Shown here: one piece after another, positions 1-64,000 of the stretch | How the letters are laid out: each line of letters starts with the position of its first letter | How positions within the stretch are numbered: the first letter of the stretch is position 1 | Origin: a virus | Direction: 5' to 3' (one strand) | Length of the DNA: 64,000 bases | IMG/VR virus record: IMGVR_UViG_3300030333_006551 | Location: 65,907-129,906 of that record | The notes under the pieces: model-generated | Told to the model about the DNA's origin: nothing | Databases searched by the model: none | Seen by the model: the letters and a program-made list of their open reading frames with translations, nothing else | Made by a program: the position numbers and the translations under genes

Positions 1-1
1 T

Positions 2-88
2 GAAGAATTACGAATCTTTGCTCTGACTTATGGAGTTGTAAAACAATCTAATAGTATTAAGGATCAAGAGAGGGCTTGGGCACCATGA
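2..88 (+). CDS. 3' end of a CDS entering from upstream of the window (...EELRIFALTYGVVKQSNSIKDQERAWAP*)
   Basis: Open frame from base 2 to TGA 86-88, overlapping the next ATG (ATGA 85-88), as expected for coupled phage genes. Confidence 0.55.
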   Translation, partial: EELRIFALTYGVVKQSNSIKDQERAWAP

Positions 89-543
89 AAATAATTAATA
101 TAGGTACTGCTAATTCCTTATCTTCTAAAATTGATGGTCTTGTTCAGCCCGGTCGTAGAACAATGGCTACAGCAAAAAGATTTGTTAATGCTGTATGCAT
201 TTTAAGAAGTGGTGGAAAGCCTTATATGAAAATAACCATAAAAAACTCAAGTACTGCCTATCGTGGTATGAAAGGGAATGATCTGAGTTTTCACGCAGTT
301 TATAACTCAAATAGATATTTTATGGAGATTCATGATAGTAAATCTAATACCGATAGGTTTGGGCCTAGACTAAATAGTGGTACTAACAAAGATTCTATTC
401 AAGATATGGTGGATAAAGCTAATAGTAATTCTACTTGGAATCCTCATTTTACTTTTTCAGTTATTCAGGACGCTGATGATGTAACTTTTGATGCTGATTT
501 TGACGGGCGTGGAACCAGGTTTAGAGGAGGAAGAGGGAGGTGA
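85..543 (+). CDS. hypothetical protein
   Basis: Track ORF 76..543. ATG at 85 preferred because of the ATGA overlap and upstream GAGAGG. Confidence 0.7.
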   Translation: MKIINIGTANSLSSKIDGLVQPGRRTMATAKRFVNAVCILRSGGKPYMKITIKNSSTAYRGMKGNDLSFHAVYNSNRYFMEIHDSKSNTDRFGPRLNSGTNKDSIQDMVDKANSNSTWNPHFTFSVIQDADDVTFDADFDGRGTRFRGGRGR

Positions 544-546
544 GTT

Positions 547-1503
547 ATGGCTGATTACCGTCCTCTGGTTGTGTCGGGGACTGCATCTAATAGCGTAATA
601 ACGGAGCTTCCTACAAGCTCTATTTTAATAGCTGACGGTGTTCGTTTAGGTGCTTCCGCTCTTTCTATTAGCGGTCATTTAGAGCTAATAGGTGGTCTCT
701 CAGGTACGCCTTCAGTATCATCTACTGCTATAAATTCACCTGCATTCACTGGTGGAACTTTTACAGGAACAAGTGTTTCCGCTACTGATATTTCCTCAGT
801 AGGGGTTTCCTGTGTTGGAGGTGGAGGAGCCCACCTATTCATTAGACGGGATGATGGGGCTACATACCCAAATCTTATTAGAGCGACTGATGGGACAATA
901 ACTCTTCAAACTGAAGATGACATCCATTTTAAATCTAATAATGGCGAAGATTTTGCTAGATTTAATGAAAATGCGGCTGTTTGGTTATATCACAATGATT
1001 CTAAAAAAATAGAAACACATGCAGGTGGTGCTGTAGTAAACGGAACTTTAAGCGCAACAACGGGTATGGAGTCTAGCGGTTGTCCTGTCCCTCAGCCTTT
1101 TGGTTATATGCAACTCGACAGTGACGGTACAGATAGTGTAGATGAAACTAACTTAGGGGCAGGAGCGACTGTCACTAATATTGTATCCAACACCGACCAT
1201 ATTAGCTGGAACGATACTGCTAAATACTTTAATGTTAGTGCTGCTGGCGTTTATGAAGTATTGGGAGTTGTTATTCTTGAGGGGGGATCAACCCTGGTCG
1301 ATCTCTCTATTCAAAAAAACGGATCGGATGTCTTGGTGGGGCAGCCAAGAGTGCATTCAACGGTTGATCCATTGGAACACACTATTCGAGCAGTATTTAC
1401 ATGTGCCGCATCGGATTATGTTAGCATCACTTATGATGCGACTGCTTCAAACTCAGTAAAAGCCATTACGGGCTCTACCATGTCCGTTAAGAGATTAAAA
1501 TAA
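547..1503 (+). CDS. fibre/decoration protein with C-terminal C1q/BclA-C-like domain
   Basis: Ser/Gly/Thr-rich shaft, phage fibre repeat ARFNENAAVWLYHNDSKKIET, and C-terminal pattern AAGVYEV...LSIQKNG...CAASDYVSI typical of C1q/TNF-like jelly rolls. Confidence 0.6.
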   Translation: MADYRPLVVSGTASNSVITELPTSSILIADGVRLGASALSISGHLELIGGLSGTPSVSSTAINSPAFTGGTFTGTSVSATDISSVGVSCVGGGGAHLFIRRDDGATYPNLIRATDGTITLQTEDDIHFKSNNGEDFARFNENAAVWLYHNDSKKIETHAGGAVVNGTLSATTGMESSGCPVPQPFGYMQLDSDGTDSVDETNLGAGATVTNIVSNTDHISWNDTAKYFNVSAAGVYEVLGVVILEGGSTLVDLSIQKNGSDVLVGQPRVHSTVDPLEHTIRAVFTCAASDYVSITYDATASNSVKAITGSTMSVKRLK

Positions 1504-1736
1504 TGATTACACAAGATAAAAAAAATATACTCTCTAAAGAGACTTTAATGCCGATGGGCATGGTGCTAGTTCTTTGTGGAGGTGTAGTTTGGATTAGTAA
1601 TCAACTAAGTTTAATTCATAATAAGTTAGAGTTATTAGAAGCAAGTTTAGAAGATCAATGGACTAGACGAGATATGGAAAACTGGGCATTAAAATTAAAA
1701 CTAGAAAACCCTGACATTACACTTCCACTTGACTAG
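1503..1736 (+). CDS. small single-pass membrane protein with coiled coil
   Basis: Hydrophobic LMPMGMVLVLCGGVVWI followed by heptad-like LIHNKLELLEASLED. TAATG overlap with the upstream gene. Confidence 0.65.
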   Translation: MITQDKKNILSKETLMPMGMVLVLCGGVVWISNQLSLIHNKLELLEASLEDQWTRRDMENWALKLKLENPDITLPLD

Positions 1737-1756
1737 ATATTTAGGAGGGATTACTT

Positions 1757-2323
1757 ATGAGTAAACTTATTTTAGTATTATTTTGTTTGGTTACTTTTAG
1801 TTCTACAGCTTTATCCCAAGATAGAGGTCGCATGGATTTAGATGCGATAAAGACCCGTGTAGAGGGTGCAGTAGAATCAGGTAGAATGACTCAAAAACAG
1901 GCAGATGCCTTATATAAGGAGTTAAAAGGGCGTAAGGCTCTTGAAAAAAAAGACGATGGCGTACAGCGAAAAGGTTTTAGATCATTACCACAATCCAAGG
2001 AATGTGGGAAGTTTCAAAAAGGGCGAAAAGGATGTAGGAACGGGAGTAGTCGGGGCTCCAGAATGCGGAGATGTAATGAAGCTGCAAATAAAGGTAGAAG
2101 GGGATCTCATCGTGGATGCCAAGTTCAAGACTTTCGGATGTGGCAGCGCAATCGCTTCTTCCAGTCTCGCCACGCAATGGATCAAAGGCAAGCGGCTGGA
2201 CGAGGCAAACGCGATCACAAACTCCCAAATAGTGAACGAGTTAAGCCTTCCTCCCGTAAAGATTCATTGCAGCGTTCTGGCAGAGGACGCGATAAAAGCC
2301 GCAATAAAAGACTACAAAAATAA
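1757..2323 (+). CDS. putative secreted protein (signal peptide) with Arg/Gly/Lys-rich tail overprinted on iscU
   Basis: Strong RBS AGGAGG upstream. MSKLILVLFCLVTFSSTALS-Q resembles a Sec signal peptide. The frame stays open across nearly all of iscU. Confidence 0.7.
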   Translation: MSKLILVLFCLVTFSSTALSQDRGRMDLDAIKTRVEGAVESGRMTQKQADALYKELKGRKALEKKDDGVQRKGFRSLPQSKECGKFQKGRKGCRNGSSRGSRMRRCNEAANKGRRGSHRGCQVQDFRMWQRNRFFQSRHAMDQRQAAGRGKRDHKLPNSERVKPSSRKDSLQRSGRGRDKSRNKRLQK

Positions 2324-2330
2324 TAACTAA
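1956..2330 (+). CDS. iscU: Fe-S cluster assembly scaffold IscU
   Basis: MAYSEKVLDHYHNPRNVG N-terminus, APECGDVM, FKTFGCGSAIASSS and LPPVKIHCS (three Cys, Asp, His and the HscA-binding LPPVK motif). ATG at 1956. Confidence 0.95.
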   Translation: MAYSEKVLDHYHNPRNVGSFKKGEKDVGTGVVGAPECGDVMKLQIKVEGDLIVDAKFKTFGCGSAIASSSLATQWIKGKRLDEANAITNSQIVNELSLPPVKIHCSVLAEDAIKAAIKDYKNNN

Positions 2331-2554
2331 TCAATCATATGATTTTGTTTTAGCAGTCTAATTAGTCTCCAGGTGTAATTATTTCTAAAAATTTCTAACT
2401 CTGATAGACAGTTTTCTAACACCCTAAGCCCATCCTCAGAAACGGTGGGCTTTTTTTGTATGTTAGTTAAATTATTTTGTATAGCTTTTAATGTAGTAAT
2501 TTCAGTTTCAGATAATTTTGCTACATGTTTTTTTATATCTTTTATATCTTTCAT
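2327..2554 (-). CDS. hypothetical helical protein
   Basis: 75-aa ORF coupled (ATGA overlap) to the helicase gene and convergent with iscU. Confidence 0.6.
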   Translation of the reverse strand: MKDIKDIKKHVAKLSETEITTLKAIQNNLTNIQKKPTVSEDGLRVLENCLSELEIFRNNYTWRLIRLLKQNHMID

Positions 2555-3921
2555 AATACTTTTACATCATGTCCTTCGCGTTCATAGTGTTTTTTTCTTG
2601 CTCTGGAATGCTCGTTTAAATACTTTTCTTTGTCTAAGAAATCGTAAATATAAACACACTCTTTTGAGTCATGTCTTCTGAGAGCGCGGCCTAGAGCTTG
2701 GAGAGTTGCTATCTCAGATTTCATTCCTCGCGCATTTATAAAATGTGTTATTTCCTCAATGTTAACCCCTGTTTGCAGGATTTTAGTACCAATGAGGATG
2801 CTAGATTCTCCACATCCTCTGAATCTAGATATAGCTTCATACCTTTCTCCAACTGAATTGCACCCTTGGAGGAATTCACAACTCCCTCCAAGTAAGTCTT
2901 CCAAGGTTCTTCCGTGATCAAGTGATTTGGTAAGTATAAGTATACGGGCTTGTTTATTTCGTTTTCTGATATCATCTACAATCTCTCTTATAATTTTGTT
3001 TCTTAGGTCATTGTTAATAATGTATTCATCATATACTTCTAAGTAAGACATATCCTCATCTAGCCCACTAGCAGTGTAACTTCTATCAATTAGCTGTATT
3101 ATGGGTTTTGCAAGTTTTCCATCATCTATTAGATTTGCTGTATTTTTAGATTCAATAATTGGTCCTAATGCGCCCTCCAAATTATATTTTGGAATTGGAT
3201 CTTTTGGGGGCGTTGCGGTAAACCCAAATCTATATTCTGCTTTTGGGAAAGCCTGAATTGCAGGTAATGTAGTTTTTCCATTTGCAAATTCGTGACATTC
3301 ATCAATCATCAACACTTCAGCATCGTCAAGGTGAGTATCTAATATTTTTTCTATACTTTGAACAGTACAAAGCATTATATCCCCATGAATATAACCCTCC
3401 CCATAACACAAACCAACTCCTTTAAAATTACAAGTTTGTGTTAGGAACTCATAGGTTTGAGTTAGTAGTTGTTTTGCATTAAACAGAATCACCATTTTTT
3501 TGCCGAATAATCCCTTAATTAACCCTGCCATAATTAAAGTTTTTCCTGATCCTGTAGGAGATTTTATAATTCCCCTCAATTGATTCAGACCTCGCATAAT
3601 AAGGTCCTCTTGATAATCATAATAAGTAAACCCTTCAATTTGCCAATTGTGTGGGGTTACAGGTAGGTTAGTTTTTTCGTACTTTATTTCTGGTGTACAG
3701 TCTATCTTTTTTAAATCGTCTAAGATTCTAGGTAAAAGACCTGTCCTAAAAGTTCCAGTATTTGTTATAAATTTTTTCTCTCCAGACCATCTCCTGGATC
3801 TATACGCTGACGAAAATTCACTCCCAGGGACTTTAAAGGTATATAGTTTTACTAAGGCTTTAAGTAATTTGGGATTATCAGTTATTAATTTAGATTTAAT
3901 ATTTGATACTTGTATTTCCAT
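2551..3921 (-). CDS. uvsW: superfamily 2 DNA helicase, UvsW-like
   Basis: Q-motif YDYQ, Walker A SPTGSGKT, DECH box, GFTAT, GVNIEEI, QALGRALR. N-terminal FKVPG..F...Y....W.G matches UvsW-like helicases. Confidence 0.85.
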   Translation of the reverse strand: MEIQVSNIKSKLITDNPKLLKALVKLYTFKVPGSEFSSAYRSRRWSGEKKFITNTGTFRTGLLPRILDDLKKIDCTPEIKYEKTNLPVTPHNWQIEGFTYYDYQEDLIMRGLNQLRGIIKSPTGSGKTLIMAGLIKGLFGKKMVILFNAKQLLTQTYEFLTQTCNFKGVGLCYGEGYIHGDIMLCTVQSIEKILDTHLDDAEVLMIDECHEFANGKTTLPAIQAFPKAEYRFGFTATPPKDPIPKYNLEGALGPIIESKNTANLIDDGKLAKPIIQLIDRSYTASGLDEDMSYLEVYDEYIINNDLRNKIIREIVDDIRKRNKQARILILTKSLDHGRTLEDLLGGSCEFLQGCNSVGERYEAISRFRGCGESSILIGTKILQTGVNIEEITHFINARGMKSEIATLQALGRALRRHDSKECVYIYDFLDKEKYLNEHSRARKKHYEREGHDVKVL

Positions 3922-3926
3922 ACATC

Positions 3927-3935
3927 CTATAATAG
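3927..3935. promoter_or_regulatory. near-palindromic CTATAATAG element between divergent helicase and gp26-like genes
   Basis: Reads TATAAT on + and TATTAT on -, the latter 7 nt before the helicase ATG. Confidence 0.5.
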
Positions 3936-3949
3936 TCTAGAGGTAAAAA

Positions 3950-4714
3950 ATGAATACGAAAGAAACCACCCCAGAAGCTTTTTCTCTGACTGAGGAGGAG
4001 GAAATTGCTAGTATCTTAGAGCATCTTCCAAGTGATGTTGAGATACAGGTAGAAGTCCCTTCCAGGGGAAAGTTTTATGGATCGAATTTTGATGAAACAA
4101 AAGTCTCTGTTCGTCCTATGAGTTTTGAGGATGAAAAGGCAATTATTACAGCGCAAAACGATCCTTCAATAGATGGAGCTAACCTACTTCTATCTAGATG
4201 CGTACAGGGCTTAGATGTTGAAAATTTGCTTTTAATGGACAAATTGTTTCTTATTTTAAAAATTAGAGAATTATCTTATGGCTCTGAATATAAAGTCATG
4301 TCCTTATGCTCTAAGTGTAATGCTGAAAATAAGCTATCTATTGAACTTGATAAATTAATCAATGTTAGTATCCCTGATGATTTTACGGATCCTCAGGAGA
4401 TTTATCTTCCAAAGATCAAAAAAAATTGTAAGGTAAGAATGCCTAGGGTTACTGATGAGGCTTATCTTACCAACCCTGACAAAACACTTGACCAACTCTG
4501 GAGGTTCGTTCCAGAAATAGGAGGCAGCAAAGATAAAGGTGTCATCGCCAAAGTGATTAAGAGATTACCCATCTCAGATCTACATACAATAATTAACGCA
4601 GTATCGAATACTGAATATGGTATTCAAACTGAAGTTAAATTTATTTGTTCAACTTGTAGTGAGCACAACGCGATAGCCTTGCCGATTACGCCAAATTTTT
4701 TCTCTCCGAATTAA
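3950..4714 (+). CDS. baseplate hub assembly protein, T4 gp26-like
   Basis: VPSRGKFY...VRPMSFEDEK, LLLMDKLFLILKIRELSYG, two CxxC pairs (CSKC, CSTC), C-terminal PNFF. Confidence 0.8.
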   Translation: MNTKETTPEAFSLTEEEEIASILEHLPSDVEIQVEVPSRGKFYGSNFDETKVSVRPMSFEDEKAIITAQNDPSIDGANLLLSRCVQGLDVENLLLMDKLFLILKIRELSYGSEYKVMSLCSKCNAENKLSIELDKLINVSIPDDFTDPQEIYLPKIKKNCKVRMPRVTDEAYLTNPDKTLDQLWRFVPEIGGSKDKGVIAKVIKRLPISDLHTIINAVSNTEYGIQTEVKFICSTCSEHNAIALPITPNFFSPN

Positions 4715-4893
4715 CTGATGGATTAACTTTAAAAGACCTAATTCAAGAAGCCTATATACTAATAAAGCATGTGGGCTTAAGTTATAGCGATGTTCTACAC
4801 TTAACTAGGTCTGAAAGAGTTATATTTATGAATCTTCTTATGGAAGAGCAGGAGCGAGAAAAAGATGCCATTAGTAAATCAAACATCAGTTAA
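4696..4893 (+). CDS. gp51-like baseplate hub assembly segment, predicted -1 frameshift extension of the gp26-like gene
   Basis: The -1 frame is open 4663-4893 (FFLSELTDGLTLKDLIQEAYILIKHVGLSYSDVLHLTRSERVIFMNLLMEEQERE...). No ATG/GTG/TTG before 4771. Slippery T TTT TTC at 4696-4702. Confidence 0.7.
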   Translation, partial: FFLSELTDGLTLKDLIQEAYILIKHVGLSYSDVLHLTRSERVIFMNLLMEEQEREKDAISKSNIS

Positions 4894-5893
4894 TGATCGT
4901 CATAATAGACCAAGCGTACTTTCTAGAGTGCTGCTTAGATCCTTTTTTATAGATGATGGGATTCCTAGAAACCCTTATGCTATTAGATCAGTACACATTT
5001 TTAACAAGAATGACCATATAGCCCCTAACACAGTTTTAGGCGAAGATGGTCTAATTTCGGAGGAAGGTGCTGAGAAGTCCTTAATGGTATTTGGACCTGC
5101 GGCAGAGGATGGTGAAACACTAACTGCTAGTAATTTTGATGAAGATTCCTACACAGGAGAAGTAAATCCTGCTCCTACTGAAGGACAGCAAGATATTACT
5201 AATGTCGGTACAAGCGGCATCTATAATTTAGGTAAAAAAGTTGGAGAATACGGCGTAGTTTTAGATGGCTTTAATGCCGGGAACATTTCAGGTGTTGATA
5301 GAGTAAATCAGTTTATTGTTCAAAACACAGCATCATCAACCGCAAAATACATTGATGTTTGGACAGTAAAGTTTAGCCCTAATTCTGATTGGCAGGTTGT
5401 TATAAATGACTTTGAGCTTTTTGCTGATACTTTTGTAACTTTAACTCAGCCTTTACTTCTCACTGCAAAAAATAAACTATTTAACAGACGCATAAGGTTA
5501 GGTTCTGATGTTTCTATTAAGGTAGGAACTGAAATCACGATTCAAAATCGAGATATTGACGAAGCTACTAAAAATGCATTAAAAGGCTCTTCTGTTAGTG
5601 GTGTAGAGATCAAAATGCATAAGCATAATGAAGATGTAAATCTTCCAGCTAGAGTGTTAGTTGCTTCTTCAACCGATGTTGAAGTAACTTCAGATAACAC
5701 AATAGTTTGGAATTTTGATACAACAGACCTTAGAGGTAAACGACCAGGAGACACCTACGATGAAGGCGAGGAGGTTCCAATTTTTGATGATGATGATTTA
5801 GGGTCAAGAACTGGTACTTATTCTATTCAAGTTTCATATGATTTAATTGATCAGCACATAGTTAGCCCACTATTTTATCTAATAATTAGTTAA
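4865..5893 (+). CDS. hypothetical, probably virion structural protein
   Basis: 342-aa beta-rich acidic ORF in an operon with the gp26-like gene. Confidence 0.7.
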   Translation: MPLVNQTSVNDRHNRPSVLSRVLLRSFFIDDGIPRNPYAIRSVHIFNKNDHIAPNTVLGEDGLISEEGAEKSLMVFGPAAEDGETLTASNFDEDSYTGEVNPAPTEGQQDITNVGTSGIYNLGKKVGEYGVVLDGFNAGNISGVDRVNQFIVQNTASSTAKYIDVWTVKFSPNSDWQVVINDFELFADTFVTLTQPLLLTAKNKLFNRRIRLGSDVSIKVGTEITIQNRDIDEATKNALKGSSVSGVEIKMHKHNEDVNLPARVLVASSTDVEVTSDNTIVWNFDTTDLRGKRPGDTYDEGEEVPIFDDDDLGSRTGTYSIQVSYDLIDQHIVSPLFYLIIS

Positions 5894-5935
5894 CTTATTA
5901 GATTCGTAGAGTATATAAATTAGGAGATACACCCA

Positions 5936-6490
5936 ATGGCTATTACAAAATACACAATAAGCAAAGGAAGCTTCGGGGACGCGGAAAATGGCGAAACATT
6001 TGCAGCATCAGGAAGCACCTTCGATAACAGTGGAATCACTGGAGATTGGAGAGTACATATTCAAAATATTGAAATCATGTACCGCAGAAAGACTCAGTAT
6101 AAGCCTGAAGATGGTACAGAAGATTTTAATTACATCGAGGCTAGTTATACTATTGAAACTTCTAGAGAGCATATTTACGCAACCGCAAGTGGTGGCGACT
6201 TCTTTAAACCCCATGTTTTAGAGCTTCAGAGTGACTCCTCGACTGGTGGTGTAGGCTTAAGTGGCACCATTAGAACCCAAGAGATGGGGTTCATGCGAAG
6301 ACTTGTGCAAGAGGATGATGTTGAATCACAAACCAGAACAACTGCATCAGTTAATGCATGCAGGCTTCCTGGGGCTTACAATGCAAGTTTCGATACTTCC
6401 ACCACGGTAAACGGGACAATATTTGATATTTGTCAGGCAGCAAAGCAAAAATCCTGTCCTGAATTTGAATTAGCATTCTTAGATCTCTAA
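5936..6490 (+). CDS. hypothetical protein
   Basis: AGGAG RBS and upstream TATATAAAT. 184-aa ORF. Confidence 0.7.
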   Translation: MAITKYTISKGSFGDAENGETFAASGSTFDNSGITGDWRVHIQNIEIMYRRKTQYKPEDGTEDFNYIEASYTIETSREHIYATASGGDFFKPHVLELQSDSSTGGVGLSGTIRTQEMGFMRRLVQEDDVESQTRTTASVNACRLPGAYNASFDTSTTVNGTIFDICQAAKQKSCPEFELAFLDL

Positions 6491-7497
6491 AAGGTTTGGT
6501 TTAGCTGCTGATTAGCGATGGTTTCGTAGGTATAATCGTACTGATTTTCATGAATCCAAGAACTTAAGTTTTCCTCCTTAATATGTGCTTCATTCCAATC
6601 TTTTGATGTTTGTGGGGGAAACACTACACTAAATTCAGGCATTAAATACTGCCGTCTTTGAGTTTCGAACTTAGCCAAACCCCGAACCCCTGCGTCATCA
6701 TTGTCATATGCAAGAATTATCTTACCTGAAAACTCTTTGAGCATTTGCATTTGGACCCCCGAGATTGAGCTTCCGACAGTGCAAGTAGCATTAAAGCCAT
6801 GTAGGTTTAATGTAATAGCGTCTAGGGGACCCTCGCAGATAATTAGGTGATCAGCGTCATAATCAAATGGGTACAGAATATTACTGGCTTTGATTCCTTC
6901 GTCAACAGAGGGATTTAGGTACTTGGGTTGTATGTCAGGTGATAAAGCACGGGCCTGGAAAAAGAAAATTTCACCCATGTCATCCTTGAACGGGATAATT
7001 AGACGATCCTTATACCTCCCTTGTGTAGCTAGATAGTATGGAGCCTCTTCAAATTTAGAAGTATTGAAGAGCCCTCTGGACATAAGAAAGTTCCAAGCTT
7101 TTATCACCTGATCATTCTTTGATTCATAACTATTGATGTTTATAGGGATGAAACCTTGTAGATCTAAGGTTGATTCTACTTCAGTACTTTCTTTCTTTTC
7201 AGATGTTCTTTCCCACGCTGCATAGTTATTATCCTCTAACTCACGAAATAAAAGGGCCGACTCCGCTCGTTTATACGAAATACCTTCTAAAATCGAGTAT
7301 AAACGGATGAAATTTCCTGTTTTACCTGTTTTGAAGCATTGCCACAAACCTGAGGTGAGATTGACGCTCATATGTTTTTTGTAGTCATTTTCGATGAAAA
7401 AGGATGGGATTATAAGCTCTGCATGGTTGGATGATTCTTTATAATCGCTGCCCACTTTTTCAATGAGGTAGTCTTTAATGAACTGAGGATTTATCAT
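6487..7497 (-). CDS. DNA primase (DnaG/TOPRIM type)
   Basis: RLIIPF, FFQARAL, PKYLNP, ICEGPLDA and AYDNDDAG (TOPRIM DxD), KDWNE. Start placed at MINPQF (7497). Confidence 0.9.
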   Translation of the reverse strand: MINPQFIKDYLIEKVGSDYKESSNHAELIIPSFFIENDYKKHMSVNLTSGLWQCFKTGKTGNFIRLYSILEGISYKRAESALLFRELEDNNYAAWERTSEKKESTEVESTLDLQGFIPININSYESKNDQVIKAWNFLMSRGLFNTSKFEEAPYYLATQGRYKDRLIIPFKDDMGEIFFFQARALSPDIQPKYLNPSVDEGIKASNILYPFDYDADHLIICEGPLDAITLNLHGFNATCTVGSSISGVQMQMLKEFSGKIILAYDNDDAGVRGLAKFETQRRQYLMPEFSVVFPPQTSKDWNEAHIKEENLSSWIHENQYDYTYETIANQQLNQTF

Positions 7498-8263
7498 GTT
7501 TATAAATACAATAAGTAATTCGAAACGAGACACATTTAAGCAGTGCAAGCTCAAGTACCGCTACAAGTATGTAGACAAACTTGAGGAGCCTGACTCATTA
7601 AATACCGACGCTCTTCATTTTGGCTCATATATCCACAAAATCTTTGAGGATGGAGTCCAAAGCACTACTTTTGAGCAACTAAAAGGTATATCAGAAGACT
7701 TAAAAGGAAATTATAAGTTTTCCAAGAGCTATAACAACAAAATAGACCCTTGTTTAAAGAATTTTCTACGCCTAAATGCTTCTTTTTCAGAAGTAGGTAC
7801 AAGTGAACAGCATTTTAACCTAGAGATTGCGGAAGGTATCACCATTAACGGATATATTGATAGGATTATCAAAGGGCGTAACGGTGGATATCTCGTTTTA
7901 GACTACAAAACATCTAAAAGAGAGAAAAGTAAGATAGACCTCTTCCAAGATAGCCAAATGAAAGGCTATGTATATGCCGTGCATAAGCTCTACAATATTC
8001 CGATTGAGAGTATTACTGCTGGTCACTACTACCCTCTGTCGGATAACTTAGTGACCGTGAAATATACCTCTGCTCAGATACGAGCACACATTAAGAGTGT
8101 GCTAGATGATGTATGGAAAATCAGAAAGGCTAAGAAAACTGATTTAACTCCCATGCAGAATCAGTTCTGCAATTGGTGCGCGTATAAAAGCTACTGCACT
8201 GAGTTTAATGAGGGTTGTGTCGTTCAACAACGACTAAGCGAGGCTAAGAAGCGGAGCGGTTAA
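7496..8263 (+). CDS. PD-(D/E)XK exonuclease, Cas4/AddB-like, with four-Cys Fe-S motif
   Basis: FKQCKLKY, GSYIHKIFE, GYIDRI, LDYKTS, QMKGY and C-terminal CNWCAYKSYC. Confidence 0.85.
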   Translation: MFINTISNSKRDTFKQCKLKYRYKYVDKLEEPDSLNTDALHFGSYIHKIFEDGVQSTTFEQLKGISEDLKGNYKFSKSYNNKIDPCLKNFLRLNASFSEVGTSEQHFNLEIAEGITINGYIDRIIKGRNGGYLVLDYKTSKREKSKIDLFQDSQMKGYVYAVHKLYNIPIESITAGHYYPLSDNLVTVKYTSAQIRAHIKSVLDDVWKIRKAKKTDLTPMQNQFCNWCAYKSYCTEFNEGCVVQQRLSEAKKRSG

Positions 8264-8540
8264 AGAAGTTATAAAGCATCCAACTTGTACCAGAGCCTAA
8301 AGCTCCGTCAAGTAAAAGGCAATTTGTGGGCGAAAGGTATGTATACCCTAAAAGAACGCCAACCCAAAAACCAAAGCAAAGAGGGCAGCTAAAGAGCTTG
8401 CCTAAAAAATCGCTTCTATTTCTAATAGCAGTTCTCCATTTCTCAAAAATGGTGCCATCGGTAACTATGAGGGTGAGGCTAAAGCAAACCAAAACCCACA
8501 TAAAAAAGCTGTGTAAATCTGTCATTTGAATATCAATCAT
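8244..8540 (-). CDS. membrane protein, DUF1360-like
   Basis: Hydrophobic segments with IFEKWR...LFSCPLCFGFWVG motif. Confidence 0.65.
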   Translation of the reverse strand: MIDIQMTDLHSFFMWVLVCFSLTLIVTDGTIFEKWRTAIRNRSDFLGKLFSCPLCFGFWVGVLLGYTYLSPTNCLLLDGALGSGTSWMLYNFFNRSAS

Positions 8541-8836
8541 AATAAGTGTTTCGTTAATTTCCCTGTCAATAAGGGTCTGTAGATATCTATATCTATTGTC
8601 TCAAAAAAGTTAAGGACTTGATCTCTTGAATATTTACATTTCTTAGTTAAATATAAGTATAAAGTATTTATTTTCAATACTTTACCTTTATTTATAGTAT
8701 GTAATATTTTTAACTGAAAATGCTTAATAAATTTTTCACTATACTTATGTCTCCATTTCTCCGTAAATTCATTACTTAGCGTATGATTAAGGAGATCAAG
8801 AAAATCAATTAACTCGATGTCTACTGTATTACTCAT
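8537..8836 (-). CDS. hypothetical protein
   Basis: 99-aa ORF coupled to the DUF1360-like gene. Confidence 0.65.
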   Translation of the reverse strand: MSNTVDIELIDFLDLLNHTLSNEFTEKWRHKYSEKFIKHFQLKILHTINKGKVLKINTLYLYLTKKCKYSRDQVLNFFETIDIDIYRPLLTGKLTKHLL

Positions 8837-8854
8837 TGTTTAACCATTAATATA

Positions 8855-8862
8855 TATAAATA
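8855..8862 (+). promoter_or_regulatory. T4-type late promoter TATAAATA heading the tail/baseplate operon
   Basis: Exact T4 late consensus 9 nt upstream of ATG 8872. The window encodes a gp55-like sigma factor. Confidence 0.55.
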
Positions 8863-8871
8863 TAGACAGAC

Positions 8872-9366
8872 ATGGCTAAATTCTCTAAAACTTTCTTGAA
8901 TAAACTTTTGGACCTTGTTTTGGCAGGGTCTTTCGGTAATCCCGAAACTGTTGAAAAAATGGGACTACGGGAAAATACTACCCAGCTATTTAAAGGTAGT
9001 AGCCTTATTGATGCAGGGGATATGGTTTATTTTAGTTATACGGGAGAAGAACGACTTCTTTTCGTAACTAAAGCCAGGGGAGGTGGTGGTATTTATAATA
9101 CTCCCCAAAATAATAAAGTAATCTCTGGATTTTTAGTTAATGATGTACCTGTAGAAGTAATTCATACTGTTCTTACAGGGCTATATAAAAATGCACAGAG
9201 GTACGGGTTTCCCGTCAGATCGCTATTTACTTATAAAGCAACAAAAGGACTATCCAGGGTGTTTAGATCTGAAAATTTTAGAACTTTTATGACAACCAAA
9301 GTTGATGGTAATATAAATCAACTTAATATGGAAATAAATCCGAACGCAGAAATTACTGAGCAATAA
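8872..9366 (+). CDS. hypothetical protein (weak resemblance to T4 gp2-like DNA end protector)
   Basis: 164-aa ORF. The GDMVYFSY...LLFV...GF pattern is only suggestive. Confidence 0.55.
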   Translation: MAKFSKTFLNKLLDLVLAGSFGNPETVEKMGLRENTTQLFKGSSLIDAGDMVYFSYTGEERLLFVTKARGGGGIYNTPQNNKVISGFLVNDVPVEVIHTVLTGLYKNAQRYGFPVRSLFTYKATKGLSRVFRSENFRTFMTTKVDGNINQLNMEINPNAEITEQ

Positions 9367-10979
9367 TGGTAAGTCAGAACCAAAACACTTTTTTCACTCT
9401 AAATGAGTCACTAAATCTAGTTTATACAGGTTTAGATGGACTCAGAAAATCCATGGATATGGGTCATTTGGCTTTTAACGCTTTAATAACACCAGTAAAG
9501 GAATTAGGAAGAGCAGTTCAAGAAGCTAATAATCTGCAAAAACAATCGCTTGCAATAGATAAAACTTTAGCAGGGTTAACCGAAGGAAATAATGCAGCAC
9601 TAGCGTCTTTACGAGGGGGCTTTGCCGAAAATACTCAATCTCTTATAGAACTAAGAAGCGCGGGTTTTGATAAGTTAAACCCTGCAACGCTCCAATTAGC
9701 GACTTTTATGAGAAACACTGGGCAAAGCACTCAGGGTCTTATGAAATTAAATCAGCTTCTCTTTAATCAGGGAGGGTTAACTGAAAATTCATTAAACAGC
9801 TTATCTGAAAATTTGATGTATACTTCTACTGCTTACAATATCACAACTACTGATTTAATTGGAGCAGTCCAGGAACTTTCGGGTAAAATGGGAACTTTCG
9901 GTCAGTTAGGTATTGCTGGTCCTTTATCTGATGCTGTAATTGAATTAACTGGTCGAATGGGAGCGCAGTTCGGAAGCACTATTGGAAAGTTTGCCTCTGT
10001 ACTTGCAGATCCCGCAACTAGCTCTTCACTGCTTCAACGATTAGGATTATTAGAAATTGCTAGGGATATTAGAGCGGGAACACTGTCACCCTCTCAGATG
10101 ACTGAGAGACTGTCAGACGCAATCTCTATCGGTGCTAGACAAACTCAAGCTCTTACAGGTGGAGCAGGAGGGGAGTTAGGTGAAGTATTCACTGCGTTAC
10201 TTGGTATCGCAGGTGGAGAAGGTGGTTTGGGGCAGATGGCTTTACAGTTAAATAGAGCAGGCATGGCACCTGAAGGACCAGAACAGGTCTTAGCAAATCA
10301 GATGCGAGAGTTAAATATATTATTTTCTGAAATAGGTGAACCATTAAAAGAAATGGGTGCTATTTTATTACCACCTATAGTAGATATTTTAACTACACTA
10401 AAAACTCCACTAAAAATTCTAGTAGCAACACTATTCCCTGCTCTTATTGGAGTAGCTACAACTTTATTAACCGTTCAAGCTACTAGATTTGCCATAACAA
10501 CGGCACAGTGGGTGGCTACACAAATACAGGGGAAAACCTTAATCGGTGCCATAGGTAGCTTAATAGGCGCTACTCATGGGAATACAATAGCACAAACTAA
10601 ATCCGCTACCGCTGCACTTGCTGCGGGTGGAGTAATAGGCATTTTACTTGGCGCTGTTGTAGGTATAGGTACGATGGCTGCATCAATGTCAAGCATAGCA
10701 AAATCAAGTGAAGAAAGCCTTCAAATGGAGAAGGATAAATTCCACAACGAACAGAGAAGGCAGCAGATGGATGTTGCAAGTACAAACTCCTTTTTACAAA
10801 TGGCAAAAGCTATTTCATCCGATGCAGGAATTGCTATGGCGTTCCGACCTGATTTATTAGATCCTATTCGTAGAGATGAAGTAGCTAGATCAGTAATTGA
10901 TTACTTAGATGAAATAGCCCGAGGTGTTGCAACTCCAGCACCAACTGATGTTGGTTTAATTATAGGAGCGACCCCATAA
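9366..10979 (+). CDS. tape-measure-like protein
   Basis: Ala/Gly/Leu-rich helical protein with hydrophobic segments, immediately upstream of tube-initiator and gp53-like genes. Confidence 0.6.
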   Translation: MVSQNQNTFFTLNESLNLVYTGLDGLRKSMDMGHLAFNALITPVKELGRAVQEANNLQKQSLAIDKTLAGLTEGNNAALASLRGGFAENTQSLIELRSAGFDKLNPATLQLATFMRNTGQSTQGLMKLNQLLFNQGGLTENSLNSLSENLMYTSTAYNITTTDLIGAVQELSGKMGTFGQLGIAGPLSDAVIELTGRMGAQFGSTIGKFASVLADPATSSSLLQRLGLLEIARDIRAGTLSPSQMTERLSDAISIGARQTQALTGGAGGELGEVFTALLGIAGGEGGLGQMALQLNRAGMAPEGPEQVLANQMRELNILFSEIGEPLKEMGAILLPPIVDILTTLKTPLKILVATLFPALIGVATTLLTVQATRFAITTAQWVATQIQGKTLIGAIGSLIGATHGNTIAQTKSATAALAAGGVIGILLGAVVGIGTMAASMSSIAKSSEESLQMEKDKFHNEQRRQQMDVASTNSFLQMAKAISSDAGIAMAFRPDLLDPIRRDEVARSVIDYLDEIARGVATPAPTDVGLIIGATP

Positions 10980-10982
10980 GTT

Positions 10983-11912
10983 ATGACTATATTAAGAATA
11001 GATTCACATATTGAGGAAAGATCAAGACTTGTTTTTGTGTTCCCAACTCATGATAAAGATGTTAAGAGAATATTACCTTTCTTTGAGAATGTAACAATTA
11101 AGGAGTCTAAGTCTGCTAAATTAGTAAAATATAACCCTATCGGTAGATCATCAAATTCTTTTGGATACACAGGTGCTGACTCTAGAAAATTAGCACTAAC
11201 TTTTAACATGACTTTGCCAAACATTCAAAGTTTTGTTACAGCAGGGATTGGATCTAATTTAGGCATGAGAAGAAGAGATAAGTCAGTTGAGAATTTACAA
11301 AAATCTTTCTTCCAAGACTTTACCAATCAAGAACGACTGGGGCCTGCTCGTTCAAGTAAATATGAAAAACAGTGGGAAGAAATTTTAGGAAAAGATCCTA
11401 CTGGATCAGGGGGAGAAAATAACGAGGAATACGATCTTTTAAAGTATAAAGAAAAAGTAGAAGATAGTCCTTTACTTGGAATGGATGAGATGAAATACCG
11501 CATAATTGATGCGATTGTATATTGGGCCAATTTAATTCGATCAAGTGTTTTAAATAACGCACAAAATCCTTTCTATGGACCTCCAATTGTTCGCTTAACC
11601 TATGGTGTACTATATCAGAACATACCTTGTGTATGCACTTCTTATCGAATATCTGCTGATGATAAAGCAGGTTATGACCAAAGAACTATGCTTCCTAGAG
11701 TGATAGGTGTTAGCATGGACCTTTTAGAGGTGCGAGAGGGAGACAGAGGAGCTTATAAGCAAGCGGTTCCAATTAGTCGAGATAACTTAGCAGGTTGGGA
11801 GTCTATTGTTCTTAGCGACTACCAATCTACTGATCCCATGATGAGCAGTTCGGATGTAGTCCCAGGAAAACCGATGACAAGCAGGGATGACGATAAACCT
11901 AGATGGAGATAA
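10983..11912 (+). CDS. tail tube initiator / baseplate protein (gp48/gp54-like)
   Basis: LPFFENVTIKES, YNPIGRS...GYTGADSRKL, PPIVRLTYG..Y..IPCVCTSY are typical tube-fold initiator motifs. Confidence 0.7.
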   Translation: MTILRIDSHIEERSRLVFVFPTHDKDVKRILPFFENVTIKESKSAKLVKYNPIGRSSNSFGYTGADSRKLALTFNMTLPNIQSFVTAGIGSNLGMRRRDKSVENLQKSFFQDFTNQERLGPARSSKYEKQWEEILGKDPTGSGGENNEEYDLLKYKEKVEDSPLLGMDEMKYRIIDAIVYWANLIRSSVLNNAQNPFYGPPIVRLTYGVLYQNIPCVCTSYRISADDKAGYDQRTMLPRVIGVSMDLLEVREGDRGAYKQAVPISRDNLAGWESIVLSDYQSTDPMMSSSDVVPGKPMTSRDDDKPRWR

Positions 11913-11915
11913 TAA

Positions 11916-12221
11916 ATGATTGGAGAAAGTAGAACTAGCATTACTCGATACGGGCATGGAGTTAGAGCACTATTCCATAAAGGCCGAAATATAACTACTT
12001 CTGTAGGGTCACAAATAGATGCCGTCTCAGAAAATATTACAGACGTGCAAACAAAAATTGGCAGAGTTCCAGCAGGATTTGAGCATAGACCTGACCTTAT
12101 CTCAAATGTTTTCTTTGGAACTCCAGGATACTGGTGGTATTTAATGTTAGTAAATGGAGTTACGGACCCTTTTGAAGGCTTTAATAGTGGGGATCAAATA
12201 CTTATACCAGTAATCTCGTAA
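11916..12221 (+). CDS. baseplate wedge protein, gp53/LysM-like
   Basis: RPDLISNVFFGTPGYWWYLMLVNGVTDPF...GDQILIP. Confidence 0.8.
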   Translation: MIGESRTSITRYGHGVRALFHKGRNITTSVGSQIDAVSENITDVQTKIGRVPAGFEHRPDLISNVFFGTPGYWWYLMLVNGVTDPFEGFNSGDQILIPVIS

Positions 12222-12225
12222 TGCT

Positions 12226-15200
12226 ATGGCTAGAACCAACAATAGAACTATTGCAACTTATAATGTTATAATAACATTAGATCAAGCTCTAGCTAGGAAG
12301 TTTTCGAAGCAAAGTAGTAGGGCAGAGTTTGCGTCTCTTCTTGAAACTAAGGCTGCTGGTTTATCTAATACGGCTGTTCTTAATAATAGAGATGAAAGTT
12401 TTTTAAGTCTTGACCATAAGGTAGCTTTTGGTGAGGGAGCAGACGATAAAGGTCTTACAATTAAAATTGAAGTATTAGAGCCTGAGCTTTTATTCTTAAG
12501 AACATTATTAGATACTGGCTTGTCCTCCAGATTAGCTAGAGTTGTAGAGCAAAGAAATCAGTTAGTAGAAGAAGCAGAGTCGAAAGGCGATACATTAGAC
12601 GCGAGCAGCGTGAGACATACTTTAACGGACAACCTGCCTAAGTTATTTCCTAAAGTCTATATTATGTACGGTGTAGGAGATGATCTAAGCCATTGGGCTG
12701 GACCATTTGAGTCGGTTCTTATTGATGTAACTTATGCTAACAACATGAAGAGCCTGGAGACTACAAAATATACATTTGTAGCCACACCAGAGGTTAAGAA
12801 GCTAAACCCAGAAAAAGCAGATCCGACTGAGGAAAAATTTGAATTCGCAGTCAGGGTTCCTTTGTTTGAATATAGAATGATAGACTTAACAGGGGGCGGT
12901 GAGGTGATGGTTGACGGTCTCATAGTCTCGAAGCCCACCTATCAAACCTGGAAACTTAAGCAAGAAACCAATAGAATTGCAGATTTAGATAGAAATATTA
13001 CTGAGTTAATAACACATTACCTCAAAGAAGTAGGTCTTCCAAATAGTTTGGTGGTTCTGCCAGATTTAGATAAGTTGCTTGAACGCTATTTGAAAAATAA
13101 AAAGGCTTCAGTGTACGATAGACTTACAGGAAGTGAACTAGGGACAGAGGAGTTTGTGACCTCTGACTCCGCAGGACTTAGCCCTAGATCTGCCAGAATC
13201 AGAAGGGCAGAGAGTACACCAAATTTTGCGGCTGAGTTAGCAAGAGATATTTATGGGGAGTTAGGTTTAGATGTAGTTGCCATGTCTCCCGTTAAAGGAA
13301 TTTCAGATTCCCCCGTCGTAAATAATGAAGAATATATAGATTTAGCAACACCTCACAGAGGCGCTCAACATTGGCTTGCTTTTAAAATTGATAATGAGAT
13401 GGCAATGCAGATAAACCAAGGCAACAGGTTAGCTCCAATAACTGAGTTGCTTAGAAAAGTATCCACTGCCACTTCGGAAGAACTTATGCAACCTTATTGG
13501 TATTGGGAAAGTAATGTAGAGCTAATTGATATTTACAAAAAGATGATAGGAACTTCTTACTCCTTGTTAACTGGCTCTTTACCATCTAGTGAGCCTGGGT
13601 TATTTGTAATTGGAGCTAGAAAATATATAAAAAACTATTTACAAGGTGGTATTTTTGTAAATAATCCAACATTAGATAAAAAAACACAACAATCTCTTCT
13701 TCGTGGAACCGCTAAACATATTAAATATATTCCACCTTCAAATGACCCTCGCGTAGGGAGAGGTGGAGACCCTTTCTGGAATAGGCTAATTGATTTAAAT
13801 GACCCAACTACTCCTGCATATACTTCGAATCCTGTGCTAAGTAATTTTGCAGATACAGGATTACCTTTTTTTGCGTACATTCAAAGCATAATAACTAAAA
13901 AGTTTAAAACTACTAGTTTCTTCGATCCTGATTTAGCGATAAACAAAATACCAGATGAATTTAATTACTCACAGGAAGCGAAAGAAAAGATTGCTAATTT
14001 CGGTATTCCTGTTTTTAGGTGTAATACTTCAAACCCTAATGTAATTCATCTAAACATCAAGACTGAAGAGGGGTTTTTTCCACTACTTAATTTAAGTTTT
14101 AGTGAGCTACAATGGACCTTAGCTAACCAAACAGCAGCCATCCCTCATAAGCATATTAAAGCTTCAAGTAAAACAATTACTTCTGCTGATGTTTTAGCTT
14201 TATACACAAGAATTTTAGAAGATTATAGTAGTTCTGACCCTTTATTTGCACATGCTAGAGCAATGATGGGCAAACCTCCTGTTAGCGTAGGATCTTTGGC
14301 TAAAAATTTAGCCACATTGTTGACAACTACAACGGGCCTAGGCATGTCAAAGATTCATAAAAAATATACCAAATCTTCGTCTTTGTCTTTTTTGCATTTC
14401 TTTTTTAAATTATTTAATTTTAGATTTTCGGGGCAAATAAGAACTCTTCCAATGTTTGAATATTCAGATGGTGCTATTTTAAGTAGACCTTCTTTGCTTT
14501 TTGTAAATAGATTAAATCAAGTTAGGCAATTATACGATGGAAAAACAAATAGAAACCCAGTAAACAGTTTTTATTCAGGTCTTTATAGAATCTTTGGTTT
14601 TAGACATTATATATCAAATCGTGATGCCTATTCTGAATTCCTTGTCATAAAGGATCCTATAGAAATGGACGATCAGAAACTTGGAGCTGGAGGTGCCCTT
14701 GGTTTAGCTGCGCGAACTGCATCAATGGCTGGTATAAAAATTGCAGGAGCTATGACCGCTGCATGGCATGCTGATCTTCCTACTGACCCTGCACATTCTG
14801 GCAAGCCTGCACCAGACCCTAGGATTGATCCATTCTATTCTGACCCTGCTGCCGCTGATGTCCCACCAGATATAGATCCTTGGACACTGCCACCTCTACC
14901 TGAGTATACTACTCCTACAGACCCTGTAAGTACTCCTAGTACACCTACAGATCCCGTAGTTATACCTCCAACAAAAGACGCAGGTGATTCAGTTCTGGAT
15001 ACGGAACCAGTCAGGGCTCCGATGCATACACCCACACCGATCCCTCTCCCCGATGACCTACCCCCTACCTCCGTCGAAGATGAATCGCCTGATACTTTTG
15101 AAGGAGAATTAACTCCTATTATAACATATAATATAGATGTAAGAGATTGGGTGGAAAGAAATACAGATTGGAATCGTGTTTCTAGTGATAATGATTGGGA

Positions 15201-15399
15201 AGGATTAGCCGCTAGTGTTATAGCTAGATGGAGAGCACAGAATTCCGAATACGGACATGATGCTTACAACGATTATTTAGGACATTCAGATCTTTCTACT
15301 ATGAGTAAATCAGAGGAAGAAGTTTTAGAAGGATACTGGCGTTCAATGGGTTATACCCACCCAGACTCCAGCCCAGGAATGATACCAGCTATTGATTAA
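12226..15399 (+). CDS. baseplate hub protein (gp27-like position) with Pro/Thr/Asp-rich C-terminal extension
   Basis: Lies between gp53-like and gp5-like genes. FYSGLYRIFGFRHYIS resembles the hub C-terminal motif. PTDP repeats near the end. Confidence 0.55.
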   Translation: MARTNNRTIATYNVIITLDQALARKFSKQSSRAEFASLLETKAAGLSNTAVLNNRDESFLSLDHKVAFGEGADDKGLTIKIEVLEPELLFLRTLLDTGLSSRLARVVEQRNQLVEEAESKGDTLDASSVRHTLTDNLPKLFPKVYIMYGVGDDLSHWAGPFESVLIDVTYANNMKSLETTKYTFVATPEVKKLNPEKADPTEEKFEFAVRVPLFEYRMIDLTGGGEVMVDGLIVSKPTYQTWKLKQETNRIADLDRNITELITHYLKEVGLPNSLVVLPDLDKLLERYLKNKKASVYDRLTGSELGTEEFVTSDSAGLSPRSARIRRAESTPNFAAELARDIYGELGLDVVAMSPVKGISDSPVVNNEEYIDLATPHRGAQHWLAFKIDNEMAMQINQGNRLAPITELLRKVSTATSEELMQPYWYWESNVELIDIYKKMIGTSYSLLTGSLPSSEPGLFVIGARKYIKNYLQGGIFVNNPTLDKKTQQSLLRGTAKHIKYIPPSNDPRVGRGGDPFWNRLIDLNDPTTPAYTSNPVLSNFADTGLPFFAYIQSIITKKFKTTSFFDPDLAINKIPDEFNYSQEAKEKIANFGIPVFRCNTSNPNVIHLNIKTEEGFFPLLNLSFSELQWTLANQTAAIPHKHIKASSKTITSADVLALYTRILEDYSSSDPLFAHARAMMGKPPVSVGSLAKNLATLLTTTTGLGMSKIHKKYTKSSSLSFLHFFFKLFNFRFSGQIRTLPMFEYSDGAILSRPSLLFVNRLNQVRQLYDGKTNRNPVNSFYSGLYRIFGFRHYISNRDAYSEFLVIKDPIEMDDQKLGAGGALGLAARTASMAGIKIAGAMTAAWHADLPTDPAHSGKPAPDPRIDPFYSDPAAADVPPDIDPWTLPPLPEYTTPTDPVSTPSTPTDPVVIPPTKDAGDSVLDTEPVRAPMHTPTPIPLPDDLPPTSVEDESPDTFEGELTPIITYNIDVRDWVERNTDWNRVSSDNDWEGLAASVIARWRAQNSEYGHDAYNDYLGHSDLSTMSKSEEEVLEGYWRSMGYTHPDSSPGMIPAID

Positions 15400-15401
15400 A
15401 A

Positions 15402-16472
15402 ATGGAAAATATTAAAGTAGGAACAGTAACAAGTAATGCAGATCCAACCCGCCAAGGAATGATAGCAGTTCAATTCGACGGTGAGCTTCCTGGATCCGTA
15501 TGGGTATGGTATGGAACTCCATACGGTGGAGGTCATCATAGTGGCTTCGGCGCTATTCCTGAAGTTGGCACTAGAGTTCTTTGCTGCAAACCAGAGAATG
15601 ACCCTTCGTACCATTTCTTATCCTGTACAACTGCACCAACACAAAATTCAGAAATCCAAGGTAGACCTGTATTTGAGGATGAGGCAACTAGCAAAAATAT
15701 AGGATTTAATCCAAAATTATATAATTTTGCTGCCGTTCCCATGTCCTATGGCATTACAACTCCCCTAAAAAACCAAATTTTACTTAAAGATGACCGAAAT
15801 TCAGCAAGGATGAACCCAGGGATACGCTTAAAATCGGCAACTGGTAAGGTTGTAGCTCTAAATGATGCTCCTGGAGTAGATGCTATCGTACTCAAGACTG
15901 GAAATGAGATGGCAGGAATAAAAATAACGGAAAATAAGGTTAAAGAGGGAATTGTAGGCCCAAATTCCATTTATTCTGCTTGTAAAGGCTCATCAACAAC
16001 TGTAAGTAGGGAGGGAAACATAACTTTAGAGGTTGGAACTAATGGAAGAGAGATTCAACTAGTAAATAAGTCCAGTGTAAAGCATGGTGAGGCTCCTTAT
16101 AACAAATCTTCTGGAAATATTAGGATTATTTCTGATAACGGTAACATTATTATTGAAACTTATGATGTAGAAGGTGGAGTATTCATAGATACTAAGGGTG
16201 GAGATGATTCTACTGTACAAGTTCGTAGCAGAGGGAATGTAGGAGTATTTGCTTCTAAAGGAATTGCAATGAGAAGCGCAGGTGATGTAAATATAAAAGG
16301 AGCCAATGTTAATATACAAAGTGATGCAGGCGGTAAAATTGAATTAAACCCTACATTTGATGTTGATGATAATATGAGCATACAATTAAACAATTACGAT
16401 CAAATGAAAAATGAAGATGGTAACTACAGCTTCTTTGACGAAGACAAGTTAGAGGATTTAAGCGAGACTTGA
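15402..16472 (+). CDS. baseplate central spike, gp5/gpV-like (OB-fold plus beta-helix)
   Basis: GTVTSNADPTRQGMIAV...PYGG...GFGAIPEVGTRVL OB-fold, followed by beta-strand repeats. Confidence 0.8.
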   Translation: MENIKVGTVTSNADPTRQGMIAVQFDGELPGSVWVWYGTPYGGGHHSGFGAIPEVGTRVLCCKPENDPSYHFLSCTTAPTQNSEIQGRPVFEDEATSKNIGFNPKLYNFAAVPMSYGITTPLKNQILLKDDRNSARMNPGIRLKSATGKVVALNDAPGVDAIVLKTGNEMAGIKITENKVKEGIVGPNSIYSACKGSSTTVSREGNITLEVGTNGREIQLVNKSSVKHGEAPYNKSSGNIRIISDNGNIIIETYDVEGGVFIDTKGGDDSTVQVRSRGNVGVFASKGIAMRSAGDVNIKGANVNIQSDAGGKIELNPTFDVDDNMSIQLNNYDQMKNEDGNYSFFDEDKLEDLSET

Positions 16473-16473
16473 T

Positions 16474-19242
16474 ATGGTTAATTTTCCAAAGCTAGACCTA
16501 AAAAACGGACTGTTTATCCAAAATTTAGATAACCCTGTAGAGGGATATCTAATGGAATGGGGTGTGCCTACCTGCATGATTGAGCTTGGAAAAGATGTAC
16601 TATCCCTTATCCCAGGGGATACCTTAGGCGGCTTTGCCCTAGGTATCCAAGAAGGTAAGGAAGCAGCCCAAAATGCAATAGCGGACGCTATGGCTTGGGC
16701 TTTTAGGGATTTAGGTATCATGGAAATAGATGCTGATACTGGAAAACTAAAGTTCCTTTCTTCAAGTTCTCGGTACGGAATCGACGCGCAATGGGCAGAG
16801 TATGCAGGGTACGCTTTCGGTGTAGCCGATGCTTTGGCTGATTTATATGGTCAAGGTAGCGAGATTTACGAAAATATAAGTAAATGTCTTGATGATACAG
16901 AGGCTTGGTTTAGGTTAGTTGATGGAGAAGAGACAGGAAGCGCACAACTCGTTTTAGATGGTGGACCAGGAGCAGGAGGTGATCCAAATGATCCCACTGA
17001 CCCCGCAAACCAGTCTCCATTCCAAAAGAACAGACAGGGGGAGTTTTTAATTATGAAACAGCAGGTACAAACTGCTGTAAACTTCTCCAATAAATGCACT
17101 AGTGCTTTAAATTTAATTTCGGAGGTACTAGCTGAACGGGAAGTAGAAGCGGCTAGAGTAGCAGAAGAAGAGGAAACAAGACCCGTATTTAGGTTAGTAT
17201 TCGGACCTCCCACGGCAAAAAAAGGACAATTCCTACTTTCTAGAGATGGTCTCTATTATGATTCTCAAAATAGATCCTACACTGATGGAGGGCCAATTCC
17301 AACTAGCGCAGATTTAGGAATAGTAATTCCAGGCGATAAATGGGGTTTAGAACATGATCCCAACTTAGGTGGTAAAGGAACCACTGTTGCTTTAAGCGAG
17401 CTAGGCAAGTATGTGGATACCTTCTTTGATGTTGATCAGGTAAACAATACGCCTTCTATGGCTACACATTACACGGAAGATCATTTCTTACAAGTACTAG
17501 AGAATCAAAAGAATAAAGAAGTATATGACCTTTCCAGTCATGTAAACAGCCTCGTAGCCTCAGGATATGATGCTAAGTCTGCATTAGTAGTTAACTTCCA
17601 ACAAAGTATATTTGCAGCAATAGATAGGCATACTCAGAGAATTAACAAAAGAAAGAAGCAAATTGAAGTAGCAGTATTAGCTAATCAAATGTTCGGTGCA
17701 GATCAAACTTTCCTTCCAGGCACTGTTCCTATTAACGACTTCTCTTATCTTAGTGGGATAAATCTAGATGTTGATATAAAAAAGCAACGCAACCTAACTT
17801 TTGAAGAGGGTGAGGTTGAAGGCATAGTCTTGCCTATTAGACCTAAATTTGTTCGCTCTGCTAGGGCGGAAGCGCAAACATTAGCACCTCCAATGATAGT
17901 CCCTCCTGTTGGTGCGGGAGGAATTATTAACCTAGGTGAGTTTAGCTCTACTGACGCCCCCGTATTGTCCCTAACAGATAACATTGTAACAGACAATCTG
18001 TTCGCTGTTTATAATTTCTTAAATTCTGATATCGTTGGCACAAATTCTAATGATTACAAAGTGCTTAACTGTGCGAATAATTCAGCTAATAATGCTCAAT
18101 TAGTAGCATCGGATGCAGGTGATGTGTTTGATAAAGGTTTAGGTCTTGCTAAACTTAAAGGGATAACCAGACAGCAATACAAAAATACGGAAGTGTACAC
18201 AAGTGCATTAGGTAGTTTTGTTAAGCTACCAGACTCCATCGACTTCCAAAATTTATTATATAATCAAAATGGAGCTAGTATAGATGCGTGGGTGCATATC
18301 CCTCAATATGGAACTTCTTTTAGTGGTGCTGAAGTTTATGGTGAAGCCTCTAGTACAACAGTGGATACTAATTCAGGGGATTGGGCAGACTACAACTACT
18401 ATAAATTGTTGTTAGCTTGTGAAAATACAGGAGGATCTCTTGTAGCTAATGCTGATAACATGATGTTAGAAGATAATACTACCGTAACAACTAAAGGTTT
18501 TGTTATGGGCTTTAGTAGGGATCCTCAAATTTATTCATCAGAACGGGTCACTCCAGGCAGCGATACAGATCCAGCTAGTTCTTTAGGGTTAGCTGCGAGC
18601 GCAACTGCTGCATCTAGCTGCTTCTTTTTAGCCACTACGCAATCTCTAAATGCTTCTGATGTTGAATTTGTATCTGTTAGCTCTGTAGATAACGGTCTCC
18701 GATATTCTAAAATGACGGTTGATTCTTCTACTACTGTAAATAGTGTAAAGTTTAATGATGTGTCAGGTGATTTTATGCATATTAATGTGTCATTTGATCC
18801 TAATGTTGATGAAGTTCGAATACATTTGGACGGTAATTTGATGGCTACCTCCGCAATGTCTGATGTATTTGGTATAGCTAAAAATAGTATGCCTAGAATT
18901 CCTACCTTTATTACACCCGCAGATGCTACAACTAGTAGTTTTTACTACTATAGCGGAACTGTAAATCAACTAGGTACAAGTGCCTTTAATGAGGGACCAA
19001 ATAATTACAACAATACAATAACAGGTAGTCTGTATACTCCTTGGATTGTTGGTGGGGGCTGGACTGATGGTATGAAAATTACAAGTTCTTCTGGTGGCTT
19101 TATGTCAGAAAGGCACGGATACAGGAGTGCTCTAGATGGTTATGTTGGAAGTTTAAAGTTCTATTCGAAAGCCCTAACTACTAAAGAGGTAGTAACTAAT
19201 TATAAAGCACAAAAAGACTTTTTCAAAAACATTAAGCTATGA
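16474..19242 (+). CDS. virion structural protein with C-terminal LamG/concanavalin-like domain
   Basis: ASIDAWVH, MHINVSFD...IHLDG, LDGYVGSLKFYSKALTTKEV..NY. Sits in the baseplate cluster. Confidence 0.7.
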   Translation: MVNFPKLDLKNGLFIQNLDNPVEGYLMEWGVPTCMIELGKDVLSLIPGDTLGGFALGIQEGKEAAQNAIADAMAWAFRDLGIMEIDADTGKLKFLSSSSRYGIDAQWAEYAGYAFGVADALADLYGQGSEIYENISKCLDDTEAWFRLVDGEETGSAQLVLDGGPGAGGDPNDPTDPANQSPFQKNRQGEFLIMKQQVQTAVNFSNKCTSALNLISEVLAEREVEAARVAEEEETRPVFRLVFGPPTAKKGQFLLSRDGLYYDSQNRSYTDGGPIPTSADLGIVIPGDKWGLEHDPNLGGKGTTVALSELGKYVDTFFDVDQVNNTPSMATHYTEDHFLQVLENQKNKEVYDLSSHVNSLVASGYDAKSALVVNFQQSIFAAIDRHTQRINKRKKQIEVAVLANQMFGADQTFLPGTVPINDFSYLSGINLDVDIKKQRNLTFEEGEVEGIVLPIRPKFVRSARAEAQTLAPPMIVPPVGAGGIINLGEFSSTDAPVLSLTDNIVTDNLFAVYNFLNSDIVGTNSNDYKVLNCANNSANNAQLVASDAGDVFDKGLGLAKLKGITRQQYKNTEVYTSALGSFVKLPDSIDFQNLLYNQNGASIDAWVHIPQYGTSFSGAEVYGEASSTTVDTNSGDWADYNYYKLLLACENTGGSLVANADNMMLEDNTTVTTKGFVMGFSRDPQIYSSERVTPGSDTDPASSLGLAASATAASSCFFLATTQSLNASDVEFVSVSSVDNGLRYSKMTVDSSTTVNSVKFNDVSGDFMHINVSFDPNVDEVRIHLDGNLMATSAMSDVFGIAKNSMPRIPTFITPADATTSSFYYYSGTVNQLGTSAFNEGPNNYNNTITGSLYTPWIVGGGWTDGMKITSSSGGFMSERHGYRSALDGYVGSLKFYSKALTTKEVVTNYKAQKDFFKNIKL

Positions 19243-19706
19243 CTGTAACTGAATCTATTACTTACGGGTTTGACACACCTAAGCATCATAACGAAGCTAT
19301 AACTTCGGTAAAGAAGACTCCTAGAGTAATTGGGATTAATTACCCTCCAACTAATAACGAAGGTTATGGTGCATTCAATAAAGCTACGGATCGAAATTTG
19401 CTTCGTAGCATGGTATATCAATTTCTCAACACGCAGACGGGCGAACGCCCTATGCTTCCTAACTATGGAATAGACTTAGAGCAGTTCTTGTTTGAGCCTT
19501 TAGACGAGCAGCTTCATGAGGAGATTGTTGAAGAGGTTTATACCGCAGTGGCTACTAATCACCCAGAGTGGGAGATACTTAAACTTTCTGTTTTTCAAAG
19601 TAATGAAACTTCTTCATATAAAGGTATTCCTGGAATCGTAATTATTCTAAACATACGGATAAGAGGCGATGAAGGGTCAGCAATAGAGGTGCAAGCAACA
19701 ATATGA
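19239..19706 (+). CDS. baseplate wedge protein gp25-like
   Basis: FLNTQTGERPMLPNYGIDLEQFLFEPLD. Confidence 0.9.
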   Translation: MTVTESITYGFDTPKHHNEAITSVKKTPRVIGINYPPTNNEGYGAFNKATDRNLLRSMVYQFLNTQTGERPMLPNYGIDLEQFLFEPLDEQLHEEIVEEVYTAVATNHPEWEILKLSVFQSNETSSYKGIPGIVIILNIRIRGDEGSAIEVQATI

Positions 19707-21376
19707 CAGATTCATATAATTTACCAGATTCAATCCCCTTTACAACCGCAGCGTCTGATTTTGAAAAGCTGTTACCTTATGGTGATGGTTTTGAGAGAAA
19801 AGAGGATTTAATTGATTATGCTGCAACGGACTTTCTTTCTCTTAAGAATTCTCTAATAAAGTATTTACAAGCAGTATACCCCTTAGATTACCAGAACTAT
19901 TCGGAGTCTGACTTTGGTATAATGTTTTCTGAGTTAGTGGCTTATATGGGCTCAGTCATGTCCATGAAGGCAGATATGCTCGCAAATGAAAACTACATAG
20001 CTACTGCACAAAATCGTGCAAATGTAAATAAGCTGCTTCAATTGATTGGTATTAAAATGAAGGGTCCAATCTCTTCAGGAGCAAAAGCCTCTCTTACACT
20101 TGATGATCGAGTAGGCACTTTTGATGAAGATGAATATGTAGAGATAGATGTTTCAGATAGGGTGTTTACAGTGACATCTCCTGAAGACGGATCGCCACTA
20201 ACTTTTATACTGTACAAAACCAAGGATGGTAAGCTAACTGACTTGAATGCCGAGTCTTCTTTAAAATTATATTCCACCGAATCTGTAGAGTATGTCGCTT
20301 CTGGCACTGCGGAAAACGATGTAATTGCTAACGCTAGAGTCTGGGATAATTTAGCTCTTGTGGAAGGTTCACTGAATATACAAAAAGGTGTTTTTGATGC
20401 TAGAGAAAGTGTAAAAAAAGTGCTGCTAGAAAAGGGTCCTGTTTGTGAGAACAGTGTTCAGGTATTTGTAAATGCAGATAACAGTAATGCGTCAGGGGTG
20501 TATAGACAAGTAGATAATCTATTTCAAGCTTCAGGGTATGAAGACAAGGTTTTTGAAGTTAGCTATGATGAAAGGTTTAACGCAGTACTGCTCTTTGGCG
20601 ATGGCGTACTTGGCGTTTCTCCACCTGCAAATGCTAACTATGTAATAAACTATAGAACAGGTGGAGGTATTCGAGGGAACATATACTCCCAAAGCATCTC
20701 CGCACCTATATCTGCAAGAGTTAATACTCTTAACGAAACTAGAACATCTAGAGCAACAAATACAAGTGTATCTTTAGGTGGAGCCGATGCTGAAACTGTT
20801 GCCCATGCCAAACGATACGGTCCTATGGACTTTAAGAGGCAAGATAGATTAGTTACTTTAGAAGATTACGAGGCGTTTGGAAACAGATTTGTTAGTACCG
20901 CAGGTACAAGTGCGAAGCTTACTGCCGCAACCAGAAAAGCATATAGCTCTGCAAATGTTATTGATCTCTACGCCTTAGAGGTAGCTTCTCCTACTCAATT
21001 AAAAAGAGCAACTGTACAATTTAAAACGGAACTACTAGAAGCTATTGATGATAAAAAGATGTTAACCGATGATATCGTGGTTGCCGATGGGTTAATTAGA
21101 ACTTTGGATTTGGTTGTAACAATTCATGTTGATGAGAAGTTACAAAAAGAGGAAGGGACAATTAAGGGATTAGCTTTTGCTAAGATTCTTGATTACTTTA
21201 GTGTTGATAAAATGTCGTTTGGTGCTAGGCTTATATCACAGAACCTAAACAAAGAACTACATAAGATTCCACAGATACGGTATGCAACCATAGATAATAT
21301 TCCTGATATTATCGAAGTTTCATTTAATGAAATCATCCAGCTAAACAACCTAACGATTAACTTTGCATTAATTTAG
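19703..21376 (+). CDS. baseplate wedge protein gp6-like
   Basis: DYAATDFLSLK, ELVAYMG, ANENYIATA, LLFGDG..G..P, YRTGGG..GN, GGADAET, QDRLVTLEDY. Confidence 0.9.
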   Translation: MTDSYNLPDSIPFTTAASDFEKLLPYGDGFERKEDLIDYAATDFLSLKNSLIKYLQAVYPLDYQNYSESDFGIMFSELVAYMGSVMSMKADMLANENYIATAQNRANVNKLLQLIGIKMKGPISSGAKASLTLDDRVGTFDEDEYVEIDVSDRVFTVTSPEDGSPLTFILYKTKDGKLTDLNAESSLKLYSTESVEYVASGTAENDVIANARVWDNLALVEGSLNIQKGVFDARESVKKVLLEKGPVCENSVQVFVNADNSNASGVYRQVDNLFQASGYEDKVFEVSYDERFNAVLLFGDGVLGVSPPANANYVINYRTGGGIRGNIYSQSISAPISARVNTLNETRTSRATNTSVSLGGADAETVAHAKRYGPMDFKRQDRLVTLEDYEAFGNRFVSTAGTSAKLTAATRKAYSSANVIDLYALEVASPTQLKRATVQFKTELLEAIDDKKMLTDDIVVADGLIRTLDLVVTIHVDEKLQKEEGTIKGLAFAKILDYFSVDKMSFGARLISQNLNKELHKIPQIRYATIDNIPDIIEVSFNEIIQLNNLTINFALI

Positions 21377-21380
21377 TATT

Positions 21381-24300
21381 ATGTCTGATAGAAAATACTT
21401 TAAAAGAAATTATGTCGATGTTCTAAAGGTTATCACTCCAAAGGTCTATCTTCAGGATGATATAAACCTTGCGGGGTTAGCATCAGATATTAATCAAGAT
21501 TTGATTAATAGTCACATTATTTCTTCGAAGTATATCACATACCTAACAAAGGAAAATGAAGTTAGCGGGTTGCATGTATCTGCGACTTCTAATTTAGAGG
21601 ACATTGATAATATTAAAGGTATTTCTAAATACTTTATTAAGCAGAATAATCTAACCAATATTACACCTAAGTTTTTTGATGATGTTATTCTTAGGCCCTT
21701 AAATACTAGGCTTACTAATTACAAAAGTAAAGATGATTTTGCGGACTATGTTAGTGGAACGCTTCTTCCTTCTATTCATCCAAATACTGATATCACAGCG
21801 AACACTGCCTCTGCATTTGGAAATAATAATACAGAGTCACATGAATTTCTTACAAGTTCCCTGAACTGGTTGTACTTTCTTAATACATCAGGGCTTATTA
21901 CGCGATCCAAAACAGGGGAAGAGCTTGTAGGGTTTTCCCCATCTTCATTAGTATTCAGTGCTTTAACTGACATGATCTTTGAAGGTAAAGATATTACTTT
22001 GGATTATGCAATTAAAATGTATCAGGAATATGTCTGGAAGAATTATAATGCTTTAAGTTCTTTAGATGTTAACGTAATTCCTCCCAACTTTATGTCAGGA
22101 ACAGGCACCTATACTAGCGGAACTCAGAATTTAGATAAACTAAAAACTTTAATTGATATAGAATATTCTCCACTATACACAGATAAAAATAATACTAAGG
22201 TTAAAGATTCTTTTGAAAACTATTTATTATTCAACTCTGTGGAAAGTGAAAAAGTAGAAGACGGTCCTCTACATAAGCTTCTCCGTGCTGTTGCATACAG
22301 TATGTACGATGTAAATGATCAAGTCGAAAGCATTAAACTTTTAACGTCAATCGAGAGTTGCCCAAAAGACTACCTTCCTTTCCTTGCCGACTTAGTTGGT
22401 TGGAGACTTTATGGAAGTGATGAGGCTGCATGGCGAAGACAACTTAGATCGGCTGTAGATCTTTACAAAAAGAAAGGAACAAAACAAGGTCTAATAGATG
22501 CACTTCACGCGGTCATTCCTAATAGCCCTCTTGATCCAGAAAATTCTATAACTGAATTTTACGAGTCATATGTTCCTAATTTAATTTTCTACTTACTTAA
22601 GACAGACTCTCCTTTATTTGAAAGTCTAAGTACTTGGACTCAAGATAAGGCTATGACTTTTGGTATTCCAGGGTATGATCCCTCGGACTTAGATCTTAAT
22701 ATTAAGTATGTAGTAGATGAAATCCTTAAACGCTGTGTAACTGAGTTCCCAACACAATTCCGTATAGGTAATGAGCCTTTTAGAGTTCATACTTTAGACA
22801 GCGGAAAAGCTTGGTTTGATGATTATGATTCCCCTCCAGACGGTCTAGGAGATGTACACCAAACGCCTCTCGGTGCTCCACATTATGGTCGCTGGATGAC
22901 CTATAAGGCTCCTAACCCTAATTCTGAGTATGTTGCTACCTTAGGTGATCCAAACTTTGTGTTTAATTATAGAGGTAGATTATATCCAATTCCACCATGG
23001 GAAGATGAAAGGTACTATGCTGACACTGCAATAACAGAAGATTTATTAGATTTTATAATTAATGAATTGAATTGTTTAGAAGTTGCTTTATCTAGTACAG
23101 AAAAATTAAAATCTTTTATTCAGGATAATACAACAGCAAAACTGTCAACCTCTAAATCTAGGCAATCTGGCTTTTTATTCCTAACCTCTTCCTTAGAGCT
23201 ACCTCCAAACTATGAAACAATAATTAGTAAGCATCAAAGAGATAAGTATGATTACATAAGTATGTGGAATGGAAAATCCTCAATGTTCAATTTTGAGGTT
23301 GTTGGTGGTGATTTTGATGTACTATATCTAACAGATTCACGATATACTAAGCGTGATGTTTTTGATAGTTTAAAGATAATTGATGATTTCGCTCCTGCAA
23401 AGTCGAAACCACAAGCTGATTTCGTTTTGCGCCATGTAGATTACTTGAGTAGTATTGGTAATACTGCAATTTCATATAGGTTGAATTTGAACGATTTACA
23501 CACCTCAGGAGCCTTAGGAGGTTATGAGGCATCATCGGTCAACTTGCGCGGCGAAGGGATGAGAGGCCAGGATTTTCATAGCGGATTCGACGATTCTAAA
23601 GGCAACCACATACACGACACTCTTCCAGTGTTCAAAAGAGAACAGGTAGATTCATTTACAGACACAGCGATGGGGTCTACTTCCGCTATTGCAATCCCAC
23701 GAAATTCTATCCGAAGAAGGAATTTTAAAAATGTAATAACTCAAAAGGGAGGAGGGTGGTATTCTAGGCGAGGCGATAGTATGCCTGTCTACTTTAATAC
23801 ATCCTCCTCGTACCCAGAGAAGAGTTTCGATTATACCCTTTTAGGCTTTGTACCTTCATCATTAAATTTTCATCCTGTAGACGATGTTACTAATACATCT
23901 AGTGTTTACAATGTATCCAATGATCCCAATTCGGTTAATACTTATTTTAATGTTGATGTGAGTAATACATTCCCTGTTCGAGGGGATACCTCTATTTGGG
24001 ATGTTTCTTCTCAGGATGATTATATACGAAGAGATGCTGCCCCTGATATTATCCGTGTCCTTCACGCGCTTACTGAACGAATTGAATCTGAAAAAGCAAA
24101 AATTGAAAGTGATCATAATGCCCAATACTTTAACGCCTCATCTGCATGGTGCAACATAGTCGAAAGTTTAAAAAATCAGAAAGCATACTTAGGTATGAAT
24201 TTTGATGAATTCTTTAATAAGCGGCTAGATCAAAGACAAAGTGTACGCTATCTTAGCGAAGATAAATCAGGCAATAATAGAAAGAATATAGGTAAAGGGA

Positions 24301-27300
24301 TACACTCACTATACAGGGATTATATTGAGCATTTTTATTCAGATGGATTGAGTGGAAAGTTAATTGATTCAAGACTTGATGGTGGAAAAAACTTGTTATC
24401 TCATGTTTACGGCCCTTTGTTTTATAATGGAAATTTAAGGGTTGATGGCTCTGGTATAGCAACAAGCGGTATTTTCCAAGCTTCATCATATGGATCACAA
24501 TATGAGTTAAATTTAGCGAGGGACTATACCAGTAGTGCATTGTCTGGAATAGGAGTAAGTCTTCACTCTGCTGATAAAGATTTATATGTTAGAGTTCCTG
24601 AGTATAGAACTCAACATATGGTTAGTGGGGTCGAGCTTGTCGATGGGTCCGCTATCGAGGGGGTGGTTCCTAAAAATTGGTTCTCCATTGTCGAGCTTGA
24701 TCCCACCTTGTCTAGACCTAACTCTGATGGTTACTTTGCAGGAAACAAGTTTATTCTATCTAAATCTAGGAGTCATGGGGTTCCTAGACTAAGACTTAAC
24801 TTAAGTGCTACCGAAAGCAATAACAACTTTTTAATACCAGAACATTATCTATCATTAGCAGTTAATTGCATTCCCTTCAAAGATGATACTCCTGAAATTG
24901 GAGGAGCTTCTGTTGGAGTTTGGATTCATACTGATGTGGAGAATGATGTAGATAATAAAAAGGTTTTCTGGAACTATATGCCTGACGGTAGTTGGAGCAT
25001 GCAAGACGCTTCTTCTGTTACAGATATTGAAATAGGAGAAACCACGGTTTTAGAAAAACTAGCTCATAAGTTTACATTAGATTCTTCTAGCCTAGAGGGA
25101 GAAACGCAAACAACTACCTATTGCACTGAGGGTGTTGAGTATGATACTATTGTTGATTTGCCTACATTAGAAATCTTACAAGAAAAACATGTACAGTGCC
25201 TAAAGCTAAACTTTGATACCCATAATTCTAAAATAAATGTACCTATAAATTACTTTAGTAAATTAGTGGGGACGAAACAAGGACACCAAGTACACAGAAA
25301 AGCTCAAAACTATATTGTAGAAGTTTTCTTGTATCCAACAAACGAAGATACTACTACTATTCTTTTTGACAGCGTAAGCATTGTTGATGAAACACAAAGA
25401 GATAGAGCATTTATTGCTGAAGAGTTTATACTGCCTGATTTCTCTCAAACGGATGAGATCTTCCATGAGTCTCCTGGAGCGTTAGTTGATCTTTCAGCAG
25501 GATTCTGGAAACAAGACGGATCAAAAGTTGCTGTAGAAACATCAACCACTACCGCAGAGTTCTCAGACATGCCATCACTCCTTAACTATAGTTTCCCAGA
25601 TTTTGGATACAACACTTATATTAATAATTATTGGTCTGATGATGAAGAGAAGGGAGTAGAATTTCAACGACAACTCAAGCCTTTTAATGGTGATCCTCTC
25701 CCTGGGTGTGGTTATTGTGGCGATGGACCTGATTGGGGTCATTTCTTGCACCACCCTAACGGAGACTATGATTCAGCACTTTGGGATGATGATGTATTTG
25801 CGAGAGGGATGTGGTTTGACGGTTGGAGTTCACCATTACACTATGCAAGCGATGATGGCCTGACCACTTATTCTACAGGGATAGAGCGGGTAGCTATGGC
25901 TGAGGATGATATAGCTGACCGTCCTGTATCTTTTGGAGACTCAGCAAACTTAAACTATATCTTCCCAATCCAAACATTTAGACATACAGACCCCAGACAT
26001 TTTAGCCCAGAAGGTGTTCAAAATCCTTGGATTCCAGGAACGGTCTATGCAGGAGAACAGATGTTTAGTGGAGAAGAATATTTACACCTTAACGAAATGT
26101 TGCAGTACGGCATTATTGCCTTCTCTACTAATGAGCTTTATTCCCTAGGATGGTTAATTTATCAAGGTGAAAATAGAGAATCGATTAGAGAAACTATTTT
26201 TGATCCTACTGGGACTTATTTTAATGCAGCAACTAGAGCAGCATTTGATAATAATCCCACAGACTTTACTAATATTAATAGGGCGATTCAAACTAATTAC
26301 GGAGCAGGGTCTATACCACCAAATGGTATAGTTCAAGATATTCCCTATACAGAACTAGAAGATGGAAAAGAATATACCTTTTCTGTTTACTTTAAGCCTG
26401 GATTAGGTACTTCCGGTTTGGCGGTGGATAATTGGGGTGATGTTATTGATACTGATTACGGTTCATTCCTATTAACACTTAATTACCTTAGACCTAAGCA
26501 CGACGAAAGTTGGTTTATATATAATACTAGTGGAAATGCAGCAACGCAACCCACAAACCCAAACACAGGTGTTGTAAATGAGGGAAATACAGCGCATTGG
26601 GACGCTGCATCATCACTTCCATATACTACTATTAAAGTGACCCCTGGAAATGCAGTACAAGGTCAAGCTATGGTTTCTAGCTATGCGGTTAATGGCCCAG
26701 CGTTTTACGATGCGACGAGTCCTGCTGTAGAAGGTGAACGGTGTAATGTTGTTGAGTTAGAAAATGGTTGGTTTAGAGCTTCAGTATCTGTTCATTGGAG
26801 GAGTTCTTGGATTAATAGAACGATAGATGCTCCTAATAATCCTGGATTGTGGGATAATAAAGAAGAATTTGCATTCCATAAAAACAAAGTAAATGGATTA
26901 AGGATTACTATGCAGATGCAGAAACCACATTCTTATGACTATGCGACTCCCCAAAATGTTAATTGGTATCAGACAAATTCTATTAAAGTTGTAAATGACT
27001 GGAAAGTTTGGGGTTCTCTTTTCCATGAAGGTAATGCTTCAGAGCTTAAAGATTTCCAATATATGGGAGGAGATCTCTTTGTAGGCGATACAGACACGAT
27101 AACAAAGATTGATAAAGAACTTTGTTACATGGACACCTCAGGTAGTATGTTTACAGGCACCACTAAAGTTAAAGATGCTTCTTCTATCGGTGAGTGGAGT
27201 GGCATCCAAAGAGTTACTGCTTCTGTCCAAAACCCGCTAACTGGTATTATTAAGTTAAATACTCAAGTATCGGCACATAATTATGCCAACACTAATTTTA

Positions 27301-27653
27301 GTGGTGGTTACTTCTACCTAGATGAGAATGCAGTCCCACGAGATATTGATGGTTCAGCCTTTGTAGGAATTACAAGCTCAACTTTAGGTAGTTACATAGA
27401 AAAGAAAGAAACAGCATATGCACAGATAGAAGAAGATGAGCTTTTGGTTATTTTGCGGTACTTTAATAGTTTAACGAATAACTTAGGTTCTAGGAATGCA
27501 GCAGTAACAGCATCAAACATGGAGACTAGTGGCGGAGGTAGGCTTAATTACCGACTTCACCCATACCAAATGGATGGTCAAAACTCTCCAGGGTTATGGA
27601 CTGTTAGGGATTCTAACTACGAGCAGGTTACAAAACTAGATATTACTAACTGA
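21381..27653 (+). CDS. very large baseplate wedge protein (gp7/P2 gpI-like domain plus extensions)
   Basis: CPKDYLPFLADLVGW...WRRQLRSAVDLYKKKGTKQG, directly after gp6. A CBM-like module lies near the C-terminus. Confidence 0.7.
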   Translation: MSDRKYFKRNYVDVLKVITPKVYLQDDINLAGLASDINQDLINSHIISSKYITYLTKENEVSGLHVSATSNLEDIDNIKGISKYFIKQNNLTNITPKFFDDVILRPLNTRLTNYKSKDDFADYVSGTLLPSIHPNTDITANTASAFGNNNTESHEFLTSSLNWLYFLNTSGLITRSKTGEELVGFSPSSLVFSALTDMIFEGKDITLDYAIKMYQEYVWKNYNALSSLDVNVIPPNFMSGTGTYTSGTQNLDKLKTLIDIEYSPLYTDKNNTKVKDSFENYLLFNSVESEKVEDGPLHKLLRAVAYSMYDVNDQVESIKLLTSIESCPKDYLPFLADLVGWRLYGSDEAAWRRQLRSAVDLYKKKGTKQGLIDALHAVIPNSPLDPENSITEFYESYVPNLIFYLLKTDSPLFESLSTWTQDKAMTFGIPGYDPSDLDLNIKYVVDEILKRCVTEFPTQFRIGNEPFRVHTLDSGKAWFDDYDSPPDGLGDVHQTPLGAPHYGRWMTYKAPNPNSEYVATLGDPNFVFNYRGRLYPIPPWEDERYYADTAITEDLLDFIINELNCLEVALSSTEKLKSFIQDNTTAKLSTSKSRQSGFLFLTSSLELPPNYETIISKHQRDKYDYISMWNGKSSMFNFEVVGGDFDVLYLTDSRYTKRDVFDSLKIIDDFAPAKSKPQADFVLRHVDYLSSIGNTAISYRLNLNDLHTSGALGGYEASSVNLRGEGMRGQDFHSGFDDSKGNHIHDTLPVFKREQVDSFTDTAMGSTSAIAIPRNSIRRRNFKNVITQKGGGWYSRRGDSMPVYFNTSSSYPEKSFDYTLLGFVPSSLNFHPVDDVTNTSSVYNVSNDPNSVNTYFNVDVSNTFPVRGDTSIWDVSSQDDYIRRDAAPDIIRVLHALTERIESEKAKIESDHNAQYFNASSAWCNIVESLKNQKAYLGMNFDEFFNKRLDQRQSVRYLSEDKSGNNRKNIGKGIHSLYRDYIEHFYSDGLSGKLIDSRLDGGKNLLSHVYGPLFYNGNLRVDGSGIATSGIFQASSYGSQYELNLARDYTSSALSGIGVSLHSADKDLYVRVPEYRTQHMVSGVELVDGSAIEGVVPKNWFSIVELDPTLSRPNSDGYFAGNKFILSKSRSHGVPRLRLNLSATESNNNFLIPEHYLSLAVNCIPFKDDTPEIGGASVGVWIHTDVENDVDNKKVFWNYMPDGSWSMQDASSVTDIEIGETTVLEKLAHKFTLDSSSLEGETQTTTYCTEGVEYDTIVDLPTLEILQEKHVQCLKLNFDTHNSKINVPINYFSKLVGTKQGHQVHRKAQNYIVEVFLYPTNEDTTTILFDSVSIVDETQRDRAFIAEEFILPDFSQTDEIFHESPGALVDLSAGFWKQDGSKVAVETSTTTAEFSDMPSLLNYSFPDFGYNTYINNYWSDDEEKGVEFQRQLKPFNGDPLPGCGYCGDGPDWGHFLHHPNGDYDSALWDDDVFARGMWFDGWSSPLHYASDDGLTTYSTGIERVAMAEDDIADRPVSFGDSANLNYIFPIQTFRHTDPRHFSPEGVQNPWIPGTVYAGEQMFSGEEYLHLNEMLQYGIIAFSTNELYSLGWLIYQGENRESIRETIFDPTGTYFNAATRAAFDNNPTDFTNINRAIQTNYGAGSIPPNGIVQDIPYTELEDGKEYTFSVYFKPGLGTSGLAVDNWGDVIDTDYGSFLLTLNYLRPKHDESWFIYNTSGNAATQPTNPNTGVVNEGNTAHWDAASSLPYTTIKVTPGNAVQGQAMVSSYAVNGPAFYDATSPAVEGERCNVVELENGWFRASVSVHWRSSWINRTIDAPNNPGLWDNKEEFAFHKNKVNGLRITMQMQKPHSYDYATPQNVNWYQTNSIKVVNDWKVWGSLFHEGNASELKDFQYMGGDLFVGDTDTITKIDKELCYMDTSGSMFTGTTKVKDASSIGEWSGIQRVTASVQNPLTGIIKLNTQVSAHNYANTNFSGGYFYLDENAVPRDIDGSAFVGITSSTLGSYIEKKETAYAQIEEDELLVILRYFNSLTNNLGSRNAAVTASNMETSGGGRLNYRLHPYQMDGQNSPGLWTVRDSNYEQVTKLDITN

Positions 27654-29560
27654 TGATTGGAATAGTAGAAATTTATAGTGGTTTTGGCACTAATGACCAA
27701 AAGCTTCTTCATACAGAGCAAAATCTGATTGTAGATGGAGCAGGAGAAGCTATTGTTGATTTATTAATGACCCCTTCATCTATTGTTTCATCTGTTTCAG
27801 GTATGAATGATACCTCGAACTATACTGTCCAAGCCATAAGTTTCGGAAAAGCAGCGTCTGCATACACACAGTATGGACATTACTGGGCTCCAACAGCAGG
27901 GGATCATTTTGGAACGAGTTCTTTAATCACTCGTATTCAGGATGATCAAATTATGCGGGTTATGGAAATGAGTAGCACTTGGAACCACGGGGATGACCTC
28001 CAATTGTTAGCTTCATCCTATGCTGCTCCTGCAAGGGATAGACTTAAAAATTCTTTCCCTAATCCCGTAGATACAGTCTTAGAGGCAGGTACGGATACGG
28101 CAATTGATTTAAGCGGTGGTGAGTTCCACTATGATGAATCTGGCAAGTTAGTGGCTGGAAAGTACACTCCTGTTGGGCATAACATGAATGTCACCCAGTT
28201 CGATTCTGCCGCTTCCTCTATTTTTAGGGGGTGCTGGCCTTTATCGGGGACTGGATCAAGTGCTATCATAGTAAGCTCGCAAACTTATGGACACATGGAT
28301 GATGTAGCTGGGCATGGCGCAGCAATTTACCCCAATCCCCAAGATGCAGGGCAGGTGTCTTCCATTCATTATGGTGGTAGTGTATATGGTGGACCATTAG
28401 GGGGTGGTTATAATAACGCACAAGCTATGGATATGTCTGGGTATGTCAAGGCATATAATTTATGCTTAGGTGAGTTAAGTGGTATAAAGAAAGAGCCTGG
28501 AGTTCAAACACTTGGATCATTATCAGGGCTATTGGTATCTGCTCAAGAAGGGACAGATACATTACCTGCGTTTGCAGTTCCTGGAGATACAGACCTAACT
28601 CATATAGTAGGCAAGACCACCCCTCTAGAGAATTGTGAAGTTATATATGTAACAACTCTTGCTTCAGGTGATGTAGGGTACTCAAACCTATTTGGAGGGA
28701 TAACAACTCTAGGCTTGTGGACGATTGATTTAGAGAAAACATTAGATGGTCTAAGCGCAACAGCACATACTGAAACTGATAACTTATTATATTATGCAGA
28801 TGGAAGTACCGCATCAGGCGATCCATACCAGTTCCAAAATACTTATGGTTGGGTTAAAACAAATTTAGGTATTACTGCTGATCCCGTTAGTGGTAATCAA
28901 AGAGATCCATATGGTGGACATGCATGGCAAGCGATTGCTGGCGCAGGCGAGGCAAGCACAGTAGCTAAAGTTGCTATTCCAACTTTGACCGCTTCTGGCG
29001 ATTATACTTTCTCAGTTTACTTCCAAGGTTATCAGAATCCAGGCGCACTTTATGGATCCTCGATTGGATTACATATGACTGCTATGACTAGTGCAACTGA
29101 TCTTCATTATGGTTTTCCAACCTCAGGTGGGGCTGCACTAGGACAGAGGGGGTCCTTATCTTCGCTGACAGGTTCTATCCAGGATGATGATTTAAATAAT
29201 TGGACAAGAGTATCTCATACTGCCAAATTCCCTGATGGAACTAGTGCAATTAATTGTCAGATAGTTCTTAGTAGCTTGGGTTGGGGAGTTCCTAGCGGTG
29301 TTTTCTACGAAAGTGGAAAATATGTTGCTGTGGCTCATGCTAAGTTAGAGGAGGGTTCGACTGCTACAGATTTCGTTGCAGGAAGAAACGAATACCCACC
29401 CTTCCGCTTTAAGGCAGAAAATAACCCGCTAAGATATAAACTATTTGCCAAGAGAACATTAACGGATAACTTAGCCAAGATTAGTGATAAAAGTATAACT
29501 GAACCAGGAGCTATTGGATACCAAGATTTAACCCTGGTGTGGAGGATTAAGTTCGCATGA
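27653..29560 (+). CDS. baseplate/fibre-attachment protein with CBM-like insertion
   Basis: NLIVDGAG N-terminus, ITTLGLW, terminal LTLVWRIKF. YTFSVYF...WTRVS...AKLEEGSTATDF module. Confidence 0.6.
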   Translation: MIGIVEIYSGFGTNDQKLLHTEQNLIVDGAGEAIVDLLMTPSSIVSSVSGMNDTSNYTVQAISFGKAASAYTQYGHYWAPTAGDHFGTSSLITRIQDDQIMRVMEMSSTWNHGDDLQLLASSYAAPARDRLKNSFPNPVDTVLEAGTDTAIDLSGGEFHYDESGKLVAGKYTPVGHNMNVTQFDSAASSIFRGCWPLSGTGSSAIIVSSQTYGHMDDVAGHGAAIYPNPQDAGQVSSIHYGGSVYGGPLGGGYNNAQAMDMSGYVKAYNLCLGELSGIKKEPGVQTLGSLSGLLVSAQEGTDTLPAFAVPGDTDLTHIVGKTTPLENCEVIYVTTLASGDVGYSNLFGGITTLGLWTIDLEKTLDGLSATAHTETDNLLYYADGSTASGDPYQFQNTYGWVKTNLGITADPVSGNQRDPYGGHAWQAIAGAGEASTVAKVAIPTLTASGDYTFSVYFQGYQNPGALYGSSIGLHMTAMTSATDLHYGFPTSGGAALGQRGSLSSLTGSIQDDDLNNWTRVSHTAKFPDGTSAINCQIVLSSLGWGVPSGVFYESGKYVAVAHAKLEEGSTATDFVAGRNEYPPFRFKAENNPLRYKLFAKRTLTDNLAKISDKSITEPGAIGYQDLTLVWRIKFA

Positions 29561-32421
29561 TTAGAGGTAATGTAAAAGTAACTAAAATTTATTCTAACGG
29601 AGATAAAGAATTAATCTTCGATGATAGTAACATTGTTACTGATGGACTTGGGTGCTCTTTAGTTAATATATTTACTCAAAATGGGTCAACTGATGTTGAG
29701 GACCACCAGATCGGTTATTTTCAGTTAGGAGATAGCAGAAGGGATTTATCCTCTGTAAACTTTTTCTTGAAGAATAATTTCTATACTTTAAGTTCAGCTT
29801 TCAGTTTATCAGAGTATGGCAATGAAAGTCCTCTCATGCTTCAGACCACTCCCCAAGTGATGGTGGATGATGATTTTATTCCTGCCAATGATTTAGTTTA
29901 CTTCGTATCTTCAGGGTTGTTTGCCAAACTTGACAGGCAAGCTTATACTTCATTTGATAATAGTGATGTAATTAAACATAGAATTACCCTCGATGAAGAC
30001 ACTGCAAATGGGCAAAGTATTCGAGAGTTAGGTCTTTTTATGAAAAACCCTGAGGGAGCTAAAGGTAAAGATAGAGTTATTTTAGCTGCTTATAGATCCC
30101 TAGAAAAACCTATTGTTAAAAATGCAGAATTTTCTGTGGCAATAGATTGGACTTTCTCATTTGCAGCCGATATTACTCAAGCTACCCCAGGTAAAAACTT
30201 CACTTATGTTGTTCAAGTTTTAAGCGGAACAACAGATAATGGTTCTTTAAGCACGGAAACAGATTTCGATGAATTTTTTATAGTAAATAAACCAGCAAAA
30301 TATGATGTTTATCCTGATGGGAGCCCTTTAGTTATTGGATGTCATGGCTTTGAAAGAGGAGGTCTAGGGTTATCCTCAGTTGATACCACGCAATCGACTA
30401 CACACCAATTTGATCAGATTTTAGTCTCAGGAGTCGTATCAGGGTTACTTGTATCAAAAGCTGTAGATAATGGATATTTTATGGTTCATCCATGTTTAGG
30501 TAAGTACGGATTAACTAATCGAGCCTTTGATGGTATTCGAGGTTGGAACAGAGCCATGCATTTAGGTTTGTGGAATGAAAATGTAGGTTTGCGTCATCTA
30601 AAACTTGCGGTTAGTTGGATGAAAAGTCAGCATCCTATTAATGATAAAAGGATTTATTTATGGGGATTCTCTAATGGAGGAGTCGCCCCTATAACGTATG
30701 CATCTAAACTGCTTGATCCAACAAAAGATTTTATGGTAGCAGGAATAGTATCTGAAAGTCCAGACGCTTTAAATTATGACAATTTCTTTAGAAATAGTCA
30801 TGTACATCAGGATAGATTACGCTTTTGGACCTCAGGCATGGGAAGGTTGCCTTACATTCCGCAGGAGGAAACAGGTGCTGGAGACCCTCATGAGGGAGAT
30901 TCGTGGAGTGATATTAGTGCGCTTCAGCTCTCTAGTGTTGCAGAACCCTATGCATCTATCTCCCCTTCCACGACTTCATCATTTATCTCTGAGTTCTATA
31001 AGAATAGTGCCTTTCATCATCAGCATGATACCTCTACTGTTTCGGCAAATTTAAGTGTTGCAAAAAACACAAGACACTTGCCATTAGTGCTTTCATACGG
31101 AGACGGAGAACAAAAACTTTATATGAGTGGAATAACCATGTTCCATAACTGGGCTGTTTGTGCAGAAGGAAGTGGGTTAAATCACCCTAATTACTTGCGA
31201 CAAATAAGAACGGGGGACTACAATCAGCATAACTTTGACCATCTTGCGGGTATTAATTCAGATACAGGAAAAACTTACTTAGATACTGCTTGGGATTATG
31301 TTTCTGCGAATACTTTATCTTTCCCAACAGAAGGTGAGTATTGCATATATAAATCACAAAGAATTTTTAATGTGTTAGCCTCTCCAAGTTCTTCTGAATG
31401 GGACCATGATAATGGAGGTGCAGCGAATTTTTCCTTTGAAGATTACGCACCTACATTGTCTTCCACACTCTCTTCTATGAATAATATCGCTTCTTTCCGG
31501 CATTACGGTATTGAGACCTCTCCAGGAGTTCAAGAACAAGTTAGAAGATTAAAATCTAACCGAACCACAACGCTTCATCTATATCCAAATATACCTTCTA
31601 AAGTAGTAGCAGACAATGTTGAGTACAGGCGAAGTGAATTCCCAGGAGGAAATGTTAGTAATGATAATTATTTAATCGGTGCAGAGCATGGAGATCCTTT
31701 TGATTTTGGTGGAGACCTTACTGTAAATGGAAAGACTGGTTTTTATACAGCAGGAAATTGGTTAGGTGGTCAAAACCTTAGGGTTTTTGGTGATGGCCCA
31801 AAACAGCTACCAAGTCAGCAAGATCCTTATGGGGGTACAGAATGGGATTACTTATTTAGGGAGGATGCTGCTAATGAGAATGCCATCCATAACGGAAGAA
31901 AAGGTATAGTAGATGTTGGTTCGATATCAGGTAGAACATTTACTTTTTCTTGTTACTTTCAATTAGGAAGCGTTACAGGCGTAGATGTTAGTTTAGCTAT
32001 GTATGCTGAAAAGGGTGGGGTATACGCCCAGGGGGGTAATTCAACCTTTGGAGGTGTTCCTTATCAAAAAGAAACTATTGATACTAATACTATTGATTCA
32101 GGTATTTCAGGTGGAACCCAAGGATACAATGATTGGCAAAGAGTTTCTTTCACTGGAACTTGGCCTGAGGGCGACCATGGAGGTAGGGTGGTTATTCTTC
32201 TTGTTTTCGGTGATTTAGCGGATATTGCTTCCTTTACTGCACTAAAATATATAGCCGTATCACATGCTAAACTAGAAGATGGTGACGTAGCAACTAGCTT
32301 CAATGAAGGTGGGCCTGGTAAGAAAACAGCCTCTATATATTGGACATATAATAAAGGGTCACAAGCTGTTCTGTTAGGTAACAATACACATAAACTAGTA
32401 ACATGGGAAATAACACCTTAG
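29557..32421 (+). CDS. baseplate/fibre protein with alpha/beta-hydrolase and CBM-like domains
   Basis: N-terminal domain paralogous to 32448..33038. LVIGCHG and WGFSNGG (GxSxG) motifs. C-terminal FTFSCYF...WQRVS...AKLEDG module. Confidence 0.65.
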   Translation: MIRGNVKVTKIYSNGDKELIFDDSNIVTDGLGCSLVNIFTQNGSTDVEDHQIGYFQLGDSRRDLSSVNFFLKNNFYTLSSAFSLSEYGNESPLMLQTTPQVMVDDDFIPANDLVYFVSSGLFAKLDRQAYTSFDNSDVIKHRITLDEDTANGQSIRELGLFMKNPEGAKGKDRVILAAYRSLEKPIVKNAEFSVAIDWTFSFAADITQATPGKNFTYVVQVLSGTTDNGSLSTETDFDEFFIVNKPAKYDVYPDGSPLVIGCHGFERGGLGLSSVDTTQSTTHQFDQILVSGVVSGLLVSKAVDNGYFMVHPCLGKYGLTNRAFDGIRGWNRAMHLGLWNENVGLRHLKLAVSWMKSQHPINDKRIYLWGFSNGGVAPITYASKLLDPTKDFMVAGIVSESPDALNYDNFFRNSHVHQDRLRFWTSGMGRLPYIPQEETGAGDPHEGDSWSDISALQLSSVAEPYASISPSTTSSFISEFYKNSAFHHQHDTSTVSANLSVAKNTRHLPLVLSYGDGEQKLYMSGITMFHNWAVCAEGSGLNHPNYLRQIRTGDYNQHNFDHLAGINSDTGKTYLDTAWDYVSANTLSFPTEGEYCIYKSQRIFNVLASPSSSEWDHDNGGAANFSFEDYAPTLSSTLSSMNNIASFRHYGIETSPGVQEQVRRLKSNRTTTLHLYPNIPSKVVADNVEYRRSEFPGGNVSNDNYLIGAEHGDPFDFGGDLTVNGKTGFYTAGNWLGGQNLRVFGDGPKQLPSQQDPYGGTEWDYLFREDAANENAIHNGRKGIVDVGSISGRTFTFSCYFQLGSVTGVDVSLAMYAEKGGVYAQGGNSTFGGVPYQKETIDTNTIDSGISGGTQGYNDWQRVSFTGTWPEGDHGGRVVILLVFGDLADIASFTALKYIAVSHAKLEDGDVATSFNEGGPGKKTASIYWTYNKGSQAVLLGNNTHKLVTWEITP

Positions 32422-32447
32422 GATTTTAAAACAGGTATATAATTATA

Positions 32448-33038
32448 ATGAATAGAACAAAAGACACAATCCAGCCTTACGGATTCTTAGAGATATCTAA
32501 GATTTATTCTGATGGAACTGAAGAATTAGTATTTGATGAAAGAAACGTCATTACTTCGGGGATGGCAGTAGGGTTATCTCATTTGTTCTCAGCATCAGGT
32601 GGAACTTCTATTGAAAATTTTCAGATACTCAATTTCCAAGTCGGAGTGTCGGGGGATATAAATACATATGGAGTCTCCAGTTTTAAGCTAGTCTCTGGGC
32701 TGTCGCAAGTTCAGTACGAATCTTCTGGTTCTGAAGCATTTATTGAACTTTTGGCTCCTATAGAAAATGGATCTGTATTAGGAAGTAATAAAGCTTTTGT
32801 TAGGATACCGTTTAACCATGTTGAAAAAGTAACTAAAACTTCTGTCAGGTTTATACTGGTATTAGATAGGTATACTGCTAACGGGGTAGGTGTCGATCTA
32901 AATGAAGTTGGACTATTTATGAGAAATCCTAGAGGTTTAGCTGCTGAATCACCGATCTTAGTTGCATACAGACCATTTACTGCAATAACAAAGACTGATG
33001 CTTTTGCATTAGTCTTCAAGTGGACTTTACAATTCTAA
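32448..33038 (+). CDS. baseplate/fibre-attachment protein (single domain)
   Basis: NVITSG, FQVG, LNEVGLFMRNP, LVAYRPF..I.K...F...FKWTL. Confidence 0.65.
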   Translation: MNRTKDTIQPYGFLEISKIYSDGTEELVFDERNVITSGMAVGLSHLFSASGGTSIENFQILNFQVGVSGDINTYGVSSFKLVSGLSQVQYESSGSEAFIELLAPIENGSVLGSNKAFVRIPFNHVEKVTKTSVRFILVLDRYTANGVGVDLNEVGLFMRNPRGLAAESPILVAYRPFTAITKTDAFALVFKWTLQF

Positions 33039-33041
33039 ATT

Positions 33042-36000
33042 ATGCCATTTTATCCAGACGATCTCTACACTGTAAGCGCGGGAATAACTCCCACCACTTA
33101 CTGGAACCCATATGTTACCAAGCATGATACTAGTTCCTTCTACAATTGGGAGCAAGATAACCTCCCACTGTACGATTTAGAGGAAAGAACAGAATATTTA
33201 TGGGCTAAAGGAGCAGGGTATGGGGCTTCTGCTGTACCAAGTATGGCGCTGTTAGTGTCTGGAACTAATGAAAGTGCAAATGGTAGAGTATTTACCAACC
33301 TCCAAACTGCTGTTGATTCACTTCCTAGAGAATTAAGATTCCCAGTGTGTATTGAGGTTGTCGCTTCTGGCGCGTTAGGTTCTTTAAACTTGGAAGGTAT
33401 AACCTGTAGCGAAGACGGGGCTTTAGAGATTATTAATAGAGGGTGTGCTAAAGTATATTCTGATCAATTCGGTGGTTTAGGTGCTTTAGCCGCTGGTGCT
33501 ACAACTGCTTTCGTATCAGGAACGGGAGCTATAGGTAGAACTTGGAATGTAACTCCTCTAAATGGAGCTAAGTCTTGGCGATATGTATCATCAATCGACT
33601 TGTCAAGTTATGTGGACAATGTTTGGTCTAGAGTTGAAGAAAATATTGGTGTTTCAATTGCCAATTCAAAACTTAATACTAGACGAATTTTCCACAGACA
33701 CCAAAATGAAGCTAATTTTTCAGGAACAGGAGAGGGAATAAGAGCATTCTTTAGTACCGCTCACCAAAATGACTCAGGGCAAAGGCCTGATAGAGTCCAG
33801 TTTTCTTTACACGAAGCTAGTGGGGGTGATTTCGCTGCACCTAACCCCTGGGCTAAAGGTACAAGTGCTGTTTTTGAGTTATCTGAATACGGAATAGCAG
33901 GATATACAGAAGGAGTAAGAAAACACAGCGTTAAAGATCTTTCTGTAAAAGTCTTAGATGTCAGCGCAAAAAGCCAGATTGATGATTCACATTTAGGTAG
34001 ATCAGCACCTCCTTCTGTTAATACTTTAGCCTTTTCTCAAGTTGCAGGGGGAGTTAATGATCAAGTAGCGGGGTTAGTTTTTGCAAATCATGTAAGTTCT
34101 ATTAGAGTTAACAACTGTGATGGCCCCATTTATCTTAGAGGATTTTGCGTTGATGGAGCGAACACAGGAGGTGGAGAAAATGGAACCCCTGTAGGTAAGT
34201 ACCTCATTGATAAAGGTGCAGTGGTTGAAAATTCTAATGGTGTTACATTAGAAAATGTTGCCACTACACGATGCAAATTGTATGGAACAGAAATTAGAAA
34301 CTCTAATGTAACTTTAAGTAGGGGATTCTATTCCCACCGCAATTACGAAGTTACGAATAACACTAAGGGGTCTGAGGCTAGAGCAGATAATGAGACCGCT
34401 GGGCTTCGGGCATTTAACAGTACCGTTTCTGTAAGTGCAGACCTATATGCTTCTGGTGTGGACTTCCTTTTTCACACACAACAAAACTCAGTAGGCATTC
34501 TATTAGAGAATAGTATCTTTGATGCAGGGGCCTCAGGTGATGGCGGAAGGCTTGCAACCAATGTCCATGTTGGGTATAATAACTTCGGTGTTAAAGCTAT
34601 CAACTCACATATGGCTTTTGATGGAAGGCTAGATGTATTTAATAATGAATACGGTCTTGATTTAGATAACTCTGTTATTAAAACAGATGAGCTTACCGTA
34701 GAAAATAGTGAGTATATAGGATTGCGAGCGAATAATTCTCACATTGTATACAATAAGAATTATTCTAATGATACATTCAGCGACTTAGTTGAAAACTCAA
34801 AAGGTGTCCGTTTCTCACAAACCTTTTTCAGGCAGAATGGGCAACATTTAGTCCTTGATTCTAATAGTAGTTTCGGTTATGATGATTCTACAAATATTAG
34901 ATCTTCTAATAACAACCGTCCCCAAAGGTTTGGATTGATGCGAATGGTACAGTCCCATGGTGTTTTAAACCGAGGTGCAAAGAATACATCGCTTCCTGCG
35001 GTTGAAGTTAATCAATCTAAAGCGGACTTAATCCATTGTAGATTAGATGTAAGTGGTATGTTAGGTTTACATCCAACTAAAGGCTCCGCTGTTTTAGCTC
35101 AGAATAATTCTGAAGTTAAATTCTTAGGTACTGGCTCAGGAACTACTATGGTTATTGGTCCCCCAGACCTTGCAAAGCAGTTGCATAATGCAGGGATCGC
35201 AGCAGATAATAATTCTAAGGTTTCTTTCCGAGGCCCAACTGTTATCGCTCAATTCGGTGTAGATGTTTTAGCTGATAATAATTCAGTTATGGAGTTCTGT
35301 CCTCATAAAAAAGGCAGTGGTGAATTAGATGTAAGTGGGTTTACTTTAACTAACCCTTTAAACCATACAGCGGTTGAGCTACACTCAACCAGGGCATGTC
35401 TTGTTGCTGATAATAACTCAGTAATCAACATGGAAAATTTGGGTGATTTCAACGCTTTTTGGGATGTCTCAGGCGATAGTATATACGGCGATGGCGTAGA
35501 TTTTGACAACGATAATAGCCCCTCTTCATTATATTCAAGAGGTTCTATGCAGTTCTTCCCTAATCCAGCCGATGCTATAACCAACTCGATTGATAGTGGA
35601 AGTAGACAGAACATCGCTTCAGCACTCCCTGATACTGTTGCAGGAGATAGAATCAAAAATGCGAATATGAAAGGAAATGATACACTTTATCAAGTACTCA
35701 ATCCTTTTGGAGCAGATTCAAGTGCCATAACTAAGATTAGTGTCTCGCTAGGAGGCTATTGTGTTCGTGCTTTAGGTGGGAGTCAAGTTAATGTTAAAAA
35801 TGTCCACTTCCCATGTGGTGGACCAATTGCAAACGGAACCTATTTCGACCCAACTAAATCAGAATCCTATGCTATTGAGCCTAAGTCAGGTAATAACAAC
35901 CTTCTTATTTGGAACATCGCAGATTCCTCAAGGCTAAACGCTTCATATATTAGTGTAAGTGGAAACCATCCTGCTAAAGCTGATTATCATGGTCCTAGAG

Positions 36001-36839
36001 CAGTGTACTTCTCAGGGGAATCATATAATGAGTTTGCCAGTGGAACAATTACTGATAATACATCCACAAGCGCAGTAGCTTATGGAGCAGAATATAATCC
36101 AGAGACAGGTCGAATTGCTGTTTGCGATTTGTATGGTTTAGGTGTTCAGGTTTCTGATGTTGATGGACTTCGTTGGGGTGACGATGAGGCCACTGGAGCA
36201 GTAATTCTTAGTGGAATTTCTCAGGCTGTGCATAATAATAGTACCACCATAGGTATGACTAGTTACCAAAATAAAGGTCCCTTTAGATTATACTTTAGTG
36301 TTGATCCCGCAATAAAACATGTTGGTTACGCCTCTGGCAATCTTAATGGGGCTGTACCTGAGGGAGGAGTCTACCCTTATCACTTTAATGATAACAGACC
36401 TTATCAGCATTTATCACAAGGATATAGTTTATCAGGACCAGCAGGAGTGTCACAGGATTTAGGTTGGAGGATTGATAATGTAAGCTCGACTGGATACCAA
36501 CATCTTCTTCTTTCTAGTACTCCAGACGGTGCGATCAATCAATACGAAAATGTTAATGATGATCACTTCAATGGTTTGGCATTATCAGGATATTACAGAT
36601 CCAAGGACTTCGGGCCACAGCATACCCCCTATAATATTATGCTTGATGAGTCAGCAGCTAACACCTTTGCTAATGCTAAGAACGCTGCGTTCAGAGCCGT
36701 AGGAGATAGAGGTGGTCCAAAGGTGACTATATACAGTTCACATGACACTTCTGGTGGAGAGATGGAGACACCTACCACAAACCAGTTGGGTATAGGATTC
36801 AGATCATCTAACATCTTTGATCTAGGGAAAGGAAACTAA
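33042..36839 (+). CDS. tailspike with right-handed beta-helix (pectin-lyase-like) repeats
   Basis: N-terminal attachment motif WEQDNLPLYDLEERT, FTNLQTAVDSLP, and many Asn-rich rungs (AQNNSEV, ADNNSKV, ADNNSVM, ADNNSVI). Confidence 0.7.
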   Translation: MPFYPDDLYTVSAGITPTTYWNPYVTKHDTSSFYNWEQDNLPLYDLEERTEYLWAKGAGYGASAVPSMALLVSGTNESANGRVFTNLQTAVDSLPRELRFPVCIEVVASGALGSLNLEGITCSEDGALEIINRGCAKVYSDQFGGLGALAAGATTAFVSGTGAIGRTWNVTPLNGAKSWRYVSSIDLSSYVDNVWSRVEENIGVSIANSKLNTRRIFHRHQNEANFSGTGEGIRAFFSTAHQNDSGQRPDRVQFSLHEASGGDFAAPNPWAKGTSAVFELSEYGIAGYTEGVRKHSVKDLSVKVLDVSAKSQIDDSHLGRSAPPSVNTLAFSQVAGGVNDQVAGLVFANHVSSIRVNNCDGPIYLRGFCVDGANTGGGENGTPVGKYLIDKGAVVENSNGVTLENVATTRCKLYGTEIRNSNVTLSRGFYSHRNYEVTNNTKGSEARADNETAGLRAFNSTVSVSADLYASGVDFLFHTQQNSVGILLENSIFDAGASGDGGRLATNVHVGYNNFGVKAINSHMAFDGRLDVFNNEYGLDLDNSVIKTDELTVENSEYIGLRANNSHIVYNKNYSNDTFSDLVENSKGVRFSQTFFRQNGQHLVLDSNSSFGYDDSTNIRSSNNNRPQRFGLMRMVQSHGVLNRGAKNTSLPAVEVNQSKADLIHCRLDVSGMLGLHPTKGSAVLAQNNSEVKFLGTGSGTTMVIGPPDLAKQLHNAGIAADNNSKVSFRGPTVIAQFGVDVLADNNSVMEFCPHKKGSGELDVSGFTLTNPLNHTAVELHSTRACLVADNNSVINMENLGDFNAFWDVSGDSIYGDGVDFDNDNSPSSLYSRGSMQFFPNPADAITNSIDSGSRQNIASALPDTVAGDRIKNANMKGNDTLYQVLNPFGADSSAITKISVSLGGYCVRALGGSQVNVKNVHFPCGGPIANGTYFDPTKSESYAIEPKSGNNNLLIWNIADSSRLNASYISVSGNHPAKADYHGPRAVYFSGESYNEFASGTITDNTSTSAVAYGAEYNPETGRIAVCDLYGLGVQVSDVDGLRWGDDEATGAVILSGISQAVHNNSTTIGMTSYQNKGPFRLYFSVDPAIKHVGYASGNLNGAVPEGGVYPYHFNDNRPYQHLSQGYSLSGPAGVSQDLGWRIDNVSSTGYQHLLLSSTPDGAINQYENVNDDHFNGLALSGYYRSKDFGPQHTPYNIMLDESAANTFANAKNAAFRAVGDRGGPKVTIYSSHDTSGGEMETPTTNQLGIGFRSSNIFDLGKGN

Positions 36840-39101
36840 ATGGCATACAACGGTAATAATAGTGGAAATGGAAATGGTAATGGTACGGGATCTTCGTACA
36901 CTGGCGATTCTAATTTAGAGTTTAATTTTACAGAAAGTCCTTATAAATTTACCGATCCTGTTCGTTACTACAAATCAAACGATCCCTACTATTGGGAAGT
37001 TGACAACATCCCACTTAAGCAACTTCAAGAAAACTGCTTATGGCTTAGAGACCAAATTCAGAATGGCACGGGTACTGGAGGAAGCACGGGTGGGACAACC
37101 ACTAACGGTATTAACAGGGCAGACTTTAACGAACTTAAGCCATATGTAATTGGTACAGATAGGATTGTACGAGTTAGGCCTGGAAACTTTACTGCAAGAG
37201 TTAACGATGCCTATGGATTACAAAATTACATAAGCACTTTACAGGGTGAAGGACCAAACTTGCAGGCTCCTGAGTATGATCCTGATGTTCCTGGATCTCA
37301 AGATCTTGAAAGATTACTCCCCACAAAATACCTCCTTACTCTTCCTCAGGAGACCCTACACAAGCTTATTGGTAATTTTACCGTAAATGCAGGTACTCCT
37401 AGTTTAGCGGGGTTAGGGTTCAACGGTTTATACGATTATTACCGTATATTTAATACTACATTGGAAGAAGGGTATAATCTCCGATATCAAATAGGAGAGG
37501 CTCCTAATAGAATTCCAGGTTTAAAGACTTCTGTATGGAAATACGCAACAACTAGCTCTGATACTCTTTTGTCTCAAAAGTTATCTATGGAGTTTACTAA
37601 GAGATGGAAGGGTGTAGCTAGAACAGCGGTAGTTAATGTACCTCAGGAATTAGCTATTGATATCCCAGCGTTCGATTCGGCTGATTTTATGGATAATTCA
37701 ACTGATGCTTCCCCTAATTATCGTATTGATTTAGTTTTCTTATACACTCACCCTGTAGATTCGAAAAGAACTAGAATAGGTAACAGAGACGGAATAACAA
37801 CAATAACGGCTCCAAAGTTAGGGTTAGTTAAAGGTGCTGGATTAATTCTTAAGAAAAAAGATAGTGCTGGTGTTTTAACCGATGTTGCCCCAGGTGATAT
37901 AGGTAACGAAGCTGCGAATGATACAGTAGAGTATGTTCTTGATGAGCGAAATCCAGGGAGTAATGATGTTTCAAAAAGTTTACTTTCTCCCATAGTAGAT
38001 CACTGGGACACAGAATTAACTACCATCCCTAACGGTTCAATTACTTTTAGAGGAAGCTTCCCATCACCTGATGACTTAATGAATTTAGCCCCTCTGTTAG
38101 CTGATAATCTTGTAGACACTGATATTAGATTGGTTGGACAATCAGTTTTGCCAATATGTTATGTGTTCTCACAGAGCGGACAAGAAACACAAACTTTATC
38201 TATGGATCATATCGTTGATATCCGTCCTTTCTTTAGGACTGCTGAGTTAGCGTATAATGAACGAGCAGGTATCGCTGCTGCGGTTCCTCAATTATCTATG
38301 GTTAACCCTGCGGTCGGAAAACGCCAATTACAAGAGTATGCTAGGAATATAGAAGCGACAATAGTGGAAAGATATGATCAGAAAATTTCGGAATTAACGG
38401 CTTTGGTAAATACTGCAACAAACCCAAATAAGCCTCAGTTCTATAGTAAGATTATTAATTCTTCTTGGCCTAATGAAGATAAACTTTCAAGAGATGGGTA
38501 TTTAATATTAAAACATACAGGTGCAGGAACTTCTATGCCAATAGCTTTTAGTGATGCTAACCCACAGAGAACAATATTATATAATGATAATAATGAGATT
38601 TATATAGCAGATCAAGGTACGATTGCTTTAAAACGAGGCATCTATAAAATTGATTGTTTTATAAATCCTATCTGGAGTAGAGAACGAGATTCAGAGGGCA
38701 TTCAATCCTCTAAAATGATGGATGCCAAGCTACATCTTTGGCGAAAGCCTGGTGGAGGGCCACTTAGTATTGATAATACTTCTTGGGATAGGTTTGAGGG
38801 AACTAGTGATAACTATGGAGATCACGGTACTATGGGCGAAGGAAGCTGGTGGGCTCCTCCAATTGAGGGCTCTTTAAATCGGATTGTCAATTTCGAAAAT
38901 CACGGTAAAACTATAGGAGGCACTATTATCGCTCATGTTGTGCCTCCACCAGAGGAAGATTCCGTAGATTATCAGGTTAGGTTGTCCCAAGAAGGGCTCG
39001 TATATGAAGATTCAGATGGAGACCCAGGCAACCAGAGAGAGAGCCAAGATCTTATAGTTGAAGGTAGTTTTAGTATCACTAAGTTAGCAGATATTGAATA
39101 A
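36840..39101 (+). CDS. tail fibre-like structural protein
   Basis: N-terminal WEVDNIPLKQLQEN paralogous to the preceding gene. RIDLV and IVDIRPF motifs. Confidence 0.6.
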   Translation: MAYNGNNSGNGNGNGTGSSYTGDSNLEFNFTESPYKFTDPVRYYKSNDPYYWEVDNIPLKQLQENCLWLRDQIQNGTGTGGSTGGTTTNGINRADFNELKPYVIGTDRIVRVRPGNFTARVNDAYGLQNYISTLQGEGPNLQAPEYDPDVPGSQDLERLLPTKYLLTLPQETLHKLIGNFTVNAGTPSLAGLGFNGLYDYYRIFNTTLEEGYNLRYQIGEAPNRIPGLKTSVWKYATTSSDTLLSQKLSMEFTKRWKGVARTAVVNVPQELAIDIPAFDSADFMDNSTDASPNYRIDLVFLYTHPVDSKRTRIGNRDGITTITAPKLGLVKGAGLILKKKDSAGVLTDVAPGDIGNEAANDTVEYVLDERNPGSNDVSKSLLSPIVDHWDTELTTIPNGSITFRGSFPSPDDLMNLAPLLADNLVDTDIRLVGQSVLPICYVFSQSGQETQTLSMDHIVDIRPFFRTAELAYNERAGIAAAVPQLSMVNPAVGKRQLQEYARNIEATIVERYDQKISELTALVNTATNPNKPQFYSKIINSSWPNEDKLSRDGYLILKHTGAGTSMPIAFSDANPQRTILYNDNNEIYIADQGTIALKRGIYKIDCFINPIWSRERDSEGIQSSKMMDAKLHLWRKPGGGPLSIDNTSWDRFEGTSDNYGDHGTMGEGSWWAPPIEGSLNRIVNFENHGKTIGGTIIAHVVPPPEEDSVDYQVRLSQEGLVYEDSDGDPGNQRESQDLIVEGSFSITKLADIE

Positions 39102-39104
39102 ATT

Positions 39105-40961
39105 ATGGTTTATAATAGGCCACAAGGAACCTATAAGTTTACTCCCGCGCCCTTAGATGGAATTAGAACCACTAAATCAGTGATTCCATCTGCGGATAGA
39201 TACTCTTTTACTGGAAGATCAAGTGTATTTGATGAAAGATATGAGTGGCCTGGGCACGGGTATCGGGATGTTATCTCAAAAAAAGAAGCGAATCTTCCCG
39301 TAGCGTATGATTGGTATAACATAAAAGATGTTTTCTCTAGTAAGGTTCATGAAAGTATCTCAGAGATAATACGGTTAAACACTGAAGTAGGCACCTACAA
39401 TCCATATCCATATGGGGACATCTCTTTAAGTATTATTGAACAGAGTCTAGCTGATGACTTGAAAATTAGTTTAGAAAAGATTGAAACTTTAGACGGTAAC
39501 TCAGCTAAAAGGAACTTCCTAGCAACTATTCAAAATCTTTTAGTAAGAAATGAATTGAAGTACTTTAATTCTAATTATATAAAAAGATTAGGCAACACTC
39601 ATGCATTTAACAACGCTCCAAAGTATGCTACTAATAATTTAATTAAGGATGAGAATATAGCATATAAGATTGCAAAAGAAGATTCAGCAGACCTAGACTA
39701 TACAAAGTATTCAGGTGTTCTATCTGATAGGTTAAAGTACTGGAGAACCATTCCTGCCGATGTTAATAAAAAGCTTGTTGTATTAAAAGAAGATGGGACA
39801 GAGCATAGTTTCACAATAGCCACAGATGACACGCTACATGTTGAAGACTCAGGAAAAACTGTTAACAAAGTGCCCTACGAGGCTGGTGATCATATTTTAG
39901 TTAACTCCTCTATAGTTAAACTAACATCAGACATAAGCAAGGCTAAAGTCCCAACACTCCTTGATTCAGAAAAAATATTTAATTTGTTGCGTGAAGACTC
40001 TTCAATAACTATTAAGGTTGCTACTACGGAAACAGATAATATAGAAACTACATACACTACCGCTACAGGTAGAGACTCATATATTGTTCTTAATTTGGAC
40101 ACAACATCTGTTAGTGATTTAGAGTCGAATACCTCTTTAATTAGGTCTACAACGGCTACTTATAATACAACTACCACTATTGACACAGATTTAGAGAGAA
40201 AAGCTTTCCCTAATGCTGTTTTTTATGTTCTACATGATGACCCCATCATTGATTATCTGATTGATAAAGAGCAAGCTACAGTAACTTTCTCTGATTTTTC
40301 TACTCATTTTTTTAACAATATAGATGAAAAAACCTATCCACGGTGCATTCCTCAACATATAGTTATTGTTCCCACGGATAAAACAGAGTATACTCCTTTT
40401 CATGGTAGGTCTAAAATGGGAGTTTATGGTACTAGATCTCTCAAATTTATTCCCCACCTGGACAATGATGTACAAGATTCAGATGTTAATTGCTCCCATC
40501 TAACCCACAACGCCACAACAAATACCTACACTTTTAACACGGCAGCGTTTCCAAATTCAACTTATTATAAAAAAGGTAGTGAAACTTTACCTAGAACACC
40601 AGGACCGCTCTATAAAGCATTAACAGTTATGAAAAGTTTAAATACTTCCTATGGTACTTTACCTTCTGTTACTCCCTTTGTTGAATTGTTTTATCGCTTA
40701 ACCCCTTCCCAGCTCCATTCTTTAAGACTAGATGTTGAAAATTATAAAACTTTTTTATCTAAACTTAGGTTGCAAACGCTTTCGAGTTCAACAAGCGTAT
40801 CAGAAACTTTTCCAAAAATGGGTCATGTTAGTCGGGATAAGTATACCACATTATTAACTTATGTGGGCGCTACTGAAACATACCCCAAACTTTCTGTTTA
40901 TAAAAATCTAATAAACAAGAGTCATGCACCTATTTACTTGGAAGGATATCCCTATGAGTAG
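39105..40961 (+). CDS. hypothetical virion protein
   Basis: 618-aa Thr-rich ORF in the structural operon. Confidence 0.65.
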   Translation: MVYNRPQGTYKFTPAPLDGIRTTKSVIPSADRYSFTGRSSVFDERYEWPGHGYRDVISKKEANLPVAYDWYNIKDVFSSKVHESISEIIRLNTEVGTYNPYPYGDISLSIIEQSLADDLKISLEKIETLDGNSAKRNFLATIQNLLVRNELKYFNSNYIKRLGNTHAFNNAPKYATNNLIKDENIAYKIAKEDSADLDYTKYSGVLSDRLKYWRTIPADVNKKLVVLKEDGTEHSFTIATDDTLHVEDSGKTVNKVPYEAGDHILVNSSIVKLTSDISKAKVPTLLDSEKIFNLLREDSSITIKVATTETDNIETTYTTATGRDSYIVLNLDTTSVSDLESNTSLIRSTTATYNTTTTIDTDLERKAFPNAVFYVLHDDPIIDYLIDKEQATVTFSDFSTHFFNNIDEKTYPRCIPQHIVIVPTDKTEYTPFHGRSKMGVYGTRSLKFIPHLDNDVQDSDVNCSHLTHNATTNTYTFNTAAFPNSTYYKKGSETLPRTPGPLYKALTVMKSLNTSYGTLPSVTPFVELFYRLTPSQLHSLRLDVENYKTFLSKLRLQTLSSSTSVSETFPKMGHVSRDKYTTLLTYVGATETYPKLSVYKNLINKSHAPIYLEGYPYE

Positions 40962-41376
40962 TAAAGTAGGAAGACATAACGCAGCAGATACAGGGACAAC
41001 TACTGCTGCTGGAGGATCTAAGTGCATGCATGACCATGTAGTGGAAACAGGATATTCGATTGTGCCTGATGATTATACAACAACCTTACAAAATGCAGGA
41101 AGTGACCAAGGTGCAGCTACGGTCCTGGTTAACGGATTTAGGGGCGCAGTTGCAGGAACCCAGGCTACTGGATCTTTAGGAGATACTGATTGTGTTTTAG
41201 GAGATGATAGCCCAGGAAATACTAGTGAAGACCATACACCTTCTTGGGCTACTGAGGGCTCTGCAACGGTATTCTTTGAGGACAGGCCAGTACATAGGGT
41301 AGGAGACAAAGGGACAAACCCAGGAGATAGTACTTATATTTTGAGTGATGGATCACCAAATGTCTTTGCTGGGTGA
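40954..41376 (+). CDS. PAAR-like spike tip protein (gp5.4-like)
   Basis: DHTP...EGSATVFFEDRPVHRVGD...DGSPNVFAG. Start at ATG 40954 after GGAAGGA. Confidence 0.8.
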   Translation: MSSKVGRHNAADTGTTTAAGGSKCMHDHVVETGYSIVPDDYTTTLQNAGSDQGAATVLVNGFRGAVAGTQATGSLGDTDCVLGDDSPGNTSEDHTPSWATEGSATVFFEDRPVHRVGDKGTNPGDSTYILSDGSPNVFAG

Positions 41377-41405
41377 CAAAAACTAAATTTTTATTTACAC
41401 TACAT

Positions 41406-41439
41406 AATATAACCTCTAAATAAATGTAGAGGTTATATT
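41406..41439. repeat. perfect 13-bp inverted repeat upstream of the head operon
   Basis: AATATAACCTCTA-aataaatg-TAGAGGTTATATT. TAAATA (41417-41422) spans the stem/loop junction. Confidence 0.75.
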
Positions 41440-41468
41440 CTAACCTAATTCTAATTGAGGAAAAAACA

Positions 41469-41822
41469 ATGGATTTTAACACACAAGTAACTGATGAGTT
41501 TATCAAGCAACTCTGCGAAGAAGAGTCTTGGGCAAAAGCAAATATCAAGGTAGCAAAAATTGAAGAGGCTACTGAAGAGGCAACCGAAGAAGTTGCACAA
41601 GTTTCTGAGGCTACTGAGGTCGTTGAGGAAGCCGCTGAAGAGGTTTCTGAAGAGGAAGTTTCCTTCTCTCTTGAAGATCTTGAGTATGTTCTTGATAACC
41701 TTGAAGATGACGCTCTCCTTGAGCATGCCTCAAATATGCTCGAACTCTTCGATGCCGCAGAAGAGTACCTTCTAAATGAAGGTGATGAGGACGAAGAGGA
41801 AGAGGAAGAAGAAGCAGAATGA
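41469..41822 (+). CDS. highly acidic prohead core-like protein (gp67-like position)
   Basis: Glu-rich (EEATEEATEEV..., DEEEEEEEAE), GAGG RBS, upstream of the protease. Confidence 0.65.
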   Translation: MDFNTQVTDEFIKQLCEEESWAKANIKVAKIEEATEEATEEVAQVSEATEVVEEAAEEVSEEEVSFSLEDLEYVLDNLEDDALLEHASNMLELFDAAEEYLLNEGDEDEEEEEEEAE

Positions 41823-42295
41823 GTTCGGTAGAGTCCATAGGGGACTTTGCTTTAAACTTAATTGAGCAGGAACTAGAAAGTCCCACTCCAACCTCCAGAA
41901 ATCCTTTTACTGGCGTTCAAGCAGAGAAAGGGCAAGCTGATATTAGTGACATAGAAGTCCCTAGTAACATGCGAAACCAGATTCTTAACGAATCTTTTTC
42001 TGTTGAAGCTCCACAAGAGCCAGAAGAAAAACCAGAAGTAGAAGAAATTCCTGAAATTGAGATTTCTACACCTGAAGAACCTCAAATATTGCACGAACAT
42101 GCTGCATTAGTTGAGCGTTTTGAAGGTGCAGTTAGGGAGTTAACTTCTGTTCTTCGTGAAATGACAGGCTCTGGTTTTGTTGGTGGGGAAGCAAAAACTA
42201 CAGTCGGTCGGATTTCTCCTAATTTCGCAGGTACTCCTAAAAAGTCACGAAAAAGTAGAAGGAAGGACCTCTTAAATATTTTAGGAAAAAAATGA
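41819..42295 (+). CDS. hypothetical head-module protein
   Basis: Acidic body with basic tail, ATGA-coupled. Confidence 0.65.
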   Translation: MSSVESIGDFALNLIEQELESPTPTSRNPFTGVQAEKGQADISDIEVPSNMRNQILNESFSVEAPQEPEEKPEVEEIPEIEISTPEEPQILHEHAALVERFEGAVRELTSVLREMTGSGFVGGEAKTTVGRISPNFAGTPKKSRKSRRKDLLNILGKK

Positions 42296-42687
42296 TGGAT
42301 ATCCTGGATCAAATTCTTGAAGCAAAAGGGAAAAGATACCCTTCAGGCAGAGGTAAGTACAGCACTTTAAATAAGTCAGGAAAAGCCACTGCTATGAAAT
42401 CCAAAGTTAAGGTATACGATACCTTAGAAAAGGGTGTTTGTGCAGGATATCCTGGACAAATGATGTCAACAAAAGGATCCAAGAGAATTTATGTTATTAC
42501 CAAGCAAAGGAAAAAGCAAAAGTCTCAAGTTCCCTCTTGCAGCGGTAGAGTAGCCAAAGGGTTTACCCCTGGAAGCTCTACTCCATCCTCCGAGTTTTCA
42601 AGCATCAAAGCGCATTCAGTTAGGACCATGAGAAAACACGGAAGGCAGAAGTCCAAAAAGTTCGAAAAGTATAAGGAGCACAAGTAA
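42292..42687 (+). CDS. basic head-module protein
   Basis: Lys/Arg-rich, N-terminal ILDQILEA, directly upstream of the protease. Confidence 0.65.
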   Translation: MMDILDQILEAKGKRYPSGRGKYSTLNKSGKATAMKSKVKVYDTLEKGVCAGYPGQMMSTKGSKRIYVITKQRKKQKSQVPSCSGRVAKGFTPGSSTPSSEFSSIKAHSVRTMRKHGRQKSKKFEKYKEHK

Positions 42688-42688
42688 T

Positions 42689-43936
42689 ATGATTTTAGTA
42701 GATACATTTATTTTAGAAGAAATGGAAGTTCTAACCGAGGAAAAGAACGGTCAGACATGTAAAAAACTTCGCGGCATTTTTCAAAGAGCAGATGAAGCAA
42801 ACAATAATAAGAGAGTGTATTCTAAGGCTTTATTGGAGCGCGAAGTCACTAAGCTTACTGATGCTTTAAATGAGAGAAGATTGATGGGCGAACTAGATCA
42901 CCCAAGCCATGACTCTGTTAAATTAAGCAATGTTTCTCATCTTATTACAAACCTTCATGTTAAAGGCAACGATGTTATAGGTGAGTGTGAGCTTCTTAAT
43001 ACTCCCGCAGGTAAAGTAGCTCAAGCCTTGGTTGAAGGTGGTGTTAAGATTGGTATTTCTTCTAGAGGTATGGGCACTCTTTCTGAGGGTGACAATGGAA
43101 CAAAGAAAGTTAATGAAGATTTTAAGTTAGTTACTTTCGACCTTGTTGCTGATCCATCCACTAGAGGTGCTTTCCCTACTCTTGCAGAGTCCACTCAATC
43201 CGATTTAGTAGAAAACATTGTTAAGGATACTTTAGATAAAGCAGCTAAGGAAAAGGTGTTTACTACTATTCTTAAGCAAAAGATTACTGAAAAAACCGCC
43301 AAAAAGGGTGGTAAAAAAGATCCATTACACTTGTTCAGAGGTGATGCTAAGTTCGGGCACAACAATCCTAATGCTCGCAAAAGAAAGCACAGAACTTATG
43401 ATAATGCAGAAACACCTACTGAAACAGTAAAAGTACAGGAGTATACTGGTGGTCATGGTGGAAACCCCCACGCTGGTGAGCCCGAGCACCTAAAGGCTGC
43501 TCGTAGAGGCAGTGAGATTCTTTCAAACATTAAGTCTCAAAAAGCCGTTAAACCTAAAGCTCCAGCAAAAAAGAAAAGTGTTTTTGGTAAAGTAAGCGGA
43601 GCGGTAAAAAGATTACTTCCAAGTTCTCAAAACGATAGCACTAATTATACTCTTTTGCGCTCTTCCTTGGATCAAAAATTAAATGAATCTAAAAAAAAAG
43701 ATAAAAAAGGATTAAGCGATAAGGACGCAAAGATGCTTGCTCACGGAGGTTCGATACAGAGAGCCGATAAATGGGCTAAACAAATGCGTAGTGGAGAAGG
43801 TGCTAAGGCCCCTGAGACAGGCAAGATTATACAAGGGCTGTTAAAAGACCTTTTAAAAGATAAAGATAACCCTGCGGGAACAGGTGCGGTTCCAGACAGT
43901 GCCTGGAAAAGGTTTAAGGATAGAACAGGTAAATAA
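42689..43936 (+). CDS. prohead core protease gp21-like with long basic C-terminal extension
   Basis: GIFQRAD..N.N.RVY, MGELDHP, VSHLIT, LLNTPAG, GISSRGMG, FDLVADPS. Confidence 0.92.
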   Translation: MILVDTFILEEMEVLTEEKNGQTCKKLRGIFQRADEANNNKRVYSKALLEREVTKLTDALNERRLMGELDHPSHDSVKLSNVSHLITNLHVKGNDVIGECELLNTPAGKVAQALVEGGVKIGISSRGMGTLSEGDNGTKKVNEDFKLVTFDLVADPSTRGAFPTLAESTQSDLVENIVKDTLDKAAKEKVFTTILKQKITEKTAKKGGKKDPLHLFRGDAKFGHNNPNARKRKHRTYDNAETPTETVKVQEYTGGHGGNPHAGEPEHLKAARRGSEILSNIKSQKAVKPKAPAKKKSVFGKVSGAVKRLLPSSQNDSTNYTLLRSSLDQKLNESKKKDKKGLSDKDAKMLAHGGSIQRADKWAKQMRSGEGAKAPETGKIIQGLLKDLLKDKDNPAGTGAVPDSAWKRFKDRTGK

Positions 43937-43954
43937 TTACAAAAATTAAAAAAA

Positions 43955-43977
43955 AGTTAATATAGTTTATATTAACT
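43955..43977. repeat. perfect 10-bp inverted repeat upstream of the scaffold gene
   Basis: AGTTAATATA-gtt-TATATTAACT, followed by TAAATA at 43980-43985. Confidence 0.65.
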
Positions 43978-44006
43978 AATAAATAAAGATAGAAACGGAG
44001 TTTATT

Positions 44007-44642
44007 ATGAGTAATAAAATGGAAAATCTCGCCTCTTTACTTCCTGAAAATTTAAGTGAGGAAGCACTAGAGGATATTGCGAACATCGTTGATACAGTTA
44101 TAACTGAACAGGTCAACGAAAGAGTTCAAGATTTGGAGGATAAAGTTTATTCTTTCCTTCGTCTCAAGATGGACTCAATTAAAGAACAAGCTATAAGAGA
44201 ATTAGAAGCAGAAGATGATACTTTTAAAAATGCCAAAAGCTTTGAGTACTTAAAGTCACTCATGGCTATTGAGCTTTCTGAAAGTGATAACGAGTCTGCT
44301 GTCGCTCTTGTATCGCAAGAAGCTCAAGAGATTGCTGAGGAGAATCAGCTAATCATTCATGAGCTTAACGAAGCTCTTATGGAGAATGCTAAGTTAGAAA
44401 ATACTATCAAAGTATATAATGACAAGTTAGCATTAATCGAAGAGAAAAATCAGACACTTCAGGAAAGCGTACAGCATCTTGAAGGTGTAGTAGAAAAGCC
44501 TTTCAAATCAAACGAAAGAGCTTTAGTTATATCAGAGGAAGTAGACTCTGAATCTACTACGGTTGAAACTCAAAGTAATAATGAGTTCTTAACCGAAGAT
44601 GTTATGGCGTTTATGCCTTTCAACGAAACTAGGAGAAATTAA
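44007..44642 (+). CDS. prohead core scaffold protein gp22-like
   Basis: Acidic coiled-coil protein between the protease and the major capsid gene. Confidence 0.75.
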   Translation: MSNKMENLASLLPENLSEEALEDIANIVDTVITEQVNERVQDLEDKVYSFLRLKMDSIKEQAIRELEAEDDTFKNAKSFEYLKSLMAIELSESDNESAVALVSQEAQEIAEENQLIIHELNEALMENAKLENTIKVYNDKLALIEEKNQTLQESVQHLEGVVEKPFKSNERALVISEEVDSESTTVETQSNNEFLTEDVMAFMPFNETRRN

Positions 44643-44644
44643 TT

Positions 44645-46279
44645 ATGGATATTATGCCCACAGACGGAATTAAGAATGAAGTCGTAGAAAAATGGGAACC
44701 AGTTCTTGAAGGGATAGGCGATGACTACGGAAGAAGAGTAACCGCTCAACTTCTTGAGAACCAAGCTAAGTCGATTATTTCTGAAAAACTTCAGGAAGCA
44801 GTCGATACTGGTGGTACACAAACTACCGTAGGCCGCTTAGGTACTTTCCAGAAGTTTGCTTTTCCTATTGTTCGTCGCGTTTATCCTGAACTAATCGCTA
44901 ACAATATTGTTGGCGTTCAGCCAATGCAGGGACCTGTCTCACAGATCTTCTACATTGGTAACAGTCGTGTTGACGGTGGTTCTGAGCAGCAGATCTACAA
45001 CAAGTATCAACTCACATACAGAGGCTTGACCACTAACCCAATCTTCTCACAAGGAAACTACGATATGGACCAGACTAATGGCTCATATGATGACCAGTTA
45101 GTTGTTGGGAACGCTGGATGGGCACCTTCTGCTCTTGCAGGTAGAGATCTTACTACATCTGCTCTCTTCATGAGTGCTGGTGCTAATGGTCCTTACGCTT
45201 CTGCAACCATGGGTGGTAAGATTGCTTCTTGGCCTGCCGAAGGTGATCTCGGTCGTGACGATACTGGATCGACTCGCTCTGGTCCTCACGGAATGATGGG
45301 CTTTAATGTCTCTGCTGGTGAGCGTTTGGCTGGTTCTGGTATTCCAGAAATGGTCTTCCACATCGAGCAGCAGCCTGTTGCAGCCCGTACTCGTAAGATG
45401 AGAGCCCTTTGGACTCTTGAGGCTTCTCAAGACCTTAAGGCTTATCACAACCTTGACCTTGAGCGGGAGCTTACTGACATGCTTGGTAAGGAACTTCGCC
45501 TTGAGATCGACCGTGAGCTTATCGAAGATCTTCGTATGCTTTCATACGATGTTGATGATACACTTGCAGACAAGGGATCTAAGTGGAAGAAGGCTAACCT
45601 TGATCAGGCAAATTCGAACAACTTTGTTCTTCAGCCTGACATGGCAACTAATGATCCTGCTGCTGACTTCTTGTATGATTACACTACAGGCACGGACAAT
45701 GCAGGAACCCACGAAAATGTATTCTTATACGATTTCTCAACTTCTGCTCTTGATTTTGCACCTCAGCATGTCGGTCATGTCTATGCAAACTTGCTTGCAA
45801 TGCTTAATCTTATGAGTCAGGACATCTACAAGACTACGATGCGTGGTCCTGGTAACTGGATTGTCTGCTCACCTCTAGTCGCTTCAATGCTTCACTCTGC
45901 TGCAAAGCTTGAGGGTGGTGTTGATAAGGTTGATGGTCCCACCAATGTTGGTGGTAGTAACATTGAGTACAAGGGTAAACTTGCTGGTCAGTTTGATCTT
46001 TATGTCGATCCTATGTACCCAGAAGATGAGCTTATGATGGGTTATAAGGGTGCCAATGCTATGGATTCAGGCTTTGTCTATTCTCCATACATCCCACTCC
46101 AGACTCTACCCACCATCGTTGATCCCACCGACTTCCAGCCCAGGAAGGGGATCCTCACCCGCTATGGTAAGGCAGCAGTAACCCCAGCCTCAAGATACTA
46201 TAGAATCTTGAGACTTATCGGGCCTACCGCTAACTTCCTCTTCACCCCATTCGCTAAGGTGAAAGGCGGGATGGCATAA
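44645..46279 (+). CDS. major capsid protein gp23-like
   Basis: KWEPVL, QLLENQ, VRRVYPELIA..IVGVQPM.GP, ARTRKMRA.WTLEASQDL.AYH, EIDRE, YSPYIPL, FQPRKGILTRYG. Confidence 0.96.
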   Translation: MDIMPTDGIKNEVVEKWEPVLEGIGDDYGRRVTAQLLENQAKSIISEKLQEAVDTGGTQTTVGRLGTFQKFAFPIVRRVYPELIANNIVGVQPMQGPVSQIFYIGNSRVDGGSEQQIYNKYQLTYRGLTTNPIFSQGNYDMDQTNGSYDDQLVVGNAGWAPSALAGRDLTTSALFMSAGANGPYASATMGGKIASWPAEGDLGRDDTGSTRSGPHGMMGFNVSAGERLAGSGIPEMVFHIEQQPVAARTRKMRALWTLEASQDLKAYHNLDLERELTDMLGKELRLEIDRELIEDLRMLSYDVDDTLADKGSKWKKANLDQANSNNFVLQPDMATNDPAADFLYDYTTGTDNAGTHENVFLYDFSTSALDFAPQHVGHVYANLLAMLNLMSQDIYKTTMRGPGNWIVCSPLVASMLHSAAKLEGGVDKVDGPTNVGGSNIEYKGKLAGQFDLYVDPMYPEDELMMGYKGANAMDSGFVYSPYIPLQTLPTIVDPTDFQPRKGILTRYGKAAVTPASRYYRILRLIGPTANFLFTPFAKVKGGMA

Positions 46280-46324
46280 GCCATAATGGTTGAATGATTT
46301 AGATAATAAATCATAAAGAAATAG

Positions 46325-46363
46325 AGGGGCCAGGGAAAATTACTTCCTTGGCCCTTTTTCTTT
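46325..46363 (+). terminator. rho-independent terminator after the capsid gene
   Basis: GGGCCAGGGAA...TTCCTTGGCCC stem followed by TTTTTCTTT. Confidence 0.8.
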
Positions 46364-46382
46364 GCCTATATAAAGTAGAATA

Positions 46383-46592
46383 ATGTATACATACAAAAGC
46401 TCCTGCCGATTCAGGATGTTATTATATGTTGGTGGTGAGATACTTGAGATTCGCCCTAAACAAATAATAAAAACAAAAGAAAAGCTAGATTATCCACAAT
46501 TAACTTTAATTGAGGAAAAGAAACGAGGTAGACCCAAAAAGAAGGTAGAAATAGATGGCGACAAACAAGACATTTCCAAGACCGAGGCTTAA
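46383..46592 (+). CDS. small basic hypothetical protein
   Basis: 69-aa ORF with KKRGRPKKK, preceded by CTATATAAAG. Confidence 0.6.
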   Translation: MYTYKSSCRFRMLLYVGGEILEIRPKQIIKTKEKLDYPQLTLIEEKKRGRPKKKVEIDGDKQDISKTEA

Positions 46593-47448
46593 TGGTTACG
46601 GGACAAGTTTTGGTAATAGAAATAGTTCTAAAGATTATGGCTATGACCTCCTTAACTATACCCCAGAAGGAGATATTGATCCTTCAAAACTGAATAAAAC
46701 TAAACTATCAGATGGGGTAGAGTTTTCCCCTTTTGATGAACTAGTTAAAGACTATGTTTTGGGGATGTTAGGTCATCCTATTGTTCGTGTCGAACTTACA
46801 CATTATCAATTAAAAGCGAGCATAGATGAAGCTGTTACAAAGCTAAACTATCATGCTCCATTATGGACTATGCAGTATGCAGTATTTGAAGCTTCTGCTG
46901 GTCAGAATGTATATGAACTTCCTACATATATGATTGATAATTTAAGCTATATTGTGTACAAAAAATCTTTACTTAGTATCCAATCGCAAGCAGGAACGCT
47001 TGAATTTGACTTTTTTATTAAGTATTTTCAAGAGAATTTCTTGTTTGAAAACTTTGGGGTAGGTGATTTCTACCTCCTCCAAAGTATGCTCGAAAGTACA
47101 CGAAAGATTTTAAGTCAGGAAGGCTCATATAATATTTTAAATAACCGCTATGTGCAGTTATATCCTGCTCCTGTGATGACCCCAGAACCTGTTATTATTG
47201 AGTATAGAGCATTAGATTCTAATACTATACACCCTGCTTATGTTAATTGGATTCAAAGGTATGCGTTAGCGGTAGCTAAAGGTGTATTATCACAGGTTAG
47301 AGGTAAATATGGACAGGTTCCTTCTCCTGGAGGGGGTGTCTCACTTAATGCTCAACAGTTAGCACAAGAATCAGCCGCAGAAAAGCAAGCTCTTATGGAA
47401 GAACTCACTTCGCAGATCGAAGAACCACCCGTGTTCACTACATACTAA
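46555..47448 (+). CDS. neck protein gp13-like
   Basis: YVLGMLGHPIVRVEL...IDEA, WIQRYALAVAK..L..VRGKY...PGGGVSLN. Confidence 0.88.
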   Translation: MATNKTFPRPRLNGYGTSFGNRNSSKDYGYDLLNYTPEGDIDPSKLNKTKLSDGVEFSPFDELVKDYVLGMLGHPIVRVELTHYQLKASIDEAVTKLNYHAPLWTMQYAVFEASAGQNVYELPTYMIDNLSYIVYKKSLLSIQSQAGTLEFDFFIKYFQENFLFENFGVGDFYLLQSMLESTRKILSQEGSYNILNNRYVQLYPAPVMTPEPVIIEYRALDSNTIHPAYVNWIQRYALAVAKGVLSQVRGKYGQVPSPGGGVSLNAQQLAQESAAEKQALMEELTSQIEEPPVFTTY

Positions 47449-47449
47449 T

Positions 47450-48823
47450 ATGGATAAGAAAAAATTACACGATATTCTTACAGAAAGACAAGCTCTTAAA
47501 GAAAATATTAAGAGTGAATTTGATGATCGAATTGATGAATTGTTATCTTCTACCCTAAAAACCAAGGCGGGGAAGCTTAGAGGCTCATTAGGAGCAACAG
47601 CAAAGCGTATCAAAAGAGATGTTATCGGAACAGCGGACGATTACCGTTTCGGTTATAGGAAAGGCTATATGGGAGCATCAATGAAAGCTCAAGCCAAGCG
47701 TGATGCTATGGTTGGTGGTGTGATTGATCCTAACACTGGAGAAAGAGTAGTAGGAGATAAAGCTTGGGATATCGCACAAAGAAGAATGGCAGACAGAAGA
47801 TTGAAAAGCGGTATTCCTACATGGTCTGATCAATGGAAGATGAACGCTCCTACTGCTGCTAAAAGAGATGAGTTTGCTAGAGACTACGAACTGAGACAAG
47901 GAAGGCCACTTCCTGGATTTACTTCAAGATATGGAGATGTACAAAGAACAGAAGTGGATCCTGACACGGGTAAAGTAACAAAGAAGACAGAGTTCGGATT
48001 TCAGCCAGGAAAGCAGCAAACTGGAACCGCTGGAAAGTACATGAACCAAACAACTCCAGATAGGATCAGGAGAAGAGAAAGGCAGCAAGCTCAAGCTAAA
48101 AGATTGGCTGGTGATCCTGACACAATAGCGACATTTAGAGCCGCAGCTAGAGCTAAAGGTTGGGGTGGGGAATACAAACAAAGACCTGGAGATAGAACGG
48201 ACCCCTCTTATCCATACACAACAGGGACTCCTGAGACACAAACTGTTAGGACTCGTAAACCTGGAGAAACTGATTTCCGAGATATAGAAGTAGGAACAGG
48301 TAGAATGAAGAGACCTACTGGGATCTCTAAGACTGGCAGACCTATTAGTAGAGGAGGAGTTCCATGGTGGCAACAGGGAAGAACAGAAGCACCACAGGAG
48401 GTTGAAGTTGAGCGTATGCCTCCTAAGGAGCCAAAACAACTCCCAGGAACTACCAGACCTAAAATCGCAAGAGGAGCAGACGATCCAGTCGCACTTCCTC
48501 CAGGAACCACCAGACCTCAAATCTCAAGAGGAGCAGATGACCCCGCTGCTCTGCCTTCAGCAGAAAGACCTCTTCTCACTAGAGGTCCAAACCGCGCAGA
48601 GCGTAGAAGACGAGGTAGAAAAGCGAGACAGAAAAACCTTCCACCTCAACAAGGTTCTATGGGCGGGGCTTCGGTAACTACAGCAGGTGGTAGAAGATCA
48701 GGTGTAAAAGGGGCTGGAGGAAGAGCCACGAGAAGTGTACAGCCTAGAGGAATTGGTGCCTCCACGGAATTGGTGGGGCCTCGCCTTTCTGAAATGATGC
48801 AAAAAAGATTAAATAATGCCTAA
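47450..48823 (+). CDS. Arg/Gly/Pro-rich probable internal head protein
   Basis: Low-complexity basic 457-aa ORF between the gp13- and gp14-like genes. N-terminal ILTE/LKE motifs. Confidence 0.65.
   Translation: MDKKKLHDILTERQALKENIKSEFDDRIDELLSSTLKTKAGKLRGSLGATAKRIKRDVIGTADDYRFGYRKGYMGASMKAQAKRDAMVGGVIDPNTGERVVGDKAWDIAQRRMADRRLKSGIPTWSDQWKMNAPTAAKRDEFARDYELRQGRPLPGFTSRYGDVQRTEVDPDTGKVTKKTEFGFQPGKQQTGTAGKYMNQTTPDRIRRRERQQAQAKRLAGDPDTIATFRAAARAKGWGGEYKQRPGDRTDPSYPYTTGTPETQTVRTRKPGETDFRDIEVGTGRMKRPTGISKTGRPISRGGVPWWQQGRTEAPQEVEVERMPPKEPKQLPGTTRPKIARGADDPVALPPGTTRPQISRGADDPAALPSAERPLLTRGPNRAERRRRGRKARQKNLPPQQGSMGGASVTTAGGRRSGVKGAGGRATRSVQPRGIGASTELVGPRLSEMMQKRLNNA
48443..48556 (+). repeat. in-frame 57-bp tandem duplication (PGTTRP[K/Q]I[A/S]RGADDP[V/A]ALP x2)
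   Basis: Units start at 48443 and 48500. Confidence 0.85.
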
Positions 48824-49379
48824 GAATTTTAAAGTTACTACAAATATGCCACCCCTCCCTGAAGGGGAAGGCAGTAGTATGCTTAACTTTTTTGATCAAG
48901 AAAACGCAGATATTAATCTTTTTAATCTTGTTGACGATGAGCTAATTAAGATCTCAGGCTCTGAGCTATATTACTACAAATATTATCAGAGTGAAGATCA
49001 TGATGATGTATATCTAGAATCTCGTAATAAGCCTATGGCTACAGAACCAATCGTTGTTCATGGTCACTATGAGCCTAAAGCTTTGGAGGAAAACCTCTCA
49101 GAGTTTGGGATCGAATTAACTAATGAGCAGTTGTTTGTGTTTAATAAAAGCTACATTGAGGAGAGATTAAATAGGATGCCCCTACCTGGAGATGTTATAA
49201 AACCTAAATTCCAGGAGCAGAAGTACGAGATCTTCCAAGTTCAAGAAGATAGCTTTGAAATTTATGGCGTGTATCATCTCGTATGCTCTGCTAAACTTCT
49301 CCGCTCTAGCGAGGAAGTGCAGGACACACCAAACTTACACACAACTGATGAATTAGGAAGGTATATGCATGGCGATTGA
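48816..49379 (+). CDS. neck protein gp14-like
   Basis: ELIKISG..LYYY, DDVYLES, LSEFGIEL, P.PGDVI....YEI..V. Confidence 0.82.
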   Translation: MPKNFKVTTNMPPLPEGEGSSMLNFFDQENADINLFNLVDDELIKISGSELYYYKYYQSEDHDDVYLESRNKPMATEPIVVHGHYEPKALEENLSEFGIELTNEQLFVFNKSYIEERLNRMPLPGDVIKPKFQEQKYEIFQVQEDSFEIYGVYHLVCSAKLLRSSEEVQDTPNLHTTDELGRYMHGD

Positions 49380-50043
49380 GGGTAGATCAGCTAATGAAAA
49401 GCTTCGTGGGTATCTGATGGAGGCTACTAAAAAATCCACTTTACCTGCAAAAGTTTATAAAGAAACTTTGAGGTCTCTTATTCATGAGTTCGGTAACTTA
49501 GGGTATATTGATGCTGAGGGTAATTTTACTGATGTAAAATGTTTTCACGCAAACCCTGAGCGGACAATCGCAAAACTATATCAAGACAATAATATTATTC
49601 TACCTGTAGTCACTGTCGGACAGACTAAGATTGATGATGACCCCACTAGGCGTAAGTATAAGCCTATTATTATTGCGAGTAAGTTTTATAATGAAGAAAC
49701 AGCTAGAGCAGAGAGGGTGATAAGCTTTGTTGATAGGCCCGTAAATATTAGCTACGGTGTTAGTATTTGGACCAAATACATGGAAGATATGGATCAATTA
49801 GCAGAGCAAGTAAGGCTTAAGTTTAATCCTAGCTTGTTCTTTATTACTCCATATAGTAAAGATACGAAAGCATTCTTAACCGATGAGGCTAATAACTCTG
49901 ATGTAACCGCAGGGGATAGGGAAGACAGGCTTATTCGAAAAACATTTACAGTTTCTGTAGAAACTTATATCCCCAGCCCAAAATTTAGGTATACCTCTAC
50001 TGGGAAAATAGAAGAATTAGGGGTTGATGTCCATTTAACCTAA
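49369..50043 (+). CDS. tail terminator / sheath stabiliser gp15-like
   Basis: FHANPER, IILPVVT, PVNISYGVSIWTKYMEDMDQLAEQV...FNP. Confidence 0.8.
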   Translation: MAIEGRSANEKLRGYLMEATKKSTLPAKVYKETLRSLIHEFGNLGYIDAEGNFTDVKCFHANPERTIAKLYQDNNIILPVVTVGQTKIDDDPTRRKYKPIIIASKFYNEETARAERVISFVDRPVNISYGVSIWTKYMEDMDQLAEQVRLKFNPSLFFITPYSKDTKAFLTDEANNSDVTAGDREDRLIRKTFTVSVETYIPSPKFRYTSTGKIEELGVDVHLT

Positions 50044-50096
50044 AAAAATAATCAAACTTAGTTACAAGGTATAGTAAATATAATAGAGGAATTATT

Positions 50097-50273
50097 ATGA
50101 AAAGTATCACCAATGATAGTTTGCAGGGATTTGAGATCCACATTAACACTCCTAAAGGTAATGTCACAAGATGGCTAAAGCCTAAGGAGACCATAGTAGT
50201 TCCTTCCTACTATATTACAGAACAAGTAAAAAATATGCAGAAAATGCAGCTTTTGCGTTTAAAAAATGCTTAG
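50097..50273 (+). CDS. small hypothetical protein (58 aa, below the ORF-track cutoff)
   Basis: GAGGA RBS. MKSITNDSLQGFEIHINTPKG...RLKNA*. Its TAG forms part of the sheath RBS (TAGGAG). Confidence 0.7.
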   Translation: MKSITNDSLQGFEIHINTPKGNVTRWLKPKETIVVPSYYITEQVKNMQKMQLLRLKNA

Positions 50274-50283
50274 GAGATAAGTT

Positions 50284-52380
50284 ATGCCAAATTTTGTAAG
50301 TCCAGGTGTCTATGTAATTGAGAAAGATATTAGTGAATACACCCCAGCGACTAACCCATCTATTGTAGGTGTGGTTGGATTTGCTGATAAAGGAGAGCCT
50401 CATAAGCCTACTCTAATTACTAGCCCAACTCAACTTGTAAGTACATTTGGTGAACCTAGTGACGATCTAGCAGGTCAGGGAATTCAAGGTGCATTAGAGA
50501 TTCTTGCTGGTCCTAATGGAACAAATCAGCTATGGTTTGTTCGCGCAATTGACGACAATTCTGCTCAACATTCAGCAGCTAGTCTTTCTTTAGGTGCTTG
50601 CCCTGCTTTACTTGTTAATGAAGATATTTTTACTGGTGCAACTGAGGGCCTTTGGATTGAGATTACCGTTCGTGACAATAATAGCGATTTTGGGTTTCCA
50701 GAGGAAGTTAGAACTTTCCATGTTCCTTCCCCAAATGGTCAAAGCAATGCAGAAGCTTTAAGACAAGCAATAGGTGGATCTTTAATTTCTGATAAGGTTG
50801 GTGTTTTTTGGGATAATGATGACGATAGTGACTACTTAAGCTCAAATTATGGAGTTTTAGTTGGCTTTGCAGCAGGCGAAAATGCTGAAATCACAGCAAG
50901 AGCATATACTAGTGCTGACAAAGGCTCAGAAGATGAAGTAGACGCTGCCTTTGTTGCATTAGGTCGTAATGGTGAGCCTTTGCTGGTAGAGGAGGGCGAA
51001 GGTGCTGGAGAACCTGATTGGCAAACCACAAGTACCGCAAAAGGTTGGACTTATGCAGCAGGATCTTTTGATTATAGAGTAGAGTCCTTGTGGCCTGGAG
51101 CAGGGTATAATGAAGTTATAGGGGTTGGCGGTGCCGTAAAAGGTAATGCAGTTGCTACAGAACCCGCTGGCGGTGATCAGTCTGTTTTGTATGTTTATGA
51201 GAATGGATCAATTTTAGAGAACTTCACAGTGTCTCTAGGTTCTGAAGCTTTTGTTGAATCTGTTATTAATACAGGTAATACAGAGACAACTTCTGAAATT
51301 ATTCGCGGTAACTTACGAGATACAGGTAGCACCTTTGAGGCTAATCCTATTCTCTTTACCAAAAAAATCTCTGTTTTGCTTGGTAATGCTGTGGTAGATG
51401 CTGGAGGAGCCGGTGACATCGAGCCTAGGTTTAGTAAATTCATGCAGGGAGGTATAGGTTTAGGCGGAGGAAATAGTGGCGCTGAAGAAAACACGACTGC
51501 ATCCCTTGTAGGAAATGCAGCGACACTTCCTAAAACAGGAATGCAAGCCTTAGATGTAGAGGGCGTTCCAATTACTATGGCTATTGTTCCTGGTATTACC
51601 GACGAAGCTGTTCAAAATGAGCTAGTAGCATTAGCAGAAAGAACAAACGACTTTATAGCTGTTTTAGGTACTCCTCTTGCAATAGGTAATGCTCAAAACG
51701 CTATTGATTGGCATAATGGTAAATTAATCAGGACCTCCCCAATTAATAGTTCCTACGCAGCTATTTACTACCCTGCTGTGAAAGTATTCAATCCTTACTT
51801 AGGTAGGGATATCTTTATGGATCCAGGCGTCTATGGAGTTAAGCAGATGTGCTTTACTGATAGTGTCGCTGATCCTTGGTTTGCTCCCGCAGGTTTTGTT
51901 CGGGGTAGACTTCTTAAGCCTACTGAGGTTGAAGTTGATCTCAGTCAGGGAGACAGAGACTCTTTATACAGTGGCGGTAACGCAATTAACCCCATCGTTA
52001 ATTTCCCTCAAAGAGGAATTACGATCTTCGGGCAAAGAACAGCACAGAGAGATCCTACTGCATTAGACAGAATTAATGTTCGTAGACTCTTGCTTGTTGT
52101 TAAGAGAGTTATTTTAGATGCAACTCAAAGATTTGTTTTCGAGCCTAATGATGAGATCACCTGGGAGAAAGTAAAGGCTACGCTTGATCCATTCCTAGAT
52201 GATATTAGACGAAGAAGGGGAATTAATGAATTCAAGGTTGTTTGTGATGAAACTACAAACACACCTGTCAGGGTTGATAGAAACGAGCTTTGGTGTAAAG
52301 TTCTTATTAAGCCAACAAAGACTGCTGAGGTTATTGTTTTTGAACTCAACATCACAAACCAATCTACAAACTTAAGTTAG
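50284..52380 (+). CDS. tail sheath protein gp18-like
   Basis: FVSPGVYVIEKD, SSYAAIYYP, WFAPAGFVRG, RDSLY....INPI, FGQRT, LDRINVRRL, FEPND, IKPTKTAE. Confidence 0.96.
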   Translation: MPNFVSPGVYVIEKDISEYTPATNPSIVGVVGFADKGEPHKPTLITSPTQLVSTFGEPSDDLAGQGIQGALEILAGPNGTNQLWFVRAIDDNSAQHSAASLSLGACPALLVNEDIFTGATEGLWIEITVRDNNSDFGFPEEVRTFHVPSPNGQSNAEALRQAIGGSLISDKVGVFWDNDDDSDYLSSNYGVLVGFAAGENAEITARAYTSADKGSEDEVDAAFVALGRNGEPLLVEEGEGAGEPDWQTTSTAKGWTYAAGSFDYRVESLWPGAGYNEVIGVGGAVKGNAVATEPAGGDQSVLYVYENGSILENFTVSLGSEAFVESVINTGNTETTSEIIRGNLRDTGSTFEANPILFTKKISVLLGNAVVDAGGAGDIEPRFSKFMQGGIGLGGGNSGAEENTTASLVGNAATLPKTGMQALDVEGVPITMAIVPGITDEAVQNELVALAERTNDFIAVLGTPLAIGNAQNAIDWHNGKLIRTSPINSSYAAIYYPAVKVFNPYLGRDIFMDPGVYGVKQMCFTDSVADPWFAPAGFVRGRLLKPTEVEVDLSQGDRDSLYSGGNAINPIVNFPQRGITIFGQRTAQRDPTALDRINVRRLLLVVKRVILDATQRFVFEPNDEITWEKVKATLDPFLDDIRRRRGINEFKVVCDETTNTPVRVDRNELWCKVLIKPTKTAEVIVFELNITNQSTNLS

Positions 52381-52394
52381 AATAGGAGAAACTA

Positions 52395-52985
52395 ATGGCA
52401 CTTACTGGATACTATGCAAACAATTTAAATCGGGATATTACGGATGGTAATACCATGCCCGTTATTTCTCAGGACATTGATTCAATCAGAGCTTATCAAT
52501 GGGAAATAACATTTCACCCTCCACAAGAAGTTGAGATCGGTTCTTTTTCGAAGCCCTTAACTCTTGCAGCAAAGCAGGTTAATGGTATTGGTCTTCAGGT
52601 CGAAGATATTCCTGTACACAGGGTTAACGATCAAGTTTACTATCCTGGCAAACCAAGTACTGAAGAGATGACCGTCACCTTTGATAACCTTGTTAAGACT
52701 AAAGCTAATGTCGGCCTATTTAAGTACTTCCAAACCATTTGGGATCCAACAACAGGTGAGTTTACAAGCAGCTTCCTACAAACTCCAGGCCGCTTTAAGA
52801 CTAATATTGAATTAGTACAACTCTCTTCTGACATGCAGCCCTACAACTACATTCAGTTGATTGGTTGCTGGCCTAAATCGCTTACTGCCGCTGAGTATAA
52901 CTACGCTCAGAATGAGTTCCACACTTTAGAGATGAAACTTCGCTACGACTTTATTATTCATAGAGAGGATATCTCAACCCCTTAA
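52395..52985 (+). CDS. tail tube protein gp19-like
   Basis: RAYQWEI, VYYPGKP...MTVTF, LIGCWP......YNY. Confidence 0.88.
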   Translation: MALTGYYANNLNRDITDGNTMPVISQDIDSIRAYQWEITFHPPQEVEIGSFSKPLTLAAKQVNGIGLQVEDIPVHRVNDQVYYPGKPSTEEMTVTFDNLVKTKANVGLFKYFQTIWDPTTGEFTSSFLQTPGRFKTNIELVQLSSDMQPYNYIQLIGCWPKSLTAAEYNYAQNEFHTLEMKLRYDFIIHREDISTP

Positions 52986-53003
52986 TAAGTAATGATCAGA
53001 ATT

Positions 53004-53047
53004 AAAGGCCCAACGCAGTCTTTTACGCTGGGTTGGGCCTTTTCTTT
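53004..53047 (+). terminator. rho-independent terminator after the tube gene
   Basis: AAAGGCCCAAC...GTTGGGCCTTT stem followed by a T-run. Confidence 0.8.
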
Positions 53048-53064
53048 ATCTATAATGATATAGA

Positions 53065-55899
53065 ATGAACTATTTTACTCAATTACTAGAAAGCTACGAC
53101 AAGCTTAAAAAGCGACAGTTAAGTATTAAACTGGACGAGGTTACTGCTGCGGGTCAAGTTCCTACAGGAGATTATCAAACATTAAAAAAACAAAACCCCG
53201 AAGCGGCCAGCGAAATTGATAACCTGCTGATTAGACAGTTAGGGACCGCAGACCCTAAGGGGCCAATGCAGATGGGTACGGATATTCCCAACGCTCCTAA
53301 CCCTGATAATCCTGAAAACGGTTATGGCGTTCCTCCAGGAACAATAGCAAAGGTTGTTAAGACTACTCAAGGGGAAGGCAATCCAACAGCCATACTACCA
53401 CAGGGGCAAACCTTTATTTATTATCGAGGCTTTGGTGACGTTAAATCAGATCGCCCGATTATTAACCGATATGGTGAAGGTAATTCTCAAATATTTAGAA
53501 GATATAGAAACGCTTTAGCGGCACGGTTCGAAGGGGCAGCCCCTAAAAAGACCACTCCAGATAAACCTAAAACTCCAGAAGAAAAAGCAGAAGAGGAACG
53601 TAATAAAAAAAATGCAGAGCTTAGGCAAGAATTGGATCGTAATGCTTCGTGGGATAGAGCAGGTGGAACTTTTGAAAGGCATAGAGGTTTTAGGGATGAT
53701 GGTCCTGATGGTCTTGAGGATAAAATAAAAGAGTGGATCGGTAACGGCAAAAAGTTAGCCGAAGATTATAGAGCACGAAATCCAGAAGGTAAAGACCACT
53801 GGGCAACTGGCGGATCTAGAGCAGCTAAAGGCAGAGAAACCCAAGCAGAGCAATCATATATTACAGGAAATGCAGGTGCAAGTTTAGAAAGAAAATTCGC
53901 TCTAGCAGAAGGTATTGATATCTCGTCTGAAGCAGTATTAGATGATAAAGGAAATGAGACAGGCGAAACAGACCTAATTGTTACACCAGTCGTTTTAGCG
54001 GAGAATGATATAGTTTTAATGCGAGGCGCGGCAGAGTCTGTAAACTTCTTATTTAGAGCAGCGTTGGGTGGAAAAGATTTTCAAGACTGTGGAAAAATGT
54101 CTACCTATGTTAAAAAACGAGGTGATAGCTATGTATTTCTAGCGCGGGGTGAGACTGAGCAAGGTATGGTTATACAATCTAATCCTATGCTAGACTACGC
54201 TGCTGAAAGAGCAGTGGATAACTGCGGTGGTATGCCTATACAACAAGTACCTAAAGCTAAGTATGATCCACAAGAACTCAATGATTTTAGAGGAAAAATC
54301 AATGAAGTTGCTATAACCAGCCTGCATATAGCGGGTCTTATTCAAAATGTAAAAGACCCTAAACAAAGAAGAAAAATATTAAAAGATCATCTAGACTATA
54401 TCGCTGGTAAATTGCTTGAAGATGATTTTAAATTTAAAGCAGCCATGCAATGGTCAAAAAAGGTTGCAGCGGGGGAAGTGTCTACTGACACAGAAAGTCA
54501 AAAAATATACGAAACTCTTCAAGAGTTAGAAAAGATGACTGCGAACGATGAGCTTCTAAAAGCTTATTTTGTTTCGTTATCACGATTAGAATTGCCAGTC
54601 TTAGAAGCTCTAGAACCTGATCTTATTCTTCCAGTAGGGGTAAACACTGGACAAGGGTATGCAGATGATAATGTATATGGGTATTTAGATTCAGATGTAG
54701 TTGAAGCTAAGGTAGAGCATTTTCGTAGCAAATGTTTAGCACAGGGAGGGACAAACTGTGATCATCTTTCATTAGGGTATGAGACTACCACAATAGGTGA
54801 ACTTCGAAAACAAGGAAAAGAAGCAAAGAATATACTTTCTCATTACGAATCTGTTTATAAGTCCGAAGGAAAAACCTTAACAGATAATACTCCAGTATAC
54901 ACAATCGGATCTAGCCTAAAAAGTTATTTAAGATTTGGAGGTTATAAAGCAGGTGAAAACAATAGTTGGGAGGACCGATCTAATGTCCTTAGAGAGCAGG
55001 GAGAGGGGGCTATCCATCCCGAGATGCACCAGCAGACAAGAACAGTTTTAGGTTTAGATGCTTTAGACGATACAGGGAAACCTATTAAGGGGGCTCCTAC
55101 TTATGCTGGAGTTGTAGCGTATCAAGATAAGTTAGATGCAGATGTTAACGCGCTGAATACCGTCTTTCCAGGGGCTGAAGGCGTACAGGTAGATAAAAAA
55201 GGTAATGTAGTTCCAGGGGAGTGGAGTAATACAGGCGCTCAAACAGTATACAACAAATTAAAAAATCAGTTTTCCTACCTAGAAGGACAACAGGATAATG
55301 TTCTTAGATTATTTAAAGATGATAAGGGGTTTTGGCTTCCAATGACTCCAGAAAATCATGCATATATTAGCGAAAGAATGACACGCTTACTTACCACTGC
55401 CAGATACCACCGCGACGGCAATGAAAGAGATTCGAAAGGTAATCTTACTTTAAACGCTATTAACGCAAGAGCTAACGCAGCGTACACAATACAACTGCTG
55501 GGTGGTGCTGTAGGAGGAGGTTTTACTAATGTAAAAGATTTAGACTCTGGTACTACTTTAGTTGTTTCGCACCAAGCTCCTTTAGATGGTCCTACTAGGG
55601 GCATATTATATAATCCTGATGACTGGGATTTTGAAGGGTCAGGCAGTTCGCTTAAGATTACAAGAAGAGGTACAAAGCAATCAATATCGTTAAAAACTAC
55701 AAGAAAAACAAGATCGAACTCATATCAGACTGGTTCTGCGGTAATGGTTAGCAAGGCATTAGCTGAAGAATACTCTATGATAAATGAAGCTGTAGGTGCA
55801 ACAAATATAGATGATGGGCAAGAGTCGTTAATGTACAAGTTTATTATGGGACAGAAGCTTCTCTTAGAACAATTAGAGCAAGAATTAAGTATTAATTAG
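53065..55899 (+). CDS. large hypothetical protein, possibly head-packaged
   Basis: 944-aa ORF with N-terminal LLE/LDE motifs. TATAAT lies 8 nt upstream of the ATG. Confidence 0.7.
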   Translation: MNYFTQLLESYDKLKKRQLSIKLDEVTAAGQVPTGDYQTLKKQNPEAASEIDNLLIRQLGTADPKGPMQMGTDIPNAPNPDNPENGYGVPPGTIAKVVKTTQGEGNPTAILPQGQTFIYYRGFGDVKSDRPIINRYGEGNSQIFRRYRNALAARFEGAAPKKTTPDKPKTPEEKAEEERNKKNAELRQELDRNASWDRAGGTFERHRGFRDDGPDGLEDKIKEWIGNGKKLAEDYRARNPEGKDHWATGGSRAAKGRETQAEQSYITGNAGASLERKFALAEGIDISSEAVLDDKGNETGETDLIVTPVVLAENDIVLMRGAAESVNFLFRAALGGKDFQDCGKMSTYVKKRGDSYVFLARGETEQGMVIQSNPMLDYAAERAVDNCGGMPIQQVPKAKYDPQELNDFRGKINEVAITSLHIAGLIQNVKDPKQRRKILKDHLDYIAGKLLEDDFKFKAAMQWSKKVAAGEVSTDTESQKIYETLQELEKMTANDELLKAYFVSLSRLELPVLEALEPDLILPVGVNTGQGYADDNVYGYLDSDVVEAKVEHFRSKCLAQGGTNCDHLSLGYETTTIGELRKQGKEAKNILSHYESVYKSEGKTLTDNTPVYTIGSSLKSYLRFGGYKAGENNSWEDRSNVLREQGEGAIHPEMHQQTRTVLGLDALDDTGKPIKGAPTYAGVVAYQDKLDADVNALNTVFPGAEGVQVDKKGNVVPGEWSNTGAQTVYNKLKNQFSYLEGQQDNVLRLFKDDKGFWLPMTPENHAYISERMTRLLTTARYHRDGNERDSKGNLTLNAINARANAAYTIQLLGGAVGGGFTNVKDLDSGTTLVVSHQAPLDGPTRGILYNPDDWDFEGSGSSLKITRRGTKQSISLKTTRKTRSNSYQTGSAVMVSKALAEEYSMINEAVGATNIDDGQESLMYKFIMGQKLLLEQLEQELSIN

Positions 55900-56423
55900 A
55901 TCCAAATATCGTCGTTTAAAAGTAGATCTTCTAGTAGGTACATAGAATAATTATTATATTCTTTATTACTTTTTCTAGTTAGATCTATTTTTTTTATATC
56001 AATATTAAATGTATTAGAGCGTACAATAGCTATTATTTTTTGCCTATCTTGTTGAAATATCACTAACGGCTCTTTATTACATCGTTTAGAATCTTTTTCA
56101 CATTGGTCTATAAATTTCCATAGCTCAGACCTTTTATTGAATAGACTATATATATTTTCTTTGTTATATCCTTTTTTGCATTCAATACAGAATTTAAAGT
56201 CTTTAGGAGTTATTAAATCTCCATAAATTTTTAGGTGATCTGGGATATTATGGGTTGTGGCAAACGCACCAGAGCCAGGAGAACGGCTAAACTCTTTTGT
56301 GTCGAATTTATTATTTAGCATTGTTGCTATCTTTCGTTCAAAAGAATGCCCCTTATTCCTACTGTTAACCTTTTTAGGTTTTTTAGTTTTTGTTAGTTTT
56401 GCTACATCAAAATTATCTTTCAT
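55896..56423 (-). CDS. Holliday junction resolvase, Hjc-like PD-(D/E)XK
   Basis: NSRNKGHSFERKIA, RSPGSGA, GDLITP, IECKKG. Confidence 0.8.
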   Translation of the reverse strand: MKDNFDVAKLTKTKKPKKVNSRNKGHSFERKIATMLNNKFDTKEFSRSPGSGAFATTHNIPDHLKIYGDLITPKDFKFCIECKKGYNKENIYSLFNKRSELWKFIDQCEKDSKRCNKEPLVIFQQDRQKIIAIVRSNTFNIDIKKIDLTRKSNKEYNNYSMYLLEDLLLNDDIWI

Positions 56424-56452
56424 ACACTATTATACACCGACAGGAACCAGCA

Positions 56453-56809
56453 ATGGATAAAACAAAAGAAGTAGCGATAGATATCAATTTATCCGATTGG
56501 TCAATCAAATTAAAAGAGAGGACTAGATCCCGAATGAAACTACAAATTAAACTAAACCAGATAGAAGCTCAAGCGTTTAAAAATTTCGCTGAGGTTGTGA
56601 AGCCTGACGAAATCTCTGACGAAGACTTCCTTAAAAGTATCTTCAAAATGGGCTTAGAGACTATGGAGTCTAAGCTAATGAGCGCAGTGGAAAAACACGC
56701 GGAAGAGAATAACATTGATCTAGAATCACTGCGAGACGAGGCAGGCTATGATTCTATTGAGGAACTGGTTGCTGAATCTGCAAAAGCAGATGGTACTGAT
56801 GAAAACTAA
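56453..56809 (+). CDS. hypothetical protein
   Basis: ATG 56453 after AGGA (the track start at 56390 overlaps the resolvase). Confidence 0.65.
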   Translation: MDKTKEVAIDINLSDWSIKLKERTRSRMKLQIKLNQIEAQAFKNFAEVVKPDEISDEDFLKSIFKMGLETMESKLMSAVEKHAEENNIDLESLRDEAGYDSIEELVAESAKADGTDEN

Positions 56810-57149
56810 GACTAAAAAAATTAAGTCAGATTATTACCTGACATTCCTGAAAAAGGAAAACGATCTCAACAAGATTCTGAAAGCCCATAAAAAAGATCCA
56901 AGGAAACTTAAAATTCTATTCGTTTCTTTGTGGGACGATTACTGCACTGAACTTGTTGATTCTTTAAAGAAACAGGAAGTTAACTCTTCCAAGAAGCAGC
57001 CACTGTATATTGTAGACAGTTTCCATATGCCTCACTCTTTTGTTATATACAAAACAAACAAGGTTCCGCAACTTGTAAAAATAGACAAGCATAAAGTCTA
57101 TACTGAGGACTACTTGCCGAAAATATATGAGACCTTAGGGATCGAGTAG
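56799..57149 (+). CDS. thioredoxin-fold-like protein with degenerate active site (WDDYC)
   Basis: ILFVSLWDDYC..L, YIVD, KVPQLV resemble Trx F-x-x-x-WCxxC and cis-Pro motifs. Confidence 0.5.
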   Translation: MKTKTKKIKSDYYLTFLKKENDLNKILKAHKKDPRKLKILFVSLWDDYCTELVDSLKKQEVNSSKKQPLYIVDSFHMPHSFVIYKTNKVPQLVKIDKHKVYTEDYLPKIYETLGIE

Positions 57150-57479
57150 ATCTTTTTTTAGATCAATGTAATTGTTGATCTTCTCAGTATATTTTTTATC
57201 CTTTGTGTATAAAAGCTTCAAATTGTTCAGTATAATAGTTGTGAAGTAATTAAATGCACTTCCGTTTTCTTTATTGAAGTTTTTTAATGTTTTTAATATT
57301 ATTAGAAAACATTCCTGCTTCGCATCATCGAAGTCTAGCTTAAATGAAAATGAATTAATTATGTTCCCGATAAGGATATCGAACATAGCAAATAATTCAT
57401 CCTCAGACTCAGCAGGACTTTCCTGATAAGCTTTAATTAGCTCCTCGAAGCGTTTGTTATCTATATAATGGGTTTTCAT
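57135..57479 (-). CDS. late-transcription sigma factor, T4 gp55-like (short)
   Basis: HYIDNKRF, DDAKQEC, NFN....SAFNYFTTII.N. Confidence 0.8.
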   Translation of the reverse strand: MKTHYIDNKRFEELIKAYQESPAESEDELFAMFDILIGNIINSFSFKLDFDDAKQECFLIILKTLKNFNKENGSAFNYFTTIILNNLKLLYTKDKKYTEKINNYIDLKKDLLDP

Positions 57480-57494
57480 TACTATATCATAGTA
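57480..57494. promoter_or_regulatory. palindromic divergent spacer/promoter between the gp55-like gene and polymerase part 1
   Basis: TACTAT-atc-ATAGTA. Only 14 bp separate the two ATGs. Confidence 0.55.
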
Positions 57495-58507
57495 TGCGTA
57501 ATCTCTATAGTTTATATAACTCTACTAATACCAACGATTTATGCTCTGGTTGTACCATTTTAGATAAAGAAAAACCGAGTTATAGCATCACAGACTATGA
57601 TTCCCTAGATAAAAACGATGTTCTGTTTTTATCAGATTCTTTTTATCACAGGTTTGGGAAGCCGATGGCCTTTTCTAAGCAAGAGAAGGAACTAATTAAT
57701 GCTTGCTTTGATCATGACGCTTCTTTTTCTGCGTCTATCAAGTGCCCGTCTGTAAAGGAGGCTGATATGTCTCCTGATAACATGAAGTTATGTAGACAGC
57801 ACTTAGATTTAACGATACAAAAGGTAAAGCCTATATTAGTATTTACCTGTGGAAACCTTGCAATGAAGATGCTAATTAAAAAAAGTGGCATCACTGATAA
57901 AAGGGGAAGATCATATGATTATACAACTGATGAAGGACATTCTTGTGTTGTTGTTCCTATCTTTCATCCTTATTCTGTGGTTAAAGAACCTCGGCATAGG
58001 CTTCTCTTCGAAACGGACATTAGGAATGCGTATGAAAAGTATGTCCTCGAAAAGAAGCATGAAGGGAAGCTCCAATACAAAGTCCTAACGGATATTCAGG
58101 AAGTAATTAGTTTAGCTCAAGATCTAAAGGATACTGAAGAGACTTTGGCTATGGACATAGAAACCACAGGTCTTAACTTCCTTAAAGATAGCATCCAAAC
58201 AATAGCCATCTCATCCAGAGAGACGAACTGGGTAATCCCTTGCGATCATAAGGACTCACCATTCAGAAAGGGAGAGCCCCACTATGAGAAGATGTGGATA
58301 AATCTCAGAGCCATACTAGAGAACCCAAAGAACAAGAAGGTATTTCACAATGCCAAGTTTGATCTAAAATTCCTGATCAATTACGGAATTTACACTAAGA
58401 ATGTGTGGGATACTAAGATTATGCATCACTTCTTGGATGAGAACCTACCTAAGAGCTTGATGGACTTGGTGAAGTTATACTTTCCTACCGAGTTGGAGAG
58501 TCTTTAG
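57494..58507 (+). CDS. DNA polymerase A part 1: family-4 UDG-like Fe-S domain plus 3'-5' exonuclease motifs I and II
   Basis: CSGC...KCP...LCRQHL...VKP....CGNLA...PIFHP, then MDIETTGL (ExoI), FHNAKFD (ExoII), WDTKIMHHFLDE. Confidence 0.85.
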   Translation: MRNLYSLYNSTNTNDLCSGCTILDKEKPSYSITDYDSLDKNDVLFLSDSFYHRFGKPMAFSKQEKELINACFDHDASFSASIKCPSVKEADMSPDNMKLCRQHLDLTIQKVKPILVFTCGNLAMKMLIKKSGITDKRGRSYDYTTDEGHSCVVVPIFHPYSVVKEPRHRLLFETDIRNAYEKYVLEKKHEGKLQYKVLTDIQEVISLAQDLKDTEETLAMDIETTGLNFLKDSIQTIAISSRETNWVIPCDHKDSPFRKGEPHYEKMWINLRAILENPKNKKVFHNAKFDLKFLINYGIYTKNVWDTKIMHHFLDENLPKSLMDLVKLYFPTELESL

Positions 58508-58913
58508 GGGATACTAGCTTTTTTAAAGATGCTTTTAGCATTGTTAATCTTCTTTGGTTAGATCTGGTTAACATACTTCCTGCTTCTTTGTTACGAAGTC
58601 TTGCTCTTTGTACTGGGCGGGATTCATCTTTTGGGTTGTCGGCTACAAGCATTTCAAAAAGTTTATTGTATGAGGTAATACCTAAACTTCTTGACGCAAT
58701 TTGCTGTCCGTATTTTCTTTGTTGTGACGCGACTCTTTGAATTGGGCCTTGTCTAGATGCTTTTCTTTGCAATTCTCTTTTAGCTCTTTGTTGAGTAATA
58801 GGTGCAATACCCTGCCCTCTTTCTATATTTCCGCGCCTTGCTAAAGATGTTTGGACTTTTGTTCTAGATCTTTGTTGCTGGATAGGGCTTAATCTTTCGA
58901 ATAATTTACTCAT
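58485..58913 (-). CDS. basic Gln/Arg-rich hypothetical protein lying antisense within the polymerase locus
   Basis: 142-aa ORF filling the gap between polymerase parts 1 and 2. KLFE occurs twice. Purine-rich coding bias on the minus strand. Confidence 0.65.
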   Translation of the reverse strand: MSKLFERLSPIQQQRSRTKVQTSLARRGNIERGQGIAPITQQRAKRELQRKASRQGPIQRVASQQRKYGQQIASRSLGITSYNKLFEMLVADNPKDESRPVQRARLRNKEAGSMLTRSNQRRLTMLKASLKKLVSPKDSPTR

Positions 58914-58957
58914 AATCTTAACCTATAATTGGGCGTATGCCTCTGTAATATGTAGCC

Positions 58958-59437
58958 ATGCTAACCGTAACAAACCCTAAAACTTTCGATTGGTCTTCGA
59001 TGTCTTTATCAGATTGCTGTGAGGGCAATGCGGCTGATGCATATTTTACTTTGAAACTTTTTGATATAGTTTCAAACAAGTTAGAGGAAAATGGCTGCCT
59101 TGCCTTTGTGGAGCAAATTTTACCTGAGGCGTTAGATGTTTTTTCTGACATGGAGTATGAAGGTTTGCAGGTTAGTGAAGCAAAGTTAAAGGAGTTAGAT
59201 AGGGAGTTGTCTAACCTTATTGTGAACCAAGAGGACGATCTGTATTCTTACCCACAGGTGGTAAACACAGACAACCTTGCGTCCAACAATGATTTAACTG
59301 AAATATTTTATACCCGAGAGGGAGGTTTTGAGCTTTACCCTCCTGACAAGACTGGAAGTGGAAAGCCTTCAGTCTCCGCTCCAACCCTTAAGCTATTACT
59401 CGAACAAATTAACTCTGAATTAAGTAGAAGATCATGA
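58958..59437 (+). CDS. DNA polymerase A part 2: ExoIII region and N-terminal thumb
   Basis: GNAADAYFTLKL (ExoIII-like), DMEYEGLQV, NLASNNDL.EIFY, KTGSGKPSVS. Confidence 0.85.
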   Translation: MLTVTNPKTFDWSSMSLSDCCEGNAADAYFTLKLFDIVSNKLEENGCLAFVEQILPEALDVFSDMEYEGLQVSEAKLKELDRELSNLIVNQEDDLYSYPQVVNTDNLASNNDLTEIFYTREGGFELYPPDKTGSGKPSVSAPTLKLLLEQINSELSRRS

Positions 59438-60519
59438 GTTCAAAGTGGCAATACAGAGAAGAAGGAAAGAAGATCAGTAAGAGGGTCATCAAAGATAAAT
59501 CAACTGAGGATCTTCGTTCTGCTTCAAAATTTATTTCTGATCTATTAAGTCTTAGAAAGATCCAGAAACTACAGAAGACGTATATCCTGGGCACGAAGAA
59601 GGCCATTGATTACAATGGAAGGAGCAAGGTCTATGTAGACTACAGGCTTGACGGTACTGCAACTGGGAGGCTCTCCTGCGCTGCGTACAACGCGCAGAAA
59701 CCTATGGGCGTTTCCTTTCATACTCTTCCCCGTGACACTGATACAAACATTCGGAGCATGTTTACTGCAAGTCATGACTCTCATTTTGTAACTGTAGACT
59801 ATGCAGCCATGGAGTTGCGAGTTCTTGCTCATGTGGCTAAAGAGAAAAGTATGCAGCATGCGTTCAATTCTGGCGCAGACCTGCATACATACACGGCAAA
59901 GCTATTGTTTGGGAAGGATGATATTTCGAAACGGGAGCGACAGATTGCGAAGACGGTTTCCTTCTTAATTGTTTACGGTGGAGGCGCGTTTAACTTAGCT
60001 GAAACAATGTCCATACCTATGGACAGAGCGGAGAAGATAATTAAGAACTATCAAAGGGTCTACCCTGGAGTTTTTAGGTACATGGACCATGTAAATGAAT
60101 TTATACGGGAAAATGGTTATGCATATTCTATCTTTGGTAGGAGAAGAAACTTACCTGATGTTTACTCCCGTGACAGGTCGGTAGTTAACAGAGCCTTAAG
60201 ACAGGGCCTAAACTTTACTATCCAAAGTACAGCGTCTGATATTCTTCTTTGCGGTTTATTAGGTGTTGCTAGGAGGTTTAAGGAGAACAACTTAAAAGCT
60301 AAACCTGTTGCAACTGTTCATGATAGTGTGGAGGTAGTGTGTCCCAAAGATGAGTTGGATGTTGTTCTTTCAATCATACATGATGAGTTGGTTAATTATC
60401 CGACTATTAAGAAGTTATTCGGTATCGAGTTTGCCGTACCCCTAAATATAGATGTTGAAGTGGGAACTAGCTTTGGCGATGGAAAAGAGGTTGAGTTTGA
60501 AAACATTATTACTGACTGA
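59434..60519 (+). CDS. polA: DNA polymerase A part 3: C-terminal thumb, palm and fingers
   Basis: RKIQKLQKTY, GTATGRLS, motif A DYAAMELR, motif B RQIAKTVSFLIVYG, FGRRR, NFTIQSTASD, motif C TVHDS. Confidence 0.92.
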   Translation: MSSKWQYREEGKKISKRVIKDKSTEDLRSASKFISDLLSLRKIQKLQKTYILGTKKAIDYNGRSKVYVDYRLDGTATGRLSCAAYNAQKPMGVSFHTLPRDTDTNIRSMFTASHDSHFVTVDYAAMELRVLAHVAKEKSMQHAFNSGADLHTYTAKLLFGKDDISKRERQIAKTVSFLIVYGGGAFNLAETMSIPMDRAEKIIKNYQRVYPGVFRYMDHVNEFIRENGYAYSIFGRRRNLPDVYSRDRSVVNRALRQGLNFTIQSTASDILLCGLLGVARRFKENNLKAKPVATVHDSVEVVCPKDELDVVLSIIHDELVNYPTIKKLFGIEFAVPLNIDVEVGTSFGDGKEVEFENIITD

Positions 60520-61465
60520 TTTACATTTAACACATAAGCCTATAGGGTTACTAGACGCACAGAAAGAATGTATTTTAAAAATATTTGAGAAGGAAAAACC
60601 TGACGAGGTTATTATAATGGGAGACCTCGTAATGGTTAGGCGACCTCAACCAGTGGTCCTCTCTGCGCTCCACGATATAATCAAAACCATAAGTTTGCAT
60701 TGTCCTATGGTTTTGATTCGAGGGAATCATGATAGTGATAATAGATCCGATGATGGGTTAACAATATTATCTCTATTCGAATCAGACAATGTACAAGTTG
60801 TTACACAAACTACCCATGATTATGATAAAAAACGAACCTACATCCCACACTACGAAGATCAAGACAGGATTAAAAACATTCTACTTACTGTCCCAAAAGA
60901 TCATAGCGTCTTTGGGCATTTTGGTTACGACGGTTGCCTTAACTCCGCTGGTGATGCTGATTTCGGGATTACTCTTGCTACTTTTAGGAACCGCACTTAT
61001 TTGGGGCATATTCATAGATTCAAACAATCAGAATTAGTAACAATCTTAGGGACTCCGTATAGCACTAACTTTGGAGAAAGTCGGAAAGTAAACTATTATG
61101 CAACCATAGAGGATGGCGAAACAAAGTACCATGAGGTAACTTTTGGGCCTAGGTATCTTGTTGTAGATAAGTCTGAAGTAGAGTTTTGTCTAGATGATAT
61201 TAATAATCCTGATTACTACACTCTTTTACGGGTTAACCTATCCTCAGGAGAAACTCAACCAGTCACAGATGAGCTAGATGTTGCTTCTGTAGAGTTTAAG
61301 TTTAAACCCGCTTTTGATGAGGAGATGCTTTCTGATTACAAACCTAAGCGAGACTTGTTTACCTTGAATGAAGTGATTTTAGAAGACTATATTGATGCTG
61401 CCCATACTGATTTACCTAAGGAGGATATTTTGGAGGGGCTTCGACTAATTCGAGATGAACATTAA
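60497..61465 (+). CDS. Mre11/SbcD-like nuclease (gp47-like)
   Basis: TDLH, MGDL, RGNHD, FGH, LGHIH, GTPY. TTG start at 60497 after GAGG. Confidence 0.9.
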   Translation: MKTLLLTDLHLTHKPIGLLDAQKECILKIFEKEKPDEVIIMGDLVMVRRPQPVVLSALHDIIKTISLHCPMVLIRGNHDSDNRSDDGLTILSLFESDNVQVVTQTTHDYDKKRTYIPHYEDQDRIKNILLTVPKDHSVFGHFGYDGCLNSAGDADFGITLATFRNRTYLGHIHRFKQSELVTILGTPYSTNFGESRKVNYYATIEDGETKYHEVTFGPRYLVVDKSEVEFCLDDINNPDYYTLLRVNLSSGETQPVTDELDVASVEFKFKPAFDEEMLSDYKPKRDLFTLNEVILEDYIDAAHTDLPKEDILEGLRLIRDEH

Positions 61466-63041
61466 GAAAGTAAGAATTCAGAACTTTTATTCCTTTAAGA
61501 ACGCCACTTTAAACTTTTCCAAATCAAAAGGTATTGTCCTCATTGATGGGTATAATTATGATACTAAAGGTTCTAATGGAGCAGGAAAAAGCGTCCTGAT
61601 TGAATCCATTTATTTTGGTCTAACGGGTAAAACTATTAGAAAAAGTACCGATGAAGCTTTAGTTAATAATCAGGAAAAAAAGAAGTGTCAAGTTGAGGTG
61701 TTCCTAGATGACGGTGTTAGGATTTTACGCCAAAAAAAGCCCACAAAATTGAAGCTTTTTATTGATGGGGAGGACAAAACACAGCACACTATATTCGATA
61801 CACAAACCCTAATTGACGAGCGTTACAAAACAAATTATAAAGTTTTATTAGCCTCTATGTTTTTTGGACAATCGAATGATTTGAACTTTTTAGATTGTTC
61901 TGCTGAAGATAAGCGAAATATTATAAAGCATTTCTTAGCTCTTGATGAAATTTTTGTTATGAGGGATAGAATTAAGTCTCATAAGGCTGGTTTTTATCAA
62001 GAAATGAAGGAGCAAGATTCCTTAATAGATGAGCATAAGAGAACAATTTCCGAGTTCGATAAAAAGATCACCCAACTTCAAAAAGCAAAAGAAGAGTTTG
62101 CAAGCTACGACGAAGAGATTCTATCCTTATCTTTAGATGAAATTCTAGACCTAGAAGAGGCCGAGTCTTCCAGAGCTTGGCAGTTGACGAATACACAACA
62201 GGACATAGATAAATCTACGAAAAAGATTGAAGAGTTAGAGAAAGAGTCTCGCAAAGCACCCCAGAAGATTACTTGTGAGTGGTGTGGTGATTTAGTTGAG
62301 AAGAAGGTGAACAAAGAGGCGTTAAGTGATGAAATTAAGTTTCACCAAAAGCAACGAGAACTGCTTCAAGAGGAAATCTACGACCTAGAGGATGCTGAGG
62401 TTTATATTCCAATTTCATCCAAAGAGTTTAGTAAAGTACTAGCCTTTAAAGAGTTATGTAGGGATGAGACTAATTACGCCGAACTAATTCAAAGTTTCAA
62501 TGAAAAGATTGCTGAAGCCAGCAAAGTGAAGGCTGGTAATAAAGTTAATTATGAAGTAATGCGTTTTTGGGAAAAAGCCTTCTCCCAGCAAGGCATAATT
62601 AAGTATATAATTAAAAATGTATTAGACTATTTGAACGACAGGATCAATTATTACTTGTCATTTTTAACTAATTCAAAGTATATGTTAAAATTTAACGAAG
62701 AATTAATCGAAGAAATTCATACTAACGGACAACGAGTGCAATATATATCATTGTCAGGAGGCGAACGACGAAAGGTTAATTTAGCAGTCACGCTTTCCCT
62801 TAAAGATCTTTTACTTTTAACGGACAAAACACAACCAAATTTACTATTTTTTGATGAAATAGCTGAGAATTTGGATGAAGAAGGTATAACAGGGCTCTAC
62901 GGACTACTTCAAGAGATTAAGGAAAATAAAAAAGTTTTTGTTATCACTCACAATAGTCACCTAAAGTCCCTATTATATTCCTCTAAGAAAATTACTGTTA
63001 CAAAAAAGAAAGGTGTGTCTGACATCAAAGGAAGAAAATGA
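61455..63041 (+). CDS. Rad50/SbcC-like ATPase (gp46-like)
   Basis: NFYSF, Walker A GSNGAGKS, zinc hook CEWC, signature LSGGE, Walker B FFDE, ITH. Confidence 0.92.
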   Translation: MNIKKVRIQNFYSFKNATLNFSKSKGIVLIDGYNYDTKGSNGAGKSVLIESIYFGLTGKTIRKSTDEALVNNQEKKKCQVEVFLDDGVRILRQKKPTKLKLFIDGEDKTQHTIFDTQTLIDERYKTNYKVLLASMFFGQSNDLNFLDCSAEDKRNIIKHFLALDEIFVMRDRIKSHKAGFYQEMKEQDSLIDEHKRTISEFDKKITQLQKAKEEFASYDEEILSLSLDEILDLEEAESSRAWQLTNTQQDIDKSTKKIEELEKESRKAPQKITCEWCGDLVEKKVNKEALSDEIKFHQKQRELLQEEIYDLEDAEVYIPISSKEFSKVLAFKELCRDETNYAELIQSFNEKIAEASKVKAGNKVNYEVMRFWEKAFSQQGIIKYIIKNVLDYLNDRINYYLSFLTNSKYMLKFNEELIEEIHTNGQRVQYISLSGGERRKVNLAVTLSLKDLLLLTDKTQPNLLFFDEIAENLDEEGITGLYGLLQEIKENKKVFVITHNSHLKSLLYSSKKITVTKKKGVSDIKGRK

Positions 63042-64000
63042 GTAAAGCTGTATTAAGTGATCTAGGTCAGGAAATTTTTGAAAGTCGCTACGCCTACCCT
63101 GGCGAAACTAAGTGGGCAGAAAGAGCAAAGGTTATAGCTAAAACTGTTGCTTCCGCAGAAATTGATGAAAACAAAGAAAAAGTTGAAAAAGCGTTTTATG
63201 AAACGGTCGGTTCTGGGGACTTTATCCCAGGGGGTAGGATCATTTATGGCTCTGGTAGGAGTCGCGGTAATCACAACCTTCTTAATTGCTATGTTATTAT
63301 TCCAGAAGACACTGTGGACTCCATTGGAAAAACTGTACAGGACATGTATCGGATCTCCTGTGCAGGTGGAGGTGTAGGCTTTAATGTTTCTAAAATTCGT
63401 CCTAAAGGGGATCATATTGGCAGTGTTGCTAACTCCGCTCCTGGAGCAGTCTCTGTTCTTCAAATGATTAATGAGGTAGGTGAACATGTCCGTGCTGGTA
63501 AGAATCGCAGAACTGCTCTTATGGGTATCCTTAATGTTACCCACCCTGATCTACTTGAGTTTTTGTCTGTAAAGTTAGATCAAGGACAACTTAATAATTT
63601 TAATATCTCTGTTGCTATTACCGACAGGTTCCTAGAAGCAGTAGAGCTAGACGAAGAGTGGTATTTTTCTTTTAATAATAAAGAATACCACTCCTACGAG
63701 ATGTTGCGTAATGGTGAAGAGTTTATTTATGTAATAGGCATGGATGAAGAAGATGCTCTCGCTCGCGCCGAAAATTTCCATAAAAAAGATTGGAAAGATA
63801 CATTTGTCTGTCAAGGTCGTAAAGACATAAAAGCCAGGGAGTTATGGGATTTGATCTGGAAAAATTCTGTAGAATCTGGAGATCCTGGCATCTATAACAT
63901 CGACTTGGCTAATAAATACACTAATGTGTCGTATTTTGAAAGCCTTGATTCGACCAATCCTTGTGGGGAAATATCGCTCCCATCCTATGGAAACTGTTGC
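63038..64000 (+). CDS. nrdJ: ribonucleotide reductase large subunit, probably class II (NrdJ-like), truncated by the window end
   Basis: Manual translation MSKAVLSDLGQEIFESRY...FIPGGRI...LLNCYV...GGGVGFNVSKIRPKG...NFNISV...SGDPG...TNPCGEISLP. No ATP-cone. Absent from the ORF track because it has no stop in the window. Confidence 0.85.
   Translation, partial: MSKAVLSDLGQEIFESRYAYPGETKWAERAKVIAKTVASAEIDENKEKVEKAFYETVGSGDFIPGGRIIYGSGRSRGNHNLLNCYVIIPEDTVDSIGKTVQDMYRISCAGGGVGFNVSKIRPKGDHIGSVANSAPGAVSVLQMINEVGEHVRAGKNRRTALMGILNVTHPDLLEFLSVKLDQGQLNNFNISVAITDRFLEAVELDEEWYFSFNNKEYHSYEMLRNGEEFIYVIGMDEEDALARAENFHKKDWKDTFVCQGRKDIKARELWDLIWKNSVESGDPGIYNIDLANKYTNVSYFESLDSTNPCGEISLPSYGNCC

What the first reader, a model, noticed from the sequence alone, without database searches (positions are those of the whole stretch)
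1757..2330. Complete iscU overprinted by a signal-peptide protein, with codon-level evidence that both frames are maintained
Seen: ORF 1757..2323 has a strong RBS and a signal-peptide-like N-terminus, then runs through almost all of iscU (1956..2330) in the -1 frame, stopping only in iscU's last three codons. A stop in that frame needs an iscU codon ending in T followed by one starting AA/AG/GA. By manual count there are about 34 junctions where a T-ending synonym was available, and none uses T (TAC AGC, AGC GAA, CAC AAT, TTC AAA, TTC AAG, GAC GAG, AAC GAG, TGC AGC, TAC AAA...). About 21 T-ending codons occur elsewhere in the same gene, and the genome generally favours T-ending codons. iscU has no obvious Shine-Dalgarno. 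Established: phage iscU genes are known auxiliary genes and IscU is highly constrained. Inference: a true dual-coding locus in which an exported Arg/Gly-rich protein and an Fe-S scaffold share about 370 nt. I do not know of a described example.
Basis: partly seen in the sequence, partly recalled or inferred. Interest (0 to 1): 0.9.

Follow-up and report, generated by a model that had tools for sequence, protein, structure and literature searches.

The report
Exported-protein gene overprinted on phage iscU
In a group of uncultured marine phages, the DNA of a captured iron-sulfur scaffold gene (iscU) also appears to encode, in a second reading frame, the long and strongly positively charged tail of a separate exported protein, and selection keeps both readings intact.

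Summary
ORF 1757-2323 has an AGGAGG ribosome-binding site and a signal-peptide-like start. It crosses 121 of the 124 codons of an intact iscU (1956-2330) in the -1 frame.

The open frame is not a codon-bias effect:
- Synonymous permutation within the gene gives P = 3e-4.
- T at the wobble position is 0 of 31 at stop-risk junctions and 21 of 60 elsewhere.
- The phage's other genes use T at 57% of such junctions, and none has an open -1 run longer than 54 codons.

Three relatives with DNA keep the frame open although iscU synonymous divergence reaches 0.8-0.9. In protein databases, 39 of 40 distinct relatives, in at least five clusters below 50% identity, have the same layout. All about 190 other iscU loci examined have stops, unless GC3 is at least 0.88.

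Selection goes beyond avoiding stops. The second frame has no Tyr, little Cys or Trp, and 20% Arg, unlike the same frame of sister iscU genes. The tail is predicted to be disordered, with pI near 11.5.

Expression and function are untested. Earlier notes of this scan describe similar overprinted exported-protein genes on cyclase genes of other marine phages, but not this iscU case.

The parts
1743..1748 (+). Shine-Dalgarno AGGAGG of the overprinting gene, 8 nt before ATG 1757
   Evidence: Read. Relatives have AGGAGG (L083), AGGAG (L084) or GGGGA (L166) at the same place.
1757..2323 (+). Overprinting gene, 188 codons plus stop: signal peptide, helical linker and polycationic tail
   Evidence: ORF. 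13 homologues and five 50%-identity clusters. No Pfam, PHROG or NCBIfam family.
1757..1816 (+). Signal-peptide-like N-terminus, residues 1-20: short n-region, hydrophobic core, small-x-small site (A-L-S) followed by Gln
   Evidence: Alignment and cleavage-motif scan. In all 14 aligned sequences position -1 is A or S, position -3 is A, V or T, and Q follows. The 11-residue hydropathy maximum is 3.2. AF2 predicts a helix at residues 3-14. SignalP was not available.
1817..1954 (+). Non-overlapping linker, residues 21-66, predicted helical hairpin. Absent from the 146-aa forms and replaced by unrelated linkers in other lineages.
   Evidence: AF2 helices at 28-40 and 46-64 with pLDDT 70-77. dN/dS is 0.147 for codons 1-66 (signal peptide plus this linker) against L083. 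Linker variation is seen.
1944..1951 (+). A8 run just before the iscU ATG. It probably gives an unstructured, A-rich initiation region for iscU and is not a conserved slippage site.
   Evidence: L083 has A7. The short-form relatives L084 and L166 have only AAA and carry an AGGAG instead.
1955..2320 (+). Dual-coded stretch: residues 67-188 of the overprinting gene, read in the -1 frame of iscU. The tail is disordered and rich in Arg, Lys, Gly, Ser and Gln.
   Evidence: Stop depletion. Frame-specific composition. About 25 Arg and 13 Lys in 121 aa. The mature protein (residues 21-188) has pI 11.5. pLDDT is below 50.
1956..2330 (+). iscU, 124 codons plus stop: intact Fe-S scaffold gene under strong purifying selection
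   Evidence: NifU_N E = 7e-52 over profile positions 1-123 of 127. dN/dS is 0.06-0.08 against three relatives. The three Cys, the Asp, the His and LPPVK are visible in the translation. The motif list itself is recalled from E. coli IscU.
2426..2457 (+). Terminator-like hairpin (9-bp stem) followed by a T run, about 100 nt after both stops and between convergent genes
   Evidence: Fold of -14.4 kcal/mol, z = -2.6. The simple terminator scan did not list it.

Best explanation
This is a true same-strand overlapping gene pair made by overprinting.

One + strand transcript ends at the hairpin and T run at 2426-2457, and it is read in two ways.
- Ribosomes starting at ATG 1757 (AGGAGG upstream) make a 188-aa preprotein. 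It has a Sec-type signal peptide cut after residue 20, a small helical linker, and a 121-residue tail encoded by the -1 frame of iscU. The tail is disordered and polycationic.
- Ribosomes starting at the internal ATG 1956 make a normal IscU scaffold.

IscU is the older gene, and the tail is a new coding sequence laid over it. Selection on the tail acts through iscU's wobble bases. T is excluded before codons starting with A (no stops, no Tyr). T is reduced and C enriched before codons starting with G (little Cys or Trp, much Arg). The tail's exact sequence is otherwise free to drift.

The most likely role is inferred, not shown. I think it is an exported, unfolded polycation that binds anionic envelope components of the host. 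It could weaken the outer membrane at lysis or shield the infected cell surface.

My confidence by step:
- Both frames are maintained as coding: about 0.88.
- The product is exported rather than anchored: about 0.6.
- Any specific envelope role: at most 0.2.
For: Shown by computation:

(a) Stop depletion.
- There are 0 stops in 121 codons, against a mean of 6.9 in synonymous permutations (P = 3e-4).
- The same test on three relatives gives P = 5e-5 to 1.8e-3.
- Wobble T is 0/31 at risk junctions and 21/60 elsewhere (p = 4e-5).
- The phage's other ORFs use T at 57% of risk junctions. They carry 8.6-22.8 stops per 125 codons in that frame, and their longest open run is 54 codons.

(b) An iscU-based sample that is not biased towards open frames.
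- Of 83 loci from IMG/VR and GenBank phage records, only L083 is open; the other 82 have 5-24 stops.
- Of 80 metagenome loci, only L084 is open at moderate GC. Five more are open but have GC3 of at least 0.88, and 74 have stops.
- L166 is open, and L167-L171 have 5-15 stops.
- 24 bacterial genome loci have 1-17 stops and no signal peptide.

(c) Persistence through divergence.
- iscU dS is 0.37 against L083 and 0.82-0.94 against the short-form loci.
- 20 of 46 risk columns vary in the wobble base, yet none shows T where it would make a stop.
- At codon 19, TTT appears only in the one sequence whose next codon is not risky.
- Wobble substitutions between long and short forms split as follows. 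Before purine-start codons, 23 lack T and 5 involve T. Before pyrimidine-start codons, the counts are 3 and 7 (p = 0.005).

(d) Frame-specific composition.
- T before AC/AT codons is 0/54, against 0.37 in seven sister iscU genes.
- Before GC/GT/GG codons, T is 0.14 against 0.46, and C is 0.40 against 0.06.
- Before C- or T-start codons there is no change.
- TpA is common in the other two phases, so this is not general TpA avoidance.

(e) A conserved start, ribosome-binding site and signal-peptide-like N-terminus across lineages with different linkers. These are the 146, 151, 160, 181 and 188-198 aa forms. 39 of 40 distinct sequences carry 108-126 overlapped codons.

(f) The non-overlapping N-terminal part has dN/dS of 0.147.

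(g) iscU has dN/dS of 0.06-0.08.

(h) The four overprinted iscU genes group together (SH-aLRT 90, quick tree). They sit next to low-GC3 phage iscU genes that have stops.

A weak hint for export: where the tail directly follows the signal peptide, its first 30 residues carry a lower net charge. The mean is +3.2 (27 sequences), against +5.6 where a linker of 40 residues or more lies between (13 sequences). The sequences are not independent.
Against: There is no evidence of expression. No RNA run was listed as holding the locus, and no proteomics was available.

In the overlapped frame apparent dN/dS is above 1 (1.4-3.5). Only openness and composition are visibly selected, not the residue sequence.

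The protein-database relatives are biased towards intact ORFs. Truncated forms above 90% identity can also hide inside clusters. One cluster member, P0055, has only 84 aa and ends seven codons into the overlap. I could not tell whether that is a stop or a contig end.

DNA is in hand for only four clade members, forming two sub-lineages, so the per-sequence tests are not independent.

A tail with about 30% Arg plus Lys is an unusual Sec substrate.

The signal peptide was not scored with a dedicated predictor.

No known family, fold or lysis-gene neighbour supports any particular function.
Confidence: 0.65

Rival explanations
1. The locus is dual-coding, but the N-terminal hydrophobic segment is an uncleaved membrane anchor. 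The polycationic tail then stays in the cytoplasm, following the positive-inside rule. There it could bind nucleic acid or acidic lipids at the membrane.
For: The tail carries net +18 to +31 over 108-126 residues, which disfavours translocation. The hydrophobic core is followed by a region with net positive charge in the long forms. No predictor or experiment settles the topology.
Against: The hydrophobic core is only about 12-15 residues long. It is followed by a conserved small-x-small site and Gln in all 14 aligned sequences. That pattern is typical of cleaved signal peptides and short for a membrane span. The N-terminus itself is positive (KK). Net charge is lowest just after the hydrophobic segment in the forms without a linker. 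Cys and Trp are depleted, which would suit an unfolded periplasmic chain.
Confidence: 0.2
2. The frame is kept open for a reason other than its protein product. For example, ribosomes from ATG 1757 may need to translate through iscU to tune iscU initiation or mRNA stability, with the tail as a by-product.
For: Apparent dN/dS is above 1 in the overlapped frame. iscU in the window lacks its own Shine-Dalgarno sequence.
Against: A regulatory read-through would not need 121 open codons. It also would not need exclusion of Tyr codons, reduction of Cys and Trp, or enrichment of Arg. The short forms give iscU its own AGGAG. The conserved signal-peptide-like N-terminus would be left unexplained.
Confidence: 0.06
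3. The point of the arrangement is a slippage or frameshift at the A8 run (1944-1951). It would fuse the signal peptide and linker to IscU, giving an exported or membrane-tethered IscU. The long open -1 frame would be incidental.
For: An A8 run lies directly before the iscU ATG in the window, and an A7 run in L083. The iscU frame is open from TTG 1941.
Against: The A run is absent from the short-form loci L084 and L166, which have only AAA. The junction residues of P0014-P0016 do not suggest one either. A fusion would not require the -1 frame to stay open to the end of iscU. Fe-S assembly is cytoplasmic (established knowledge).
Confidence: 0.05
4. The open frame is chance or a composition effect. 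It would follow from iscU's amino-acid sequence and a GC-richer codon usage inherited from a donor, and the upstream ORF simply runs on.
For: iscU has about 50% GC, against 30-38% in its flanks. Very GC-rich bacterial iscU genes (GC3 of at least 0.88) are also open in this frame. The scan covers very many windows, so rare events will turn up.
Against: Permutation that keeps iscU's own codon usage gives P = 3e-4. iscU loci with similar GC3 (0.44-0.62) have 4-16 stops. T avoidance is confined to positions before purine-start codons. The arrangement persists at dS of 0.8-0.9 and across five clusters below 50% identity.
Confidence: 0.03

Closest known systems
Lambda Rz/Rz1 and other embedded or overlapped two-component spanin genes.
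   Same: Both are same-strand overlaps in a tailed phage. In both, a gene for a protein with an N-terminal export signal shares DNA with another gene in a different frame. The newer product is small and of low complexity.
   Different: Rz1 lies in the +1 frame, starts inside Rz and is an outer-membrane lipoprotein that partners Rz. Here the second gene starts upstream and runs through the whole partner gene in the -1 frame. It has no lipobox: the residue before the conserved Cys is F, V or I. It is Arg-rich, not Pro-rich (2.8% Pro). Its partner is a metabolic gene of unrelated function.
PhiX174 lysis gene E inside gene D (recalled knowledge)
   Same: An overprinted gene gives a protein with an N-terminal hydrophobic segment and a basic, loosely constrained C-terminal part. 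The older gene stays under strong constraint.
   Different: E is a 91-aa membrane protein of a 5-kb ssDNA phage, where coding space is scarce. Here the genome is about 130 kb, the overlap is 366 nt, and the N-terminus looks like a cleaved signal peptide. No lysis role is shown.
Phage-borne iscU auxiliary metabolic genes of marine T4-like viruses (Nishimura et al. 2017, PMC5332604; passages containing 'iscU' read)
   Same: The setting matches: iscU carried by uncultured marine T4-like phage genomes, close to gammaproteobacterial IscU. The IscU here is intact.
   Different: The passages I read do not mention a second reading frame. In the loci examined here, most phage iscU genes have many stops in that frame.
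Disruptin gp28 of phage phiKT, a cationic peptide that breaks the outer membrane at lysis (bioRxiv 10.1101/515445; search listing and start of abstract seen)
   Same: It is a strongly cationic phage product that acts on the Gram-negative envelope. This is a possible functional analogue for the polycationic tail.
   Different: From recall, gp28 is small, has no signal peptide and is not an overlapping gene. There is no sequence similarity, and no lysis-gene neighbourhood was found here.
This scan's earlier notes on exported-protein genes overprinted on adenylate cyclase genes of marine T4-like phages (e1-5358539, e1-5850972, e1-5878383; AI notes, not checked here)
   Same: The phenomenon and habitat match: a gene with a signal peptide sharing about 300 nt with an enzyme gene, conserved in many relatives.
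   Different: In those cases the signal peptide itself is encoded inside the enzyme gene, in the +1 frame, and the overlap is partial. Here the signal peptide lies upstream, and the whole enzyme gene is overprinted by the tail.

Membership tests
IscU / NifU_N Fe-S scaffold (PF01592) | Full-length match to the family profile above the curated cut-off | tested here: met
   175.3 bits against a cut-off of 22, over profile positions 1-123 of 127. Same result on the genome record.
IscU / NifU_N Fe-S scaffold (PF01592) | Cluster ligands (three Cys, Asp, His) and the LPPVK chaperone-binding motif. The list is recalled from E. coli IscU. | tested here: met
   All are visible in the translation and unchanged in L083 and L166. 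dN/dS is 0.06-0.08.
Same-strand overlapping gene pair made by overprinting | Two long ORFs share DNA in different frames, each with its own start | tested here: met
   ORFs 1757-2323 and 1956-2330 share 366 nt. Their start contexts are shown.
Same-strand overlapping gene pair made by overprinting | The second frame is open more often than the first gene's codon usage allows | tested here: met
   P = 3e-4 in the window and 5e-5 to 1.8e-3 in three relatives. Genome baseline.
Same-strand overlapping gene pair made by overprinting | Both frames are conserved in diverged relatives | tested here: met
   Three DNA relatives at iscU dS of 0.37-0.94. 39 of 40 distinct protein relatives in five or more clusters below 50% identity. 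One short member is unresolved.
Same-strand overlapping gene pair made by overprinting | Both products are made | not testable with these tools
   No RNA run was listed as holding the locus. No ribosome profiling or proteomics was available.
Sec (SPase I) signal peptide | Positive n-region, hydrophobic core of 7-15 residues, small residues at -3 and -1 | tested here: met
   Judged by inspection of 14 aligned sequences. The further lineages P0014-P0016 and P0041/P0053 have different but equally hydrophobic N-termini. No dedicated predictor was run.
o-spanin (Rz1-like outer-membrane lipoprotein) | Lipobox with G, A or S directly before the lipidated Cys (recalled rule) | tested here: not met
   The invariant Cys10 is preceded by F, V or I in all 14 sequences.
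o-spanin (Rz1-like outer-membrane lipoprotein) | Short, Pro-rich mature part, and a gene embedded in or next to an i-spanin gene | tested here: inconclusive
   The tail has 2.8% Pro and 20% Arg. The upstream 77-aa protein with one membrane span and a helical part (1503-1736) could be i-spanin-like or holin-like, but it matches no family.
Programmed slippage or frameshift fusion | A slippery run conserved at the frame junction | tested here: not met
   A8 in the window and A7 in L083, but only AAA in L084 and L166.

The most novel reading that the evidence does not exclude
A phage captured a host Fe-S scaffold gene. A new, functional, exported polycationic protein then arose from that gene's -1 frame by stepwise 3' extension of an upstream signal-peptide ORF. 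iscU's synonymous sites were re-tuned in the process: GC3 rose from about 0.3 to 0.5, Tyr, Cys and Trp were purged, and Arg was enriched. On this reading the tail is a new class of phage envelope effector, for example a signal-peptide-delivered relative in function of cationic outer-membrane disruptors. The short, long and variable-linker forms would record successive stages of de novo gene birth.
Probability: 0.3. Interest if true: 0.8.

Novelty: new variant of a known kind. Interest (0 to 1): 0.68.

Why it matters
Overlapping genes are well known in small viruses and in phage spanins. Here an entire, highly conserved, host-derived metabolic gene in a 130-kb phage is overprinted end to end.

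The case comes with natural controls. Sister iscU genes lack the second frame. They show what iscU's silent sites look like when unconstrained, so the cost and the signature of dual coding can be read directly.

It is a clean, testable model for how a new protein is born from an alternative frame, and for how compositional rather than sequence selection shapes such proteins.

It also matters for annotation. Database proteins show that gene callers have called the long ORF at these loci. Whether iscU is then dropped was not checked here, but calling only one of the two genes could distort counts of auxiliary metabolic genes in marine viromes.

If the tail acts on the cell envelope, it would add a new kind of phage effector.

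Tried and rejected
Steps that led nowhere:
- Read laying on four metagenome runs at 80% likeness gave only short patches of unrelated cellular iscU genes. It gave no usable variant table for the clade.
- The look-up of sequencing runs listed no RNA holder. This says nothing about expression.
- The 'shorter' homologue search found no 30-102 aa relatives. It searches cluster representatives only, so truncated members inside 90% clusters are hidden, as P0055 shows.
- Viral-contig scans with P0014, P0015 and P0016 found no clade DNA. L172 is an ordinary iscU with 7 stops.
- Pfam, PHROGs and NCBIfam gave no family for the ORF or for its two small neighbours.
- The ESM Atlas gave top scores of 0.78, which is within noise.
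- The AF2 model gave no fold for the tail, with mean pLDDT of 49.6. No fold search was run because the model is too poor.
- Searches of the phage record for four common endolysin families (PF00959, PF01510, PF13539, PF01464) found nothing. No lysis cassette could be defined, and the lysis idea stays speculative.
- The nearest isolates by the UvsW-like helicase are below 32% identity. The phage is therefore uncultured, and its host is not established.

Literature searches:
- None turned up a paper describing an overlapping frame on a phage iscU.
- The terms were: iscU + phage + overlapping gene (2 irrelevant papers); overprinting + bacteriophage + auxiliary metabolic gene; iscU + auxiliary metabolic + marine + viral; overlapping genes + bacteriophage + signal peptide + alternative reading frame + de novo; iscU + overprint (0 papers).

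Considered and rejected:
- General TpA avoidance. TpA is frequent in the other two phases.
- A genome-wide codon-pair bias. The other genes prefer T at these junctions.
- iscU as a decaying pseudogene. Its dN/dS is 0.07.

Rows dropped:
- Of the 26 hits, I kept P0007, P0001 and P0014-P0016.
- I inspected six of the other 21 (P0017, P0018, P0019, P0021, P0022, P0024). They are spurious or frameshifted calls on mostly GC-rich iscU genes, with no signal peptide.
- I did not inspect the remaining 15.
- In one search, identical protein rows, L164 and L165 were removed before the tree was built. The careful tree search did not finish, so the quick tree is reported.
Full report
WHAT IS THERE

The window is the second half of a 129,906-bp virus record from a marine metagenome, rated complete. 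At 1956-2330 lies an intact iscU (Pfam NifU_N, E = 7e-52, full length). A 188-codon ORF starts at ATG 1757, eight bases after an AGGAGG at 1743-1748. It runs to TAA 2321-2323, with its codons one base ahead of iscU's. It therefore reads 121 iscU codons in the -1 frame.

iscU has about 50% GC, against 30-38% around it. A 9-bp hairpin followed by a T run lies at 2426-2457, before the convergent minus-strand genes.

IS THE OPEN FRAME MORE THAN CHANCE?

A stop in this frame needs an iscU codon ending in T followed by a codon starting AA, AG or GA.

- There are 44 such junctions. 36 have a T-ending synonym, and 34 of those lie before the ORF's own stop. None of the 34 uses T.
- Permuting synonymous codons within iscU, which keeps both its protein and its own codon usage, gives an equally open frame in 61 of 200,000 trials (P = 3e-4). 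The mean is 6.9 stops.
- Counting only codons that could take T within the same codon box, T is used at 0 of 31 risk junctions and 21 of 60 others (Fisher p = 4e-5). For two-fold C/T codons the counts are 9 C and 0 T at risk junctions, against 10 C and 12 T elsewhere (p = 0.005).
- The phage shows no such habit in general. Over 41 long ORFs (19,135 codons), T is used at 57% of risk junctions and 52% of others. Those genes carry 8.6-22.8 stops per 125 codons in this frame, and their longest open run is 54 codons.

RELATIVES FOUND THROUGH IscU, A SAMPLE NOT BIASED TOWARDS OPEN FRAMES

- Of 83 loci from IMG/VR and GenBank phage records, 82 have 5-24 stops in this frame. Only L083, a syntenic 130.6-kb contig with 93.5% IscU identity, is open.
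- Of 80 metagenome loci, L084 (91% identity, GC3 0.55) is open. Five others are open but have GC3 of 0.88-0.97. The other 74 have stops.
- A scan with short peptides of the second frame added L166, a syntenic 34.6-kb contig, which is open. It also added five ordinary iscU loci with 5-15 stops.
- A scan of one genome for each of 185,579 prokaryote species returned the L083 contig again. There it is filed under a single-cell assembly titled Prochlorococcus. It also returned 24 bacterial iscU loci, all with 1-17 stops and no signal peptide.
- In a quick IscU tree the four overprinted genes form one group (SH-aLRT 90). Their neighbours are phage iscU genes with GC3 of 0.28-0.33 and 20-21 stops. 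In other low-GC3 iscU loci (L005, L086, L095, L118, L051), a ferredoxin gene ends a few codons into iscU.

RELATIVES FOUND THROUGH THE SECOND PROTEIN

- A word-indexed search returned 13 proteins of 146-198 aa at 44-98% identity.
- A profile search of 1.84 billion cluster representatives returned five true clusters. Three were new: P0014 (160 aa), P0015 (151 aa) and P0016 (181 aa).
- Listing seven 90%-identity clusters gave 34 members.
- Altogether there are 40 distinct sequences. 39 have a hydrophobic N-terminus, a linker of variable length or none, and 108-126 residues of the iscU -1 frame.
- The exception is P0055 (84 aa), which ends seven residues into the overlap.
- No relative of 30-102 aa was found among cluster representatives.
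- These protein hits are biased towards intact ORFs, so I rest the case mainly on the IscU-based sample and on the tests below.

PERSISTENCE THROUGH DIVERGENCE

- iscU dN/dS is 0.06-0.08. Its dS is 0.37 against L083 and 0.82-0.94 against the short-form loci, so the wobble positions have turned over heavily.
- Of 46 columns that are risky in any of the four sequences, 20 vary in the wobble base among A, C and G. None has T where it would make a stop.
- Of 75 non-risk columns, 31 vary and 15 of these involve T.
- At codon 19, TTT occurs only in L084, the one sequence whose next codon is not risky.
- Wobble differences between long and short forms split as follows. Before purine-start codons, 23 lack T and 5 involve T. 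Before pyrimidine-start codons, the counts are 3 and 7 (p = 0.005).

SELECTION BEYOND STOPS

In the four overprinted genes, pooled:

- Wobble T is 0/172 before AA, AG or GA.
- It is also 0/54 before AC or AT, where T would give Tyr and not a stop.
- Before GC, GT or GG, T is 0.14 and C is 0.40. Here T would give Cys or Trp, and C gives Arg.
- Before C- or T-start codons, T is 0.49 and 0.43.

Seven sister iscU genes show T at 0.37-0.46 in every class and C at 0.05-0.06 before purines. In the window's iscU, TpA occurs 4, 11 and 2 times with the T at codon position 1, 2 and 3. The avoidance is therefore specific to the phase that starts a -1 codon.

The resulting tail has 20% Arg, 10% Lys, no Tyr and 2% Cys. 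The same frame of sister genes would give 11% Arg, 3% Lys, 5% Tyr, 8.5% Cys and 16% stops.

The exact residue sequence, by contrast, drifts freely. Apparent dN/dS in this frame is 1.4-3.5 for the deeper pairs. iscU's synonymous divergence equals that of its neighbours at the shallow split (0.37 against 0.36). It is about half theirs at the deep split (0.82 against 1.6-1.8). The non-overlapping first 66 codons have dN/dS of 0.147.

THE PRODUCT

The first 20 residues have a short positive n-region and a hydrophobic core of about 12-15 residues. A small-x-small site follows, and then Gln, in all 14 aligned sequences. More distant lineages have different but equally hydrophobic N-termini.

AF2 with the 14-sequence alignment gives a mean pLDDT of 49.6. 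It predicts a helix in the signal peptide and a helical hairpin at residues 28-64 (pLDDT 70-77). Everything encoded by the overlap scores below 50.

The mature proteins have pI of 11.1-11.9 and net charge of +20 to +33. The linker is absent from the 146-aa forms and unrelated in P0014 and P0016. The shared elements are therefore the export signal and the polycationic tail.

Where the tail follows the signal peptide directly, its first 30 residues carry less net positive charge. The mean is +3.2, against +5.6 for forms with a linker of 40 residues or more. Residues 31-60 show no such difference. This fits a Sec substrate, but the lineages are few and not independent.

No family, fold or look-alike was found.

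HOW IT MOST LIKELY WORKS

Inference: one mRNA is read from two starts. The upstream start has a strong Shine-Dalgarno sequence in all four loci. iscU has an A-rich leader in the long forms and its own AGGAG in the short forms.

The A8 run is not conserved. A slippage fusion of the signal peptide to IscU is therefore unlikely to be the point of the arrangement.

The tail probably arose by extension of an upstream ORF into iscU. Its end point varies (108-126 codons), which fits stepwise 3' extension.

For the role, I commit to an exported, unfolded polycation acting on anionic envelope components. My confidence in this is low. The main rival is a membrane anchor with a cytoplasmic tail. The conserved upstream 77-aa membrane protein is suggestive, but it matches no family. 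No endolysin of four common families is present in the record.

COMPARISON WITH WHAT IS KNOWN

Phage iscU genes are known auxiliary genes of marine T4-like viruses (PMC5332604; iscU passages read). Overprinted genes are classic in phiX174 and in spanin pairs (recalled knowledge).

The differences here are these. The overprinted gene is a complete, host-derived, highly conserved metabolic gene. The new gene enters from upstream in the -1 frame. There is no lipobox. The constraint is compositional.

Five literature searches found no description of this case. Earlier notes of this scan report exported-protein genes overprinted on cyclase genes in other marine T4-like phages. The phenomenon may therefore be common in this virus group.

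VERDICT

- Observation: confirmed.
- Dual coding: supported at about 0.88.
- Export: plausible, about 0.6.
- Function: unknown.
- Novelty: a new variant of a known kind.
- Interest: 0.68.

Noticed in passing
window 1503-1736 (+); L083 2753-2980; L166 2320-2544: A 74-77 aa protein with one membrane span and a helical, charged C-terminal part lies directly upstream of the overprinting gene in all three syntenic loci. It could be holin-like or i-spanin-like, but it matches no Pfam, PHROG or NCBIfam family. Its dN/dS is about 0.1.
   Followed up: partly
L005 2709-3011, L086 1227-1511, L095 1197-1511, L118 1239-1511, L051 2721-3011: In several low-GC3 phage iscU loci without the overprint, a ferredoxin-like gene with two CxxCxxC...CP motifs sits upstream in the same -1 frame. 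It stops at a TAG formed by iscU codons 3-4. This ferredoxin-iscU module is a possible picture of the state before overprinting.
   Followed up: partly
L083 / L165 / L173 (one 130,604-bp contig): The closest relative's contig is filed both as an IMG/VR virus record and inside a single-cell assembly titled Prochlorococcus sp.. This is a lead to the host, nothing more. The UvsW-like helicase is below 32% identical to any isolated phage, cyanophages included.
   Followed up: no
window 1985-2218 (-) and 1977-2228 (-); L166 2668-2901 (-); L083 3256-3456 (-): Antisense ORFs of 66-83 codons also cross iscU, in the window and in relatives. The frame directly opposite iscU has only 2 stops. That depends only on how rare the TTA, CTA and TCA codons are. 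I took these ORFs as a by-product and did not test them.
   Followed up: no
window 1920-1955 versus L083 3180-3226: A 27-nt in-frame length difference (9 codons) lies in the linker just before the overlap, between the window and L083. It keeps the frame relation to iscU.
   Followed up: partly
proteins P0021 and P0024 (database, not the window): Some database 'proteins' from GC-rich bacteria begin in the IscU frame and continue in its -1 frame. They look like frameshifted gene calls or assembly errors. They are unrelated to the phage clade and have no signal peptide.
   Followed up: no
whole virus record G000: No match to four common endolysin families (Phage_lysozyme, Amidase_2, Peptidase_M15_4, SLT) was found in a record rated complete. 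The lysis genes of this phage group are unidentified.
   Followed up: partly

Follow-up and report, generated by a model that had tools for sequence, protein, structure and literature searches.

In the window, the 64,000-nucleotide stretch of an uncultured marine tailed phage analyzed here, the family A DNA polymerase (PolA) is encoded as three separate genes, an arrangement that recurs in dozens of related contigs. Three collinear open reading frames on the plus strand (57494-60519) jointly make up one UDG-like/exonuclease/polymerase PolA, with a further ORF in antisense orientation between the first and second (Table 1). Parts 1, 2, and 3 are collinear on the phrog_17 profile (positions 499-785, 807-926, and 931-1239, respectively), so they represent one polymerase in three pieces. 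All of these ORFs were found as described in a first-pass annotation of the locus, as were the ATGA-coupled start of part 3 and the in-frame TAG three codons 5′ of its ATG (59425-59427). Parts 1 and 2 share a common reading frame, with 453 nt between them and 12 stops in that frame. This polymerase is the sole DNA polymerase detected in the phage, whose structural genes are T4-like.

Table 1. Genes, catalytic motifs, and junction elements of the three-gene polymerase locus (coordinates of the window)
Feature	Position	Strand	Remarks
Part 1	57494-58507	+	ORF, 337 aa; ends ...YFPTELESL*, stop TAG
Asp221 and Glu223 of part 1 (ExoI carboxylates, MDIETTG)	58154-58162	+	Invariant in alignment; lines up with DxE of DEDD nucleases
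ExoII carboxylate Asp290 of part 1 (NAKFDLKFL)	58361-58363	+	Invariant in the same part 1 alignment
Antisense ORF	58485-58913	-	ORF, 142 aa, Gln/Arg/Lys-rich, between parts 1 and 2
Junction box TATGTAGCC + ATG, family form TAT(A/G)TAGnnATG	58949-58960		Abuts the part 2 start codon, 2 nt before ATG
Part 2	58958-59437	+	ORF, 159 aa; ends ...LLLEQINSELSRRS, stop TGA
ExoIII motif GNAAD of part 2, Gly23-Asp27	59024-59038	+	Residue-by-residue alignment to Klenow
Part 2 stop/part 3 start overlap ATGA	59434-59437	+	Translational coupling
Part 3	59434-60519	+	ORF, 361 aa; start in the ATGA overlap
Catalytic Asp122 of part 3 (motif A)	59797-59799	+	Invariant; aligned to Bst motif A Asp
His296-Asp297 of part 3 (motif C)	60319-60324	+	Invariant; aligned to Bst VHDE

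Domain analysis assigned complementary portions of a polymerase to the three proteins. Part 1 matched the exonuclease family PF01612 with 70.7 bits (cutoff 23.6) over residues 197-333, covering only profile positions 3-131 of 173; the rest of that domain aligns to part 2 via Klenow. Its score against the Pfam UDG profile (24.0 bits) lies just below the cutoff of 24.3, and residues 65-184 matched the PDB UDG structure 4zbx with an E value of 8.1e-8. Judged by these matches, part 1 comprises a putative family-4 UDG-like domain followed by the first four fifths or so of a DEDD 3′-5′ exonuclease domain, with the ExoI (MDIETTG) and ExoII motifs. The alignment in which Asp221, Glu223, and Asp290 are conserved takes in rows at 30-34% identity.

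The profile of part 2 aligned with residues 161-292 of the Klenow chain (E value, 1.9e-4), which points to an ExoIII helix that completes the exonuclease fold, followed by the thumb base and tip. Clustering at 90% identity gave 467 clusters in which part 2 is a stand-alone protein, almost always of 159 aa, and a search with little power for longer proteins containing it found none. Gly23, Asn24, Ala25, and Asp27 are invariant in 21/21 aligned rows. Asp27 lines up with the ExoIII Asp of Klenow and supplies the fourth carboxylate, and all four metal-binding carboxylates (D, E, D, D) are present: D221, E223, and D290 in part 1 and D27 in part 2. The first-pass view that part 2 resumes with the ExoIII helix holds with one correction: the position of the Klenow ExoIII tyrosine (Y-x3-D) is taken by the invariant Gly23, giving the motif GNAxD. 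Because of this replacement, proofreading activity of the composite site is not assured.

Part 3 scored 266.6 bits against PF00476 (cutoff 34.3; profile positions 52-380 of 381) and matched the Bst, Taq, and Klenow chains with E values of 2e-44 to 2e-39, its residue 37 aligning with Klenow chain residue 304. Its Lys-rich N-terminal tail of ~36 aa is followed by thumb helix I and then by the palm and fingers, which carry motifs A, B, and C; these motifs had been placed here, with intact catalytic Asp residues, from the outset. The motif A Asp (D122), the motif B Arg/Lys (R169 and K173), and the motif C His-Asp (H296 and D297) are invariant in 24/24 aligned rows. The motif C His-Asp is followed by Ser, where Bst has Glu.

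Klenow alignments place the two breaks inside the exonuclease domain and at the thumb tip, as originally proposed. Assuming that Klenow residue numbers equal the chain numbers plus 323, break 1 falls just upstream of residue ~484, between ExoII and ExoIII, and break 2 between residues ~615 and 627; neither is at the exonuclease/polymerase domain boundary. Unaligned residues number ~4 and 9 at the two sides of break 1 and ~14 (part 2) and 36 (part 3) at break 2.

Both breakpoints recur in a comparison set of 80 related loci from IMG/VR, which encode 57 distinct part 2 proteins; both sides of break 1 are present in 76 of these loci. A stop at the homologous place and a part 2 ATG were found in 76/76 loci, with part 1 tails of the form F..EL..L, and all three stop codons are in use (TAA in 58, TAG in 16, and TGA in 2). 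Part 2 starts with ATG, and has a stop separate from the part 3 start, in 80/80 loci. The part 2/part 3 overlap measures 8 nt with a GTG start in 52 loci, 4 nt in 21, and 1 nt in 2; our script placed the part 3 start 26-29 nt back in four loci, and one locus carries a 585-nt insert. Between the window and the related locus L003, dN/dS values for parts 1 to 3 were 0.081, 0.029, and 0.009 (dS 0.25-0.37), indicative of strongly purifying selection on each polymerase piece. An independently obtained contig of 53.7 kb, from run X5, covers 57420-60600 without gaps.

The two breaks differ in age. Among the best 42 representatives from an exhaustive part 3 search, none was longer than 563 aa: 24 were stand-alone part 3 proteins (349-392 aa), nine were fusions of parts 2 and 3 (480-563 aa), and nine were short fragments. 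All nine fusions begin with MLT, MLS, or VLT, as part 2 does, and in the four loci retrieved from this wider family (4/4; L014-L017), part 1 ends at the same place. The ExoII/ExoIII break is thus common to more distant phages (31-45% identity) in which parts 2 and 3 are fused, and it is the older one. The thumb break, which lies in a variable lysine-rich loop at the thumb tip, is scattered on a quick, unfinished tree and was probably made or healed more than once.

The first junction varies in gene content. Part 1 neighbors part 2 in every locus; in 39/76 loci the two are joined by a 1-nt stop/start overlap with no insert and are translationally coupled, and in the other 37 they are separated by inserts of 274-2403 nt, comprising an antisense cassette in 32 and other inserts in five. 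The antisense ORF of the window overlaps the end of part 1 by its last 23 nt, has no Pfam or PHROG family match, has only two close homologues (95% and 85% identity), and gave a dN/dS of 0.31 against L003. Gene content of the antisense cassettes falls into at least three unrelated types. Ten inserted ORFs from relatives gave no match to a nuclease family, a single match to DUF6445, and a single match to a PHROG of unknown function; Pfam and PHROG searches revealed no recombinase or nuclease gene in any cassette, and no conserved sequence was found at the insert end far from the box. An antisense gene inside the exonuclease domain had been presented as part of the arrangement; it is there in the window but is absent from 39/76 related junctions, and on this comparison it belongs to an optional cassette and is no constant component of the system. 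The first junction serves as a landing site for extra genes, here an antisense gene for a basic protein, and where the polymerase genes abut, the overlapping stop and start codons couple their translation.

The box preceding part 2 tracks one class of insert. Its family form occurs in 32/32 loci with a minus-strand cassette (23/23 distinct junctions) and in 0/44 others, namely, 39 loci with no insert and five with other inserts. Its spacing to the part 2 ATG is fixed, whereas its distance to the antisense start varies. Of the two -10-like boxes attributed earlier to part 2, TATAAT (58924-58929) and TAATAT (58946-58951, 6 nt before the ATG), both are present, but the first is not conserved in relatives, and the ATG-adjacent box is conserved only with the antisense cassette. 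The box matches TATAAT poorly in many loci and is nearly unique in the genome, not a genome-wide motif; a consensus scan called no sigma-70-type promoter at the junction. A TATAAT-like box lies 4-8 nt before the ATG of 11 other genes of this genome, with a Shine-Dalgarno match in 0/11 versus 69/147 overall. We infer that the box acts as a local promoter of the -10 type, serving a leaderless mRNA of parts 2 and 3, the divergent antisense gene, or both. Expression would thereby resume at parts 2 and 3, probably from a near-leaderless mRNA, and the same element may drive the antisense cassette in the opposite direction.

It is possible, if unlikely, that the box has no promoter role and instead marks the conserved boundary of a cassette that can move or be exchanged, for example a recombination or targeting site left by one ancestral insertion. 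Occurrence solely with antisense cassettes, whatever their unrelated contents, would fit this account, as would near-uniqueness in the genome and the negative promoter scan. It sits poorly with a spacing that is held to the part 2 ATG and not to the antisense start, with the unconserved opposite end of the inserts, with cassettes devoid of recombinase or nuclease genes, and with the 11 similar boxes before genes that have no Shine-Dalgarno match. An extended version of the promoter reading, which we hold to be doubtful, makes the break 1 junction of an obligately split replicase a promoter-equipped landing pad. Exchangeable antisense cassettes would arrive with, or be retained next to, a compact box working in both directions, from which parts 2 and 3 would be re-expressed as a leaderless mRNA and the cassette driven the other way, so that cassette carriage would uncouple the proofreading half in part 1 from the polymerase half. 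If this were true, phages could vary subunit ratios, and possibly fidelity, between strains or infection stages.

Collectively, the polymerase is very probably built from three separately translated proteins in a non-covalent assembly. Part 1 would bring the UDG-like domain and the larger share of the proofreading domain, including three of the four metal-binding carboxylates; part 2 would supply the last exonuclease helix with the fourth carboxylate, plus most of the thumb; and part 3 would supply the remaining thumb, the palm, and the fingers. With the domains split in this way, the proofreading site and the thumb would each be formed by two chains. A predicted three-chain model scored 0.91 in three runs, compared with 0.61 for the best of three controls (part 3 replaced); the mark used for such models was reached by 58/80 solved complexes and 2/110 mismatched pairs. 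Contacts agreed by at least 95% between runs, with a partner pLDDT of at least 87, and joined residues 20-35 of part 2 to residues 217-226 and 283-292 of part 1, and residues 141-158 of part 2 to residues 7-47 of part 3. The N-terminal 45 residues of part 2 do not form an independent fold and, in the model, pack into part 1. The model passes its controls, a result that may rest on likeness to solved single-chain PolAs. Conserved breaks, purifying selection, the 3 + 1 division of the carboxylates, and the model all support the first-pass proposal of separate chains with a proofreading site assembled in trans, and we infer both assembly and activity on these grounds.

A polymerase made of parts 2 and 3 alone, working without proofreading, is very unlikely. 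Here, part 1 would be a separate UDG-like/nuclease accessory, or the composite exonuclease site would be dead, in keeping with Gly23 in place of the ExoIII tyrosine, with the sub-cutoff UDG-like domain, and with antisense cassettes that uncouple parts 1 and 2 in about half of the relatives. Yet the four exonuclease carboxylates are invariant, in part 1 down to 30-34% identity; the first 45 residues of part 2 are predicted to pack against part 1; and the two genes stay adjacent in every locus and coupled in 39/76. Furthermore, PolAs need the exonuclease domain for stability even if it is inactive, according to PMC10201439.

Restoration of a single chain by a self-splicing intron, translational bypass, a programmed frameshift, or split-intein trans-splicing is largely refuted, and we regard it as highly improbable. 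The idea draws on the common frame of parts 1 and 2 in the window, on the intron-interrupted polymerase genes of the nearest named relatives (e.g., Bacillus phage W.Ph., with an endonuclease gene between polymerase pieces), and on gap RNA that folds slightly better than shuffled sequences (z = -2.24). The shared frame, for which splicing or bypass had at first to be considered, is real, but it is a coincidence, since gap lengths in relatives vary from 274 to 2403 nt and many are not multiples of three. The common frame itself holds 12 stops, and the 39/76 gapless junctions still keep a stop and an ATG. The reading frame of part 3 with respect to that of part 2 also varies (8-nt versus 4-nt or 1-nt overlaps), so no single frameshift could serve all relatives, and in L016 and L093 part 2 is separated from part 3 by inserted genes. 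No Rfam family matched at E values up to 10 over 56500-61500, and none of the four proteins had a Hint or intein match in Pfam at E values up to 0.1, in line with the earlier remark that intein and group I intron signatures are missing. No consistent frameshift or nuclease gene was found at the locus. The ~4 and 9 or ~14 and 36 unaligned residues at the break termini would be too few for intein halves.

A decaying pseudogene or assembly artefact, for which the presence of stops and nothing more would speak, has a negligible probability and is rejected by the same structure in 80 independently assembled loci, the gap-free contig of another run, dN/dS values of 0.009-0.081, and invariant catalytic residues.

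Natural splitting of PolA was first reported in 2023, and only at the domain boundary (PMC10201439). That report describes the split exonuclease and polymerase genes of S-SBP1-like T7-like cyanophages (Czernecki et al. 2023), named "clade B" in PMC12695635. As in the three-gene polymerase, the genes are adjacent and have no splicing element, and a non-covalent complex is argued from a predicted complex (PMC10201439). PMC10201439 describes one cut, at the exonuclease/polymerase boundary, in T7-like podoviruses, and calls it recent, whereas here two cuts both fall inside structural units. Unlike the form presented there, the present system has a putative UDG-like domain, T4-like structural genes, and an exonuclease cut shared down to ~31-45% identity.

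In their predicted domain order, a putative N-terminal family-4 UDG-like domain followed by exonuclease and polymerase domains, the three pieces resemble the polymerases of UDG-PolA phages and of Herelleviridae such as Bacillus phage HonestAbe. The best named matches are indeed polymerases of this group (31-35% identity for part 3 and 25-32% for part 1). UDG-PolA polymerases are single chains in SPO1, SP-10, SP-15, YerA41, and N4-like cluster 17, as given in PMC10201439 and PMC13697223. Such relatives have a single chain (1033 aa in HonestAbe) or are intron-interrupted with endonuclease genes (W.Ph.), in contrast to the three genes found here.

Split enzymes of other phages offer further parallels. 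The nrdA gene of Aeromonas phage Aeh1 is cut in two genes, and the active enzyme is reassembled without splicing (Crona et al. 2010, PMC3045599); there too, an essential replication-related enzyme is in pieces with a foreign gene between them. The Aeh1 break tails are interaction domains, and the ~14 + 36 extra residues at our thumb break are in contact in the model, but break 1 is almost without extra residues. The Aeh1 insert is the mobile endonuclease mobE (PMC3045599), whereas no nuclease family was recognized in the antisense ORF or in 10/10 inserted ORFs of relatives. 'Fractured genes' (Dassa et al. 2009, PMC2677866) likewise involve a broken DNA synthesis gene of environmental phages and a second gene lying in the gap, but the split inteins and free-standing endonuclease described for them were both missing here. 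OM43 phages MEP401 and MEP402 are marine as well and have a divided polymerase gene whose gap holds a small ORF that matches no known family, which their authors left open as a possible intron (PMC10580990). They are relatives of Zobellviridae with two pieces, a different lineage from the three-piece PolA. The N- and C-terminal pieces of the PhiKZ polymerase come from separate genes and form an experimentally proven stable complex (preprint 10.64898/2026.09.30.755723); that enzyme is a two-piece family B polymerase of a different phage group, unlike the three-piece family A enzyme here. Among the published split PolAs, we found none with these breakpoints.

Family A polymerases are textbook single-chain polymerases. 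The usual form, with exonuclease and polymerase in one polypeptide, is replaced here by three ORFs whose stops and starts are conserved in 76/76 and 80/80 loci. Genome annotation should not treat the 159-aa and ~360-aa pieces as pseudogenes or as truncated polymerases. For enzymologists, the breaks offer natural permissive split sites for PolA engineering, and the family lends itself to testing how gene fission within a domain reaches fixation. The first junction, where cassettes are optional and the box accompanies every antisense one, may provide a compact, countable example of expression repair after insertion into an essential operon. Over long divergence, this widespread lineage of marine phages has retained cuts within two structural units, with a proofreading active site predicted to be shared between two chains and a thumb that two chains would close.

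Three genes in the window together make one family A DNA polymerase (PolA) with a UDG-like domain, and the first-pass annotation had described these genes (parts 1, 2 and 3), with a minus-strand gene in the part 1/part 2 junction, just as they are recovered here. The window is the second half of the 129,906-bp virus record and carries T4-like structural genes (major head protein, head protease, baseplate wedge, sheath and tube); the four ORFs are flanked by a sigma-factor-like gene on one side and SbcD/SbcC-like genes on the other. A single phage polymerase profile takes all three parts in succession, with part 1 covering the first three quarters of the PolA-type 3'-5' exonuclease model (profile 3-131 of 173) and part 3 matching the family A polymerase model. 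The antisense ORF matched no family in Pfam or PHROG.

Features of the split polymerase locus in window coordinates
Feature	Position	Strand	Length	Basis
Sigma-factor-like gene	57135-57479	-	114 aa	phrog_351, E 4.8e-6
Part 1	57494-58507	+	337 aa	ORF
UDG-like domain of part 1	57494-58050			24.0 bits, just below the Pfam UDG cutoff of 24.3
Antisense ORF	58485-58913	-	142 aa	ORF
Terminator-like hairpin	58597-58624	+	10 pairs	consensus match
Part 2	58958-59437	+	159 aa	ORF
Part 3	59434-60519	+	361 aa	ORF

Several further features accompany the locus. The sigma-factor-like gene is divergent from part 1, with 14 nt (57480-57493) between the start codons, and this gene pair is retained in the distant loci L014-L017. 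The UDG-like domain matches a solved family-4 UDG at E 8e-8, and its near-N-terminal cysteines are missing in two of these distant relatives, L014 and L015. The terminator-like hairpin has a T-rich tail and lies about 90 nt past the part 1 stop, within the antisense gene; as a consensus match, of a type found 6 times in the region versus 2.1 expected, it could mark the end of the part 1 transcript.

We located the two breaks by alignment to Klenow fragment and Taq. The part 2 profile aligned to Klenow chain residues 161-292, or Pol I residues 484-615 if the chain offset is 323, as we take it to be, with Gly23 and Asp27 of part 2 falling at the ExoIII tyrosine and aspartate positions, respectively. 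This alignment ends in the thumb-tip stretch (…GsPSvSaptL… versus …GaPStSeevL…), and residues 37 and 13 of part 3 correspond to Klenow chain residue 304 and Taq residue 508. Because of these alignments, the part 1/part 2 break (cut 1) is assigned to the interval between the second and third exonuclease motifs, and the part 2/part 3 break (cut 2) to the thumb tip, immediately ahead of the long thumb helix. Next to no residues are unaligned on both sides of cut 1; at cut 2, the stretch lacking a Klenow counterpart comprises about 14 residues in part 2 and 36, rich in lysine, in part 3.

The catalytic aspartates, described as intact in the first-pass annotation, are indeed invariant across our alignments, together with the other exonuclease and polymerase residues followed (exonuclease carboxylates D221, E223 and D290 in part 1 and D27 in part 2; D122, R169, K173, H296 and D297 in part 3). 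An invariant Gly-Asn stands in place of the ExoIII tyrosine. On the single-chain UDG-PolA of Bacillus phage HonestAbe (L001, 1033 aa), residues 98-311 are matched by part 1, and part 2 has its sole ExoIII-like counterpart around residue 465, in a weak alignment (E 3.7). If that alignment holds, the cut of this lineage would fall where Herelleviridae have about 150 additional residues.

Using the part 2 profile, we fetched 80 related IMG/VR loci, some of which repeat ten relatives fetched earlier, and measured both junctions by script; the set contains 57 distinct part 2 proteins. Homologues share the breakpoints described in the first-pass annotation. Of the 80 loci, 76 include both sides of cut 1, and in each of these the stop follows a homologous tail (F..EL..L). 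In 80/80 loci, part 2 starts with ATG and ends in a stop of its own, and part 3 has its own start.

Artefact, pseudogene and splicing can all be rejected as explanations of the three-gene split. Splicing or bypass, raised earlier on the ground that parts 1 and 2 lie in the same frame, runs into 12 stops in that frame, and an Rfam search at E up to 10 returned four chance-level matches to unrelated families and no intron; nor did the proteins match any intein or Hint family in Pfam, in agreement with the earlier impression that intron and intein signatures are missing. The gap RNA folds mildly better than its shuffles (z -2.24), which we did not count as structure. Joining parts 2 and 3 by a single frameshift is precluded since their relative frame differs among relatives, with overlaps of 8, 4 or 1 nt and a part 3 start codon that is GTG in 54 loci, ATG in 25 and TTG in 1. 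Neutral evolution, which the first-pass annotation had named as a possible refutation, is contradicted by dN/dS values of 0.081, 0.029 and 0.009 for parts 1, 2 and 3 when the window is compared with L003, its closest relative (dS 0.25-0.37). Assembly error, named alongside it, is countered by the recurrence of the split in 80 loci and by a 53.7-kb contig from another sequencing run that spans 57420-60600 gap-free; coverage of this stretch by contigs of runs X3 and X4 is partial, and contigs of relatives from two metagenome runs follow the sequence as far as 58497-58500, diverging from there on, around the part 1 stop. Stop-codon reassignment is rejected, as all three stops are in use at both junctions, and their use after part 1 (TAA 58, TAG 16, TGA 2) means that no stop codon is read through.

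The split form is widespread, part 2 occurring as a free-standing protein of about 159 aa in 467 clusters at 90% identity from marine metagenomes. In an exhaustive part 3 search, none of the best 42 representatives exceeded 563 aa: 24 are stand-alone proteins beginning where that of the window does, 9 are of 480-563 aa and 9 are short fragments, and after these 42 come ordinary full-length Pol I proteins at about 35% identity. All nine proteins of 480-563 aa are fusions of parts 2 and 3 and begin MLT, MLS or VLT, like part 2. No longer protein containing part 2 was found at E 0.001, which is weak evidence by the search's own rating, and a locus search with the fused protein P0175 found no relative.

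Among the wider-family loci fetched, parts 2 and 3 are fused in L014, L015 and L017, and L016 has three pieces, its part 3 being 42% identical. All four nonetheless encode a part 1 of 330-333 aa that ends at the homologous place, beside the same sigma-like gene. Because the part 1 end is conserved in every one of them, fused forms included, these comparisons mark the exonuclease cut as the older, family-wide one. A quick tree of the part 3 region, omitting the 9 short fragments and all but 6 full-length Pol I proteins, intersperses fused and cut forms, and its well-supported branches force at least three changes. On this quick tree only, repeated fission or fusion at the thumb is likely.

The antisense gene is not a constant feature of the split polymerase locus. 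Junction 1 is without an insert in 39 of 76 loci (26 of 54 without repeats), the part 1 stop and part 2 ATG overlapping by one base, and inserts of 274-2403 nt occupy the other 37, the longest open frame lying on the minus strand in 30. Their contents are of at least three unrelated kinds: the Gln/Arg-rich protein of the window; loosely related basic proteins with an NSYDRIYxLLxE module, sometimes repeated; and a lipoprotein-like protein. In a few junctions a small plus-strand ORF, stop/start-coupled to part 2, is found instead. No nuclease family was detected in 10 inserted ORFs scanned from relatives or in that of the window.

The very basic minus-strand proteins of six relatives (L005, L006, L007, L009, L011 and L012) carry the module …G(I/V)xDNTNSYDRIYxLLxE, which is repeated inside the long ORFs of L011 and with which the short ORFs start; they have no match in Pfam or PHROG. 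The product of the lipoprotein-like cassette (L004 4985-5539 and L010 5001-5516, both minus strand, and 486-nt inserts in several other loci) is about 161-184 aa long, with a signal-peptide/lipobox-like start (…LMLMLAGC…), a Gly/Ala-rich middle, a hydrophobic stretch and no family match. The thumb junction too can take inserts: L016 has a 189-aa DUF6445 gene between parts 2 and 3 (4435-5004, plus strand; PHROG label 'minor coat protein'), and L093 a 585-nt insert.

The antisense protein of the window has two close homologues only, and its dN/dS of 0.31 indicates a constraint weaker than that on parts 1-3 yet real. It has a short motif, …GITSYNKLFEMLV…, in common with the NSYDRIYxLLxE module. 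Homology to the basic-protein family of those six relatives is unsupported, an HMM of that family giving the antisense protein E 0.096 in a set of 16.

A short box, TAT(A/G)TAGnnATG, whose final ATG starts part 2, accompanies the antisense cassette in 32 of 32 loci (23 of 23 distinct junctions) and is missing from all 39 junctions without an insert, all 5 with other inserts and the four wider-family loci. It is nearly unique in the whole genome and is not repeated in the window (allowing 3 mismatches, 6 matches versus 3.2 expected). Its spacing to the part 2 ATG is fixed and its distance to the antisense start variable. A scan for sigma-70 consensus promoters was negative at the junction.

Elsewhere in the genome, 11 genes are preceded by a TATAAT-like hexamer at 4-8 nt from the ATG (for example at window 53065, 55896-56423 on the minus strand, and 32448). 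Shine-Dalgarno matches occur in 0 of these 11 versus 69 of 147 genes overall, and the 11 may form a class with leaderless or near-leaderless mRNAs. Outside the window, a minus-strand gene block at about 41,800-47,000 of the genome, with GC-richer upstream regions and several starts embedded in TATAATG, is unlike the remaining genome and may be a foreign island. Because of the cassette link, the fixed ATG spacing and the hexamer-bearing genes without Shine-Dalgarno matches, we infer that the box is a -10-type element. In this reading, where an antisense unit has severed their link to part 1, expression of parts 2 and 3 would resume at the box, from a near-leaderless mRNA. The opposite strand of the box (…TATAT(T/A)…) could serve the cassette as well.

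We predicted a three-chain complex from residues 186-337 of part 1 together with parts 2 and 3, scoring part 2 as the partner and supplying a custom alignment for each chain. The best control scored 0.61 and the model 0.91 in three runs. Of 80 solved complexes 58 reach that mark, and of 110 mismatched pairs 2 do; since single-chain PolA structures have been solved, this pass shows likeness to them, not binding of these chains. Runs agreed in at least 95% of contacts, with a partner pLDDT of at least 87. In the model, the part 2 ExoIII helix (residues 20-35) packs onto the part 1 strands that bear ExoI and ExoII, and the part 2 tail (residues 141-158) against the first 47 residues of part 3. 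The latter predicted contact fits the earlier suggestion of docking segments at the thumb break.

No DNA-level similarity to named phages was detected, and part 2 gave two weak matches only among them. Among named phages, the polymerases closest in sequence are those of Herelleviridae and Gordonia phages, which share 31-35% identity with part 3 and are single-chain or intron-interrupted. The first split PolAs reported, in 2023, are those of S-SBP1-like T7-like cyanophages, which are cut once, where the exonuclease and polymerase domains meet, and for which a complex has been predicted (PMC10201439). In OM43 phages the polymerase comes in two pieces, separated by a small ORF of no known family (PMC10580990), and known UDG-PolA fusions are single chains (PMC10201439, PMC13697223). 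'Fractured genes' with split inteins (PMC2677866) are excluded as an identity by the negative intein/Hint test. The closest mechanistic precedent is Aeh1 nrdA, which is cut by mobE and reassembled via terminal tails (PMC3045599).

Neither a three-piece PolA nor a cut between ExoII and ExoIII was found in the literature covered, which is incomplete. The earlier reading, a PolA of three chains that would assemble its proofreading site in trans, is supported, with corrections that include the optional antisense gene and the missing ExoIII tyrosine. The comparative evidence documents the three-piece polymerase well as a naturally split PolA, a kind of enzyme that is in itself known.
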